From contig JASTWF010000336.1 of the NCBI GenBank assembly GCA_030390025.1, forward strand, positions 1-64,000: a stretch of 64,000 nucleotides of DNA, written 5' to 3'. The notes under the pieces were generated by a model. It did no database searches. It had not been told where the DNA came from and saw only the letters and a program-made list of their open reading frames with translations. Of the stretch, positions 1 through 64,000 are shown in pieces. How positions within the stretch are numbered: the stretch's first letter is position 1; every line of letters begins with the position of its first letter. The position numbers and the translations under genes are program-made. This DNA comes from Squalus acanthias (lineage: Eukaryota).

Positions 1-3000
1 CACTGGACAGTGATCAGGAGGAGCAGGAACCCTGGCTGATTTCCCTCTCTCTCTAACCCAGGGTCACTGGACAGTGATCAGGAGCAGGAACCCTGGCTGA
101 TTTCCCCTCTCTCTCTAACCCAGGGTCACTGGACAGTGATCAGGAGCAGGAACCCTGGCTGATTTCCCCTCTCTCTAACCCAGGGGTCACTGGACAGTGA
201 TCAGGAGCAGGAACCCTGGCTGATTTCCCCTCTCTCTCTCTAACCCAGGGGTCACTGGACAGTGATCAGGAGCAGGAACCCTGGCTGATTTCCCTCTCTC
301 TCTAACCCAGGGGTCACTGGACAGTGATCAGGAGCAGGAACCCTGGCTGATTTCCTCTCACTCTAACCCAGGGTCACTGGACAGTGATCAGGAGCAGGAA
401 CCCTGGCTGATTTCCCCCTCTCTCTAACCCAGGGTCACTGGACAGTGATCAGGAGCAGGAAACCCTGGCTGATTTCCCCTCATCTCTAACCCAGGGGTCA
501 CTGAGTGATCAGGAGCAGGAACCCTGGCTGATTTCCCCATCTCTAACCCAGGGGTCACTGGACAGTGATCAGGAGCAGGAACCCTGGCTGATTTCCCCCA
601 TCTCTAACCCAGGGGTCACTGGACAGTGATCAGGAGCAGGACCCTGGCTGATTTCCCCCTCTCTCTAACCCAGGGTCACTGGACAGTGATCAGGAGCAGG
701 AACCCTGGCTGATTTCCCCCTCTCTCTAACCCAGGGTCACTGACAGTGATCAGGAGCAGGAACCCTGGCTGATTTCCTCCTCTCTCTAACCCAGGGGTCA
801 CTGGACAGTGATCAGGAGCAGGAACCCTGGCTGATTTCCCTCTCTCTCTAACCCAGGGGTCACTGACAGTGATCAGGAGCAGGAACCCTGGCTGATTTCC
901 CCCCTCTCTCTAACCCAGGGGTCACTGGACAGTGATCAGGAGCAGGAACCCTGGCTGATTTCCCCTCTCTCCTAACCCAGGGGTCACTGGACAGTGATCA
1001 GGAGCAGGAACCCTGGCTGATTTCCCCTCTCTCTAACCCAGGGTCACTGGACAGTGATCAGGAGCAGGAACCCTGGCTGATTTCCCTCTCTCTAACCCAG
1101 GGGTCACTGGACAGTGATCAGGAGCAGGAACCCTGGCTGATTCCCCCCTCTCTCTAACCCAGGGGTCACTGGACAGTGATCAGGAGCAGGAACCCTGGCT
1201 GATTTCCCCTCTCTCTCTAACCCAGGGTCACTGGACAGTGATCAGGAGCAGGAACCCTGGCTGATTTCCCCTCTCTCTAAACCAGGGGTCACTGGACAGT
1301 GATCAGGAGCAGGAACCCTGGCTGATTTCCCCTCTCTCTCTAACCCAGGGGTCACTGGACAGTGATCAGGAGCAGAACCCTGGCTGATTTCCCCTCTCTC
1401 TTAACCCAGGGGTCACTGGACAGTGATCAGGAGCAGGAACCCTGGCTGATTTCCCCTCTCTCTCTAACCCAGGGGTCACTGGACAGTGATCAGGAGCAGG
1501 AACCCTGGCTGATTTCCCCTCTCTCTCTAACCCAGGGTCACTGGACAGTGATCAGGAGCAGGAACCCTGGCTGATTTCCCCCTCTCTCTAACCCAGGGGT
1601 CACTGGACAGTGATCAGGAGCAGGAACCCTGGCTGATTTCCCTCTCTCTAACCCAGGGTCACTGGACAGTGATCAGGAGCAGAACCCTGCTGATTTCCCC
1701 CCTCTCTCTAACCCAGGGGTCACTGACAGTGATCAGGAGCAGGAACCCTGGCTGATTTCCCCTCTCTCTAACCCAGGGTCACTGGACAGTGATCAGGAGC
1801 AGGAACCCTGGCTGATTTCCCCTCTCTCTAACCCAGGAGTCACTGGACAGTGATCAGAGCAGGAACCCTGGCTGATTTCCCCTCTCTCTAACCCAGGGGT
1901 CACTGGACAGTGATCAGGAGCAGGAACCCTGGCTGATTTCCCCTCTCTCTAACCCAGGGGTCACTGACAGTGATCAGGAGCAGGAACCCTGGCTGATTTC
2001 CCCCCTCTCTCTAACCCAGGGGTCACTGGACAGTGATCAGGAGCAGGAACCCTGGCTGATTTCCCCTCTCTCTAACCCAGGGTCACTGGACAGTGATCAG
2101 GAGCAGGAACCCTGGCTGATTTCCCCTCTCTCTCTAACCCAGGGGTCACTGGACAGTGATCAGGAGCAGGAACCCTGGCTGATTTCCCCTCTCTCTCTAA
2201 CCCAGGGTCACTGGACAGTGATCAGGAGCAGGAACCCTGGCTGATTTCCCCCCTCTCTCTCTAACCCAGGGGTCACTGGACAGTGATCAGGAGCAGGAAC
2301 CCTGGCTGATTTCCCTCTCTCTCTAACCCAGGGTCACTGGACAGTGATCAGGAGCAGGAACCCTGGCTGATTTCCTCCTCTCTCTCTAACCCAGGGGTCA
2401 CTGGACAGTGATCAGGAGCAGGAACCCTGCTGATTTCCCCTCTCTCTAACCCAGGGTCACTGGACAGTGATCAGGAGCAGGAACCCTGGCTGATTTCCCC
2501 TCTCTCTCTAACCCAGGGTTCACTGGACAGTGATCAGGAGCAGGAACCCTGGCTGATTTCCCCCTCTCTCTAACCCAGGGTCACTGGACAGTGATCAGGA
2601 GCAGGAACCCTGGCTGATTTCCCCTCTCTCTAACCCAGGGTCACTGGACAGTGATCAGGAGCAGGAACCCTGGCTGATTTCCCCTCTCTCTAACCCAGGG
2701 TCACTGGACAGTGATCAGGAGCAGGAACCCTGGCTGATTTCCCCTCTCTCTAACCCAGGGGTCACTGGACAGTGATCAGGAGCAGGAACCCTGGCTGATT
2801 TCCCCTCTCTCTCTAACCCAGGGTCACTGGACAGTGATCAGGAGCAGGAACCCTGGCTGATTTCCCCCTCTCTCTAACCCAGGGTCACTGGACAGTGATC
2901 AGGAGCAGGAACCCTGGCTGATTTCCCCTCTCTCTAACCCAGGGTCACTGGACAGTGATCAGGAGCAGGAACCCTGGCTGATTTCCCCTCTCTCTAACCC

Positions 3001-6000
3001 AGGGGTCACTGGACAGTGATCAGGAGCAGGAACCCTGGCTGATTTCCCCTCTCTCTAACCCAGGGGACAGGGACAGTGATCAGGAGCAGGAACCCTGGCT
3101 GATTTCCCCTCCTCTAACCCAGGTCACTGGACAGTGATCAGGAGCAGGAACCCTGGCTGATTTCCCCTCTCTCTCTCTAACCCAGGGGTCACTGGACAGT
3201 GATCAGGAGCAGGAACCCTGGCTGATTTCCCTCTCTACTAACCCAGGGGTCACTGGACAGTGATCAGGAGCAGAACCCTGGCTGATTTCCCCTTCTCTCT
3301 CTCAAACCCAGGTCACTGGACAGTGATCAGGAGCAGGAACCCTGGCTGATTTCCCCCTCTCTCTAACCCAGGGTCACTGGACAGTGATCAGGAGCAGGAA
3401 CCCTGGCTGATTTCCCCCTCTCTCTCTAACCCAGGGGTCACTGGACAGTGATCAGGAGCAGGAACCCTGGCTGATTTCCCCTCTCTCTAACCCAGGGTCA
3501 CTGACAGTGATCAGAGCAGGAACCCTGGCTGATTTCCCCCTCTCTCTCTAACCCAGGGTCACTGGACAGTGATCAGGAGCAGGAACCCTGGCTGATTTCC
3601 CCCTCTCTCTAACCCAGGTCACTGGACAGTGATCAGGAGCAGGAACCCTGGCTGATTTCCCCCTCTTCTAACCCAGGGATCACTGGACAGTGATCAGGAG
3701 CAGGAACCCTGGCTGATTTCCCCTCTCTCTCTAACCCAGGGTCACTGGACAGTGATCAGGAGCAGGAACCCTGGCTGATTTCCCCTCTCTCTAACCCAGG
3801 GTCACTGGACAGTGATCAGGAGCAGGAACCCTGGCTGATTTCCCCTCTCTCTAACCCAGGGTCACTGGACAGTGATCAGGAGCAGGAACCCTGGCTGATT
3901 TCCCCTCTCTCTCTAACCCAGGGGTCACTGGACAGTGATCAGGAGCAGGAACCCTGGCTGATTTCCCCCTCTCTCTCTAACCCAGGGGTCCTGGACAGTG
4001 ATCAGGAGCAGGAACCCTGGCTGATTTCCCCTCTCTCTCTAACCCAGGGTCACTGGACAGTGATCAGGAGCAGGAACCCTGGCTGATTTCCCCTCTCTCT
4101 CTAACCCAGGGGTCACTGGACAGTGATCAGGAGCAGGAACCCTGGCTGATTTCCTCCTCTCTAACCCAGGGTCACTGGACAGTGATCAGGAGCAGGAACC
4201 CTGGCTGATTTCCCCCTCTCTCTCTAACCCAGGGGTCACTGGACAGTGATCAGGAGCAGGAACCCTGGCTGATTTCCCCCTCTCTCTAACCCAGGGTCAC
4301 TGACAGTGATCAGGAGCAGGAACCCTGGCTGATTTCCCCTCTCTCTAACCCAGGGGTCACTGGACAGTGATCAGAGCAGGAACCCTGGCTGATTTCCCCC
4401 TCTCTCTAACCCAGGGGTCACTGGACAGTGATCAGGAGCAGGAACCCTGGCTGATTTCCCCTCTCTCTAACCCAGGGGTCACTGGACAGTGATCAGGCAG
4501 GAACCCTGGCTGATTTCCCCCTCTCTCTAACCCAGGGGTCACTGGACAGTGATCAGGAGCAGGAACCCTGGCTGATTTCCCTCTCTCTCTAACCCAGGGG
4601 TCACTGGACAGTGATCAGGAGCAGGAACCCTGGCTGATTTCCCCTCTCTCTCTACCCAGGGGTCACTGGACAGTGATCAGGAGCAGGAACCCTGGCTGAT
4701 TTCCCTCTCTCTAACCCAGGGGTCACTGGACAGTGATCAGGAGCAGGAACCCTGGCTGATTCCCTCTCTCTAACCCCAGGGTCACTGGACAGTGATCAGG
4801 AGCAGGAACCCTGGCTGATTTCCCCTCTCTCTCTAACCCAGGGTCACTGGACAGTGATCAGGAGCAGGAACCCTGGCTGATTTCCCTCTCTCTCTAACCC
4901 AGGGTCACTGACAGTGATCAGGAGCAGGAACCCTGGCTGATTTCCCCCTCTCTCTAACCCAGGGTCACTGGACAGTGATCAGGAGCAGGAACCCTGGCTG
5001 ATTTCCCCCCTCTCTCTAACCCAGGGGTCACTGGACAGTGATCAGGAGCAGGAACCCTGGCTGATTTCCCCTCTCTCTAACCCAGGGTCACTGGACAGTG
5101 ATCAGGAGCAGGAACCCTGGCTGATTTCCCCTCTCTCTCTAACCCAGGGTCACTGGACAGTGATCAGGAGCAGGAACCCTGGCTGATTTCCCCTCTCTCT
5201 AACCCAGGGGTCACTGGACAGTGATCAGGAGCAGGAACCCTGGCTGATTTCCCCCTCTCTCTAACCCAGGGGTCACTGGACAGTGATCAGGAGCAGGAAC
5301 CCTGGCTGATTTCCCCTCTCTCTCTAACCCAGGGGTCACTGGACAGTGATCAGGAGCAGGAACCCTGGCTGATTTCCCTCTCTCTAACCCAGGGGTCACT
5401 GGACAGTGATCAGGAGCAGGAACCCTGGCTGATTTCCCCTCTCTCTAACCCAGGGTCACTGGACAGTGATCAGGAGCAGGAACCCTGGCTGATTTCCCCT
5501 CTCTCTAACCCAGGGGTCACTGGACAGTGATCAGGAGCAGGAACCCTGGCTGATTTCCCCCTCTCTCTAACCCAGGGTCACTGGACAGTGATCAGGAGCA
5601 GGAACCCTGGCTGATTTCCCCCCTCTCTCTAACCCAGGGGTCACTGGACAGTGATCAGGAGCAGGAACCCTGGCTGATTTCCCCTCTCTCTCTAACCCAG
5701 GGGTCACTGGACAGTGATCAGGAGCAGGAACCCTGGCTGATTTCCCCTCTCTCTAACCCAGGGTCACTGGACAGTGATCAGGAGCAGGAACCCTGGCTGA
5801 TTTCCCCTCTCTCTAACCCAGGGTCACTGGACAGTGATCAGGAGCAGGAACCCTGGCTGATTTCCCCTCTCTCTCTAACCCAGGGGTCACTGGACAGTGA
5901 TCAGGAGCAGGAACCCTGGCTGATTTCCCCTCTCTCTAACCCAGGGGTCACTGGACAGTGATCAGGAGCAGGAACCCTGGCTGATTTCCCCTCTCTCTCT

Positions 6001-9000
6001 AACCCAGGGGTCACTGGACAGTGATCAGGAGCAGGAACCCTGGCTGATTTCCCCTCTCTCTCTAACCCAGGGGTCACTGGACAGTGATCAGGAGCAGGAA
6101 CCCTGGCTGATTTCCCCTCTCTCTCTAACCCAGGGGTCACTGGACAGTGATCAGGAGCAGGAACCCTGGCTGATTTCCCCTCTCTCTCTAACCCAGGGGT
6201 CACTGGACAGTGATCAGGAGCAGGAACCCTGGCTGATTTCCCCCTCTCTCTCTAACCCAGGAGTCACTGGACAGTGATCAGGAGCAGGAACCCTGGCTGA
6301 TTTCCCCTCTCTCTAACCCAGGGTCACTGGACAGTGATCAGGAGCAGGACCCTGGCTGATTTCCCCTCTCTCTCTAACCCAGGGGTCACTGGACAGTGAT
6401 CAGGAGCAGGAACCCTGGCTGATTTCCCCTCTCTCTCTAACCCAGGGTCACTGGACAGTGATCAGGAGCAGGAACCCTGGCTGATTTCCCCTCTCTCTAA
6501 CCCAGGGGTCACTGGACAGTGATCAGGAGCAGGAACCCTGGCTGATTTCCCCTCTCTCTCTAACCCAGGGGTCACTGGACAGTGATCAGGAGCAGGAACC
6601 CTGGCTGATTTCCCCTCTCTCTAACCCAGGGTCACTGGACAGTGATCAGGAGCAGGAACCCTGGCTGATTTCCCCTCTCTCTAACCCAGGGGTCACTGGA
6701 CAGTGATCAGGAGCAGGAACCCTGGCTGATTTCCCCTCTCTCTCTCTAACCCAGGGGTCACTGGACAGTGATCAGGAGCAGGAACCCTGGCTGATTTCCC
6801 TCTCTCTAACCCAGGGGTCACTGGACAGTGATCAGGAGCAGGAACCCTGGCTGATTTCCCCTCTCTCTCTAACCCAGGGGTCACTGGACAGTGATCAGGA
6901 GCAGGAACCCTGGCTGATTTCCCCCTCTCTCTAACCCAGGGGTCACTGGACAGTGATCAGGAGCAGGAACCCTGGCTGATTTCCCCCTCTCTCTAACCCA
7001 GGGGTCACTGGACAGTGATCAGGAGCAGGAACCCTGGCTGATTTCCTCTCTCTCTAACCCAGGGTCACTGGACAGTGATCAGGAGCAGGAACCCTGGCTG
7101 ATTTCCCCTCTCTCTAACCCAGGGTCACTGGACAGTGATCAGGAGCAGGAACCCTGGCTGATTTCCCCCCTCTCTAACCCAGGGGTCACTGGACAGTGAT
7201 CAGGAGCAGGAACCCTGGCTGATTTCCCCTCTCTCTAACCCAGGGGTCACTGGACAGTGATCAGGAGCAGGAACCCTGGCTGATTTCCCCTCTCTCTCTA
7301 ACCCAGGGTCACTGGACAGTGATCAGGAGCAGGAACCCTGGCTGATTTCCCCTCTCTCTCTAACCCAGGGTCACTGGACAGTGATCAGGAGCAGGAACCC
7401 TGGCTGATTTCCCCTCTCTCTCTAACCCAGGGTCACTGGACAGTGATCAGGAGCAGGAACCCTGGCTGATTTCCCCTCTCTCTCTAACCCAGGGTCACTG
7501 GACAGTGATCAGGAGCAGGAACCCTGGCTGATTTCCCCTCTCTCTCTAACCCAGGGTCACTGGACAGTGATCAGGAGCAGGAACCCTGGCTGATTTCCCC
7601 TCTCTCTCTAACCCAGGGGTCACTGGACAGTGATCAGGAGCAGGAACCCTGGCTGATTTCCCCTCTCTCTAACCCAGGGGTCACTGGACAGTGATCAGGA
7701 GCAGGAACCCTGGCTGATTTCCCCCTCTCTCTCTAACCCAGGGGTCACTGGACAGTGATCAGGAGCAGGAACCCTGGCTGATTTCCCCTCTCTCTCTAAC
7801 CCAGGGGTCACCTGGCATTGATCAGATGCAGGAACCCTTGGCTGATTTCCCCTCTCTCTCTAACCCAGGGTCACTGGACAGTGGATCAGGAGCAGGAACC
7901 CTGGCTGATTTCCACCTCTCTCTAACCAGGGGTCACTGGACAGTGATCAGGAGCAGGAACCCTGGCTGATTTCCTCCTCTCTCTAACCCAGGGATCACTG
8001 GACAGTGATCAGGAGCAGGAACCCTGGCTGATTTCCCCTCTCTCTAACCCAGGGGTCACTGGACAGTGATCAGGAGCAGGAACCCTGGCTGATTTCCCCT
8101 CTCTCTAACCCAGGGGTCACTGGACAGTGATCAGGAGCAGGAACCCTGGCTGATTTCCCCTCTCTCTAACCCAGGGGTCACTGGACAGTGATCAGGAGCA
8201 GGAACCCTGAGCTGATTTCCCCTCTCTCTCTAACCCAGGGGTCACTGGACAGTGATCAGGAGCAGGAACCCTGGCTGATTTCCCCTCTCTCTCTAACCCA
8301 GGGGTCACTGGACAGTGATCAGGAGCAGGAACCCTGGCTGATTTCCCCTCTCTCTCTAACCCAGGGGTCACTGGACAGTGATCAGGAGCAGGAACCCTGG
8401 CTGATTTCCCTCTCTCTCGAACCCAGGGGTCACTGGACAGTGATCAGGAGCAGGAACCCTGGCTGATTCCCCTCTCTCTCTAACCCAGGGGTCACTGGAC
8501 AGTGATCAGGAGCAGGAACCCTGGCTGATTTCCCCTCTCTCTAACCAGGGGTCACTGGACAGTGATCAGGAGCAGGAACCCTGGCTGATTCCCCCTCTCT
8601 CTAACCCAGGGTCACTGGACAGTGATCAGGAGCAGGAACCCTGGCTGATTACCCTCTCTCTCTAACCCAGGGGTCACTGGACAGTGATCAGGAGCAGGAA
8701 CCTGCTGATTTCCCCCTCTCTCTCTAACCCAGGGTCACTGACAGTGATCAGGAGCAGGAACCCTGGCTGATTCCCCCCTCTCTCTAACCCAGGGGTCTCT
8801 GGGACAGTGATCAGGAGCAGGAACCCTGGCTGATTTCCCCTCTCTCTAACCCCAGGGTCACGAGGACAGTGATCAGGAGCAGGAACCCTGGCTGATTTCC
8901 CCTTCTCTAACCCAGGGTCACTGGACAGTGATCAGGAGCAGGAACCTTGGCTGATTTCCCCTCTCTCTAACCCAGGAGGTCACTGGACAGTGATCAGGAG

Positions 9001-12000
9001 CAGGAACCCTGGCTGATTTCCCCTCTCTCTAACCAGGGGTCACTGGACAGTGATCAGGAGCAGGAACCTGGCTGATTTCCCCTCTCTCTAACCCAGGGTC
9101 ACTGGACAGTGATCAGGAGCAGGAACCCTGGCTGATTTCCCCTCTCTCTCTAACCCAGGGGTCACTGGACAGTGATCAGGAGCAGGAACCCTGGCTGATT
9201 TCCCCTCTCTCTCTAACCCAGGGGTCACTGGACAGTGATCAGGAGCAGGAACCCTGGCTGATTTCCCCTCTCTCTCTAACCCAGGGTCACTGGACAGTGA
9301 TCAGGAGCAGGAACCTGGCTGATTTCCCCTCTCTCTAACCCAGGGGTCACTGGACAGTGATCAGGAGCAGGAACCCTGGCTGATTTCCCCTCTCTCTCTA
9401 ACCCAGGGGTCACTGGACAGTGATCAGGAGCAGGAACCCTGGCTGATTTCCCCTCTCTCTCTAACCCAGGGGTCACTGACAGTGATCAGAGCAGGAACCC
9501 TGGCTGATTTCCCCCTCTCTCTAACCCAGGGTCACTGGACAGTGATCAGGAGCAGGAACCCTGGCTGATTTCCCCTCTCTCTCTAACCCAGGGGTCACTG
9601 GACAGTGATCAGGAGCAGGAACCCTGGCTGATTTCCCCTCTCTCTAACCCAGGGGTCACTGGACAGTGATCAGGAGCAGGAACCCTGGCTGATTTCCCCT
9701 CTCTCTAACCCAGGGGTCACTGGACAGTGATCAGGAGCAGGAACCCTGGCTGATTTCCCCCTCTCTCTAACCCAGGGGTCACTGGACAGTGATCAGGAGC
9801 AGGAACCCTGGCTGATTTCCACCTCTCTCTAACCCAGGGGTCACTGGACAGTGATCAGGAGCAGGAACCCTGGCTGATTTCCCCTCTCTCTAACCCAGGG
9901 ATCACTGGACAGTGATCAGGAGCAGGAACCCTGGCTGATTTCCCCCTCTCTCTCGAACCAGGGGTCACTGGACAGTGATCAGGAGCAGGAACCCTGGCTG
10001 ATTTCCCCCTCTCTCTAACCCAGGGGTCACTGGACAGTGATCAGGAGCAGGAACCCTGGCTGATTTCCCCCTCTCTCTAACCCAGGGTCACTGGACAGTG
10101 ATCAGGAGCAGGAACCCTGGCTGATTTCCCCTCTCTCTAACCCAGGGATCACTGGACAGTGATCAGGAGCAGGAACCCTGGCTGATTTCCCCTCTCTCTC
10201 TAACCCAGGGGTCACTGGACAGTGATCAGGAGCAGGAACCCTGGCTGATTTCCCCTCTCTCTAACCCAGGGTCACTGGACAGTGATCAGGAGCAGGAACC
10301 CTGGCTGATTTCCCCTCTCTCTCTAACCCAGGGGTCACTGGACAGTGATCAGGAGCAGGAACCCTGGCTGATTTCCCCCTCTCTCTAACCCAGGGGTCAC
10401 TGGACAGTGATCAGGAGCAGGAACCCTGGCTGATTTCCCCCTCTCTCTCTAACCCAGGGGTCACTGGACAGTGATCAGGAGCAGGAACCCTGGCTGATTA
10501 CCTCTCTCTCTCTAACCCAGGGGTCACTGGACAGTGATCAGGAGCAGGAACCCTGGCTGATTTCCCCCTCTCTCTCTAACCCAGGGGTCACTGGACAGTG
10601 ATCAGGAGCAGGAACCCTGGCTGATTTCCCCCTCTCTCTAACCCAGGGGTCACTGGACAGTGATCAGGAGCAGGAACCCTGGCTGATTCCCTCTCTCTCT
10701 AACCCAGGGTCACTGGACAGTGATCAGGAGCAGGAACCCTGGCTGATTTCCCCTCTCTCTCTAACCCAGGGGTCACTGGACAGTGATCAGGAGCAGGAAC
10801 CCTGGCTGATTTCCCCTCTCTCTAACCCAGGGGTCACTGGACAGTGATCAGGAGCAGGAACCCTGGCTGATTTCCCCTCTCTCTCTAACCCAGGGGTCAC
10901 TGGACAGTGATCAGGAGCAGGAACCCTGGCTGATTTCCCCTCTCTCTAACCCAGGGTCACTGGACAGTGATCAGGAGCAGGAACCCTGGCTGATTTCCCT
11001 CTCTCTCTAACCCAGGGGTCACTGGACAGTGATCAGGAGCAGGAACCCTGGCTGATTTCCCCTCTCTCTCTAACCCAGGGGTCACTGGACAGTGATCAGG
11101 AGCAGGAACCCTGGCTGATTTCCCCTCTCTCTAACCCAGGGGTCACTGGACAGTGATCAGGAGCAGGAACCCTGGCTGATTTCCCCTCTCTCTCTAACCC
11201 AGGGGTCACTGGACAGTGATCAGGAGCAGGAACCCTGGCTGATTTCCCCCTCTCTCTCTACCCAGGGGTCACTGGACAGTGATCAGGAGCAGGAACCTGG
11301 CTGATTTCCCCCTCTCTCTCTAACCCAGGGTCACTGGACAGTGATCAGGAGCAGGAACCCTGGCTGATTTCCCCTCTCTCTCTAACCCAGGGGTCACTGG
11401 ACAGTGATCAGGAGCAGGAACCCTGGCTGATTTCCCCTCTCTCTCTAACCCAGGGGTCACTGGACAGTGATCAAGGAGCAGGAACCCTGGCTGATTTCCC
11501 CTCTCTCTAACCCAGGGGTCACTGGACAGTGATCAGGAGCAGGAACCCTGGCTGATTTCCCTCTCTCTAACCCAGGGGTCACTGGACAGTGATCAGGAGC
11601 AGGAACCCTGGCTGATTTCCCCTCTCTCTAACCCAGGGGTCACTGGACAGTGATTCAGGAGCAGAACCCTGGCTGATTTCCCCTCTCTCTAACCCAGGGG
11701 TCACTGGACAGTGATCAGGAGCAGGAACCCTGGCTGATTTCCCCCTCTCTCTAACCCAGGGGTCACTGGACAGTGATCAGGAGCAGGAACCCTGGCTGAT
11801 TCCCCTCTCTCTAACCCAGGGTCACTGGACAGTGATCAGGAGCAGGATCCCTGGCTGATTTCCCTCTCTCTAACCCAGGGGTCACTGGACAGTGATCAGG
11901 GAGCAGGAACCCTGGCTGATTTCCCCTCTCTCTAACCCAAGGGTCACTGGACAGTGATCAGGAGCAGGAACCCTGGCTGATTTCCCCCCTCTCTCTAACC

Positions 12001-15000
12001 CAGGGGTCACTGGGACAGTGATCAGGAGCAGGAACCCTGGCTGATTTCCCATCTCTCTCTAACCCAGGGGTCACTGGACAGTGATCAGGAGCAGGAACCC
12101 TGGCTGATTTCCCCTCTCTCTCTAACCCATGGGGTCACTGGACAGTGATCAGGAGCAGGAACCCTGGCTGATTTCCCCTCTCTCTCTAACCCAGGGGTCA
12201 CTGGACAGTGATCAGGAGCAGGAACCCTGGCTGATTTCCCTCTCTCTCTAACCCAGGGGTCACTGGACAGTGATCAGGAGCAGGAACCCTGGCTGATTTC
12301 CCCTCTCTCTAACCCAGGGGTCACTGGACAGTGATCAGGAGCAGGAACCCTGGCTGATTTCCCCTCTCTCTAACCCAGGGGTCACTGGACAGTGATCAGG
12401 AGCAGGAACCCTGGCTGATTTCCCCTCTCTCTCTAACCCAGGGGTCACTGGACAGTGATCAGGAGCAGGAACCCTGGCTGATTTCCCTCTCTCTCTAACC
12501 CAGGGGTCACTGGACAGTGATCAGGAGCAGGAACCCTGGCTGATTTCCCTCTCTCTCTAACCCAGGGGTCACTGGACAGTGATCAGGAGCAGGAACCCTG
12601 GCTGATTTCCCCCTCTCTCTAACCCAGGGTCACTGGACAGTGATCAGGAGCAGGAACCCTGGCTGATTTCCCCTCTCTCTAACCCAGGGGTCACTGGACA
12701 GTGATCAGGAGCAGGAACCCTGGCTGATTTCCCCTCTCTCTCTAACCTCAGGGGTCACTGGACAGTGATCAGGAGCAGGAACCCTGGCTGATTTCCCCCT
12801 CTCTCTAACCCAGGGGTCACTGGACAGTGATCAGGAGCAGGAACCCTGGCTGATTTCCCCCTCTCTCTAACCCAGGGGTCACTGGACAGTGATCAGGAGC
12901 AGGAACCCTGGCTGATTTCCCCTCTCTCTCTAACCCAGGGTCACTGGACAGTGATCAGGAGCAGGAACCCTGGCTGATTTCCCCTCTCTCTAACCCAGGG
13001 GTCACTGGACAGTGATCAGGAGCAGGAACCCTGGCTGATTTCCCTCTCTCTCTAACCCAGGGTCACTGGACAGTGATCAGGAGCAGGAACCCTGGCTGAT
13101 TTCCCCTCTCTCTAACCCAGGGGTCACTGGACAGTGATCAGGAGCAGGAACCCTGGCTGATTTCCCCTCTCTCTAACCCAGGGGTCACTGGACAGTGATC
13201 AGGAGCAGGAACCCTGGCTGATTTCCCCCTCTCTCTAACCCAGGGGTCACTGGACAGTGATCAGGAGCAGGAACCCTGGCTGATTTCCCCTCTCTCTCTA
13301 ACCCAGGGGTCACTGGACAGTGATCAGGAGCAGGAACCCTGGCTGATTTCCCCTCTCTCTCTAACCCAGGGGTCACTGGACAGTGATCAGGAGCAGGAAC
13401 CCTGGCTGATTTCCCCTCTCTCTCTAACCCAGGGGTCACTGGACAGTGATCAGGAGCAGGAACCCTGGCTGATTTCCCCTCTCTCTCTAACCCAGGGTCA
13501 CTGGACAGTGATCAGGAGCAGGAACCCTGGCTGATTTCCCCCTCTCTCTAACCCAGGGTCACTGGACAGTGATCAGGAGCAGGAACCCTGGCTGATTTCC
13601 CCTCTCTCTCTAACCCAGGGGTCACTGGACAGTGATCAGGAGCAGGAACCCTGGCTGATTTCCCCTCTCTCTAACCCAGGGGTCACTGGACAGTGATCAG
13701 GAGCAGGAACCCTGGCTGATTTCCCCCTCTCTCTAACCCAGGGGTCACTGGACAGTGATCAGGAGCAGGAACCCTGGCTGATTTCCCCTCTCTCTAACCC
13801 AGGGGTCACTGGACAGTGATCAGGAGCAGGAACCCTGGCTGATTTCCCCTCTCTCTCTAACCCAGGGGTCACTGGACAGTGATCAGGAGCAGGAACCCTG
13901 GCTGATTTCCCCTCTCTCTCTAACCCAGGGTCACTGGACAGTGATCAGGAGCAGGAACCCTGGCTGATTTCCCCTCTCTCTAACCCAGGGGTCACTGGAC
14001 AGTGATCAGGAGCAGGAACCCTGGCTGATTTCCCCTCTCTCTCTAACCCAGGGGTCACTGGACAGTGATCAGGAGCAGGAACCCTGGCTGATTTCCCCCT
14101 CTCTCTAACCCAGGGGTCACTGGACAGTGATCAGGAGCAGGAACCCTGGCTGATTTCCCTCTCTCTCTAACCCAGGGGTCACTGGACAGTGATCAGGAGC
14201 AGGAACCCTGGCTGATTTCCCTCTCTCTCTAACCCAGGGGTCACTGGACAGTGATCAGGAGCAGGAACCCTGGCTGATTTCCCTCTCTCTCTAACCCAGG
14301 GGTCACTGGACAGTGATCAGGAGCAGGAACCCTGGCTGATTTCCCTCTCTCTCTAACCCAGGGGTCACTGGACAGTGATCAGGAGCAGGAACCCTGGCTG
14401 ATTTCCCCTCTCTCTAACCCAGGGGTCACTGGACAGTGATCAGGAGCAGGAACCCTGGCTGATTTCCCCTCTCTCTCTAACCCAGGGGTCACTGGACAGT
14501 GATCAGGAGCAGGAACCCTGGCTGATTTCCCCTCTCTCTAACCCAGGGTCACTGGACAGTGATCAGGAGCAGGAACCCTGGCTGATTTCCCCTCTCTCTA
14601 ACCCAGGGATCACTGGACAGTGATCAGGAGCAGGAACCCTGGCTGATTTCCCCTCTCTCTCTAACCCAGGGGTCACTGGACAGTGATCAGGAGCAGGAAC
14701 CCTGGCTGATTTCCCCTCTCTCTCTAACCCAGGGGTCACTGGACAGTGATCAGGAGCAGGAACCCTGGCTGATTTCCCCTCTCTCTCTAACCCAGGGGTC
14801 ACTGGACAGTGATCAGGAGCAGGAACCCTGGCTGATTTCCCCTCTCTCTCTAACCCAGGGGTCACTGGACAGTGATCAGGAGCAGGAACCCTGGCTGATT
14901 TCCCCTCTCTCTCTAACCCAGGGTCACTGGACAGTGATCAGGAGCAGGAACCCTGGCTGATTTCCCCTCTCTCTCTAACCCAGGGGTCACTGGACAGTGA

Positions 15001-18000
15001 TCAGGAGCAGGAACCCTGGCTGATTTCCCCTCTCTCTCTAACCCAGGGTCACTGGACAGTGATCAGGAGCAGGAACCCTGGCTGATTTCCCCTCTCTCTC
15101 TAACCCAGGGGTCACTGGACAGTGATCAGGAGCAGGAACCCTGGCTGATTTCCCCTCTCTCTCTAACCCAGGGTCACTGGACAGTGATCAGAGCAGGAAC
15201 CCTGGCTGATTTCCCCTCTCTCTCTAACCCAGGGGTCACTGGACAGTGATCAGGAGCAGGAACCCTGGCTGATTTCCCCTCTCTCTAACCCAGGGGTCAC
15301 TGGACAGTGATCAGGAGCAGGAACCCTGGCTGATTTCCCCCTCTCTCTCTAACCCAGGGGTCACTGGACAGTGATCAGGAGCAGGAACCCTGGCTGATTT
15401 CCCCTCTCTCTCTAACCCAGGGGTCACTGGACAGTGATCAGGAGCAGGAACCCTGGCTGATTTCCCCTCTCTCTCTAACCCAGGGGTCACTGGACAGTGA
15501 TCAGGAGCAGGAACCCTGGCTGATTTCCCCTCTCTCTCTAACCCAGGGGTCACTGGACAGTGATCAGGAGCAGGAACCCTGGCTGATTTCCCCTCTCTCT
15601 CTAACCCAGGGGTCACTGGACAGTGATCAGGAGCAGGAACCCTGGCTGATTTCCCCTCTCTCTAACCCAGGGGTCACTGGACAGTGATCAGGAGCAGGAA
15701 CCCTGGCTGATTTCCCCTCTCTCTCTAACCCAGGGGTCACTGGACAGTGATCAGGAGCAGGAACCCTGGCTGATTTCCCCTCTCTCTCTAACCCAGGGGT
15801 CACTGGACAGTGATCAGGAGCAGGAACCCTGGCTGATTTCCCCTCTCTCTCTAACCCAGGGGTCACTGGACAGTGATCAGGAGCAGGAACCCTGGCTGAT
15901 TTCCCCTCTCTCTCTAACCCAGGGGTCACTGGACAGTGATCAGGAGCAGGAACCCTGGCTGATTTCCCCTCTCTCTAACCCAGGGGTCACTGGACAGTGA
16001 TCAGGAGCAGGAACCCTGGCTGATTTCCCCTCTCTCTCTAACCCAGGGGTCACTGGACAGTGATCAGGAGCAGGAACCCTGGCTGATTTCCCCTCTCTCT
16101 AACCCAGGGGTCACTGGACAGTGATCAGGAGCAGGAACCCTGGCTGATTTCCCTCTCTCTCTAACCCAGGGTCACTGGACAGTGATCAGGAGCAGGAACC
16201 CTGGCTGATTTCCCCTCTCTCTCTAACCCAGGGGTCACTGGACAGTGATCAGGAGCAGGAACCCTGGCTGATTTCCCCCTCTCTCTAACCCAGGGGTCAC
16301 TGGACAGTGATCAGGAGCAGGAACCCTGGCTGATTTCCCTCTCTCTCTAACCCAGGGGTCACTGGACAGTGATCAGGAGCAGGAACCCTGGCTGATTTCC
16401 CCTCTCTCTCTAACCCAGGGGTCACTGGACAGTGATCAGGAGCAGGAACCCTGGCTGATTTCCCCTCTCTCTCTAACCCAGGGGTCACTGGACAGTGATC
16501 AGGAGCAGGAACCCTGGCTGATTTCCCCTCTCTCTCTAACCCAGGGGTCACTGGACAGTGATCAGGAGCAGGAACCCTGGCTGATTTCCCCTCTCTCTCT
16601 AACCCAGGGGTCACTGGACAGTGATCAGGAGCAGGAACCCTGGCTGATTTCCCCTCTCTCTAACCCAGGGGTCACTGGACAGTGATCAGGAGCAGGAACC
16701 CTGGCTGATTTCCCCCTCTCTCTCTAACCCAGGGGTCACTGGACAGTGATCAGGAGCAGGAACACTGGCTGATTTCCCCTCTCTCTCTAACCCAGGGGTC
16801 ACTGGACAGTGATCAGGAGCAGGAACCCTGGCTGATTTCCCCTCTCTCTCTAACCCAGGGGTCACTGGACAGTGATCAGGAGCAGGAACCCTGGCTGATT
16901 TCCCCTCTCTCTAACCCAGGGTCACTGGACAGTGATCAGGAGCAGGAACCCTGGCTGATTTCCCCTCTCTCTAACCCAGGGGTCACTGGACAGTGATCAG
17001 GAGCAGGACCCTGGCTGATTTCCTCCCTCTCTCTAACCCAGGGATCACTGGACAGTGATCAGGAGCAGGAACCCTGGCTGATTTCCCCCTCTCTAACCCA
17101 GGGATCACTGGACAGTGATCAGGAGCAGGAACCCTGGCTGATTTCCCCTCTCTCTCTAACCCAGGGGTCACTGGACAGTGATCAGGAGCAGGAACCCTGG
17201 CTGATTTCCCCTCTCTCTCTAACCCAGGGGTCACTGGACAGTGATCAGGAGCAGGAACCCTGGCTGATTTCCCCTCTCTCTCCAGCCCAGGGATCACTGG
17301 ACAGTGATCAGGAGCAGGAACCCTGGCTGATTTCCCCTCTCTCTCGAATCCAGGGGTCACTGGACAGTGATCAGGAGCAGGAACCCTGGCTGATTTCCCC
17401 TCTCTCTCTAACCCAGGGGTCACTGGACAGTGATCAGGAGCAGGAACCCTGGCTGATTTCCCCTCTCTCTAACCCAGGGGTCACTGGACAGTGATCAGGA
17501 GCAGGAACCCTGGCTGATTCCCCTCTCTCTCTAACCCAGGGGTCACTGGACAGTGATCAGGAGCAGGAACCCTGGCTGATTTCCCCCTCTCTCTCTAACC
17601 CAGGGGTCACTGGACAGTGATCAGGAGCAGGAACCCTGGCTGATTTCCCCTCTCTCTCTAACCCAGGGGTCACTGGACAGTGATCAGGAGCAGGAACCCT
17701 GGCTGATTTCCCCTCTCTCTCTAACCCAGGGGTCACTGGACAGTGATCAGGAGCAGGAACCCTGGCTGATTTCCCCTCTCTCTCTAACCCAGGGGTCACT
17801 GGACAGTGATCAGGAGCAGGAACCCTGGCTGATTTCCCCTCTCTCTAACCCAGGGGTCACTGGACAGTGATCAGAGCAGGAACCCTGGCTGATTTCCCCT
17901 CTCTCTCTAACCCAGGGGTCACTGGACAGTGATCAGGAGCAGGAACCCTGGCTGATTTCCTCCTCTCTCTAACCCAGGGATCACTGGACAGTGATCAGGA

Positions 18001-21000
18001 GCAGGAACCCTGGCTGATTTCCTCTCTCTCTAACCCAAGGATCACTGGACAGTGATCAGGAGCAGGAACCCTGGCTGATTTCCCCTCTCTCTCGAACCCA
18101 GGGGTCACTGGACAGTGATCAGGAGCAGGAACCCTGGCTGATTTCCCCTCTCTCTAACCCAGGGATCACTGGACAGTGATCAGGAGCAGGAACCCTGGCT
18201 GATTTCCCCTCTCTCTCTAACCCAGGGGTCACTGGACAGTGATCAGGAGCAGGAACCCTGGCTGATTTCCCCTCTCTCTCTAACCCAGGGGTCACTGGAC
18301 AGTGATCAGGAGCAGGAACCCTGGCTGATTTCCCCTCTCTCTCTAACCCAGGGGTCACTGGACAGTGATCAGGAGCAGGAACCCTGGCTGATTTCCCCTC
18401 TCTCTCTAACCCAGGGGTCACTGGACAGTGATCAGGAGCAGGAACCCTGGCTGATTTCCCTCTCTCTCTAACCCAGGGGTCACTGGACAGTGATCAGGAG
18501 CAGGAACCCTGGCTGATTTCCCCTCTCTCTCTACTCCAGGGGTCACTGGACAGTGATCAGGAGCAGGAACCCTGGCTGATTTCCCCTCTCTCTCTAACCC
18601 AGCGGTCACTGGACAGTGATCAGGAGCAGGAACACTGGCTGATTTCCCCTCTCTCTCTAACCCAGGGGTCACTGGACAGTGATCAGGAGCAGGAACCCTG
18701 GCTGATTTCCCCTCTCTCTCGAACCCAGGGGTCACTGGACAGTGATCAGAGCAGGAACCCTGGCTGATTTCCCCTCTCTCTCTAACCCAGGGGTCACTGG
18801 ACAGTGATCAGGAGCAGGAACCCTGGCTGATTTCCCCTCTCTCTAACCCAGGGGTCACTGGACAGTGATCAGGAGCAGGGACCCTGGCTGATTTCCTCCC
18901 TCTCTCTAACCCAGGGATCACTGGACAGTGATCAGGAGCAGGAACCCTGGCTGATTTCCCCTCTCTCTAACCGAGGGTCACTGGACAGTGATCAGGAGCA
19001 GGAACCCTGGCTGATTTCCCCTCTCTCTCGAACCCAGGGGTCACTGGACAGTGATCAGGAGCAGGAACCCTGGCTGATTTCCCCTCTCTCTCTAACCCAG
19101 GGGTCACTGGACAGTGATCAGGAGCAGGAACCCTGGCTGATTTCCCCTCTCTCTCAACCCAGGGATCACTGGACAGTGATCAGGAGCAGGAACCCTGGCT
19201 GATTTCCCCTCTCTCTCGAACCCAGGGGTCACTGGACAGTGATCAGGAGCAGGAACCCTGGCTGATTTCCCCTCTCTCTCTAACCCAGGGGTCACTGGAC
19301 AGTGATCAGGAGCAGGAACCCTGGCTGATTTCCCACTCTCTCTAACCCAGGGATCACTGGACAGTGATCAGGAGCAGGAACCCTGGCTGATTTCCCTCTC
19401 TCTCTCTAACCCAGGGGTCACTGGACAGTGATCAGGAGCAGGAACCCTGGCTGATTTCCCCCCTCTCTCTCTAACCCAGGGGTCACTGGACAGTGATCAG
19501 GAGCAGGAACCCTGGCTGATTTCCCCTCTCTCTAACCCAGGGGTCACTGGACAGTGATCAGGAGCAGGAACCCTGGCTGATTCCCTCTCTCTCTCTAACT
19601 CAGGGGTCACTGGTCAGTGATCAGGAGCAGGAACCCTGGCTGATTTCCCCCTCTCTCGCTAACCCAGGGGTCACTGGACAGTGATCAGGAGCAGGAACCT
19701 GGCTGATTTCCCCTCTCTCTAACCCAGGGGTCACTGGACAGTGATAAGAGCAGGAACCCTGGCTGATTTCCCCTCTCTCTCTAACCCAGGGGTCACTGGA
19801 CAGTGATCAGGAGCAGGAACCCTGGCTGATTTCCTCCCTCTCTCTAACCCAGGGATCACTGGACAGTGATCAGGAGCAGGAACCCTGGCTGATTTCATCT
19901 CTCTCTAACCCAAGGATCACTGGACAGTGATCAGGAGCAGGAACCCTGGCTGATTTCCCCTCTCTCTCTAACCCAGGGGTCACTGGACAGTGATCAGGAG
20001 CAGGAACCCTGGCTGATTTCCCCTCTCTCTAACCCAGGGATCACTGGACAGTGATCAGGAGCAGGAACCCTGGCTGATTTCCCCTCTCTCTCTAACCCAG
20101 GGGTCACTGGACAGTGATCAGGAGCAGGAACCCTGGCTGATTTCCCCTCTCTCTCTAACCCAGGGGTCACTGGACAGTGATCAGGAGCAGGAACCCTGGC
20201 TGATTTCCCCTCTCTCTCTAACCCAGGGGTCACTGGACAGTGATCAGGAGCAGGAACCCTGGCTGATTTCCCCTCTCTCTCTAACCCAGGGGTCACTGGA
20301 CAGTGATCAGGAGCAGGAACCCTGGCTGATTTCCCCTCTCTCTCTAACCCAGGGGTCACTGGACAGTGATCAGGAGCAGGAACACTGGCTGATTTCCCCT
20401 CTCTCTCTAACCCAGGGGTCACTGGACAGTGATCAGGAGCAGGAACCCTGGCTGATTTCCCCTCTCTCTCTAACCCAGGGGTCACTGGACAGTGATCAGG
20501 AGCAGGAACCCTGGCTGATTTCCCCTCTCTCTCTAACCCAGGGGTCACTGGACAGTGATCAGAGCAGGAACCCTGGCTGATTTCCCCTCTCTCTCTAACC
20601 CAGGGGTCACTGGACAGTGATCAGGAGCAGGAACCCTGGCTGATTTCCCCTCTCTCTAACCCAGGGGTCACTGGACAGTGATCAGGAGCAGGAACCCTGG
20701 CTGATTTCCCCTCTCTCTAACCCAGGGGTCACTGGACAGTGATCAGGAGCAGGAACCCTGGCTGATTTCCTCTCTCTCTAACCCAGGGATCACTGGACAG
20801 TGATCAGGAGCAGGAACCCTGGCTGATTTCCCCTCTCTCTAACCCAGGGGTCACTGGACAGTGATCAGGAGCAGGAACCCTGGCTGATTTCCCCCTCTCT
20901 CTAACCCAGGGGTCACTGGACAGTGATCAGGAGCAGGAACCCTGGCTGATTTCCCCTCTCTCTAACCCAGGGGTCACTGGACAGTGATCAGGGGCAGGAA

Positions 21001-24000
21001 CCCTGGCTGATTTCCCTCTCTCTCTAACCCAAGGGTCACTGGACAGTGATCAGGAGCAGGAACCCTGGCTGATTTCCCCTCTCTCTCTAACCCAGGGGTC
21101 ACTGGACAGTGATCAGGAGCAGGAACCCTGGCTGATTTCCCCTCTCTCTCTAACCCAGGGGTCACTGGACAGTGATCAGGAGCAGGAACCCTGGCTGATT
21201 TCCCCTCTCTCTCTAACCCAGGGGTCACTGGACAGTGATCAGGAGCAGGAACCCTGGCTGATTTCCCCTCTCTCTCTAACCCAGGGGTCACTGGACAGTG
21301 ATCAGGAGCAGGAACCCTGGCTGATTTCCCCTCTCTCTCTAACCCAGGGGTCACTGGACAGTGATCAGGAGCAGGAACCCTGGCTGATTTCCCCTCTCTC
21401 TCTAACCCAGGGGTCACTGGACAGTGATCAGGAGCAGGAACCCTGGCTGATTTCCCCTCTCTCTCTAACCCAGGGGTCACTGGACAGTGATCAGGAGCAG
21501 GAACCTGGCTGATTTCCCCTCTCTCTAACCCAGGGGTCACTGGACATTGATTAAAAGCAGGTACCCTGGCTGATTTCCCCTCTCTCTCTAACCCAGGGGT
21601 CACTGGACAGTGATCAGGAGCAGGAACCCTGGCTGATTTCCCCTCTCTCTCTAACCCAGGGATCACTGGACAGTGATCAGGAGCAGGAACCCTGGCTGAT
21701 TTCATCTCTCTCTAACCCAAGGATCACTGGACAGTGATCAGGAGCAGGAACCCTGGCTGATTTCCCCTCTCTCTCGAATCCAGGGGTCACTGGACAGTGA
21801 TCAGGAGCAGGAACCCTGGCTGATTTCCCCTCTCTCTAACACAGGGGTCAGTGGACAGTGATCAGGAGCAGGAACCCTGGCTGTTTACCCCTCTCTCTAA
21901 CCCAGGGGTCATTGGACAGTGATCAGGAGCAGGAACCCTGGCTGATTTCCCCTCTCTCTCTAACCCAGGGGTCAGTGGACAGTGATCAGGAGCAGGAACC
22001 CTGGCTGACTTTCCCTCTCTCTAACCCAGGGGTCACTGGACAGTGATCAGGAGCAGGAACCCTGGCTGATTTCCCCTCTCTCTCTAACCCAGGGTCACTG
22101 GACAGTGATCAGGAGCAGGAACCCTGGCTGATTTCCCCTCTCTCTCAAACCCAGGGGTCACTGGACAGTGATCAGGAGCAGGAACCCTGGCTGATTTCCC
22201 CTCTCTCTAACCCAGGGGTCACTGGACAGTGATCAGGAGCAGGAACCCTGGCTGATTTCCCCTCTCTCTCTAACCCAGGGGTCACTGGACAGTGATCAGG
22301 AGCAGGAACCCTGGCTGATTTCCCCTCTCTCTCTAACCCAGGGGTCACTGGACAGTGATCAGGAGCAGGAACCCTGGCTGATTTCCCCTCTCTCTAACCC
22401 AGGGGTCACTGGACAGTGATCAGGAGCAGGAACCCTGGCTGATTTCCCCTCTCTCTCTAACCCAGGGTCACTGGACAGTGATCAGGAGCAGGAACCCTGG
22501 CTGATTTCCCCTCTCTCTCTAACCCAGGGGTCACTGGACAGTGATCAGGAGCAGGAACCCTGGCTGATTTCCCCTCTCTCTCTAACCCAGGGGTCACTGG
22601 ACAGTGATCAGAGCAGGAACCCTGGCTGATTTCCCCTCTCTCTCTAACCCAGGGGTCACTGGACAGTGATCAGGAGCAGGAACCCTGGCTGATTTCCCCT
22701 CTCTCTAACCCAGGGGTCACTGGACAGTGATCAGGAGCAGGGACCCTGGCTGATTTCCTCCCTCTCTCTAACCCAGGGATCACTGGACAGTGATCAGGAG
22801 CAGGATCCCTGGCTGATTTCCCCTCTCTCTAACCCAGGAGTCACTGGACAGTGATCAGGAGCAGGATCCCTGGCTGATTTCCCCTCTCTCTAACCCAGGG
22901 GTCACTGGACAGTGATCAGGAGCAGGATCCCTGGCTGATTTCCTCTCTCTCTAACCCAGGGATCACTGGACAGTGATCAGGAGCAGGAACCCTGGCTGAT
23001 TTCCCCTCTCTCTAACCCAGGGTCACTGGACAGTGATCAGGAGCAGGAACCCTGGCTGATTTCCCCCTCTCTCTAACCCAGGGGTCACTGGACAGTGATC
23101 AGGAGCAGGAACCCTGGCTGATTTCCCCTCTCTCTAACCCAGGGGTCACTGGACAGTGATCAGGAGCAGGAACCCTGGCTGATTTCCCTCTCTCTCTAAC
23201 CCAGGGTCACTGGACAGTGATCAGGAGCAGGAACCCTGGCTGATTTCCCCTCTCTCTCTAACCCAGGGATCACTGGACAGTGATCAGGAGCAGGAACCCT
23301 GGCTGATTTCCCCTCTCTCTCTAACCCAGGGGTCACTGGACAGTGATCAGGAGCAGGAACCCTGGCTGATTTCCCCTCTCTCTCTAACCCAGGGGTCACT
23401 GGACAGTGATCAGGAGCAGGAACCCTGGCTGATTTCCCCTCTCTCTCTAACCCAGGGGTCACTGGACAGTGATCAGGAGCAGGAACCCTGGCTGATTTCC
23501 CCTCTCTCTCTAACCCAGGGGTCACTGGACAGTGATCAGGAGCAGGAACCCTGGCTGATTTCCCCTCTCTCTCTAACCCAGGGGTCACTGGACAGTGATC
23601 AGGAGCAGGAACCCTGGCTGATTTCCTCCTCTCTCTAACCCAGGGGTCACTGGACAGTGATCAGGAGCAGGAACCCTGGCTGATTTCCCCTCTCTCTAAC
23701 CCAGGGGTCACTGGACAGTGATCAGGAGCAGGAACCCTGGCTGATTTCCCCTCTCTCTCTAACCCAGGGGTCACTGGACAGTGATCAGGAGCAGGAACCC
23801 TGGCTGATTTCCCCTCTCTCTCTAACCCAGGGATCACTGGACAGTGATCAGGAGCAGGAACCCTGGCTGATTTCATCTCTCTCTAACCCAGGGATCACTG
23901 GACAGTGATCAGGAGCAGGAACCCTGGCTGATTTCCCCTCTCTCTCGAACCCAGGGGTCACTGGACAGTGATCAGGAGCAGGAACCCTGGCTGATTTCCC

Positions 24001-27000
24001 CTCTCTCTAACCCAGGGGTCAGTGGACAGTGATCAGGAGCAGGAACCCTGGCTGATTTCCCCTCTCTCTAACCCAGGGGTCACTGGACAGTGATCAGGAG
24101 CAGGAACCCTGGCTGATTTCCCCTCTCTCTCTCTAACCCAGGGGTCAGTGGACAGTGATCAGGAGCAGGAACCCTGGCTGACTTTCCCTCTCTCTAACCC
24201 AGGGGTCACTGGACAGTGATCAGGAGCAGGAACCCTGGCTGATTTCCCCTATCTCTACTAACCCAGGGGTCACTGGGCAGTGATCAGGAGCAGGAACCCT
24301 GGCTGATTTCCCCTCTCTCTCAAACCCAGGGGTCACTGGACAGTGATCAGGAGCAGGAACCCTGGCTGATTTCCCCTCTCTCTAACCCAGGGGTCACTGG
24401 ACAGTGATCAGGAGCAGGAACCCTGGCTGATTTCCCCTCTCTCTCTAACCCAGGGGTCAGTGGACAGTGATCAGGAGCAGGAACCCTGGCTGACTTTCCC
24501 TCTCTCTAACCCAGGGGTCACTGGACAGTGATCAGGAGCAGGAACCCTGGCTAATTTCCCCTATCTCTACTAACCCAAGGGTCACTGGGCAGTGATCAGG
24601 AGCAGGAACCCTGGCTGATTTCCCCTCTCTCTCAAACCCAGGGGTCACTGGACAGTGATCGGGAGCAGTAACCCTGGCTGATTTCCACCCTCTCTCTAAC
24701 CCAGGGGTCACTAGACAGTGATCAGGAGCAGGAACCCTGGCTGATTTCCCCCCTCTTTCTAACCTAGGGGTCACTGGAATGTGATTGGGGCAGGAACCCT
24801 GGCTGATTTCCTCTCTCTCTAACCCAGGGGTCACTGGACAGTGATCAGGAGCAGGAACCCTGGCTGATTTCCCCTCTCTCTAACCCAGGGCTCACTGGAC
24901 AGTGATCAGGAGCAGGAACCCTGGCTGATTTCCCCCTCTCTCTAACCCAGGGGTCACTGGGCAGTGATCAGGAGCAGGAACCCTGGCTGATTTCCCCTCT
25001 CTCTAACCCAGGGGTCACTGGACAGTGATCAGGGGCAGGAACCCTGGCTGATTTCCTCTCACTCTAACCCAGGGATCACTGGACAGTGATCAGGAGCAGG
25101 AACCCTGGCTGATTTCCCCCCTCTCTCTAACCCAGGGGTCACTGGACAGTGATCAGGAGCAGGAACCCTGGCTGATTTCCCCCCTCTCTAGCCCAGGGAT
25201 CACTGGACAGTGATCAGGAGCAGGAACCTGGCTGATTTCATCTCTCTCTAACCCAAGGATCGCTGGACAGTGATCAGGAGCAGGAACCCTGGCTGATTTC
25301 CCCTCTCTCTCGAACCCAGGGATCACTGGACAGTGATCAGGAGCAGGAACCCTGGCTGATTTCCCCTCTCTCTCTAACCCAGGGGTCACTGGACAGTGAT
25401 CAGGAGCAGGAACCCTGGCTGATTTCCCCTCTCTCTCTAATCCAGGGGTCACTGGACAGTGATCAGCAGCAGGAACACTGGCTGATTTCCCCCTCTCTCT
25501 CTAACCCAGGGGTCACTGGACAGTGATCAGGAGCAGGAACCCTGGCTGATTTCCCCCTCTCTCTCTAACCCAGGGGTCACTGGACAGTGATCAGGAGCAG
25601 GAACCCTGGCTGATTTCCCCTCTCTCTCTAATCCAGGGGTCACTGGACAGTGATCAGCAGCAGGAACACTGGCTGATTTCATCCTCTCTCTCTAACCCAG
25701 GGGTCACTGGACTGTGATCAGGAGCAGGAACCTTGGCTGATTTCCCCTCTCTCTAACCCAGGGGTCACTGGACATTGATTAAAAGCAGGTACCCTGGCTG
25801 ATTTCCCCTCTCTCTCTAACCCAGGGGTCACTGGACAGTGATCAGGAGCAGGAACCCTGGCTGATTTCCTCCCTCTCTCTAACCCAGGGATCACTGGACA
25901 GTGATCAGGAGCAGGAACCCTGGCTGATTTCATCTCTCTCTAACCCAAGGATCACTGGACAGTGATCAGGAGCAGGAACCCTGGCTGATTTCCCCTCTCT
26001 CTCGAATCCAGGGGTCACTGGACAGTGATCAGGAGCAGGAACCCTGGCTGATTTCCCCTCTCTCTAACCCAGGGATCACTGGACAGTGATCAGGAGCAGG
26101 AACCCTGGCTGATTTCCCTTCTCTCTCGAACCCAGGGGTCACTGGACAGTGATCAGCAGCAGGAACACTGGCTGATTTCCCCTTCTTTCTCTAACCCAGG
26201 GGTCACTGGACAGTGATCAGGAGCAGGAACCCTGGCTGATTTCCCCCTCTCTCTCTAACCCAGGGGTCACTGGACAGTGATCAGGAGCAGGAATCCTGGC
26301 TGATTTCCCCTCTCTCTCTAACCCAGGGGTCACTGGACAGTGATCAGGAGCAGGAACCCTGGCTGATTTCCCCTCTCTCTCTACTCCAGGGGTCACTGGA
26401 CAGTGATCAGGAGCAGGAACCCTGGCTGATTTCCCCTCTCTCTCTACTCCAGGGGTCACTGGACAGTGATCAGCAGCAGGAACACTGGCTGATTTCCCCC
26501 TCTCTCTCTAACCCAGCGGTCACTGGACAGTAATCAGGAGCAGGAACACTGGCTGATTTCCCCTTCTCTCTCTAACCCAGGGGTCACTGGACAGTGATCA
26601 GGAGCAGGAACCCTGGCTGATTTCCCCTCTCTCTCGAACCCAAGGGTCACTGGACATTGATTAAATGCAGGAACCCTGGCTGATTTCCCCTCTCTCTCTT
26701 ACCCAGGGGTCACTGGACAGTGATCAGGCGCAGGAACCCTGGCTGATTTCCCCTCTCTCTAACCCAGGGGTCACTGGACAGTGATCAGGAGCAGGAACCC
26801 TGGCTGATTTCCCCCTCTCTCTCTAACCCAGGGGTCACTGGACAGTGATCAGGAGCAGGAACCCTGGCTGATTTCCCCTCTCTCTCTAATCCAGGGGTCA
26901 CTGGACAGTGATCAGCAGCAGGAACACTGGCTGATTTCATCCTCTCTCTCTAACCCAGGGGTCACTGGACTGTGATCAGGAGCAGGAACCTTGGCTGATT

Positions 27001-30000
27001 TCCCCTCTCTCTCGAACCCAGGGATCACTGGACAGTGATCAGGAGCAGGAACCCTGGCTGATTTCCCCCTCTCTCTCTAACCCAGGGGTCACTGGACAGT
27101 GATCAGGAGCAGGAACCCTGGCTGATTTCCCCTCTCTCTCTAATCCAGGGGTCACTGGACAGTGATCAGCAGCAGGAACACTGGCTGATTTCCCCCTCTC
27201 TCTCTAAACCAGGGGTCACTGGACAGTGATCAGGAGCAGGAACCCTGGCTGATTTCCCCCTCTCTCTCTAACCCAGGGGTCACTGGACAGTGATCAGGAG
27301 CAGGAACCCTGGCTGATTTCCCCTCTCTCTCTAATCCAGGGGTCACTGGACAGTGATCAGCAGCAGGAACACTGGCTGATTTCATCCTCTCTCTCTAACC
27401 CAGGGGTCACTGGACTGTGATCAGGAGCAGGAACCTTGGCTGATTTCCCCTCTCTCTAACCCAGGGGTCACTGGACATTGATTAAAAGCAGGTACCCTGG
27501 CTGATTTCCCCTCTCTCTCTAACCCAGGGGTCACTGGACAGTGATCAGGAGCAGGAACCCTGGCTGATTTCCTCCCTCTCTCTAACCCAGGGATCACTGG
27601 ACAGTGATCAGGAGCAGGAACCCTGGCTGATTTCATCTCTCTCTAACCCAAGGATCACTGGACAGTGATCTGGAGCAGGAACCCTGGCTGATTTCCCCTC
27701 TCTCTCGAATCCAGGGGTCACTGGACAGTGATCAGGAGCAGGAACCCTGGCTGATTTCCCCTCTCTCTAACCCAGGGATCACTGGACAGTGATCAGGAGC
27801 AGGAACCCTGGCTGATTTCCCTTCTCTCTCGAACCAAGGGGTCACTGGACAGTGATCAGCAGCAGGAACACTGGCTGATTTCCCCTTCTCTCTCTAACCC
27901 AGGGGTCACTGGACAGTGATCAGGAGCAGGAACCCTGGCTGATTTCCCCCTCTCTCTCTAACCCAGGGGTCACTGGACAGTGATCAGGAGCAGGAATCCT
28001 GGCTGATTTCCCCTCTCTCTCTAACCCAGGGGTCACTGGACAGTGATCAGGAGCAGGAACCCTGGCTGATTTCCCCTCTCTCTCTACTCCAGGGGTCACT
28101 GGACAGTGATCAGCAGCAGGAACACTGGCTGATTTCCCCCTCTCTCTCTAACCCAGCGGTCACTGGACAGTAATCAGGAGCAGGAACACTGGCTGATTTC
28201 CCCTTCTCTCTCTAACCCAGGGGTCACTGGACAGTGATCAGGAGCAGGAACCCTGGCTGATTTCCCCTCTCTCTCGAACCCAGGGGTCACTGGACATTGA
28301 TTAAATGCAGGAACCCTGGCTGATTTCCCCTCTCTCTCTTACCCAGGGGTCACTGGACAGTGATCAGGCGCAGGAACCCTGGCTGATTTCCCCTCTCTCT
28401 AACCCAGGGGTCACTGGACAGTGATCAGGAGCAGGGACCCTGGCTGATTTCCTCCCTCTCTCTAACCCAGGGATCACTGGACAGTGATCAGGAGCAGGAT
28501 CCCTGGCTGAGTTCCCCCCTCTCTAACCGAGGGATCACTGGACAGTGATCAGGATCAGGAACCCTGGCTGATTTCCCCTCTCTCTCGAACCCAGGGGTCA
28601 CTGGACAGTGATCAGGAGCAGGAACACTGGCTGATTTCCACTTCTCTCTCTAACCCAGGGGTCACTGGACAGTGATCAGCAGCAGGAACACTGGTTGATT
28701 TCCCCTCTCTCTCCAGCCCAGGGATCACTGGACAGTGATCAGGAGCAGGAACCCTGGCTGATTTCCCCTCTCTCTCGAATCCAGGGGTCACTGGACAGTG
28801 ATTAGGAGCAGGAACCCTGGCAGATTTCCCCTCTCTCTCTAACCCAGGGGTCACTGGACAGTGATCAGGACCAGGAACCCTGGCTGATTTCCCACCTCTC
28901 TAACCCAGGGATCACTGGACAGTGATCAGGAGCAGGAACCCTGGCTGATTCCCTCTCTCTCTCTCTAACTCAGGGGTCACTGGTCAGTGATCAGGAGCAG
29001 GAACCCTGGCTGATTTCCCCCCTCTCTCTCTAACCCAGGGGTCACTGGACAGTGATCAGGAGCAGGAACCCTGGCTGATTTCCCCTCTCTCTAACCCAGG
29101 GGTCACTGGACAGTGATCAGGAGCAGGAACCCTGGCTGATTCCCTCTCTCTCTCTCTAACTCAGGGGTCACTGGTCAGTGATCAGGAGCAGGAACCCTGG
29201 CTGATTTCCCCCCTCTCTCGCTAACCCAGGGGTCACTGGACAGTGATCAGGAGCAGGAACCTTGGCTGATTTCCCCTCTCTCTAACCCAGGGGTCACTGG
29301 ACATTGATTAAAAGCAGGTACCCTGGCTGATTTCCCCTCTCTCTCTAACCCAGGGGTCACTGGACAGTGATCAGGAGCAGGAACCCTGGCTGATTTCCTC
29401 CCTCTCTCTAACCCAGGGATCACTGGACAGTGATCAGGAGCAGGAACCCTGGCTGATTTCATCTCTCTCTAACCCAAGGATCACTGGACAGTGATCTGGA
29501 GCAGGAACCCTGGCTGATTTCCCCTCTCTCTCGAATCCAGGGGTCACTGGACAGTGATCAGGAGCAGGAACCCTGGCTGATTTCCCCTCTCTCTAACCCA
29601 GGGATCACTGGACAGTGATCAGGAGCAGGAACCCTGGCTGATTTCCCTTCTCTCTCGAACCAAGGGGTCACTGGACAGTGATCAGCAGCAGGAACACTGG
29701 CTGATTTCCCCTTCTCTCTCTAACCCAGGGGTCACTGGACAGTGATCAGGAGCAGGAACCCTGGCTGATTTCCCCCTCTCTCTCTAACCCAGGGGTCACT
29801 GGACAGTGATCAGGAGCAGGAATCCTGGCTGATTTCCCCTCTCTCTCTAACACAGGGGTCACTGGACAGTGATCAGGAGCAGGAACCCTGGCTGATTTCC
29901 CCTCTCTCTCTACTCCAGGGGTCACTGGACAGTGATCAGGAGCAGGAACCCTGGCTGATTTCCCCTCTCTCTCTACTCCAGGGGTCACTGGACAGTGATC

Positions 30001-33000
30001 AGCAGCAGGAACACTGGCTGATTTCCCCCTCTCTCTCTAACCCAGCGGTCACTGGACAGTAATCAGGAGCAGGAACACTGGCTGATTTCCCCTTCTCTCT
30101 CTAACCCAGGGGTCACTGGACAGTGATCAGGAGCAGGAACCCTGGCTGATTTCCCCTCTCTCTCGAACCCAGGGGTCACTGGACATTGATTAAATGCAGG
30201 AACCCTGGCTGATTTCCCCTCTCTCTCTTACCCAGGGGTCACTGGACAGTGATCAGGCGCAGGAACCCTGGCTGATTTCCCCTCTCTCTAACCCAGGGGT
30301 CACTGGACAGTGATCAGGAGCAGGGACCCTGGCTGATTTCCTCCCTCTCTCTAACCCAGGGATCACTGGACAGTGATCAGGAGCAGGATCCCTGGCTGAG
30401 TTCCCCCCTCTCTAACCGAGGGATCACTGGACAGTGATCAGGATCAGGAACCCTGGCTGATTTCCCCTCTCTCTCGAACCCAGGGGTCACTGGACAGTGA
30501 TCAGGAGCAGGAACACTGGCTGATTTCCACTTCTCTCTCTAACCCAGGGTCACTGGACAGTGATCAGCAGCAGGAACACTGGTTGATTTCCCCTCTCTCT
30601 CCAGCCCAGGGATCACTGGACAGTGATCAGGAGCAGGAACCCTGGCTGATTTCCCCTCTCTCTCGAATCCAGGGGTCACTGGACAGTGATTAGGAGCAGG
30701 AACCCTGGCAGATTTCCCCTCTCTCTCTAACCCAGGGGTCACTGGACAGTGATCAGGACCAGGAACCCTGGCTGATTTCCCACCTCTCTAACCCAGGGAT
30801 CACTGGACAGTGATCAGGAGCAGGAACCCTGGCTGATTCCCTCTCTCTCTCTCTAACTCAGGGGTCACTGGTCAGTGATCAGGAGCAGGAACCCTGGCTG
30901 ATTTCCCCCCTCTCTCTCTAACCCAGGGGTCACTGGACAGTGATCAGGAGCAGGAACCCTGGCTGATTTCCCCTCTCTCTAACCCAGGGGTCACTGGACA
31001 GTGATCAGGAGCAGGAACCCTGGCTGATTCCCTCTCTCTCTCTCTAACTCAGGGGTCACTGGTCAGTGATCAGGAGCAGGAACCCTGGCTGATTTCCCCC
31101 TCTCTCTCTAACCCAGGGGTCACTGGACAGTGATCAGGGGCAGGAACCCTGGCTGATTTCCTCTCACTCTAACCCAGGGATCACTGGACAGTGATCAGGG
31201 GCAGGAACCCTGGCTGATTTCCTCCCTCTCTCTAACCCAGGGGTCACGGGACAGTGATCAGGAGCAGGAACCCTGGCTGATTTCCTCTCTCTCTAACCCA
31301 GGGGTCACTGGACAGTGATCAGGAGCAGGAACCCTGGTTGATTTCCTCCCTCTCTCTAACTCAGGGGTTACTGGACAGTGATCAGGAGCAGGAACCCTGG
31401 CTGATTTCCCCTATCTCTCGAACCCAGCGGTCACTGGACAGTAATCAGGAGCAGGAACACTGGCTGATTTCCCCTTCTCTCTCTAACCCAGGGGTCACTG
31501 GACAGTGATCAGCAGCAGGAACACTGGCTGATTTCCCCTTCTCTCTCTAACCCAGGGGTCACTGGACAGTGATCAGGAGCAGGAACCCTGGCTGATTTCC
31601 CCCTCTCTCTCTAACCCAGGGGTCACTGGACAGTGATCAGGAGCAGGAACCCTGGCTGATTTCCCCCCTCTCTTGCCCAGGGATCACTGGACAGTGATCA
31701 GGAGCAGGAACCCTGGCTGATTTCCCCTCTCTCTCGAACCCAGGGGTCACTGGACAGTGATCAGGAGCAGGAACCCTGGCTGATTTCCCCTCTCTCTCGA
31801 ACCCAGGGATCACTGGACAGTGATCAGGAGCAGGAACACTGGCTGATTTCCTCCCTCTCTCTAACCCAGGGGTCACTGGACAGTGATCAGGAGCAGGAAC
31901 CCTGGCTGATTTCCCCTCTCTCTCTAACCCAGGGGTCACTGGACAGTGATCAGGAGCAAAACACTGGCTGATTTCCCCCCCTCTCTCTCTAACCCAGGGG
32001 TCACTGGACAGTGATCAGCAGCAGGAACACTGGCTCATTTCCCCCTCTCTCTCTAACCCAGGGTTCACTGGACTCTGATCAGGAGCAGGAACCTTGGCTG
32101 ATTTCCCCTCTCTCTAACCCAGGGGTCACTGGACATTGATTAAAAGAAGGTACCCTGGCTGATTTCCCCTCTCTCTCTAACCCAGGGGTCACTGGACAGT
32201 GATCAGGAGCAGGAACCCTGGCTGATTTCCCCCCTCTCTCTAACCCAGGGATCACTGGACAGTGATCAGGAGCAGGAACCCTGGCTGAGTTCCCCCCTCT
32301 CTAACCGAGGGATCACTGGACAGTGATCAGGAGCAGGAAGCCTGGCTGATTTCATCTCTCTCTAACCCAGGGATCACTGGACAGTGATCAGGAGCAGGAA
32401 CCCTGCCTGATTTCCCTTCTCTCTCTAACCCAGGGGTCACTGGACAGTGATCAGGAGCAGGAACGATGGCTGGTTTCCTCTCTCTCTAACCCAAGGGTCA
32501 CTGGACAGTGATCAGCAGCAGGAACCCTGGCTGATTTCCCCTCTCTCTCTACTCCAGGGGTCACTGGACAGTGATCAGCAGCAGGAACCCTGGCTGATTT
32601 CCGCACTCTCTCTAACCCAGGGGTCACTGGACAGTGATCAGGAGCAGGAACCCTGGCTGATTTCCCCTCTCTCTCTAACCCAGGGGTCACTGGGCAGTGA
32701 TCAGGAGCAGGAACCCTGGCTGATTTCCCCTCTCTCTAACCCAGGGATCACTGGACAGTGATCAGGAGCAGGAACACTGGCTGATTTCCCCTCTCTCTCT
32801 AACCCAGGGGTCACTGGACAGTGATCAGGAGCAGGAACCCTGGCTGATTTCCCCTCTCTCTCTAACCCAGGGGTCACTGGACAGTGATCAGGAGCAGGAA
32901 CCCTGGCTGATTTCCCCTCTCTCTCTACCCAGGGGTCACTGGACAGTGATCAGGAGCAGGAACCCTGGCTGATTTCCCCTCTCTCTCGAACCCAGGGGTC

Positions 33001-36000
33001 ACTGGACAGTGATCAGGAGCAGGAACCCTGGCTGATTTCCCCTCTCTCTCGAACCCAGGGATCACTGGACAGTGATCAGGAGCAGGAACACTGGCTGATT
33101 TCCTCCCTCTCTCTAACCCAGGGGTCACTGGACAGTGATCAGGAGCAGGAACCCTGGCTGATTTCCCCTCTCTCTCTAACCCAGGGGTCACTGGACAGTG
33201 ATCAGGAGCAGAACACTGGCTGATTTCCCCCCTCTCTCTCTAACCCAGGGGTCACTGGACAGTGATCAGCAGCAGGAACACTGGCTCATTTCCCCTCTCT
33301 CTCTAACCCAGGGTTCACTGGACAGTGATCAGGAGCAGGAACCCTGGCTGATTTCCCCTCTCTCTAACCCAGGGGTCACTGGACATTGATTAAAAGCAGG
33401 TACCCTGGCTGATTTCCCCTCTCTCTCTAACCCAGGGGTCACTGGACAGTGATCAGGAGCAGGAACCCTGGCTGATTTCCCCCTCTCTCTAACCCAGGGG
33501 TCACTGGACAGTGATCAGGAGCAGGAACCCTGGCTGATTTCCCCCTCTCTCTAACCGAGGGATCACTGGACAGTGATCAGGAGCAGGAAGCCTGGCTGAT
33601 TTCCCTCTCTCTCTAACCCAGGGGTCACTGGACAGTGATCAGGAGCAGGAACCCTGCTGATTTCCCTCTCTCTCTAACCCAGGGGTCACTGGACAGTGAT
33701 CAGGAGCAGGAACCTGGCTGATTTCCCTCTCTCTCTAACCCAAGGGTCACTGGACAGTGATCAGCAGCAGGAACCCTGGCTGATTTCCCCTCTCTCTCTA
33801 ACCCAGGGGTCACTGGACAGTGATCAGGAGCAGGAACCCTGGCTGATTTCCGCACTCTCTCTAACCCAGGGGTCACTGGACAGTGATCAGGAGCAGGAAC
33901 CCTGGCTGATTTCCCCTCTCTCTCTAACCCAGGGGTCACTGGACAGTGATCAGGAGCAGGAACCCTGGCTGATTTCCCCTCTCTCTAACCCAGGGATCAC
34001 TGGACAGTGATCAGGAGCAGGAACCCTGGCTGATTTCCACTCTCTCTAACCCAGGGATCACTGGACAGTGATCAGGAGCAGGAACCCTGGCTGATTTCCC
34101 CTCTCTCTCGAACCCAGGGGTCACTGGACTGTGATCAGGAGCAGGAACCTTGGCTGATTTCCCCTCTCTCTCTAACCCAGGGGTCACTGGACAGTGATCA
34201 GGAGCAGGAATCCTGGCTGATTTCCCCTCTCTCTCTAACCCAGGGGTCACTGGACAGTGATCAGGAGCAGGAATCCTGGCTGATTTCCCCTCTCTCTCTA
34301 ACCCAGGGGTCACTGGACAGTGATCAGGAGCAGGAACCCTGGCTGATTTCCCCTCTCTCTCTACTCCAGGGGTCACTGGACAGTGATCAGGAGCAGGAAC
34401 CCTGGCTGATTTCCCCTCTCTCTCTACTCCAGGGGTCACTGGACAGTGATCAGCAGCAGGAACACTGGCTGATTTCCCCCTCTCTCTCTAACCCAGCGGT
34501 CACTGGACAGTAATCAGGAGCAGGAACACTGGCTGATTTCCCCTTCTCTCTCTAACCCAGGGGTCACTGGACAGTGATCAGGAGCAGGAACCCTGGCTGA
34601 TTTCCCCTCTCTCTCGAACCCAAGGGTCACTGGACATTGATTAAATGCAGGAACCCTGGCTGATTTCCCCTCTCTCTCTTACCCAGGGGTCACTGGACAG
34701 TGATCAGGCGCAGGAACCCTGGCTGATTTCCCCTCTCTCTAACCCAGGGGTCACTGGACAGTGATCAGGAGCAGGAACCCTGGCTGATTTCCCCCTCTCT
34801 CTCTAACCCAGGGGTCACTGGACAGTGATCAGGAGCAGGAACCCTGGCTGATTTCCCCTCTCTCTCTAATCCAGGGGTCACTGGACAGTGATCAGCAGCA
34901 GGAACACTGGCTGATTTCATCCTCTCTCTCTAACCCAGGGGTCACTGGACTGTGATCAGGAGCAGGAACCTTGGCTGATTTCCCCTCACTCTCGAACCCA
35001 GGGATCACTGGACAGTGATCAGGAGCAGGAACCCTGGCTGATTTCCCCCTCTCTCTCTAACCCAGGGGTCACTGGACAGTGATCAGGAGCAGGAACCCTG
35101 GCTGATTTCCCCTCTCTCTCTAATCCAGGGGTCACTGGACAGTGATCAGCAGCAGGAACACTGGCTGATTTCCCCCTCTCTCTCTAAACCAGGGGTCACT
35201 GGACAGTGATCAGGAGCAGGAACCCTGGCTGATTTCCCCCTCTCTCTCTAACCCAGGCGTCACTGGACAGTGATCAGGAGCAGGAACCCTGGCTGATTTC
35301 CCCTCTCTCTCTAATCCAGGGGTCACTGGACAGTGATCAGGAGCAGGAACACTGGCTGATTTCATCCTCTCTCTCTAACCCAGGGGTCACTGGACTGTGA
35401 TCAGGAGCAGGAACCTTGGCTGATTTCCCCTCTCTCTAACCCAGGGGTCACTGGACATTGATTAAAAGCAGGTACCCTGGCTGATTTCCCCTCTCTCTCT
35501 AACCCAGGGGTCACTGGACAGTGATCAGGAGCAGGAACCCTGGCTGATTTCCTCCCTCTCTCTAACCCAGGGATCACTGGACAGTGATCAGGAGCAGGAA
35601 CCCTGGCTGATTTCATCTCTCTCTAACCCAAGGATCACTGGACAGTGATCTGGAGCAGGAACCCTGGCTGATTTCCCCTCTCTCTCGAATCCAGGGGTCA
35701 CTGGACAGTGATCAGCAGCAGGAACACTGGCTGATTTCCCCCTCTCTCTCTAACCCAGCGGTCACTGGACAGTAATCAGGAGCAGGAACACTGGCTGATT
35801 TCCCCTTCTCTCTCTAACCCAGGGGTCACTGGACAGTGATCAGGAGCAGGAACCCTGGCTGATTTCCCCTCTCTCTCGAACCCAAGGGTCACTGGACATT
35901 GATTAAATGCAGGAACCCTGGCTGATTTCCCCTCTCTCTCTAATCCAGGGGTCACTGGACAGTGATCAGCAGCAGGAACACTGGCTGATTTCATCCTCTC

Positions 36001-39000
36001 TCTCTAACCCAGGGGTCACTGGACTGTGATCAGGAGCAGGAACCTTGGCTGATTTCCCCTCACTCTCGAACCCAGGGATCACTGGACAGTGATCAGGAGC
36101 AGGAACCCTGGCTGATTTCCCCCTCTCTCTCTAACCCAGGGGTCACTGGACAGTGATCAGGAGCAGGAACCCTGGCTGATTTCCCCTCTCTCTCTAATCC
36201 AGGGGTCACTGGACAGTGATCAGCAGCAGGAACACTGGCTGATTTCCCCCTCTCTCTCTAAACCAGGGGTCACTGGACAGTGATCAGGAGCAGGAACCCT
36301 GGCTGATTTCCCCCTCTCTCTCTAACCCAGGGGTCACTGGTCAGTGATCAGGAGCAGGAACCCTGGCTGATTTCCCCCTCTCTCTCTAACCCAGGGGTCA
36401 CTGGACAGTGATCAGGAGCAGGAACCCTGGCTGATTTCCCCTCTCTCTAACCCAGGGGTCACTGGACAGTGATCAGGAGCAGGAACCCTGGCTGATTCCC
36501 TCTCTCTCTCTCTAACTCAGGGGTCACTGGTCAGTGATCAGGAGCAGGAACCCTGGCTGATTTCCCCCCTCTCTCGCTAACCCAGGGGTCACTGGACAGT
36601 GATCAGGAGCAGGAACCTTGGCTGATTTCCCCTCTCTCTAACCCAGGGGTCACTGGACATTGATTAAAAGCAGGTACCCTGGCTGATTTCCCCTCTCTCT
36701 CTAACCCAGGGGTCACTGGACAGTGATCAGGAGCAGGAACCCTGGCTGATTTCCTCCCTCTCTCTCACCCAGGGATCACTGGACAGTGATCAGGAGCAGG
36801 AACCCTGGCTGATTTCATCTCTCTCTAACCCAGGGATCACTGGACAGTGATCTGGAGCAGGAACCCTGGCTGATTTCCCCTCTCTCTCGAATCCAGGGGT
36901 CACTGGACAGTGATCAGGAGCAGGAACCCTGGCTGATTTCCCCTCTCTCTAACCCAGGGATCACTGGACAGTGATCAGGAGCAGGAACCCTGGCTGATTT
37001 CCCTTCTCTCTCGAACCAAGGGGTCACTGGACAGTGATCAGCAGCAGGAACACTGGCTGATTTCCCCTTCTCTCTCTAACCCAGGGGTCACTGGACAGTG
37101 ATCAGGAGCAGGAACCCTGGCTGATTTCCCCTCTCTCTCTAACCCAGGGGTCACTGGACAGTGATCAGGAGCAGGAATCCTGGCTGATTTCCCCTCTCTC
37201 TCTAACCCAGGGGTCACTGGACAGTGATCAGGAGCAGGAACCCTGGCTGATTTCCCCTCTCTCTCTACTCCAGGGGTCACTGGACAGTGATCAGGAGCAG
37301 GAACCCTGGCTGATTTCCCCTCTCTCTCTACTCCAGGGGTCACTGGACAGTGATCAGCAGCAGGAACACTGGCTGATTTCCCCCTCTCTCTCTAACCCAG
37401 CGGTCACTGGACAGTGATCAGGAGCAGGAACCCTGGCTGATTTCCCCTTCTCTCTCTAACCCAGGGGTCACTGGACAGTGATCAGGGGCAGGAACCCTGG
37501 CTGATTTCCTCCCTCTCTCTAACCCAGGGGTCACGGGACAGTGATCAGGAGCAGGAATCCTGGCTGATTTCCTCTCTCTCTAACCCAGGGGTCACTGGAC
37601 AGTGATCAGGAGCAGGAACCCTGGTTGATTTCCTCCCTCTCTCTAACCCAAGGGTTACTGGACAGTGATCAGGAGCAGGAACCCTGGCTGATTTCCCCTA
37701 TCTCTCGAACCCAGTCACTGGACAGTAATCAGGAGCAGGAACACTGGCTGATTTCCCCTTCTCTCTCTAACCCAGGGGTCACTGGACAGTGATCAGCAGC
37801 AGGAACACTGGCTGATTTCCCCTTCTCTCTCTAACCCAGGGGTCACTGGACAGTGATCAGGAGCAGGAACCCTGGCTGATTTCCCCCTCTCTCTCTAACC
37901 CAGGGGTCACTGGACAGTGATCAGGAGCAGGAACCCTGGCTGATTTCCCCCCTCTCTTGCCCAGGGATCACTGGACAGTGATCAGGAGCAGGAACCCTGG
38001 CTGATTTCCCCTCTCTCTCGAACCCAGGGATCACTGGACAGTGATCAGGAGCAGGAACACTGGCTGATTTCCTCCCTCTCTCTAACCCAGGGGTCACTGG
38101 ACAGTGATCAGGAGCAGGAACCCTGGCTGATTTCCCCTCTCTCTCTTACCCAGGGGTCAGTGGACAGTGATCAGGAGCAAAACACTGGCTGATTTCCCCC
38201 CCTCTCTCTCTAACCCAGGGGTCACTGGACAGTGATCAGCAGCAGGAACACTGGCTGATTTCCCCCTCTCTCTCTAACCCAGGGTTCACTGGACTCTGAT
38301 CAGGAGCAGGAACCTTGGCTGATTTCCCCTCTCTCTAACCCAGGGGTCACTGGACATTGATTAAAAGAAGGTACCCTGGCTGATTTCCCCTCTCTCTCTA
38401 ACCCAGGGGTCACTGGACAGTGATCAGCAGCAGGAACCCTGGCTGATTTCCTCCCTCTCTCTAACCCAGGGATCACTGGACAGTGATCAGGAGCAGGAAC
38501 CCTGGCTGAGTTCCCCCCTCTCTAACCGAGGGATCACTGGACAGTGATCAGGAGCAGGAAGCCTGGCTGATTTCATCTCTCTCTAACCCAGGGATCACTG
38601 GACAGTGATCAGGAGCAGGAACCCTGGCTGATTTCCCCTCTCTCTCGACCCCAGGCGTCACTGGACAGTGATCAGGAGCAGGAACCCTGGCTGATTTCCC
38701 TTCTCTCTCTAACCCAGGGGTCACTGGACAGTGATCAGGAGCAGGAACGATGGCTGGTTTCCTCTCTCTCTAACCCAAGGGTCACTGGACAGTGATCAGC
38801 AGCAGGAACCCTGGCTGATTTCCCCTCTCTCTAACCCAGGGGTCACTGGACAGTGATCAGGAGCAGGAACCCTGGCTGATTTCATCTCTCTCTAACCCAG
38901 GGATCACTGGACAGTGATCAGGAGCAGGAACCCTGGCTGATTTCCCCTCTCTCTCGAACCCAGGGGTCACTGGACTGTGATCAGGAGCAGGAACCTTGGC

Positions 39001-41517
39001 TGATTTCCCCTCTCTCTCTAACCCAGGGGTCACTGGGCAGTGATCAGGAGCAGGAACCCTGGCTGATTTCCCCCCCTCTCTCTAACCGAAGGGTCACTGG
39101 ACAGTGATCAGCAGCAGGAACCCTGGCTGATTTCCCCTCTCTCTAACCCAGGGGTCATTGGACAGTGATCAGGAGCAGGAACCCTGGCTGATTTCCGCAC
39201 TCTCTCTAACCCAGGGGTCACTGGACAGTGATCAGGAGCAGGAACCCTGGCTGATTTCCCCTTCTCTCTAACCCAGGGGTCACTGGGCAATGATCAGGAG
39301 CAGGAGCCCTGGCTGATTTCCTCTCTCTCTAACCCAGGGGTCACTGGGCAATGATCAGGATCAGGAACCCTGGCTGATTTCCCCCCCTCTCTCTAACCCA
39401 AGGGTCACTGGACAGTGATCAGCAGCAGGAACCCTGGCTGATTTCCCCTCTCTCTAACCCAGGGGTCACTGGACAGTGATCAGGAGCAGGAACCCTGGCT
39501 GATTTCCGCACTCTCTCTAACCCAGTGGTCACTGGACAGTGATCAGGAGCAGGAACACTGGCTGATTTCATCTCTCTCTAACCCAGGGGTCACTGGACAG
39601 TGATCAGGAGCAGGAACCCTGGCTGATTTCCCCTCTCTCTTTAACCCAGGGGTCACTGGGCAGTGATCAGGAGCAGGAACCTTGGCTGATTTCCCCTCTC
39701 TCTCTAACCCAGGGGTCACTGGGCAGTGATCAGGAGCAGGAACCCTGGCTGATTTCCCCTCTCTCTCTAACCCAGGGGTCACTGGACAGTGAGCAGGAGC
39801 AGGAACGATGGCTGATTTCCCCTCTCTCTCTAACCCAGGGGTCACTGGGCAGTGATCAGGAGCAGGAACCCTGGCTGATTTCATCTCTCTCTAGCCCAGT
39901 GGTCACTGGACAGTGATCAGGAGCAGGAACCCTGTCTGATTTCCGTACTCTCTCTAACCCAGGGGTCACTGGACAGTGATCAGGAGCAGGAACCCTGGCT
40001 GATTTCCCCTCTCTCTCTAACCCAGGGGTCACTGGGCAGTGATCAGGAGCAGGAACCCTGGCTGATTTCCCCTCTCTCTAACCCAGGGATCACTGGACAG
40101 TGATCAGGAGCAGGAACCCTGGCTGATTTCATCTCTCTCTAACCCAGGGATCACTGGACAGTGATCAGGAGCAGGAACCCTGGCTGATTTCCCCTCTCTC
40201 TCGAACCCAGGGGTCACTGGACTGTGATCAGGAGCAGGAACCTTGGCTGATTTCCCCTCTCTCTCTAACCCAGGGGTCACTGGGCAGTGATCAGGAGCAG
40301 GAACCCTGGCTGATTTCCCCCCCTCTCTCTAACCAAAGGGTCACTGGACAGTGATCAGCAGCAGGAACCCTGGCTGATTTCCCCTCTCTCTAACCCAGGG
40401 GTCATTGGACAGTGATCAGGAGCAGGAACCCTGGCTGATTTCCGCACTCTCTCTAACCCAGGGGTCACTGGACAGTGATCAGGAGCAGGAACCCTGGCTG
40501 ATTTCCCCTTCTCTCTAACCCAGGGGTCACTGGGCAATGATCAGGAGCAGGAGCCCTGGCTGATTTCCTCTCTCTCTAACCCAGGGGTCACTGGGCAATG
40601 ATCAGGATCAGGAACCCTGGCTGATTTCCCCTCTCTCTAACCCAGGGGTCACTGGACAGTGATCAGGAGCAGGAACCCTGGCTGATTTCCCCCCCTCTCT
40701 CTAACCCAAGGGTCACTGGACAATGATCAGCAGCAGGAACCCTGGCTGATTTCCCCTCTCTCTAACCCAGGGGTCACTGGACAGTGATCAGGAGCAGGAA
40801 CCCTGGCTGATTTCCGCACTCTCTCTAACCCAGTGGTCACTGGACAGTGATCAGGAGCAGGAACACTGGCTGATTTCATCTCTCTCTAACCCAGGGGTCA
40901 CTGGACAGTGATCAGGAGCAGGAACCCTGGCTGATTTCCCCTCTCTCTTTAACCCAGGGGTCACTGGACAGTGATCAGGAGCAGGAACCTTGGCTGATTT
41001 CCCCTCTCTCTCTAACCCAGGGGTCACTGGGCAGTGATCAGGAGCAGGAACCCTGGCTGATTTCCCCTCTCTCTCTAACCCAGGGGTCACTGGACAGTGA
41101 GCAGGAGCAGGAACGATGGCTGATTTCCCCTCTCTCTCTAACCCAGGGGTCACTGGGCAGTGATCAGGAGCAGGAACCCTGGCTGATTTCATCTCTCTCT
41201 AGCCCAGTGGTCACTGGACAGTGATCAGGAGCAGGAACCCTGTCTGATTTCCCCTCTCTCTCTAACCCAGGGATCACTGGATCGTGATCAGGAGCAGGAA
41301 CCCTGTCTGATTTCCCCTCTCTCTAACCCAGGGGTCACTGGACAGTGATCAGGAGCAGGAACCCTGGCTGATTTCCCCTCTCTCTCTAACCCAGGGATCA
41401 CTGGATCGTGATCAGCAGCAGGAACCCTGTCTTATTTCCTCTCTCTCTCTAACCCAGGGGTCTCTGGGCAGTGATCAGGAGCAGGAACCCTGGCTGATTT
41501 CCCCCTCTCTCTAACCC
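1..41517. repeat. Satellite DNA array, ~62-63 bp monomer (CACTGGACAGTGATCAGGAGCAGGAACCCTGGCTGATTTCCCCTCTCTCTCTAACCCAGGGGT)
   Basis: Uninterrupted head-to-tail repeat from base 1 to the last CTAACCC ending at 41517. Length variation is mainly in the C, (CT)n and G runs. The array runs off the left edge of the window. Confidence 0.99.
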
Positions 41518-41578
41518 TCTCCCTCGCTCCCCTCAGTCCCCCTCCCCCTCCCGATGCGACCTCTGGTGTCTCCGCCGG

Positions 41579-42994
41579 TTACAGGACTGGGTGAAGACGC
41601 TGGTGTCTCCGCAGGTTACAGGACTGGGTGAAGCTCTTGCCACAGTGCCGGCACCGGTACGGTCTCTCACCGGTGTGCACACGGTGGTGGGACAGGAGGT
41701 TGGAGGAGTTGATGAACCCCCTCCCGCAGGAGGTACAGGTGAACGGTCTCTCCCCGGTGTGTACGTGCCGGTGCCTCAGGAGGACGGAGGAGTTGCCGAA
41801 GGATTTCCCGCAGGCCGCGCAGGTGAAAGGTCGCTCGCCGGTGTGGATCCGCCTGTGCTCCGCCAGGTTGGACGGCTGCTTGAAGGCTTTCCCGCACTCC
41901 GCGCACTCGAAGGGCCTTTCGTCCGAGTGCGAGAGGTGATGCCGCGCCAGGAAGGACAGCTGGGAGAAACGGCGCCCGCAAACTGAGCACTGGTGGGACC
42001 TCGTCACCGGGCTGGCGTCGCGCGGACTGGGAGGTCTCCTGGCACCCTCAGATACCGGCGTTCCAGACTCCGGGGGTTTCCAGGGACCCTCGAATCCCGG
42101 CGATCCACACTCGGGGGGTCCTGCGGATACCAGCGTTCCACAGTCGGGGAGTCCCTCAGATCCCAGCGTTCCACACTTGGGGAGTCCCTCAGATCCCAGC
42201 GTTCCACACTCGGGGAGTCCCTCAGATCCCGGCGATCCACACTCGGGGAGTCCCTCAGATCCCAGCGTTCCACAGTCGGGGAGTCCCTCAGATCCCGGCG
42301 ATCCACACTCGGGGAGTCCCTCAGATCCCAGCGTTCCACAGTCGGGGAGTCCTTCAGATCCCAGCGTTCCACAGTCGGGGAGTCCTTCAGATCCCAGCGT
42401 TCCACAGTCGGGGAGTCCCTCATATCCCGGAGTTACACCCTCAGGGAGTCCCTCAGATCCCAGCGTTCCACACTCGGGGAGTCCCTCAGATCCCAGCGAT
42501 CCACAGTCGGGGAGTCCCTCAGATCCCAGCGTTCCACAGTCGGGGAGTCCCTCATATCCCGGAGTTACACCCTCAGGGAGTCCCTCAGATCCCAGCGTTC
42601 CACAGTCGGGGAGTCCCTCATATCCCGGAGTTACACCCTCAGGGAGTCCCTCAGATCCCGGCGATCCACAGTCGGGGAGTCCCTCAGATCCCAGCGTTCC
42701 ACAGTCGGGGAGTCCCTCAGATCCCAGCGTTCCACACTCGGGGAGTCTCTCATATCCCGGAGTTACACACTCAGGGAGTCCCTCAGATCCCAGTGTTCCA
42801 CACTCAGGGGGCTCCGCACTGACTCCTACATCCCGCGGAGTCTGGCAGTGTCCTGGCGAGCTGCAGTAAACAGACAATCTCTGACATCTCTCGGGCAACC
42901 AATTCTCACTCGATTCCAGCACTTCCATCAATACTCTCCCTCCTCCTTCCTCCTCCTCTCCCTCGTCCTCCTTTTCCTTTCTCCTCCTCTTCAT
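41579..42994 (-). CDS. C2H2 (Kruppel-type) zinc-finger protein, 471 aa, five C-terminal fingers preceded by an 11-aa repeat region
   Basis: Open ORF with five CxxC-x12-HxxxH fingers and TGERPF/Y linkers, plus an N-terminal basic (KRRRK) and acidic tract. A splice acceptor-like TTTTCAG on the minus strand ends at 43001, 6 nt before the ATG. Confidence 0.9.
   Translation of the reverse strand: MKRRRKEKEDEGEEEEGGGRVLMEVLESSENWLPERCQRLSVYCSSPGHCQTPRDVGVSAEPPECGTLGSEGLPECVTPGYERLPECGTLGSEGLPDCGTLGSEGLPDCGSPGSEGLPEGVTPGYEGLPDCGTLGSEGLPEGVTPGYEGLPDCGTLGSEGLPDCGSLGSEGLPECGTLGSEGLPEGVTPGYEGLPDCGTLGSEGLPDCGTLGSEGLPDCGTLGSEGLPECGSPGSEGLPDCGTLGSEGLPECGSPGSEGLPECGTLGSEGLPKCGTLGSEGLPDCGTLVSAGPPECGSPGFEGPWKPPESGTPVSEGARRPPSPRDASPVTRSHQCSVCGRRFSQLSFLARHHLSHSDERPFECAECGKAFKQPSNLAEHRRIHTGERPFTCAACGKSFGNSSVLLRHRHVHTGERPFTCTSCGRGFINSSNLLSHHRVHTGERPYRCRHCGKSFTQSCNLRRHQRLHPVL
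42085..42815. repeat. 33-bp coding minisatellite (~22 copies) encoding SEGLP(D/E)CGTLG
   Basis: Unit GAGTCCCTCAGATCCCAGCGTTCCACACTCGGG repeated in frame inside the zinc-finger ORF. Confidence 0.95.
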
Positions 42995-43092
42995 TCGGCT
43001 CTGAAAATGAATGTTAAAACGGAGAGTGACTTCACTGAACTTATATTACATTATATATATTATGTTGTATCACATTATGGTATTTTATATTG

Positions 43093-43455
43093 CATAAGAA
43101 CATCAGAATTAGGAGCAGGATTAGGCCATTCGGCCCCTCGAGCCAAGCTCCGCCATTCAATAAGATCTTGGCTGATCTTCGACCTCAACTCCACTTTCCC
43201 GCCCGATCCCCATATCCTTCGATTCCCTGAGAGTCCAAAAATCTATCGATCTCTGCCTTGAATAGACTCAACGACTGAGCCTCCACAGCCCTCTGGGGTA
43301 GAGAATTCCAAAGATTCACCACCCTCTGAGTGAAGAAATTCCTCCTCATCTCAGTCCTCAATGGCCGACCCCTTATCCTGAGACTGTGACCCCTGGTTCG
43401 AGACTCTCCAGCCAGGGGGAAACAGCCTCTCAGCATCTACCCTGTCAAACCCTCT
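43093..43455 (-). mobile_element. CR1-clade LINE 3' fragment
   Basis: Translates to ..SRTRGHSLRIRGRPLRTEMRRNFFTQRVVNLWNSLP.., followed by the CR1-type 3' hairpin GGGCCGAATGGCC and a TTCTTATG tail. Confidence 0.9.
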
Positions 43456-43511
43456 ATGATATCATTATATTATTACATTATATTACTATATTGCATTATA
43501 TTATTCCCATT

Positions 43512-44101
43512 CACGGAGACTTATGCTGAACCTGTATAAAGCGCTGGTTAGGCCACAACTGGAGTACTGCATCCAGTTCTGGTCACCACATTTTAGGAAG
43601 GATGTGAATGCTCTTGAGAGGGTGCAGAGGAGATTTACCAGAATGGTTCGGGGATGGGGGATCTTAGTTACAAGGACAGGTTGGAGAAGCTGGATTTGTT
43701 TTCATTAGAGCAAAGGAGGTTGAGGGGTGATTTGATAGAGGTGTACAAGATTATGACAGCTTTGGATAGGCTAGACGGGGAAAGGCTGTTCCCACTAGTT
43801 GATGGTACAAGGACTAGGGGACACAGATTTAGGGTTTTGGGCAAGAGATACAGGGGGGACGTGAGGAAAAACTTTTTTACGCAGCGAGTGTTGAGGACCT
43901 GGAACTCGCTGCCGACGGAAGTGGTGGAAGCGGAAACACTCAATGTTTTCAAGGGGAGACTGGACAGGCACTTGAGGGAAATAAACTTGCAGGGCTACGG
44001 GGATAGAGCGGGGGAACGGGACTGACTGGATTGCTCTACAGAGAGCTGGCACGGACTCGATGGGCCGAATTGCCTCCTTCTGTGCCGTTATGACTATGAC
44101 T
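43512..44101 (+). mobile_element. CR1-clade LINE 3' fragment (frameshifted ORF2 C-terminus)
   Basis: LYKALVRPQLEYCIQFWSP..RLRGDLIEVYKIM..NFFTQRV..WNSLP, ending in a TATGAC repeat tail. Confidence 0.92.
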
Positions 44102-44104
44102 TGA

Positions 44105-44280
44105 AAAACCCACCACGAAAGCGCTGAAAATTGGGTCGGCCATTCTGGGGAACAGCAGCCAATATTCACGCAGCTGGTATGGACCCACTATCCAGATGGA
44201 GGGAATCGTGGGATGCACGCAACATTACGAACCAGCACCTCATCACTGATCCAACAGCAGAGGTCCCTGGCTTCGAACTG
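44105..44280 (+). mobile_element. Non-LTR retrotransposon fragment, RTE-X-like C-terminal region
   Basis: Peptide RPFW..W..W..ITDPTAEVPGFEL resembles the RPFW..DPT..PGFDL motif of RTE-X-type ORFs. Recognised from memory only. Confidence 0.45.
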
Positions 44281-44665
44281 GGTATTCTGCGGCGAGTGTC
44301 TCACCTCCTGGCTCCCCAAAGCCTTTCCACAACCTACAAGGCACAAGTCAGGAGTGTGATGGAATACTCTCCACTTGCCTGGATGAGTGCAGCTACAACA
44401 ACACTCAAGAAGCTCGACACCATCCAGGACAAAGCAGCCCGCTTGATTGGCACCCCATCCACCACCTTAAACATTCACTCCCTCCACCACCGGCGTACCG
44501 TGGCTGCAGTGTGCACCATCTACAAGATGCACTGCAGCAACTCGCCAAGGCTTCTTCGGCAGTACCTCCCAAACCCGCGACCTCTGCCACCTAGAAGGAC
44601 AAGGGCAGCAGGCGCATGGGAACACCACCACCTCCAAGTTCCCCTCCAAGCCACACACCATCCTG
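44278..44665 (+). mobile_element. CR1/L2-group LINE fragment (post-RT region, a second family)
   Basis: LGILRRVSHLL..YKAQVRSVMEYSPLAW..LDTIQDKAARLI..SLHHRRTVAA is a typical LINE post-RT segment. Confidence 0.8.
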
Positions 44666-44864
44666 AAAATTAAACAAATTGGACACCGGGTCAAAGGAGA
44701 CAACATTATATTACTATATTCTATTACATTCTGGTATATTATAGTATATTATTATATTATAGTATTTTATATTATATTACATTATATGATTATATTATAT
44801 TATTTTATATTGTATTACATTCTGGTACATTATATGATTCTGGATGAGCAAATAAATGAGCAAA

Positions 44865-45716
44865 TAAATCTTGGGAAAACCGAAGCCATTGTTTTCGGTC
44901 CCCGCCACAAACTCCGTTCCCGAGCCATTGACTCCATCCCTCTCCCCAACATCTGTCTGAGGCTGAACCACACTGTTCGCAACCTTGGTGTCGTATTTGA
45001 CCCTTGAAATTAGCTTCCGACCACATATCCGCAGCATAACTAAGACCACTTATTTTCACCACCGTAACATCGCCTGTCTCCGCCCCTGCCTCAGCTCATC
45101 CGCTGTTGAAAACCTCATCCCATGTCTTTGTTACCTCTAGACTTGACTATTCCAACGCTCTCCTGGCTGGCCTCACACTTTCCACCCTACGTAAACTTGA
45201 GGTCATCCAAAACTCGGCTGCCCATGTCCTAACTCGCACCAAGTCCTGTTCACCATCACCCCTGTGCTCACTGACCTACATTGGCTCCCGGTTAAGCAAC
45301 GCCTCGATTTCAAAATTCTCATCCTTGCTTTCAAACTCCTCGATGGGCCTCGACCCTCCCTATCTCTGTAATTTCCTTCAGCCTCACAAGCCTCCGAGAT
45401 ATCTGCGCTCCTCTAATTCTGCCCTCTTGAGCATCCCTGATTATAATCACTCAACCTTTGGCGGCCGTGCCTTCTGTTGCCTGGGCCCTAAGCTCTGGAA
45501 TTCCCTGCCTAAACCTCTCCGCCTCGCTACCTCTCTTTCCTCCTTTAAGACGCTCCTTAAAATCTACCTCTTTGACCAAGCTTTTGGTCACCTGCCCTGA
45601 TTTCTCCTTATGTGGCTCGGTGTCAAATTTTTAGTCTTTTAATACTCCTGTGAAGCACCTTGGGACGTTTTACTACGTTAAAGGCACTATATAAATACAA
45701 GGTGCTGTTGTTGTTA
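44865..45716 (+). mobile_element. L2-clade LINE 3' fragment
   Basis: N..KTEAIVFG..VRNLGVVFD..FVTSRLDYSNALLAGL..GGRAF..GPKLWNSLP..FKTLLK..LF, with a 3' end AAAGGCACTATATAAATACAAG followed by (TGT)n. Confidence 0.9.
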
Positions 45717-46110
45717 TGATTATATTTTATTATTTTATATTGTATTATATTATGGTACATTATTTGATTATATTATATTATATTATATTCTGGTACATTA
45801 TTTGATTATATTATATTATATTATATTATATTATAGTCTGGTACATTATTTGATTATATTATTTTATATTACATTCTAGTATAATTTATATTATATTATA
45901 ACATTATATTATTATATATTATATTTTATATAATATTACACAGATATTATATGCTAATATATTATATTATTTTATATTGTATTATTCTTGTATAATTTAT
46001 TATATTATAACATTATTATAATATATATTTCACATTATATTATTATATTTTATATTATTATATTTCACATTGTTATATTATATTTTATATTATTATATTT
46101 CACATTTTAT
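45717..46110. repeat. AT-rich low-complexity (TTATA/ATATT)n tract; similar tracts at 43040-43092, 43457-43505 and 44706-44840
   Basis: Degenerate pentamer repeat that has been split by LINE insertions. Confidence 0.9.
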
Positions 46111-46164
46111 CACACTGAGGTATTGCACGCTGATCTCTATATGATTATTTGATGATCCTCCATT

Positions 46165-46545
46165 ACACTGGTTGTTCAGGCCGCTCTTCTCCCCACTCTC
46201 CAGGCTCAGCCTGCGGCCTCGGGCCTCGGGTTTGGCGCTGCCGCTTCTCGGCTCGCTGCGGCCGGCGGAGACTGGGCGGCGGCTCCCGGCCCCGGGGACA
46301 CCACAGTGCGCAGGCGCGGCTCCCGGGTCCCCCCCGGGGACACCAGTGCGCAGGCGCGGCTCCCGGATCCCCGGGACACCAGTGCGCAGGCGCGGCACAC
46401 CCGCTCTCCGCATAGGGCGGTTTCCCAGCCTCGGCGCAGGCTGGATAAGGAGAGCCGCCATTAAACGCCCCCTCCCACCGAACGTGGGGACCGACAGGCC
46501 AGTGCGCGTGCGCAGCGGCTCCGCCGCAACCAGCGTTGAAGGGAG
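46165..46545 (-). promoter_or_regulatory. CpG island, probable promoter/first exon of the zinc-finger gene
   Basis: GC- and CpG-rich. NRF1-type TGCGCAGGCGC at 46307, 46347 and 46383, TGCGCGTGCGCA at 46503, and YY1-type GCCGCCATT at 46454-46462. Lies ~3.2 kb upstream of the coding exon acceptor. Confidence 0.7.
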
Positions 46546-46559
46546 CTGTCAAAAAACTT

Positions 46560-46764
46560 TTGGTGATTTGTGTATTATCCGAGACCCCTTTGTTCCTCTG
46601 CCCCACCTAGACTCCCACCCTCCAAGTGATAAGTGACCTCCCTATTCTTCCTACCAAAATGTAATACCTCACATTTATCTGTGTTGAACTTCATTGGCCA
46701 ATTATTTGCCCATTCTGCAAGTTTATTAATGTCCTCCTGTAATTTGTTGCAGTCCTCCTCAGTA
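46560..46764 (-). mobile_element. CR1 LINE RT fragment
   Basis: EEDCNKLQEDINKLAEWANNW.MKFNTDKCEVLHFGRKN. Confidence 0.88.
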
Positions 46765-47106
46765 TAGGCTAGACGGGGAATGGCTGCTCCCACTAGTTGA
46801 TGGTACAAGGACTAGGGGACACAGATTTAAGGTTTTGGGCAAGAGATACAGGGGGGACGTGAGGAAAAACCTTTTTACGCAGCGAGTGGTGAGGACCTGG
46901 AACTCGCTGCCGACGGAAGTGGTGGAAGCGGAGACACTCAATGCTTTCAAGGGGAAACTGGATAGGCACTTGAGGGAAATAAACTTGAAGGGCTATGGGG
47001 ATAGAGCGGGGGAATGGGACTGACTGGATTGCTCTACAGAGAGCTGGCACGGACTCGATGGGCTGAATGGCCTCCCTCTGTGCTGTATGACTTTATGACT
47101 CTATGA
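46765..47106 (+). mobile_element. CR1 LINE 3' fragment, same subfamily as 43512-44101
   Basis: Closely matches 43767-44101 and ends in a TATGAC tail. Confidence 0.9.
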
Positions 47107-47107
47107 A

Positions 47108-47292
47108 ATATCTTTACACAACAGGGAACATCTTTATACAACAGAGAACACATTTACACAACTAGGAACATCGTTACACAACAGAGAACACATTTACACA
47201 ACTCGGAACACCTCTACACAACAAGGAACACCTCTACACAACAGGGAACATCTTTACACAACAGGGAACACCTTTACACAACAGGGAACACG
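47108..47292. repeat. 20-bp minisatellite (TTTACACAACAGGGAACACC), start of an interrupted tRNA-iMet tandem unit
   Basis: Same minisatellite and following CT-rich block as at 51421-51960 and 52555-52830. Confidence 0.92.
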
Positions 47293-47481
47293 TTCATACA
47301 AGTCTCTCTCTTCCTCTCAGTCTCCCTTTCCCTGTCTGTCTATCTCTCCCTCTGTCTCTCTCGCAGTCTCTGTCTTTCCCTCAGTCTCTGTCTCTCCCTT
47401 GTGTTATTCAGTCTGTTTATCTGTCTCTCTCTCTGGATTCCTCAGTGTCTTTCTCTGTCCCTCCCATTGAGTGTCCTGAAA

Positions 47482-49172
47482 GAACATAAGAACATAAGAA
47501 ATAGGAGCAGGAGTCGGCCATTCGGCCCCTCGAGCCTGCTCCGCCATTCAATAAGATCATGGCTGATCTGATCTTGGCTTCAACTCTACTTCCCTGCCCG
47601 CTCCCCATAACCCTTGATTCCCCTATTTTTCAAAAATCTGTCAATCTCTGCCTTGAATATATTCAATGACTCCGCCTCCGCAGCTCTCTGGGGTAGAGAA
47701 TTCCAAAGATTCACGACCCTCTGAGAGAAGAAATTCCTCTTCATCTCCGTTTTAATTGGGCGATCCCTTATTCTGAAACTATGCCCCCGAGTTCTAGATT
47801 CCCCCACGAGGGGAAACATCCTCCCTGCATCTACCCTGTCAAGCCCCCTCAGAATCTTATATGTTTCAATAAGATCACCTCTCATTCTTCTAAACCCCAA
47901 TGAGTATTGGCCCAACCTGCTCAACCTTTCCTCATAAGACAACCCCTTCAACTCAGGAATCAACCTCGTGAACCTTCTCTGAACTGCCTCCAATGCAAAT
48001 ATATCCTTCCTTAAATAAGGAGACCAAAACTGTACGCAGTACTCCAGGTGTGGTCTCACTAATGCCCTGTACAGTTGTAGCAAGACTTCCCTACTTTTAT
48101 ATTCCATCCACCTTGCAATAAAGGCCAATATTCCATTTGCCTTCCTAATTATTTGCTGTACCTGCATGCTAACCTTTTGTGTTTCATGTACAAGGACCCC
48201 CAGATCCCGCTGTACTGCAGCATTCTGTAGTCTCTCACGATTTAAATAATATTTTGCTTTTTTATTCTTCCTACCAAAGTGGATAACCTCACATTTTCCC
48301 ATATTATACTCCATCTGCTGAATTTTTTCTCACTCACTTAGCCTGTCTATATCCCTTTGCAGACTCTTTGTGTACTCCTCACAACTTGCTTTCCCACCTA
48401 TCTTTGTATCGTCAGCAAATTTGGCAACAGTACACTCGGTCCCTTCATCCAAATCATTAATATAGATTGTAAATAGTTGAGGCCCCTGTGGCACCCCACT
48501 AGTTACAGTTTGCCAACCTGAAAATTACCCATTTATCCCGACTCTCTGTTTTCTGTCAGTTAGCCAATCCTCTAGCCAATCTAATATATTACCCCCAACA
48601 CCGTGAGCTCTTATCTTGTGCAGTAAACATTTATGCGGCACCTTATCGAATGCCTTCTGGAAATCCAAATACACGACATCTACTGGTTCCCCTTTATCCA
48701 CCCTACTCATTACATCCTCAAAGAACTCTAATAGATTTGTCAAACACGATTTCCCTTTCATAAAACCATGTTGACTCTGCTTGATTGTATTATGATTTTC
48801 TAAATGTCCTGCTACTACTTCCTTAATAATGGATTCCAGCATTTTCCCCAATGACATGTTAGGCTAACTGGCCTATAGCTTCCTGCTTTCTGTCTCCCTC
48901 CTTTCTTGAATAGGGGAGTTACATTTGCGGTTTTCCAGTCCGCTGGGATGTCTCCAGAATCCAGGGAATTTCGGAAGATTACAACCAATGCATCCACTAT
49001 CTCTGCAGCCACTTCTTTTAAGACCCTAGGATGGAGGCCATCAGGTCCAGGGGACTTGTCAGCCTTTAGTCCCATTAGTTTGCCTAGTACTTTTTCTCTA
49101 TTGATAGTGATTGATTTAAGTTCCTCCCTCCCTATAGCCCCTTGATTATCCATTATTATTGGGATTTCCAAC
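47482..49172 (-). mobile_element. 5'-truncated CR1 LINE (ORF2 RT region to 3' end), disrupted
   Basis: KSPGPDGLHPRVLKE..WKTANVTPLFKKG..YRPVSLT, QHGFMKGKSCLTNLLEFF..YLDFQKAFDKVPH, KFADDTK; (TTCTTATG)n tail at the left end. Confidence 0.95.
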
Positions 49173-49179
49173 ACTGGTG

Positions 49180-49800
49180 TTGAAGTCATCAAGGAGGATC
49201 AGCTTGTCGCCCGTTGGGACTCGGGACAGGGATTGTTCGAGGCGGGAGTAGAATTCCTCTTTGGTCTCGTCTGTGGCTTCCAGTGTTGGGGTGTACGCAC
49301 TGATGACCGTAGCGCACTGGTTCCGGGCTAGGGTGAGCCGTAGAGTCATGAGGCGTTCGTTTATTCCACAAGGGGAGTCTCTGAGACGTTCAACGAGCTC
49401 ATTCTTTACGGTGAAGCCTACCCCATGGAGGCGGCGTTCTTCTTCAGGTTTGCCTTTCCAGAAGAAGGTGTAACCACCGCCTTGCTCCTTGAGCTGGCCT
49501 TCCCCTGCCCGTCGGGTCTCGCTTAGGGCGATGTCTATGTCAAAACGTCTGAGCTCCCGGGCAATGATAGCAGTATGGCGTTCCAGTCTGTCGCTGTTGG
49601 GGTTGTCCATGAGGGTCCTGATGTTCCAGGTCCCGAACTTCATTTTAAAGGGTAGAAGATGCCTGTGCGTGAATTCTTTTAACGTGGGGTGGCCGTTGCA
49701 CACCAGCTACCACACGGGCTTGATAGAGCAAGGTCTTGGTCCAATGGTAAGGGATCCAAGACAATTGGAGACCAGGCTCTGCTATATCGGCCTAGCACAC
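49180..49800 (-). mobile_element. RTE-clade (BovB-like) LINE 5' part, APE endonuclease N-terminus
   Basis: GTWNIRTL..IARELRRFDIDIALSETR..GYTFFWKG..HGVGF..ERLMTLRL..ISAYTPT..FY..L..LILLDDFN. Confidence 0.9.
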
Positions 49801-50039
49801 ACACACAAACATACTCCTACTGTCCTCCTCCCTCCTTCCCACAGGTCCTCTCTGCCTGGGTTTCATAGGCTGCAGTGTGATCCTCCCGACCCCGCTGCTG
49901 GTCCATGCTGCGCCACTCCTGGGCCTCGACCTCACTGCTAGGCTCAACCTCGCTCCTGGGCCTCGTCCTCACCCCTGGGGCCTGTCCTCACTCCTGGGTC
50001 CCGACCTGGCTCCTGGGCCTCGACCTCGCTCCTGGAAGT

Positions 50040-50797
50040 CCAACACCACCTTCAGTGTGCCAGTGCAGCCTTCGGTCGCCTGAGGAAGTGAGTGTTTGAA
50101 GACCAGGACCTCAAACCCAGCACCAAGCTCATGGTCTACAGAGCAGTAGTGATACCCGCCCTCCTGTATGCTTCAGAGACATGGACCATGTACAGCAGGC
50201 ACCTCAAAGCACCGGAGAGGTACCACCAACGCTGCCTCCGCAAGATCCTGCAAATCCATTGGCAGGAGAGGTGCACCAACGTCAGTGTTCTCGCTCAGGC
50301 CAACATCCCCAGCATCGAAGCTTTGACCATGCTCGATCAGCTCCGATGGACGGGCCACATCGTCCGCATGCCCGATACGAGACTCCCAAAACAAACGCTC
50401 TACTCGGAGCTCCGACACGGCAAGAGAGCCCCAGGTGGGCAAAGTAAACGCTTCAAGGACACCCTCAAAGCCTCCTTGAAAAAGGGCAACAGCCCCACCG
50501 ACACCTGGGAATCCCTGGCCCAAGACCGCACAAAGTGGAGGAGAAGCATCCGGGAAGGCGCCGAACACCTCGAGTCTCTTTGCCGGGAGCAAGCGGAGGA
50601 CAAGCGCAAACTGCGGAAGGAGCGCAGGTCAACCCAAGCACCCCACCCAGCCGCCCCTTCAAACACCCTCTGCCCCATCTGTGACAGAGACTGTAGGTCC
50701 CGCATTGGACTCATCAGTCACATGAGAACTCAGTTTTAGTGTGGAAGCAAGTCATCCTCGGTTCCGAGGGACTGCCCAAGAAGGAGATGATGATTAT
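50040..50797 (+). mobile_element. RTE-clade LINE 3' part
   Basis: ASAAFGRL..TKLMVYRAVVIPALLYASETW..QLRWTGHIVRMPD.RLPKQ..RFKDTLKASLK..CxxC..SRIGL.SH, followed by a short GAT-repeat tail. Confidence 0.92.
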
Positions 50798-51053
50798 TGG
50801 GATGCTTTTAGTGTCTTCTACCATGAAGACCCTTGCTGGTTTTCTGTGTGTCATTCTGTGTCTGTCCCATTGTGGGCGGTGTAATACTGAGTGTCCTTGT
50901 GACAATGTAGCCAGGGTGAGCCTCCCAACACCTGTGTCCGGGACTCTAAGCTATTTGAGGGCAATGCTGTCGCTTTCAATATAGCCTGGAGGCTGAAATT
51001 TGTCTGGCTAACACACAGCACTGATAGGCAGCTGGAGGTACACAATACCCGGC

Positions 51054-51125
51054 AGCAGAGTGGCGCAGCGGGAGCGTGCTGGGCCCATAACCCAGAGGTC
51101 GATGGATCGAAACCATCCTCTGCTA
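51054..51125 (+). tRNA. tRNA-iMet: Initiator tRNA-Met (CAT), one D-loop variant (G at 51072)
   Basis: AGCAGAGTGGCGCAGCGGGAGCGTGCTGGGCCCATAACCCAGAGGTCGATGGATCGAAACCATCCTCTGCTA: A1:U72 pair, three G:C pairs in the anticodon stem, ATCGAAA T-loop. Confidence 0.95.
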
Positions 51126-51420
51126 TTTACATTCTTATTTACAACAACGAGAAGCTTCTGTTGCTGATCACATCACACTTATTTTTTTTACACTTTACTT
51201 ACACCTGCTTGCCTGCAATAAACACAAAAACCGGCAACACAACTTTCAAATCACTTTTATTCGCACCAACAGAAGCTGCAAATGCTGCAAACACGCGGCA
51301 GCCTCGACTTTCCCCTTTCTCTCAACACAGTCCTGCAGCGCCGCCTCTCCACCACCAGATGGTGCTCTTGGCCACAGTGAAACCCTGGCACAAGGTCACA
51401 GTGAGGAGACGGACAATGAC

Positions 51421-51775
51421 ACAGAACATCTTTACACAACAGGGAAAACCTTTACACAACAGGGAACACCTTTACACAACAGGGAACACAGTTACACAAC
51501 AGGGAACACCTTTACACAACAGGGAACACATTTACACAACAGGGAACACCTTTACACAACAGGGAACACCTTTACACAACAGGGAACACCTTTACACAAC
51601 AGGGAACACATTTACACAACAGGGAACACCTTTACACAACAGGGAACACCTTTACACAACAGGGAGCAATTTTTCGCAACAAGGAACACATTTACACAAC
51701 AAGGAAGATCTTTACACAACAGGTAACTACAGGGAACATCTTTGCACAACAGAGAACATCTTTTCACAACAGGAA
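51421..51775. repeat. 20-bp minisatellite (TTTACACAACAGGGAACACC)n, ~17 copies
   Basis: Visible tandem repeat. A shorter version lies at 52555-52640. Confidence 0.95.
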
Positions 51776-52197
51776 GCTCCAACATACCAGTCTCTCTCTT
51801 CCTCTCAGTCTCCCTTTCCTGTCTGTCTGTCTCTCCCTCTGTCTCTCTCGCAGTCTCTGTCTTTCCCTCAGTCTCTGTCTCTCCCTCGTGTTACTCAGTC
51901 TGTTTCTCTCTCTCTCTCTCTCTGGTTTCCTCAGTGTCTTTCTCTGTCCCTCCCTTTGTGTGTCCTGAAAGGCCCTTGCTGGTTTTGTGTGTGTCATTCT
52001 GTGTCTGTCCCATTGTAGGTGGTGTAATACTGAGTGTCCTTGTGACATTGTGGAGCCAGGGTGAGCCTCCCAACACGTGTGTTGCTGTGTCCGGGACTTT
52101 GAGCTATTTGAGGGAAATGCTATCGCTTTCAATACAGCCTGAATTTGTCTCGCTAACACACAGCACTGACAGGCAGCTGGCGACAGAAATTACTCGC

Positions 52198-52269
52198 AGC
52201 AGAGTGGCGCAGCGGAAGCGTGCTGGGCCCATAACCCAGAGGTCGATGGATCGAAACCATCCTCTGCTA
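52198..52269 (+). tRNA. tRNA-iMet: Initiator tRNA-Met (CAT), canonical vertebrate sequence
   Basis: 72-nt match to the conserved vertebrate iMet sequence with a full cloverleaf. Confidence 0.98.
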
Positions 52270-53316
52270 TTTGCATTAATATTTACACCAACGAGAAACA
52301 TTTGTTGCTACCCACAATCACAGCGCACTTATTTTACTTACACCTGCCTGCCTGCAAATAACACAAAAACTTGCAACACAACTTTCAAATCATTTTTATT
52401 CGCACCAACATAAGTTGCAAAAGCTGCAAACACGCAGCCTCGACTTTCCCCTTTCTCTCAACACAGTCCTGCAGCGCCGCCTCTCCACCACCAGATGGTG
52501 CTCTTGACCACAGTGAAATCCCCCACAGGGTCACAGTGAGGAGACGGACAGTGACACAGAACACCTTTACACTACAGGGAACACTTTACACAACAGGGCA
52601 CATCTTTACACAACAGGGTACCTCTTTACACAACAGAAAATACCTTCATACCAGTCTCTCTCTTCCTCTCAGTCTCCGTTTCCCTGTATATCTGTCTCTC
52701 CCTCTGTCTCTCTCGCAGTCTCTCTGTCTTTCCCTCAGTCTCTGTCTCTCCCTCGTGTTATTCAGTCTGTTTCTCTCTCTCTCTCTGGTATCCTCAGTGT
52801 CTTTCTCTGTCCCTCCCTTTGTGTGTCCTAAAAGGCCCTTGCTGGTTTTGTGTGTGTCATTCTGTGTGTGTCCCATTGTGGGTGGTGTAATACTGAGTGT
52901 CCTTGTGACATTGTGCAGCCAGGGTGAGCCTCCCAACACGTGTGTCCGGAACTCTGAGCTATTTGAGTGCAATGCTAGCGCTTTCAATACAGCCTGGAGG
53001 CTGAAATTTGTCTTGCTAACACACAGCTGCATCATAGATGGACAATCAGGGATGTTGTAGGCATTTTTTAACGACCATTTTTACTATTGTTTCTGACTGT
53101 GAACTCATTCTGTGGGAGACACACGAAGTATTTTGTTAATTGTAATTGCATAGACAATGTTTTTGTTATAAAATCCTGTAGCCAGGGTGAGCCTCCCAGC
53201 ACGTGTGTTGCTGTGTGCGGGACTCTGGGTATTTGAGGGCAATGCTATCAATACAGCCTGAATTTGTCTCGCTAACACACAGCACTGACAGGCAGCTGGC
53301 GATAACCATTACTCGT

Positions 53317-53381
53317 AGCAGAGTGGCGCAGCGGAAGCGTGCTGGGCCCAGAGGTCGATGGATCGAAACCATCCTCTGCTA
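53317..53381 (+). pseudogene. tRNA-iMet copy with a 7-nt deletion removing the anticodon loop
   Basis: Identical to 52198-52269 except that CTGGGCCCATAACCCAG is reduced to CTGGGCCCAG. TTTTT at 53392-53396. Confidence 0.92.
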
Positions 53382-53466
53382 TTTACATAAATTTTTGTTA
53401 TAAAATCCTGTTGCAGGGGACCATAAATCAGTTCTGACCTACTAGGGTTATTAAAAGTACCGCTGC

Positions 53467-53538
53467 TGCGATGGCCGGGAATCGAACCCGGGTCAACTGC
53501 TTGGAAGGCAGCTATGCTCACCACTATACCACCATCGC
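53467..53538 (-). tRNA. tRNA-Gly: tRNA-Gly (TCC)
   Basis: GCGATGGTGGTATAGTGGTGAGCATAGCTGCCTTCCAAGCAGTTGACCCGGGTTCGATTCCCGGCCATCGCA, with a minus-strand TTTT terminator at 53453-53456. Confidence 0.97.
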
Positions 53539-53868
53539 TCACACGTTATACCTTTTATATTTACAGACTAACAACTTCTTTCGAATCATAAGCGGGACAA
53601 ATAAGATACTTTGAATTCATTTTAATCAGAATGCAAGCAATATGCTGAGGCACTTTCCCTCCAATTAAAAATGGCCACTGTGAATAGTTATCTCGCTTGG
53701 ACTGAGCCCTCACCCCATTTATGACTTTAAAGTCCTTTATAGTTTAAAAAAATAATTATCCACAAAAATAAATTGAAAATGTGTTTTGTAAATTTTAGAG
53801 AAATGGCATTTGCTGGAAGGCATTAAACTGCGATAGGGTGACCAAAACTGTATCAACAGGAGCCTGGC

Positions 53869-53940
53869 AGCGATGCCGCGAATCGAACCAGATTCAACTC
53901 GCTAGGAAGAGGCAGCTACTGGATAATCACCACACCATCA
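53869..53940 (-). pseudogene. Degenerate tRNA-Gly copy
   Basis: GCGATGCCGCGAATCGAACCAGATTCAACTCGCTAGGAAGAGGCAGCTA..CACCATC aligns by eye with 53467-53538, with many substitutions and indels. Confidence 0.7.
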
Positions 53941-54356
53941 TTGGTATAAGACACTAGGCTAGGCCTCAGCTAGAGTACTGCGTGCACACATTACAGGAAA
54001 GATGTGATTGCACTAGAGAGGGTACAGAGGAGATTTACAAGGATGTTGCCGGGAGTAGAGAATCTTAGCTATGAGGAAAGACTGGATAGGCTGGGTCTGT
54101 TTTCCTTGGAACAGAGGAGGCTGAGGGGAGACCTGATTGAGGTGCATAAAATTATGAGGGGCATAGATAAAGTGGATAGAAAGGGCCTATTTCCCTTAGC
54201 AGAGGGGTCAAAAACCAGGGGGCACAGATTTAAAGTAATTGGTGGAAGGTTTAAAGGGGATTTGAGGGGAAATTTCTTCACCCAGAGGGTTGTGGGGGTC
54301 TGGAACTCACTGCCTGAAAGGGTGGTAGAGGCAGGAACCCTAACCACATTTAAAAA

Positions 54357-54927
54357 TCGCCAGGCAGGATTGTTACCTCCCAGTCGGGGAACACTTCAGC
54401 AGTCAAGGACATTCAGCCTCGGATCTGCAGGTAAGCGTTCTCCAAGGTGGCCTTCGAGACACACGACAACGCAAAATCATCGAGCAGAAACTGATAGCCA
54501 AGTTCCGCACCCATGAGGACGGCCTCAACCGGGATCTTGGTTTCATGTCACGCTACATGACGTAGAGTCATCCAGACTCGAGTCGTCGTTGTCTTGTTCA
54601 CAGATGTGATTTCCAGTTTTAAAAAAAAGTAAAAAGCTTAACTGCAGACTGCAGCATTTGACACGTTGGACCCCCTGTGACCCCACCTCATTGTCTTAGC
54701 TGTATTTTGCTGTGTCTTTGATGTAATGCCTTCCTGACTGATTGTATCTCTGCCGAGGTGGTATGATGGAGGGCAGTCAGAAACACATTGTTCTCTGTCT
54801 ATATATGCTTTGTATCTGATTTGTATTCCCTCACTTTAGCTGACGAAGGAGCAGCGCTCCGAAAGCTCGTGATTTCAAATAAAACTGTTGGACTATAACC
54901 TGGTGTTGTGCGACTTCTCATTTTTGT
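54357..54927 (+). mobile_element. Penelope-like element 3' fragment (GIY-YIG C-terminus plus terminal region) with 13-bp target-site duplication
   Basis: HFSSQGHSASDLQVSVLQGGLRDTRQRKIIEQKLIAKFRTHEDGLNRDLGFMSRY. Flanked by CCACATTTAAAAA at 54344-54356 and 54928-54940. Confidence 0.85.
54831..54872 (+). ncRNA. Minimal type-I hammerhead ribozyme motif (Penelope-associated), stem I damaged
   Basis: CTGACGA (54840-46), A, stem II GGAGC-agc-GCTCC, GAAA (54861-64), palindromic AGCT, then C and GTGA. Confidence 0.7.
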
Positions 54928-55326
54928 CCACATTTAAAAAGTACTTGGATGTGTACTTGGGTTGCTGTAACCTGCAGGGCTACCGACCAAGAGCTGGGAT
55001 TAGGCTGGATAGCTCTTTGTTGGCCGGCGCGGACACGATGGGCCGAAATGGCCTCCTTCCGTGCTGTAACTTTCTATGATTCTATGAAATGTAAAACGTA
55101 AGCTTCTGTATTTACAGATCACACGCCATGGGTCTTTGGAGCTTTAGTCAGGACGAGTAAAACACTTTGCAATCATCTTAATTTGAACGTAAACAAGGTG
55201 TTCAGGTTATTTCTCTCCAATTTAAAATAGTTGCTGATGAAGGGTTATCTTGTTGCACTACTGGCTGGCGGCCAGGAGATGGCACCAAAGTCCAATAGTT
55301 TGGAGTGTGCGGATTGTGTCCACACA

Positions 55327-55472
55327 TTCAGACCGCAATGAGTCTGGAGCTGCCCGGGGAGCTGGCCAAGCACGCCGTGTCGGAAGGGACAATGCCGGTG
55401 GCCATTGCAAACAAATTTCACAACGCACTGAAAAAGCATAAAACAAAGCAACGGCTCTTTTGAGAGGAAAGC
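55327..55472 (+). pseudogene. Histone H2B 3' fragment with decayed stem-loop
   Basis: [22 protein letters not shown] followed by AACGGCTCTTTTGAGAGG. No recognisable 5' half. Confidence 0.85.
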
Positions 55473-55548
55473 ACAGCATTAATTTAATCGAATTATTCAT
55501 TCCGACCATCGTCCTTTTTATAGAATCACAGAACGATTCAGTATTTCA

Positions 55549-55927
55549 GGGGTCCGAGGGGAGACTTGATTGAGGTGTATATGATGGGCCTAGATAGAGT
55601 GGATAGGAAGGACCCATTTCCCTTAGCAGAGGTCAATAACCAGGGGGCGGAGATTTAAAGTAATTGCCGGAATGATTAGAGAAGAGTTGAGAAGAAATTT
55701 TTAAACCCAATGGGTGGTTGGGGGTCTGGAACTCTGCCTGAAAGGCTGGTAGAGGCAGAAACCCTCATCGCATTCAAAAAAGTACTTGGATATGCGGTTG
55801 AAGTGCCGTAAACTGCAAGGCTACGGAACAAGTGTTTGAAAGTGGGATGAGGCTGGATAGATATTTTTTGGCTGACAGACACGATGGGCCGAATGGCCTC
55901 CTTCTGGCGCCGTAAATTTCTATAATC
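55549..55927 (+). mobile_element. Degenerate CR1 LINE 3' fragment
   Basis: GAGGGGAGACTTGATTGAGGTGTATA..GGGCCGAATGGCCTCCTTCT; similar to 54120-55087. Confidence 0.85.
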
Positions 55928-55943
55928 CTAAAAATCCCAGTCA

Positions 55944-56183
<240 letters not shown>

Positions 56184-56547
56184 TCACTCAAATTGTCGCT
56201 GAATGAGAATCTCTCGCCTTACAGCTTTATTTAAAGAGCCTGAGCGGACCTGGCTGAGAAAAGCAGACTGTGCGTGAGGCGGACGGGAGGGAATTTGAAT
56301 GAGAGACAGAGCAGAGAGCGGGAAGGGAGGAGACAGATCCAGAGTGAAAGAGAGAAAGGGCTCTGAGCTTCCAGCAACCTCTCCAAGTTGAAGTTACAAT
56401 CCTCTTTAAAATCTTCACCAAACTTCACACAAATTCAGATAAATCCTGATATTCAAGGATTGATATTCAGCGATTTCTAGAAAAGCAATAGCCGGACAAT
56501 ATAATTAAAATTCATTAAATGTGTCCCGCTGCACTTCAAATCTATTA

Positions 56548-56915
56548 TGGAATCATAGACTGGTGACAGCGCAGTAGGAGGCCATTCGGCCCGTCGAGCC
56601 CGTGCCGGCTCTCTGCGAGATCACTTCAGCTCGTCCCACTCCCCCGCCCTTTCTCCGCAGCCCTGCAATTATTTTCCTTCAGGTTCTTATCCAATTCCGT
56701 TTTGAAAGTTACGATTGAGTCTGCCTCCACCTCGCCGGCAGGCAGTACATTCCAGATCCTAACCACTCGCTGTGTAAAACAGTTTTTCCTCATGTCGCCT
56801 TTGGATCTTCTGCCAATCGCCTTAAATCTGTGTCCTCTGGTTCTCCACCCTTCCGCCAATGGGAACAGTTTCTCTCTATTACACTCTGTCTGGACCCCTC
56901 ATGATTTTAAACATT
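56548..56915 (-). mobile_element. CR1 LINE 3' fragment
   Basis: RTRGHRFKAIGRRSKGDMRKNCFTQRVVRIWNVLP plus the GGGCCGAATGGCC 3' end. Confidence 0.9.
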
Positions 56916-57631
56916 AAACACAATAATTACCATAGCATAATCAACCACAACCCCTACAGAACCATTCAAGGACACTTTTAGTTCCCTGAATCCAGCTGAC
57001 AAGAGGCGCCCAATAGTTCAATGAACTTACACCGGTGTTGAAGGCATCAGATGCCTTTCCCGGGTCTCAAATCTCCCCAAGTCTAACCCGGAGTGCGGCG
57101 TGGCGGCAGAGCCCGTGGAAATCGGACAATAAACAGACAACTTTTGGTCCGGGAAAATGCGCCAAATGCCGATCTGTGCAGCTCTTGACCGGGGACTAGT
57201 CCTACAATGGATGTAACTGGAACTGGGATTCAATGTGGGACTGGACAGATTCAGGGACCGGCTGGCCGGTGACAGGCCCAGTGTGGGTTCAATGAATTTA
57301 ACTGGGATCAGTGGGGGACTGAATAGATTCGGGGATGGGATTGTGTTTGCAACAGTTACACAGAATATTGTGTTTAATTGTTTTCCGCCATCCTGTAGTT
57401 CACTTAGTTTGATCAGTAACGTGGTCGGACCAATTGGTGCTGGGATTCTGCCAATGCTGAATAGATTGGTGTCGCTTTACCTGCTCTTCCTGTACAGACT
57501 GGAACTTGTTTATAACCGGCACACTGAGGGCCATTTCAGATCAGGAAACTCCCACTTCATCAACAGGGATCGAATGTATTTTATCAGATGAGATAATTGT
57601 AATCAATGGATCATTTTCTTCAGACAGTGGA

Positions 57632-57672
57632 CAGCCCTTTCTCAGATAAAGTGGGTGGCTCTGAAAAGAGCC
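57632..57672 (-). terminator. Histone 3' stem-loop and downstream element of H2A
   Basis: GGCTCTTTTCAGAGCC (57657-57672), then ACCCA, then purine-rich AAAGGGCTG. Confidence 0.95.
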
Positions 57673-57702
57673 TTTGGTTTATTAGATTGAATCTTGTCCG
57701 CT

Positions 57703-58260
<558 letters not shown>

Positions 58261-58854
58261 AGACGGCGGAAATAACTGTCCTTCAGTCAGACCGCCAACG
58301 AAATTTAATTTCACAAAGCCCGCCAATATTTTCCGAAACGAGCGAATTAAGTTAATAAATTCACCATTAGCCAAAGAATTCCGAACGATTTTTTTTATTC
58401 CGTTTGTCTTATTCCATCTCTCCCTTGATAATTCAAGGCTGTTACAATCAGGATTAATTTCGGGTTCAATTTCAAACTGTAACAGGCGGGAATCGATCCC
58501 CATTGATTCTGTAACAGGACACATTCCAGCTCAATCTCTGTAAAAGTGAGGTTTCACAGATTATCGATCGATCCTTTGCACAGGCGCTGCTGCGGGAGTG
58601 AAACCAGAACTGGGAGTCCTTCTGAGAAAAAAGAGGGACAGAGTGTTCAAACTGTCCCGGTTCTGGTCTCTGTAAGAAGTCCCATTCTGGGTTGTTACAC
58701 CGCAGGAGGTCTCGGGTTAATAAACGAATTGACTCTCAACAGGCATTAAAAAAAATTGAAAAGGTCTTGAACTACTGGAGCTTCAAACCTTCTCAAACAC
58801 ACTTGTCAAGAAAACAATGACAGTCCATCGATTCTAAACGGAGATGCATTTGTG

Positions 58855-58895
58855 TCGCTCTTTCAAAGAGGTTGTGGGTGGCTCTTAAAAGAGCC
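58855..58895 (-). terminator. Histone 3' stem-loop and downstream element of H2B
   Basis: GGCTCTTTTAAGAGCC (58880-58895), then ACCCA, then AAAGAGCG. Confidence 0.95.
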
Positions 58896-58935
58896 GTTGT
58901 GTTTTGGGTTTGTTGGTTGAGGACAGCGTGGAGTT

Positions 58936-59313
58936 TTACTTGGAGCTGGTGTATTTGGTCACCGCCTTTGTCCCTTCCGACACGGCGTGCTTGGCCAGCT
59001 CCCCGGGCAGCAGCAGGCGCACGGCGGTCTGGATCTCCCGGGAGCTGATGGTGTGCCGCTTGTTGTAATGGGCCAGGCGGGAAGCCTCACCCGCGATGCG
59101 CTCGAAAATATCGTTCACAAACGAGTTCATGATGCTCATGGCCTTGGAGGAGATGCCGGTGTCGGGGTGAACCTGCTTCATCACTTTATAGATGTAGATT
59201 GAGTAACTCTCCTTCCTCGACTTTCTGCGCTTCTTGCCGCCCTTCGCTGCTGGTTTAGTGACGGTTTTCTTAGCGCCCTTCTTGGCAACTGGTTTCTTCT
59301 TTTCATCAACCAT
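58936..59313 (-). CDS. H2B: Replication-dependent histone H2B (125 aa)
   Basis: [69 protein letters not shown]; intronless and followed by a stem-loop. Confidence 0.98.
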
Positions 59314-59359
59314 TCTCAAACTCGATTTCAGACACAAAATGACGCGAACCCGTCCGTTC

Positions 59360-59500
59360 TCGGCTTAAATAGGCTGCCCCCACAGCCCTATGCTAATGAG
59401 GGATTGGTGAAGGCAATGATATTGATTGGCTGGTTAGGAGTGATGTCAAATTTCCATTTTTTTGCATCTCTCCGATTGGCTTCTTTATGTATCCAATCAG
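59360..59500 (-). promoter_or_regulatory. H2B promoter with octamer variant
   Basis: TATTTAAG (59364-59371), CTCATTAGCAT (octamer-like ATTAGCAT, 59390-59397) and four CCAAT/ATTGG boxes. Confidence 0.8.
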
Positions 59501-59689
59501 ACTTAGTGTTTGCCACCAGCGCGCCCCCTGCAGTCAGAAAAGTCATTCCAAGCGCAGAGAGAGCATCATCTCCCCATTTCCCAGACCATTATCCAGGGTC
59601 CCAAGCACTCCTTGCGGACGAGACAGCAATTTAGATGTACTTCCTCCAACCAGTGCACTATCTTCACACCTTGCGGTGTGGTCTCCGGC

Positions 59690-61995
59690 ACATTAGTTCA
59701 GTATCTGTCAGTCTCCAGTACTGTGTGTGTGGGAATAGTTCTATATCACTCAGTCTCTGGTGATTTATGTCAGTGTGAGAATCATTCTCAATCTCAGTTT
59801 CTGTTACATTCTGAGAGTGTGGGATCCATTCGTTTCCTGTCCGTCACTGGTACCACGTCTCAGGGTGGGATTCCATCTGTATCCGTCAGACTCTGGTACC
59901 GTGTGTCAAGTGTTGGGATTCATCCTGAATCTGTCAGTCTCTGGTACTATATGTTAGTGTCTGATTAGTTCTGAAGCTGTCTGTCTCTGGTACTGTATTT
60001 CAGCGACAGATTCCGCATGAATCTGCTACTCACTCGGTTTATGAATGTGGGATTCATATTGTATCTATCAGTCTCTGGTACTTGATAGTTTGAGATTTTT
60101 CCATCTCTGCTAGTGAGTGTGGGTCTGAATGTATCTGTAAATCAATTGAACTGCATGTAATTGTGTACTCATTCTGTATCTGTCAGGGACTCTGATACTC
60201 TGTGTCAGTGTGAGAAAGATTCTCTGTCTGTCAGTCGATGTTCTGTAGGTGTATGTTAGAGTAATTATATATCTGTCAATCTCTGGTGCTGTATGTGAAA
60301 GTGAGATTCATTCTGTACCAATCAGTCTTTAATGTGGGGTTAATTTTGTCTCTTTCATTTTCTGGTACTGTGTACGAGTGTGTATTAATTCTGTGTCTGT
60401 CACCCTCTGATACTCTGTCATTCTCTCTCTCTGCCAATCTGTGATAATGTGTGTGAAATTGAGATTTATTCTATATCTATCAGTTCCTGGTATGGCATGT
60501 GAGTTTGGGATTTATTCTGTACCTGTCAGTCTCTGATACTATATGTGAGAGTTAATTTAATTCTGTCTCTGTCACTATCTGGAACTGTATGTGAGTGTGA
60601 GATTCATTCTGTGTATCTGTCAGTCTCTGAAACCATATGTGAGCGTGAGATTTATTCTGTATCTGTCAGTCTCTGATAATCTGTGTCAGTGTGGGATTGA
60701 TTCTGTATTAGTCAGTGTCTGATACTCTATGTGACAGTGAGATACATTCTGTATCTGTCAGTCTCTGGTGTTATGTGTGAGATTCAGATTCATTCTGTAT
60801 CAGTCAGTCTTTAATACTCTGTATCAGAGTGGAATTCATTTTGTCTCTCTCATTTTCTGGTACTGTATGTGAGTGTGGGATTTATTCTATGTCTGTCAGG
60901 CCCTGTCACTAAGTTAGTGTGAGATTCATTCTCTGCCTGTCAGTCTATGATTCTGTATGTGAGATTTAGATTAATTCAGTATCTGTCATTCTCTGGTGTT
61001 GTATGTAAGTGTGGGGTTCATTCTGCATCTGTCAGTCTCTGATATTGTATGTGAGAATGAGATGTATTCTATATCAGTCAGTTTCTGGCATGGCATGAGA
61101 ATTTGGGAATCATTCTATATCTGTCAGTCTCTGATATCGTATGTGAGAGTTAGTTTAATTCAGTCTCTGTCACTATCTGGTACTGTATACGAGTGTGGGA
61201 TTCATTCTGTACCTGTCTGTCTCTGATACTTTGTATTAGTGTGAGATTCATTCTCTCTCTGTCAGTCTCTGGTGCTGTATGTGAGAGTTAGATCCAATCT
61301 TCATCTCTCAGACTTTAATACTCTTTGTCAGCGTGTGATTAATTCTGGATTTGTCGGTCTCTGGTACTGTATGTGACAATGAGGTGCGTTCACGTGAGAG
61401 TTAGATTAATTCAGTATCTATCAGTCCCTGGTGTTGTATGTAAGTGTGGGATTCATTCTGTATCTGTCAGTCTCTGATACTGTGTGTGAGAGTTAAATTC
61501 ATTCAGTATCTGTCAGTCTCTGGTAATGTGTGAGAATGAGATTCATTCTGTACGTCAGTCTCTGATACTCTGTGTCGGTGTGTGATTGATTCTGTACTGT
61601 CAGTGTCTGGTACTGTACGTGACAGTAAGGTAGATTTTGTATCTGTCAGTCCTGATACTATGTGTCAGTGTGGGATTCATTTTGTCTCGATGATTTACTA
61701 AGTTAGTGTTACAGTCTACAATTCTGCATGTGAGAGTCACATTAATTCAGTATCCATCAGTCCCTGCTGTTGTATGTAAGTGTGTGATTCATTCTGTATC
61801 TGTCAGTCTCTGATACTGTGTGTGAGAGTTAAATTAATTCAGTATCTGTCAGTCTCTGGTACTGTGTGTAAGTGTGGGAGTCATTCTGTATGTCAGTCTA
61901 TGACACTGTATGTATGAGTGAGATTTATTCTATATCTGTCAGTCTCTTGTGGTCTATCTTAGAATTAGTTTAGTATGTGTCTGTCAGTCTCTAGT
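59690..61995. repeat. Degenerate ~46-bp tandem repeat (GTGTGGGATTCATTCTGTATCTGTCAGTCTCTGGTACTGTATGTGA)
   Basis: TGTCAGTCTC recurs at about 46-bp spacing (e.g. 61465 and 61511). Confidence 0.9.
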
Positions 61996-62822
61996 ATATA
62001 TTAATGATCTAGATGAGGGAACTAGATGTAATATCTCCAAGTTTGCAGATGACACAAAGCTGGGTGGGAGTGTGTGCTGTGAGGAGGATGCAGAGAAACT
62101 CCAGTATGATTTGGACAGGTTGGGTGATTGGGCAGATGCATGGCAGATGCAGTATAATGTGGATAAATGCGAGATTATCCACTTTGGTGGCAAAAACAGG
62201 AAGGCAGATTATTATCTGAACGGCAATAGATTGGGAAAAGGGGAAGTGCCACGAGACCTGGGAGTCCTTGTGCATCAGTCGCTGAAGGTAAGCATGCAGG
62301 TGCAGCAGGCAGTTAAGAAGGCAAATGGTATGTTGGCCTTCATAGCGAGAGGATTCAAGTACAGGAGCAAGGATGTCTTGCTGCAGTTGTACAGGGCCTT
62401 GGTGAGACCACACCTTGAGTATTGTGTGCAGTTTTGGTTGCCTTATCTGAGGAAGGATGTTCTTGCCATGGAGGGAGTGCAGCGAAGATTCACCAGACTG
62501 ATACCTGGGATGGCAGGAATGACGTATGAAGAGAGATTGGGTCGATTGGGCTTGTATTCGCTAGAGTTTAGAAGAATGAGAGGGGATCTCATTGAAACTT
62601 GTAAAATTCTAACAGGACTAGACAGACTAGATACAGGAAGTATGTTCCCAATGGTGGGGGTGTCCAGAACCAGGGGTCACAGTCTAAGGATAAGGGGCAA
62701 GCCATTTAGGACTGAGATGAGGAGGAATTTCTTCACCCAGAGAGTGGTGAACCTGTGGAATTCTCTACCACAGAAGGCAGTTGAGGCCAATTCATTAAAT
62801 ATATTCAAGAAAGAGTTAGAAA
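61996..62822 (+). mobile_element. CR1 LINE ORF2 C-terminal fragment (open frame, 3' UTR missing)
   Basis: [54 protein letters not shown]. Confidence 0.95.
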
Positions 62823-62967
62823 GTAAAACTAAAACTAGTGGGATTTGGTTAGTTTAAAAAGGAATAAGAGGAGTACAGTATACATTGGTCTAAGTAAGCT
62901 TCGGGAAAACAAAAGTCAATAAATAAACTAAAACTAGAAAATTAAAAAGTAATATAAGGGTTAAGTC

Positions 62968-63915
62968 ATGGCAGTAGAGCTCGGACCTGTGTCATGCTCC
63001 TCCTGTAACATGTGGGAAATCAGGGACGCTTCCTGTGTCCCTGACAACCATGTGTGCGGGAAGTGTGTCCAGCTGCAGCTCATGTGGGACCGCATGACGG
63101 CCCTTGAGCTGCGGATGGACTCACTTTGGAGCATCCACGATTCTGAGAGGGTTGTGGATAACACATTTAGTGAGTTGGTCACACCGCAGGTTAAGGCCAG
63201 CGTAGATAGTAAATGGGTGACCAAAAGGCAGAGCAAGGGCAGGAAGGTAGTGCAGAAATCCCCTGGGGTTGTCTCCCTTAGCAACAGGTTCACCGCCTTA
63301 GGTGCTGTTGTCGGGGGGGATGACTCATCGGGGGAAGGCACCAGCAGCCAGGCTCATGGCACCATGACTGGCTCTGTTGCAAAGAAGGGAGGGAAAAAGA
63401 GTGGCAGGGCTATAGTAATAGGGGATTCGATTGTAAGGGGAATAGATAGGGGTTTCTGTGGTCGCGACCGAGACTCCAGGATGGTATGTTGCCTCCCTGG
63501 TGCAAGGGTCAAGGATGTCTCGGCGCGGGTGCAGAACATTCTGGAGGGGGAGGGGGAACAGCCAGTTGTCGTGATACATGTTGGTACCAACGACGTAGCT
63601 AAAAAAAGGGAAGAGGTCCTACAAGTAGAATTTAGGGAGTTAGGAGCCAAGCTAAAAAGTAGGACCTCGAAGGTAGTAATCTCTGGATTACTACCAGTGC
63701 CACGTGCTAGTAAGAGTACAGAGAACAGGATAGTTAGGCTAAATACGTGGCTTGAGCAGTGGTGTAAGAGGGAGGGTTTTAAATTTTTGAGGCATTGGAA
63801 CCAGTTTTGTGGTAGGTGTGACCTATACAAAAGGGACGGTCTACACCTGTGCAAGGATGGAACTGATGTTCTCGGGGTAATTTTTGATAAAGCAGTTCGG
63901 GAGCATTTAAACTAG
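62968..63915 (+). mobile_element. CR1 LINE ORF1 (CxxC..CxxC finger, coiled coil, SGNH/GDSL esterase domain); element continues past the window edge
   Basis: CSSC..CGKC, IGDSIVRG, CCLPGARVKDV, VIHVGTND, DGLHL; 315-aa open frame. Confidence 0.93.
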
Positions 63916-64000
63916 TATGGCAGGGGGCTAGAAACCTATGTAGTGAAATAGAGGAAAGTGAAAGGCAGACAGAAATAAATGGTAAAAGGGTGAGGAACAA

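Follow-up and report, generated by a model that had tools for sequence, protein, structure and literature searches.

How does a gene form the 3' end of its transcript when its open frame stops just short of a large satellite? This question is raised by a window of 64,000 nucleotides (the whole stretch of DNA that was analysed), in which a five-finger C2H2 coding exon on the minus strand points toward a tandem array of 63-bp units (Table 1). The positions proposed by the first-pass annotation for the stop codon (41579-41581), the satellite edge (41517) and the 61-bp gap between them are all borne out, given that the frame starting at 43045 ends with a TAA codon at 41579-41581 and that TRF assigns positions 1-41517 to the array. 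The explanation we tentatively favour is that the gene is an ordinary one and that its short 3' UTR would end near position 41410, inside an array probably derived from a SINE, which is a neighbour of the gene and not a target of its protein.

Table 1. Features of the zinc-finger gene, the gap and the adjoining satellite, in window coordinates.
Feature	Position	Strand	Remarks
Tandem array, 63-bp unit	1-41517	.	TRF: period 63, 666.9 copies, 94% matches
AATAAG	41431-41436	minus	On the gene's strand, no other poly(A)-type hexamer occurs in the array
Array edge, possible 5' splice site AGG/GTTAGA	41510-41518	minus	GT at 41515-41514; unscored
G-quadruplex-type G-run motif	41515-41552	minus	No other on this strand within 1-43100
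Unique gap, stop to array	41518-41578	minus	61 bp
37-bp tandem duplication	41563-41636	minus	End of finger 5
Coding exon	41579-42994	minus	471 aa from first ATG; acidic N-terminus, ~22 in-frame 11-aa repeats, five C2H2 fingers
33-bp coding minisatellite	42087-42810	minus	TRF, 21.9 copies
Splice-acceptor-like site	43002-43025	minus	Pyrimidine tract plus AG, close upstream of the ATG
CpG island	46100-46600	minus	Three NRF1-like motifs and one YY1-like motif (from general knowledge of these motifs)

The five fingers in the open frame exhibit the C-x2-C-x12-H-x3-H spacing and TGEKP-type linkers that are characteristic of Kruppel-type C2H2 proteins. Comparison of the 471-aa frame with Pfam yielded seven matches, all to finger families and including PF13465 (E 3.8e-32) and PF00096 (E 9e-27) above the cut-off; KRAB, SCAN, BTB and SET domains are absent among them, in a frame that comprises the coding exon only. 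The acceptor-like site near the ATG suggests that an upstream exon precedes the coding exon, and the CpG island is a candidate promoter whose assignment to this gene is putative. The present stop codon was created by the 37-bp duplication in finger 5, the second copy of which, in its own frame, would terminate at a TGA (41533-41535) located 15 bp from the array.

A protein search with the finger region returned 7916 generic matches, and no orthologue is present in the best 120 of these, which are mostly ~40-58% identical; an orthologue with five fingers could be placed lower in the ranking. Likewise, no orthologue was recognized among 72 candidates retrieved with the N-terminal 70 aa or among 28 retrieved with the pre-finger linker, and a HMMER search against 1.84 billion representatives produced three weak matches, of which the two examined resemble unrelated repeat proteins. 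These blank searches do not establish the gene as unique. We would describe it as a putatively lineage-restricted, ordinary C2H2 gene on the margin of a cluster of tRNA and histone genes.

Contigs from sequencing runs were used to assess whether the gene is transcribed. The contigs examined cover 41370-42085 and come from 4 of 14 runs, three of which we guess to be RNA (X6, X7 and X8) and one of which is DNA. Exon contigs are present in all three presumed RNA runs at a depth of 3.5-4.2 and may reflect expression. The X7 contig (41738-42011) and the X8 contig (41731-42039) show no differences from the exon, and the X6 contig (41581-41957), from a run with a second organism label, shows two. Weak transcription of the zinc-finger gene is, in our judgement, quite probable. 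The X6 contig ends at 41581, beside the stop codon, and this end was not taken as that of a transcript because it belongs to one low-depth contig.

On the minus strand, 33 of the 61 nucleotides of the gap that follows the stop codon are G and 3 are T. The gap resembles the monomer no more than expected by chance, given that an equal score is reached by 69% of shuffles. It had been proposed that transcription yields G-rich satellite RNA, which overstates the case: the minus strand of the array contains 31% G versus 25% C, and the G-rich part is the gap. Rfam revealed no match at the junction in a search of 40000-64000, and folding of the putative 3' UTR is no better than that of shuffles (z -0.58). 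The junction falls within a GA-rich tract.

The earlier claim that neither the gap nor the consensus monomer carries AATAAA or ATTAAA on the gene's strand is confirmed and holds over the full 41.5 kb (1-41580), and the adjoining unique 22.5 kb contains 26 such hexamers on the same strand. Of the 19 poly(A)-type hexamers tested (a list compiled from general knowledge), 18 are absent from 1-41580 and AATAAG, to which the earlier annotation had also pointed, occurs once. This scarcity is unsurprising, because a gap with three T is followed by a homogeneous monomer that lacks such hexamers. Provided that the junction is genuine and that the gene is expressed, Pol II must enter the array, because the gap itself lacks a signal.

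The single AATAAG is a private substitution (AATCAG to AATAAG) in the complete monomer that lies closest to the gene. Of all 189 single changes that the monomer could undergo, only one yields a listed hexamer, and it is seen once in 666 monomers, as one of three substitution types that are limited to the last five monomers. We estimate the coincidence, judged post hoc, at roughly 2-5%. AAUAAG is a recognised minor poly(A) signal, for which the hexamer-cleavage spacing is 20-22 nt (PMC4971764). The hexamer at this locus is likewise a one-letter variant, and differs in that it lies inside a satellite monomer. With that spacing, cleavage would be expected near 41410, at a site that would be weak because the sequence beyond it contains 16% T and the closest UGUA is ~145 nt upstream of the hexamer. 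Termination can be aided by G-rich pause sites (PMC4351672), and the G-run is a candidate pause element; it is located just after the stop codon as such an element might be, but upstream of the hexamer, and no U-rich downstream element is evident.

Thus, Pol II would pass the stop codon and then the G-run before entering the array, and the mature RNA would most likely end behind the AATAAG, ~110 nt into the array, with a predicted 3' UTR of ~170 nt that includes ~1.7 monomers. A 3' UTR with one to two monomers is our best guess. A more elaborate history, in which a SINE-derived satellite overran or replaced the original 3' end and the AATCAG to AATAAG change rescued the gene by providing an end for its mRNA after ~1.7 monomers, seems unlikely; if true, a satellite unit would have been exapted as a transcript end.

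The absence of AATAAA and ATTAAA and the poor context of the AATAAG might also indicate that, as in the model of the first-pass annotation, Pol II reads far into the array without a usable signal; the product would be either a long 3' UTR made of monomers or satellite RNA that is not processed. Monomer-to-monomer tandem joints are indeed found in the presumed RNA contigs, but these are not assignable to this locus. Depth summed over the monomer core amounts to ~5,000-25,000 times the exon depth, although such depth is a poor measure, and full read-through of 667 units would explain roughly 3% (X7, X8) to 14% (X6) of it. We consider long read-through doubtful.

Equally hard to favour is an arrangement wherein the array is intronic, such that the transcript is spliced from 41515 to a last exon with its poly(A) signal more than 41 kb away. 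The edge of the array has a donor-like GT, and a pyrimidine-rich, acceptor-like CAG is present in each monomer. However, such a GT is expected, because GGTTAG recurs in most monomers (553 GGGTTAG), and a donor 63 nt past the stop codon would expose the mRNA to nonsense-mediated decay, for which a 50-55 nt rule is established. No joint from 41515 appears in the contigs, but coverage is absent there.

This lack of coverage also bears on whether the junction exists. No contig from the four runs bridges 41517/41518, and depth is zero at 41538-41561 in RNA-type and DNA runs alike. A mis-join in the assembly, or a recent rearrangement that removed the real 3' end of the gene, would account for the lack of a bridging DNA contig, for the GA-rich setting of the join with no element flank kept and for scattered one-base losses in the distal 12 kb of the array, which resemble uncorrected read errors. 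However, the DNA run was read to ~55% only and its coverage of the unique exon is likewise interrupted, and therefore the blank at the junction says little. Furthermore, the error-like losses drop to zero near the junction, and the edge monomers carry private variants, as at a natural border. Substitutions are denser in the 17 kb of the array nearest the gene, and higher-order periods of ~1.25, 1.31, 1.7, 1.83 and 1.89 kb are evident; an edge that is clean, diverged and of higher-order structure is consistent with a natural border of the array. A faulty or recently rearranged junction is thus quite unlikely in our view.

Given the proximity of gene and satellite, it had been speculated that the five-finger protein binds the array and that the two form a self-contained regulator/target pair. 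This is very improbable. Satellite-localising zinc-finger arrays are known, including PRDM15 on HSat3 and, as cited there, ZNF512/512B (PMC11526998), and these cases resemble ours in that a C2H2 array and a satellite occur in the same genome. However, that work assayed binding, whereas the interaction considered here is speculative, and ZNF512 has long linkers whereas the five fingers here are canonically linked. Proximity, which is all that the locus itself contributes, predicts nothing because the protein acts in trans. Copies of the unit adjoin many further loci as well, which means that the pair would not be self-contained. When the finger contacts (QSFR, QSNE, NSVR, NSNS and QCNR) were scored against the monomer with a crude recognition code taken from general knowledge, 7 of 10 positions matched, a level that 38% of 2000 shuffles reach and that is consistent with chance. 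The lack of KRAB, SCAN, BTB and SET among the Pfam matches argues in the same direction. The larger proposal, in which a gene drives satellite RNA that is read by a zinc-finger protein, would be of greater consequence for the biology of heterochromatin, and nothing here supports it.

Genes are known to adjoin macrosatellites or satellites elsewhere, as exemplified by DUX4 with its pLAM poly(A) signal and by the beta-satellite/KRAB-ZNF cassettes of human 19p12. In these systems, as here, the end of a Pol II gene abuts tandem repeats; in contrast, the gene described here has no KRAB and lies outside the repeat unit, and its transcript end is predicted only. If our preferred reading is true, the locus offers a test case for how a 3' end is maintained by a gene whose flank has been occupied by a tandem array.

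The origin of the 63-bp unit is suggested by contigs that hold the monomer as a single piece within many differing flanks that have motifs in common. Of the 24 loose-end rows listed (from 187), 16 have median loose lengths of 71-255 nt, and those built from multiple contigs agree at only 0.43-0.63, which indicates many different flanks. By eye, a CAATT/AAATT motif marks the point at which 4 of the 13 right-side rows listed pick up again, 8-9 letters beyond the G-run, and two of these four, from runs X6 and X7, read GGCCAATTGTA. On the left side, 4 of the 10 rows listed carry a CCAGCAGGGG-like motif, as judged by eye from consensus strings. Contig sequence that continues unlike the stretch makes up only 1-2% of the total aligned, and most monomer depth may therefore come from tandem and not from dispersed copies. 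A putative resemblance links the monomer and both flank motifs to the middle portion of an AmnSINE2-like, tRNA-derived SINE.

From these features, the 63-bp unit has the appearance of an internal piece from a dispersed element, as in reptile satellites, and its parent is probably a SINE; the 3' flank of the gene would accordingly have been taken up by a large array of this internal piece. No copy of the parent element was found in the unique 22.5 kb of the window, and the element motif was not found in two supplement files of PMC4824008. Monomer patterns gave no matches in metagenomes, and in viral contigs gave none and then two, both covering only the 17-20 letters and attributable to chance. 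A search of the open-access literature found nothing on this 63-bp repeat or on a shark gene that reads into a satellite. A telomeric or interstitial telomeric repeat was also considered and rejected, because TTAGGG is absent from the minus strand of the array and GGGTTAG occurs singly in each unit.

The closest parallel is provided by the SINE-derived satellites sSat1-3 of squamates (Vassetzky, Kosushkin and Ryskov 2023, PMC10702118). With 666.9 copies, our array has far more than the at least four middle units, arranged head to tail, that define such satellites, and it extends past the start of the window, which implies at least 667 units. As with sSats, which reach up to 1000 units per locus, the array comprises hundreds of units, the unit is apparently shorter than, and internal to, a dispersed element, and homogeneity is higher in long loci. 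The unit is 63 bp here versus ~70-290 nt in sSats, and the host is apparently shark-type, whereas the word shark is absent from PMC10702118. Most sSats keep an extended end of the element on one side, whereas no SINE-like flank is present in the 61-bp gap and none is kept on the gene side of the array, the far end of which lies outside the window; an extended terminus is, however, usual rather than obligatory for SINE-derived satellites (PMC10702118). If our preferred reading is true, such satellites extend beyond squamates, a point left open by the authors in their discussion. With regard to its formation, an initial duplication of the unit between two short CAGGGG repeats belonging to the element, followed by amplification, is likely.

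The end of the zinc-finger gene lies as the first-pass annotation placed it. A TAA codon at 41579-41581 closes the minus-strand frame, the 63-bp array fills 1-41517 (666.9 copies, 94% matches), the gap between them measures 61 bp, and the gene's strand lacks a canonical poly(A) signal throughout 1-41580. In all, 18 of the 19 poly(A)-type hexamers tested are missing from that strand, and AATAAG occurs a single time, at 41431-41436, also as annotated. Absence of hexamers is the default expectation, because the gap is T-poor and the monomer homogeneous. That the gene ends beside an array is a real observation, but probably nothing unusual in this genome. Shark genomes are described as having more simple tandem repeats on short chromosomes (bioRxiv 10.1101/2022.10.17.512540). 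The expectation of a G-rich satellite RNA is overstated, given that RNA from the array would have a G content of 31% and a C content of 25%. Strong G-richness is confined to the gap (33 of 61 letters), which holds the sole G-quadruplex-type motif on the minus strand of 1-43100.

Provided that the gene is transcribed and the junction genuine, RNA polymerase II would enter the array. Because AAUAAG is among signals that peak 20-22 nt ahead of cleavage sites (PMC4971764), the RNA would be predicted to end near 41410, behind the lone AATAAG, with a 3' UTR some 170 nt long, and we tentatively favour this end. Among the 189 possible single-base changes of the monomer, just one, AATCAG to AATAAG, creates a hexamer from the tested set. 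The 666 monomers show this change a single time, in the first complete monomer past the gene. It is one of three substitution types restricted to the last five monomers, and the chance of such a coincidence is about 2-5% in a post hoc test. G-rich pause sites participate in termination (PMC4351672). The AATAAG context is poor, with 16% T downstream and the closest UGUA about 145 nt upstream. It is doubtful that a satellite monomer was co-opted to provide the gene with its poly(A) site, and splicing from a donor-like site at the array edge also seems unlikely.

A mis-join or rearrangement at the junction seems improbable. Substitutions per monomer amount to about 2.2 in the 17 kb adjoining the gene versus 0.04-0.7 farther out, edge monomers carry private variants, and error-like one-base losses are limited to the distal 12-18 kb; such features would suit a natural array border. 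Scattered one-base losses and G4-to-G3 shortening, noted within 1-18000, become fewer closer to the gene, from 28 against 31 over the first 4 kb to 0 against 16 at the array edge. Their source is read error in the distal assembly or else a genuine subarray. The array is layered: the part at 24000-41517, near the gene, has higher-order periods of 1.25-1.89 kb, whereas the core, at 12-18 kb, is almost uniform. A variant monomer with plus-strand ATTAAA, present in 14 copies at 21500-38400, could serve as a poly(A) signal for transcripts heading to the gene.

Parts of the exon are present in 14 public runs, none recorded as RNA, and contigs of four were compared with 41370-42085: three guessed to be RNA (X6-X8) and one DNA run (X5). 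Exon contigs occur in the three guessed-RNA runs at a depth of 3.5-4.2. Those of X7 (41738-42011) and X8 (41731-42039) show no differences from the exon, and that of X6 (41581-41957), a run with a second organism label, shows two. The latter extends into the second copy of a 37-bp duplication, which is therefore not peculiar to this assembly. The small size of the guessed-RNA runs (110-161 million letters versus 1828-4546 million in five main DNA runs) fits transcriptomes, but is no proof. No contig in the four runs bridges the junction, and 41538-41561 has zero depth in every one of them, including the DNA run, of which about 55% was examined and which has holes across the exon too.

Two smaller points merit follow-up, namely the single AATAAG at the edge of the array and the probable SINE origin of the 63-bp unit. 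Contigs fitting only in part number 387 of 1596 (X5), 55 of 252 (X7), 51 of 168 (X8) and 36 of 114 (X6). Among the loose-end rows listed (24 of 187), 16 have a median loose length of 71-255 nt, and in the 15 of these that contain several contigs agreement is 0.43-0.63. The unit thus adjoins many different sequences. By eye, in noisy consensus strings, CAATT or AAATT lies 8-9 letters past the G-run in 4 of the 13 right-side rows listed, reading GGCCAATTGTA in X6 and X7, and a CCAGCAGGGG-like motif replaces the array's previous monomer in 4 of the 10 left-side rows listed. Read together, these suggest that the unit spans CAGGGG to the next CAGGGG within a longer dispersed element, the anatomy expected from microhomology-driven tandem duplication. 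Counting against a dispersed element, only 1-2% of compared contig material continues unlike the stretch.

No full parent element was obtained from the window, metagenome and viral pattern searches or article supplements; as a lead only, it may resemble AmnSINE2. The array behaves like squamate SINE-derived satellites (PMC10702118), in which part of the interior of a dispersed element has been multiplied into hundreds of units, although its membership among them is tentative because the SINE nature of the parent is only putative. The text examined from PMC5499810 and PMC4824008 holds no consensus for comparison, and we found no description of the 63-bp repeat in the open-access literature.

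Long read-through into the array is a further, rather unlikely fate of the transcript. Guessed-RNA contigs contain monomer-to-monomer tandem joints, and one such joint, in X8 record 31, is linked to some 400 letters of other sequence. Over the monomer core, summed depth is roughly 5,000-25,000 times exon depth, although such depth is a poor measure, and complete read-through would supply some 3-14% of it, so RNA with the monomer sequence seems to originate mainly outside this array.

Binding of the five-finger protein to its neighbouring satellite, a speculation of the first-pass annotation, is highly improbable. Finger proteins that localise to satellites are known (PMC11526998), but a protein acts in trans, so proximity predicts nothing. 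The contact residues (QSFR, QSNE, NSVR, NSNS, QCNR) were converted by a finger code into a 15-letter pattern with 10 specified positions; in this crude test it fits the monomer at 7 of the 10, which 38% of 2000 shuffles equal, a result that lends binding no support but does not refute it. The 471-aa frame, read from the first ATG (42994), opens with an acidic segment, followed by about 22 repeats of 11 aa in frame and then by five C2H2 fingers; a Pfam search of it returned finger families only, with no effector domain. Sequence searches, which for the finger region covered the best 120 of 7916 hits, found no orthologue.

Coordinates of repeats and neighbouring features
Feature	Position	Remarks
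37-bp tandem duplication	41563-41636	end of finger 5
33-bp minisatellite	42087-42810	about 22 copies, in frame within coding exon
36-bp tandem repeat	46279-46396	inside CpG island; three NRF1-like motifs
Two tRNA-Met genes in duplicated cassettes, tRNA-Gly	within 51054-59364	
H2A- and H2B-like frames with stem-loops	within 51054-59364	
H4-like frame	55941-56183	breaks off early
Second, older tandem array, 46 bp	60430-61947	68-79% matches

The 11-aa repeat (Gly/Ser/Glu/Pro) encoded by the minisatellite makes up about half of the protein. The 37-bp duplication creates the current stop, and the frame of its second copy would stop 15 bp short of the array. The duplication alters the C-terminus and retains the second histidine of the last finger; the downstream copy has Arg where the finger has Leu. 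The neighbourhood holds three tRNA genes and two histone stem-loops, beside frames presumed to be H2A, H2B, a partial H4 and LINE pieces; the repeats suggest a cartilaginous-fish genome. An acceptor-like site lies upstream of the ATG, and the candidate promoter is a CpG island, located at about 46100-46600, that has NRF1-like and YY1-like motifs.
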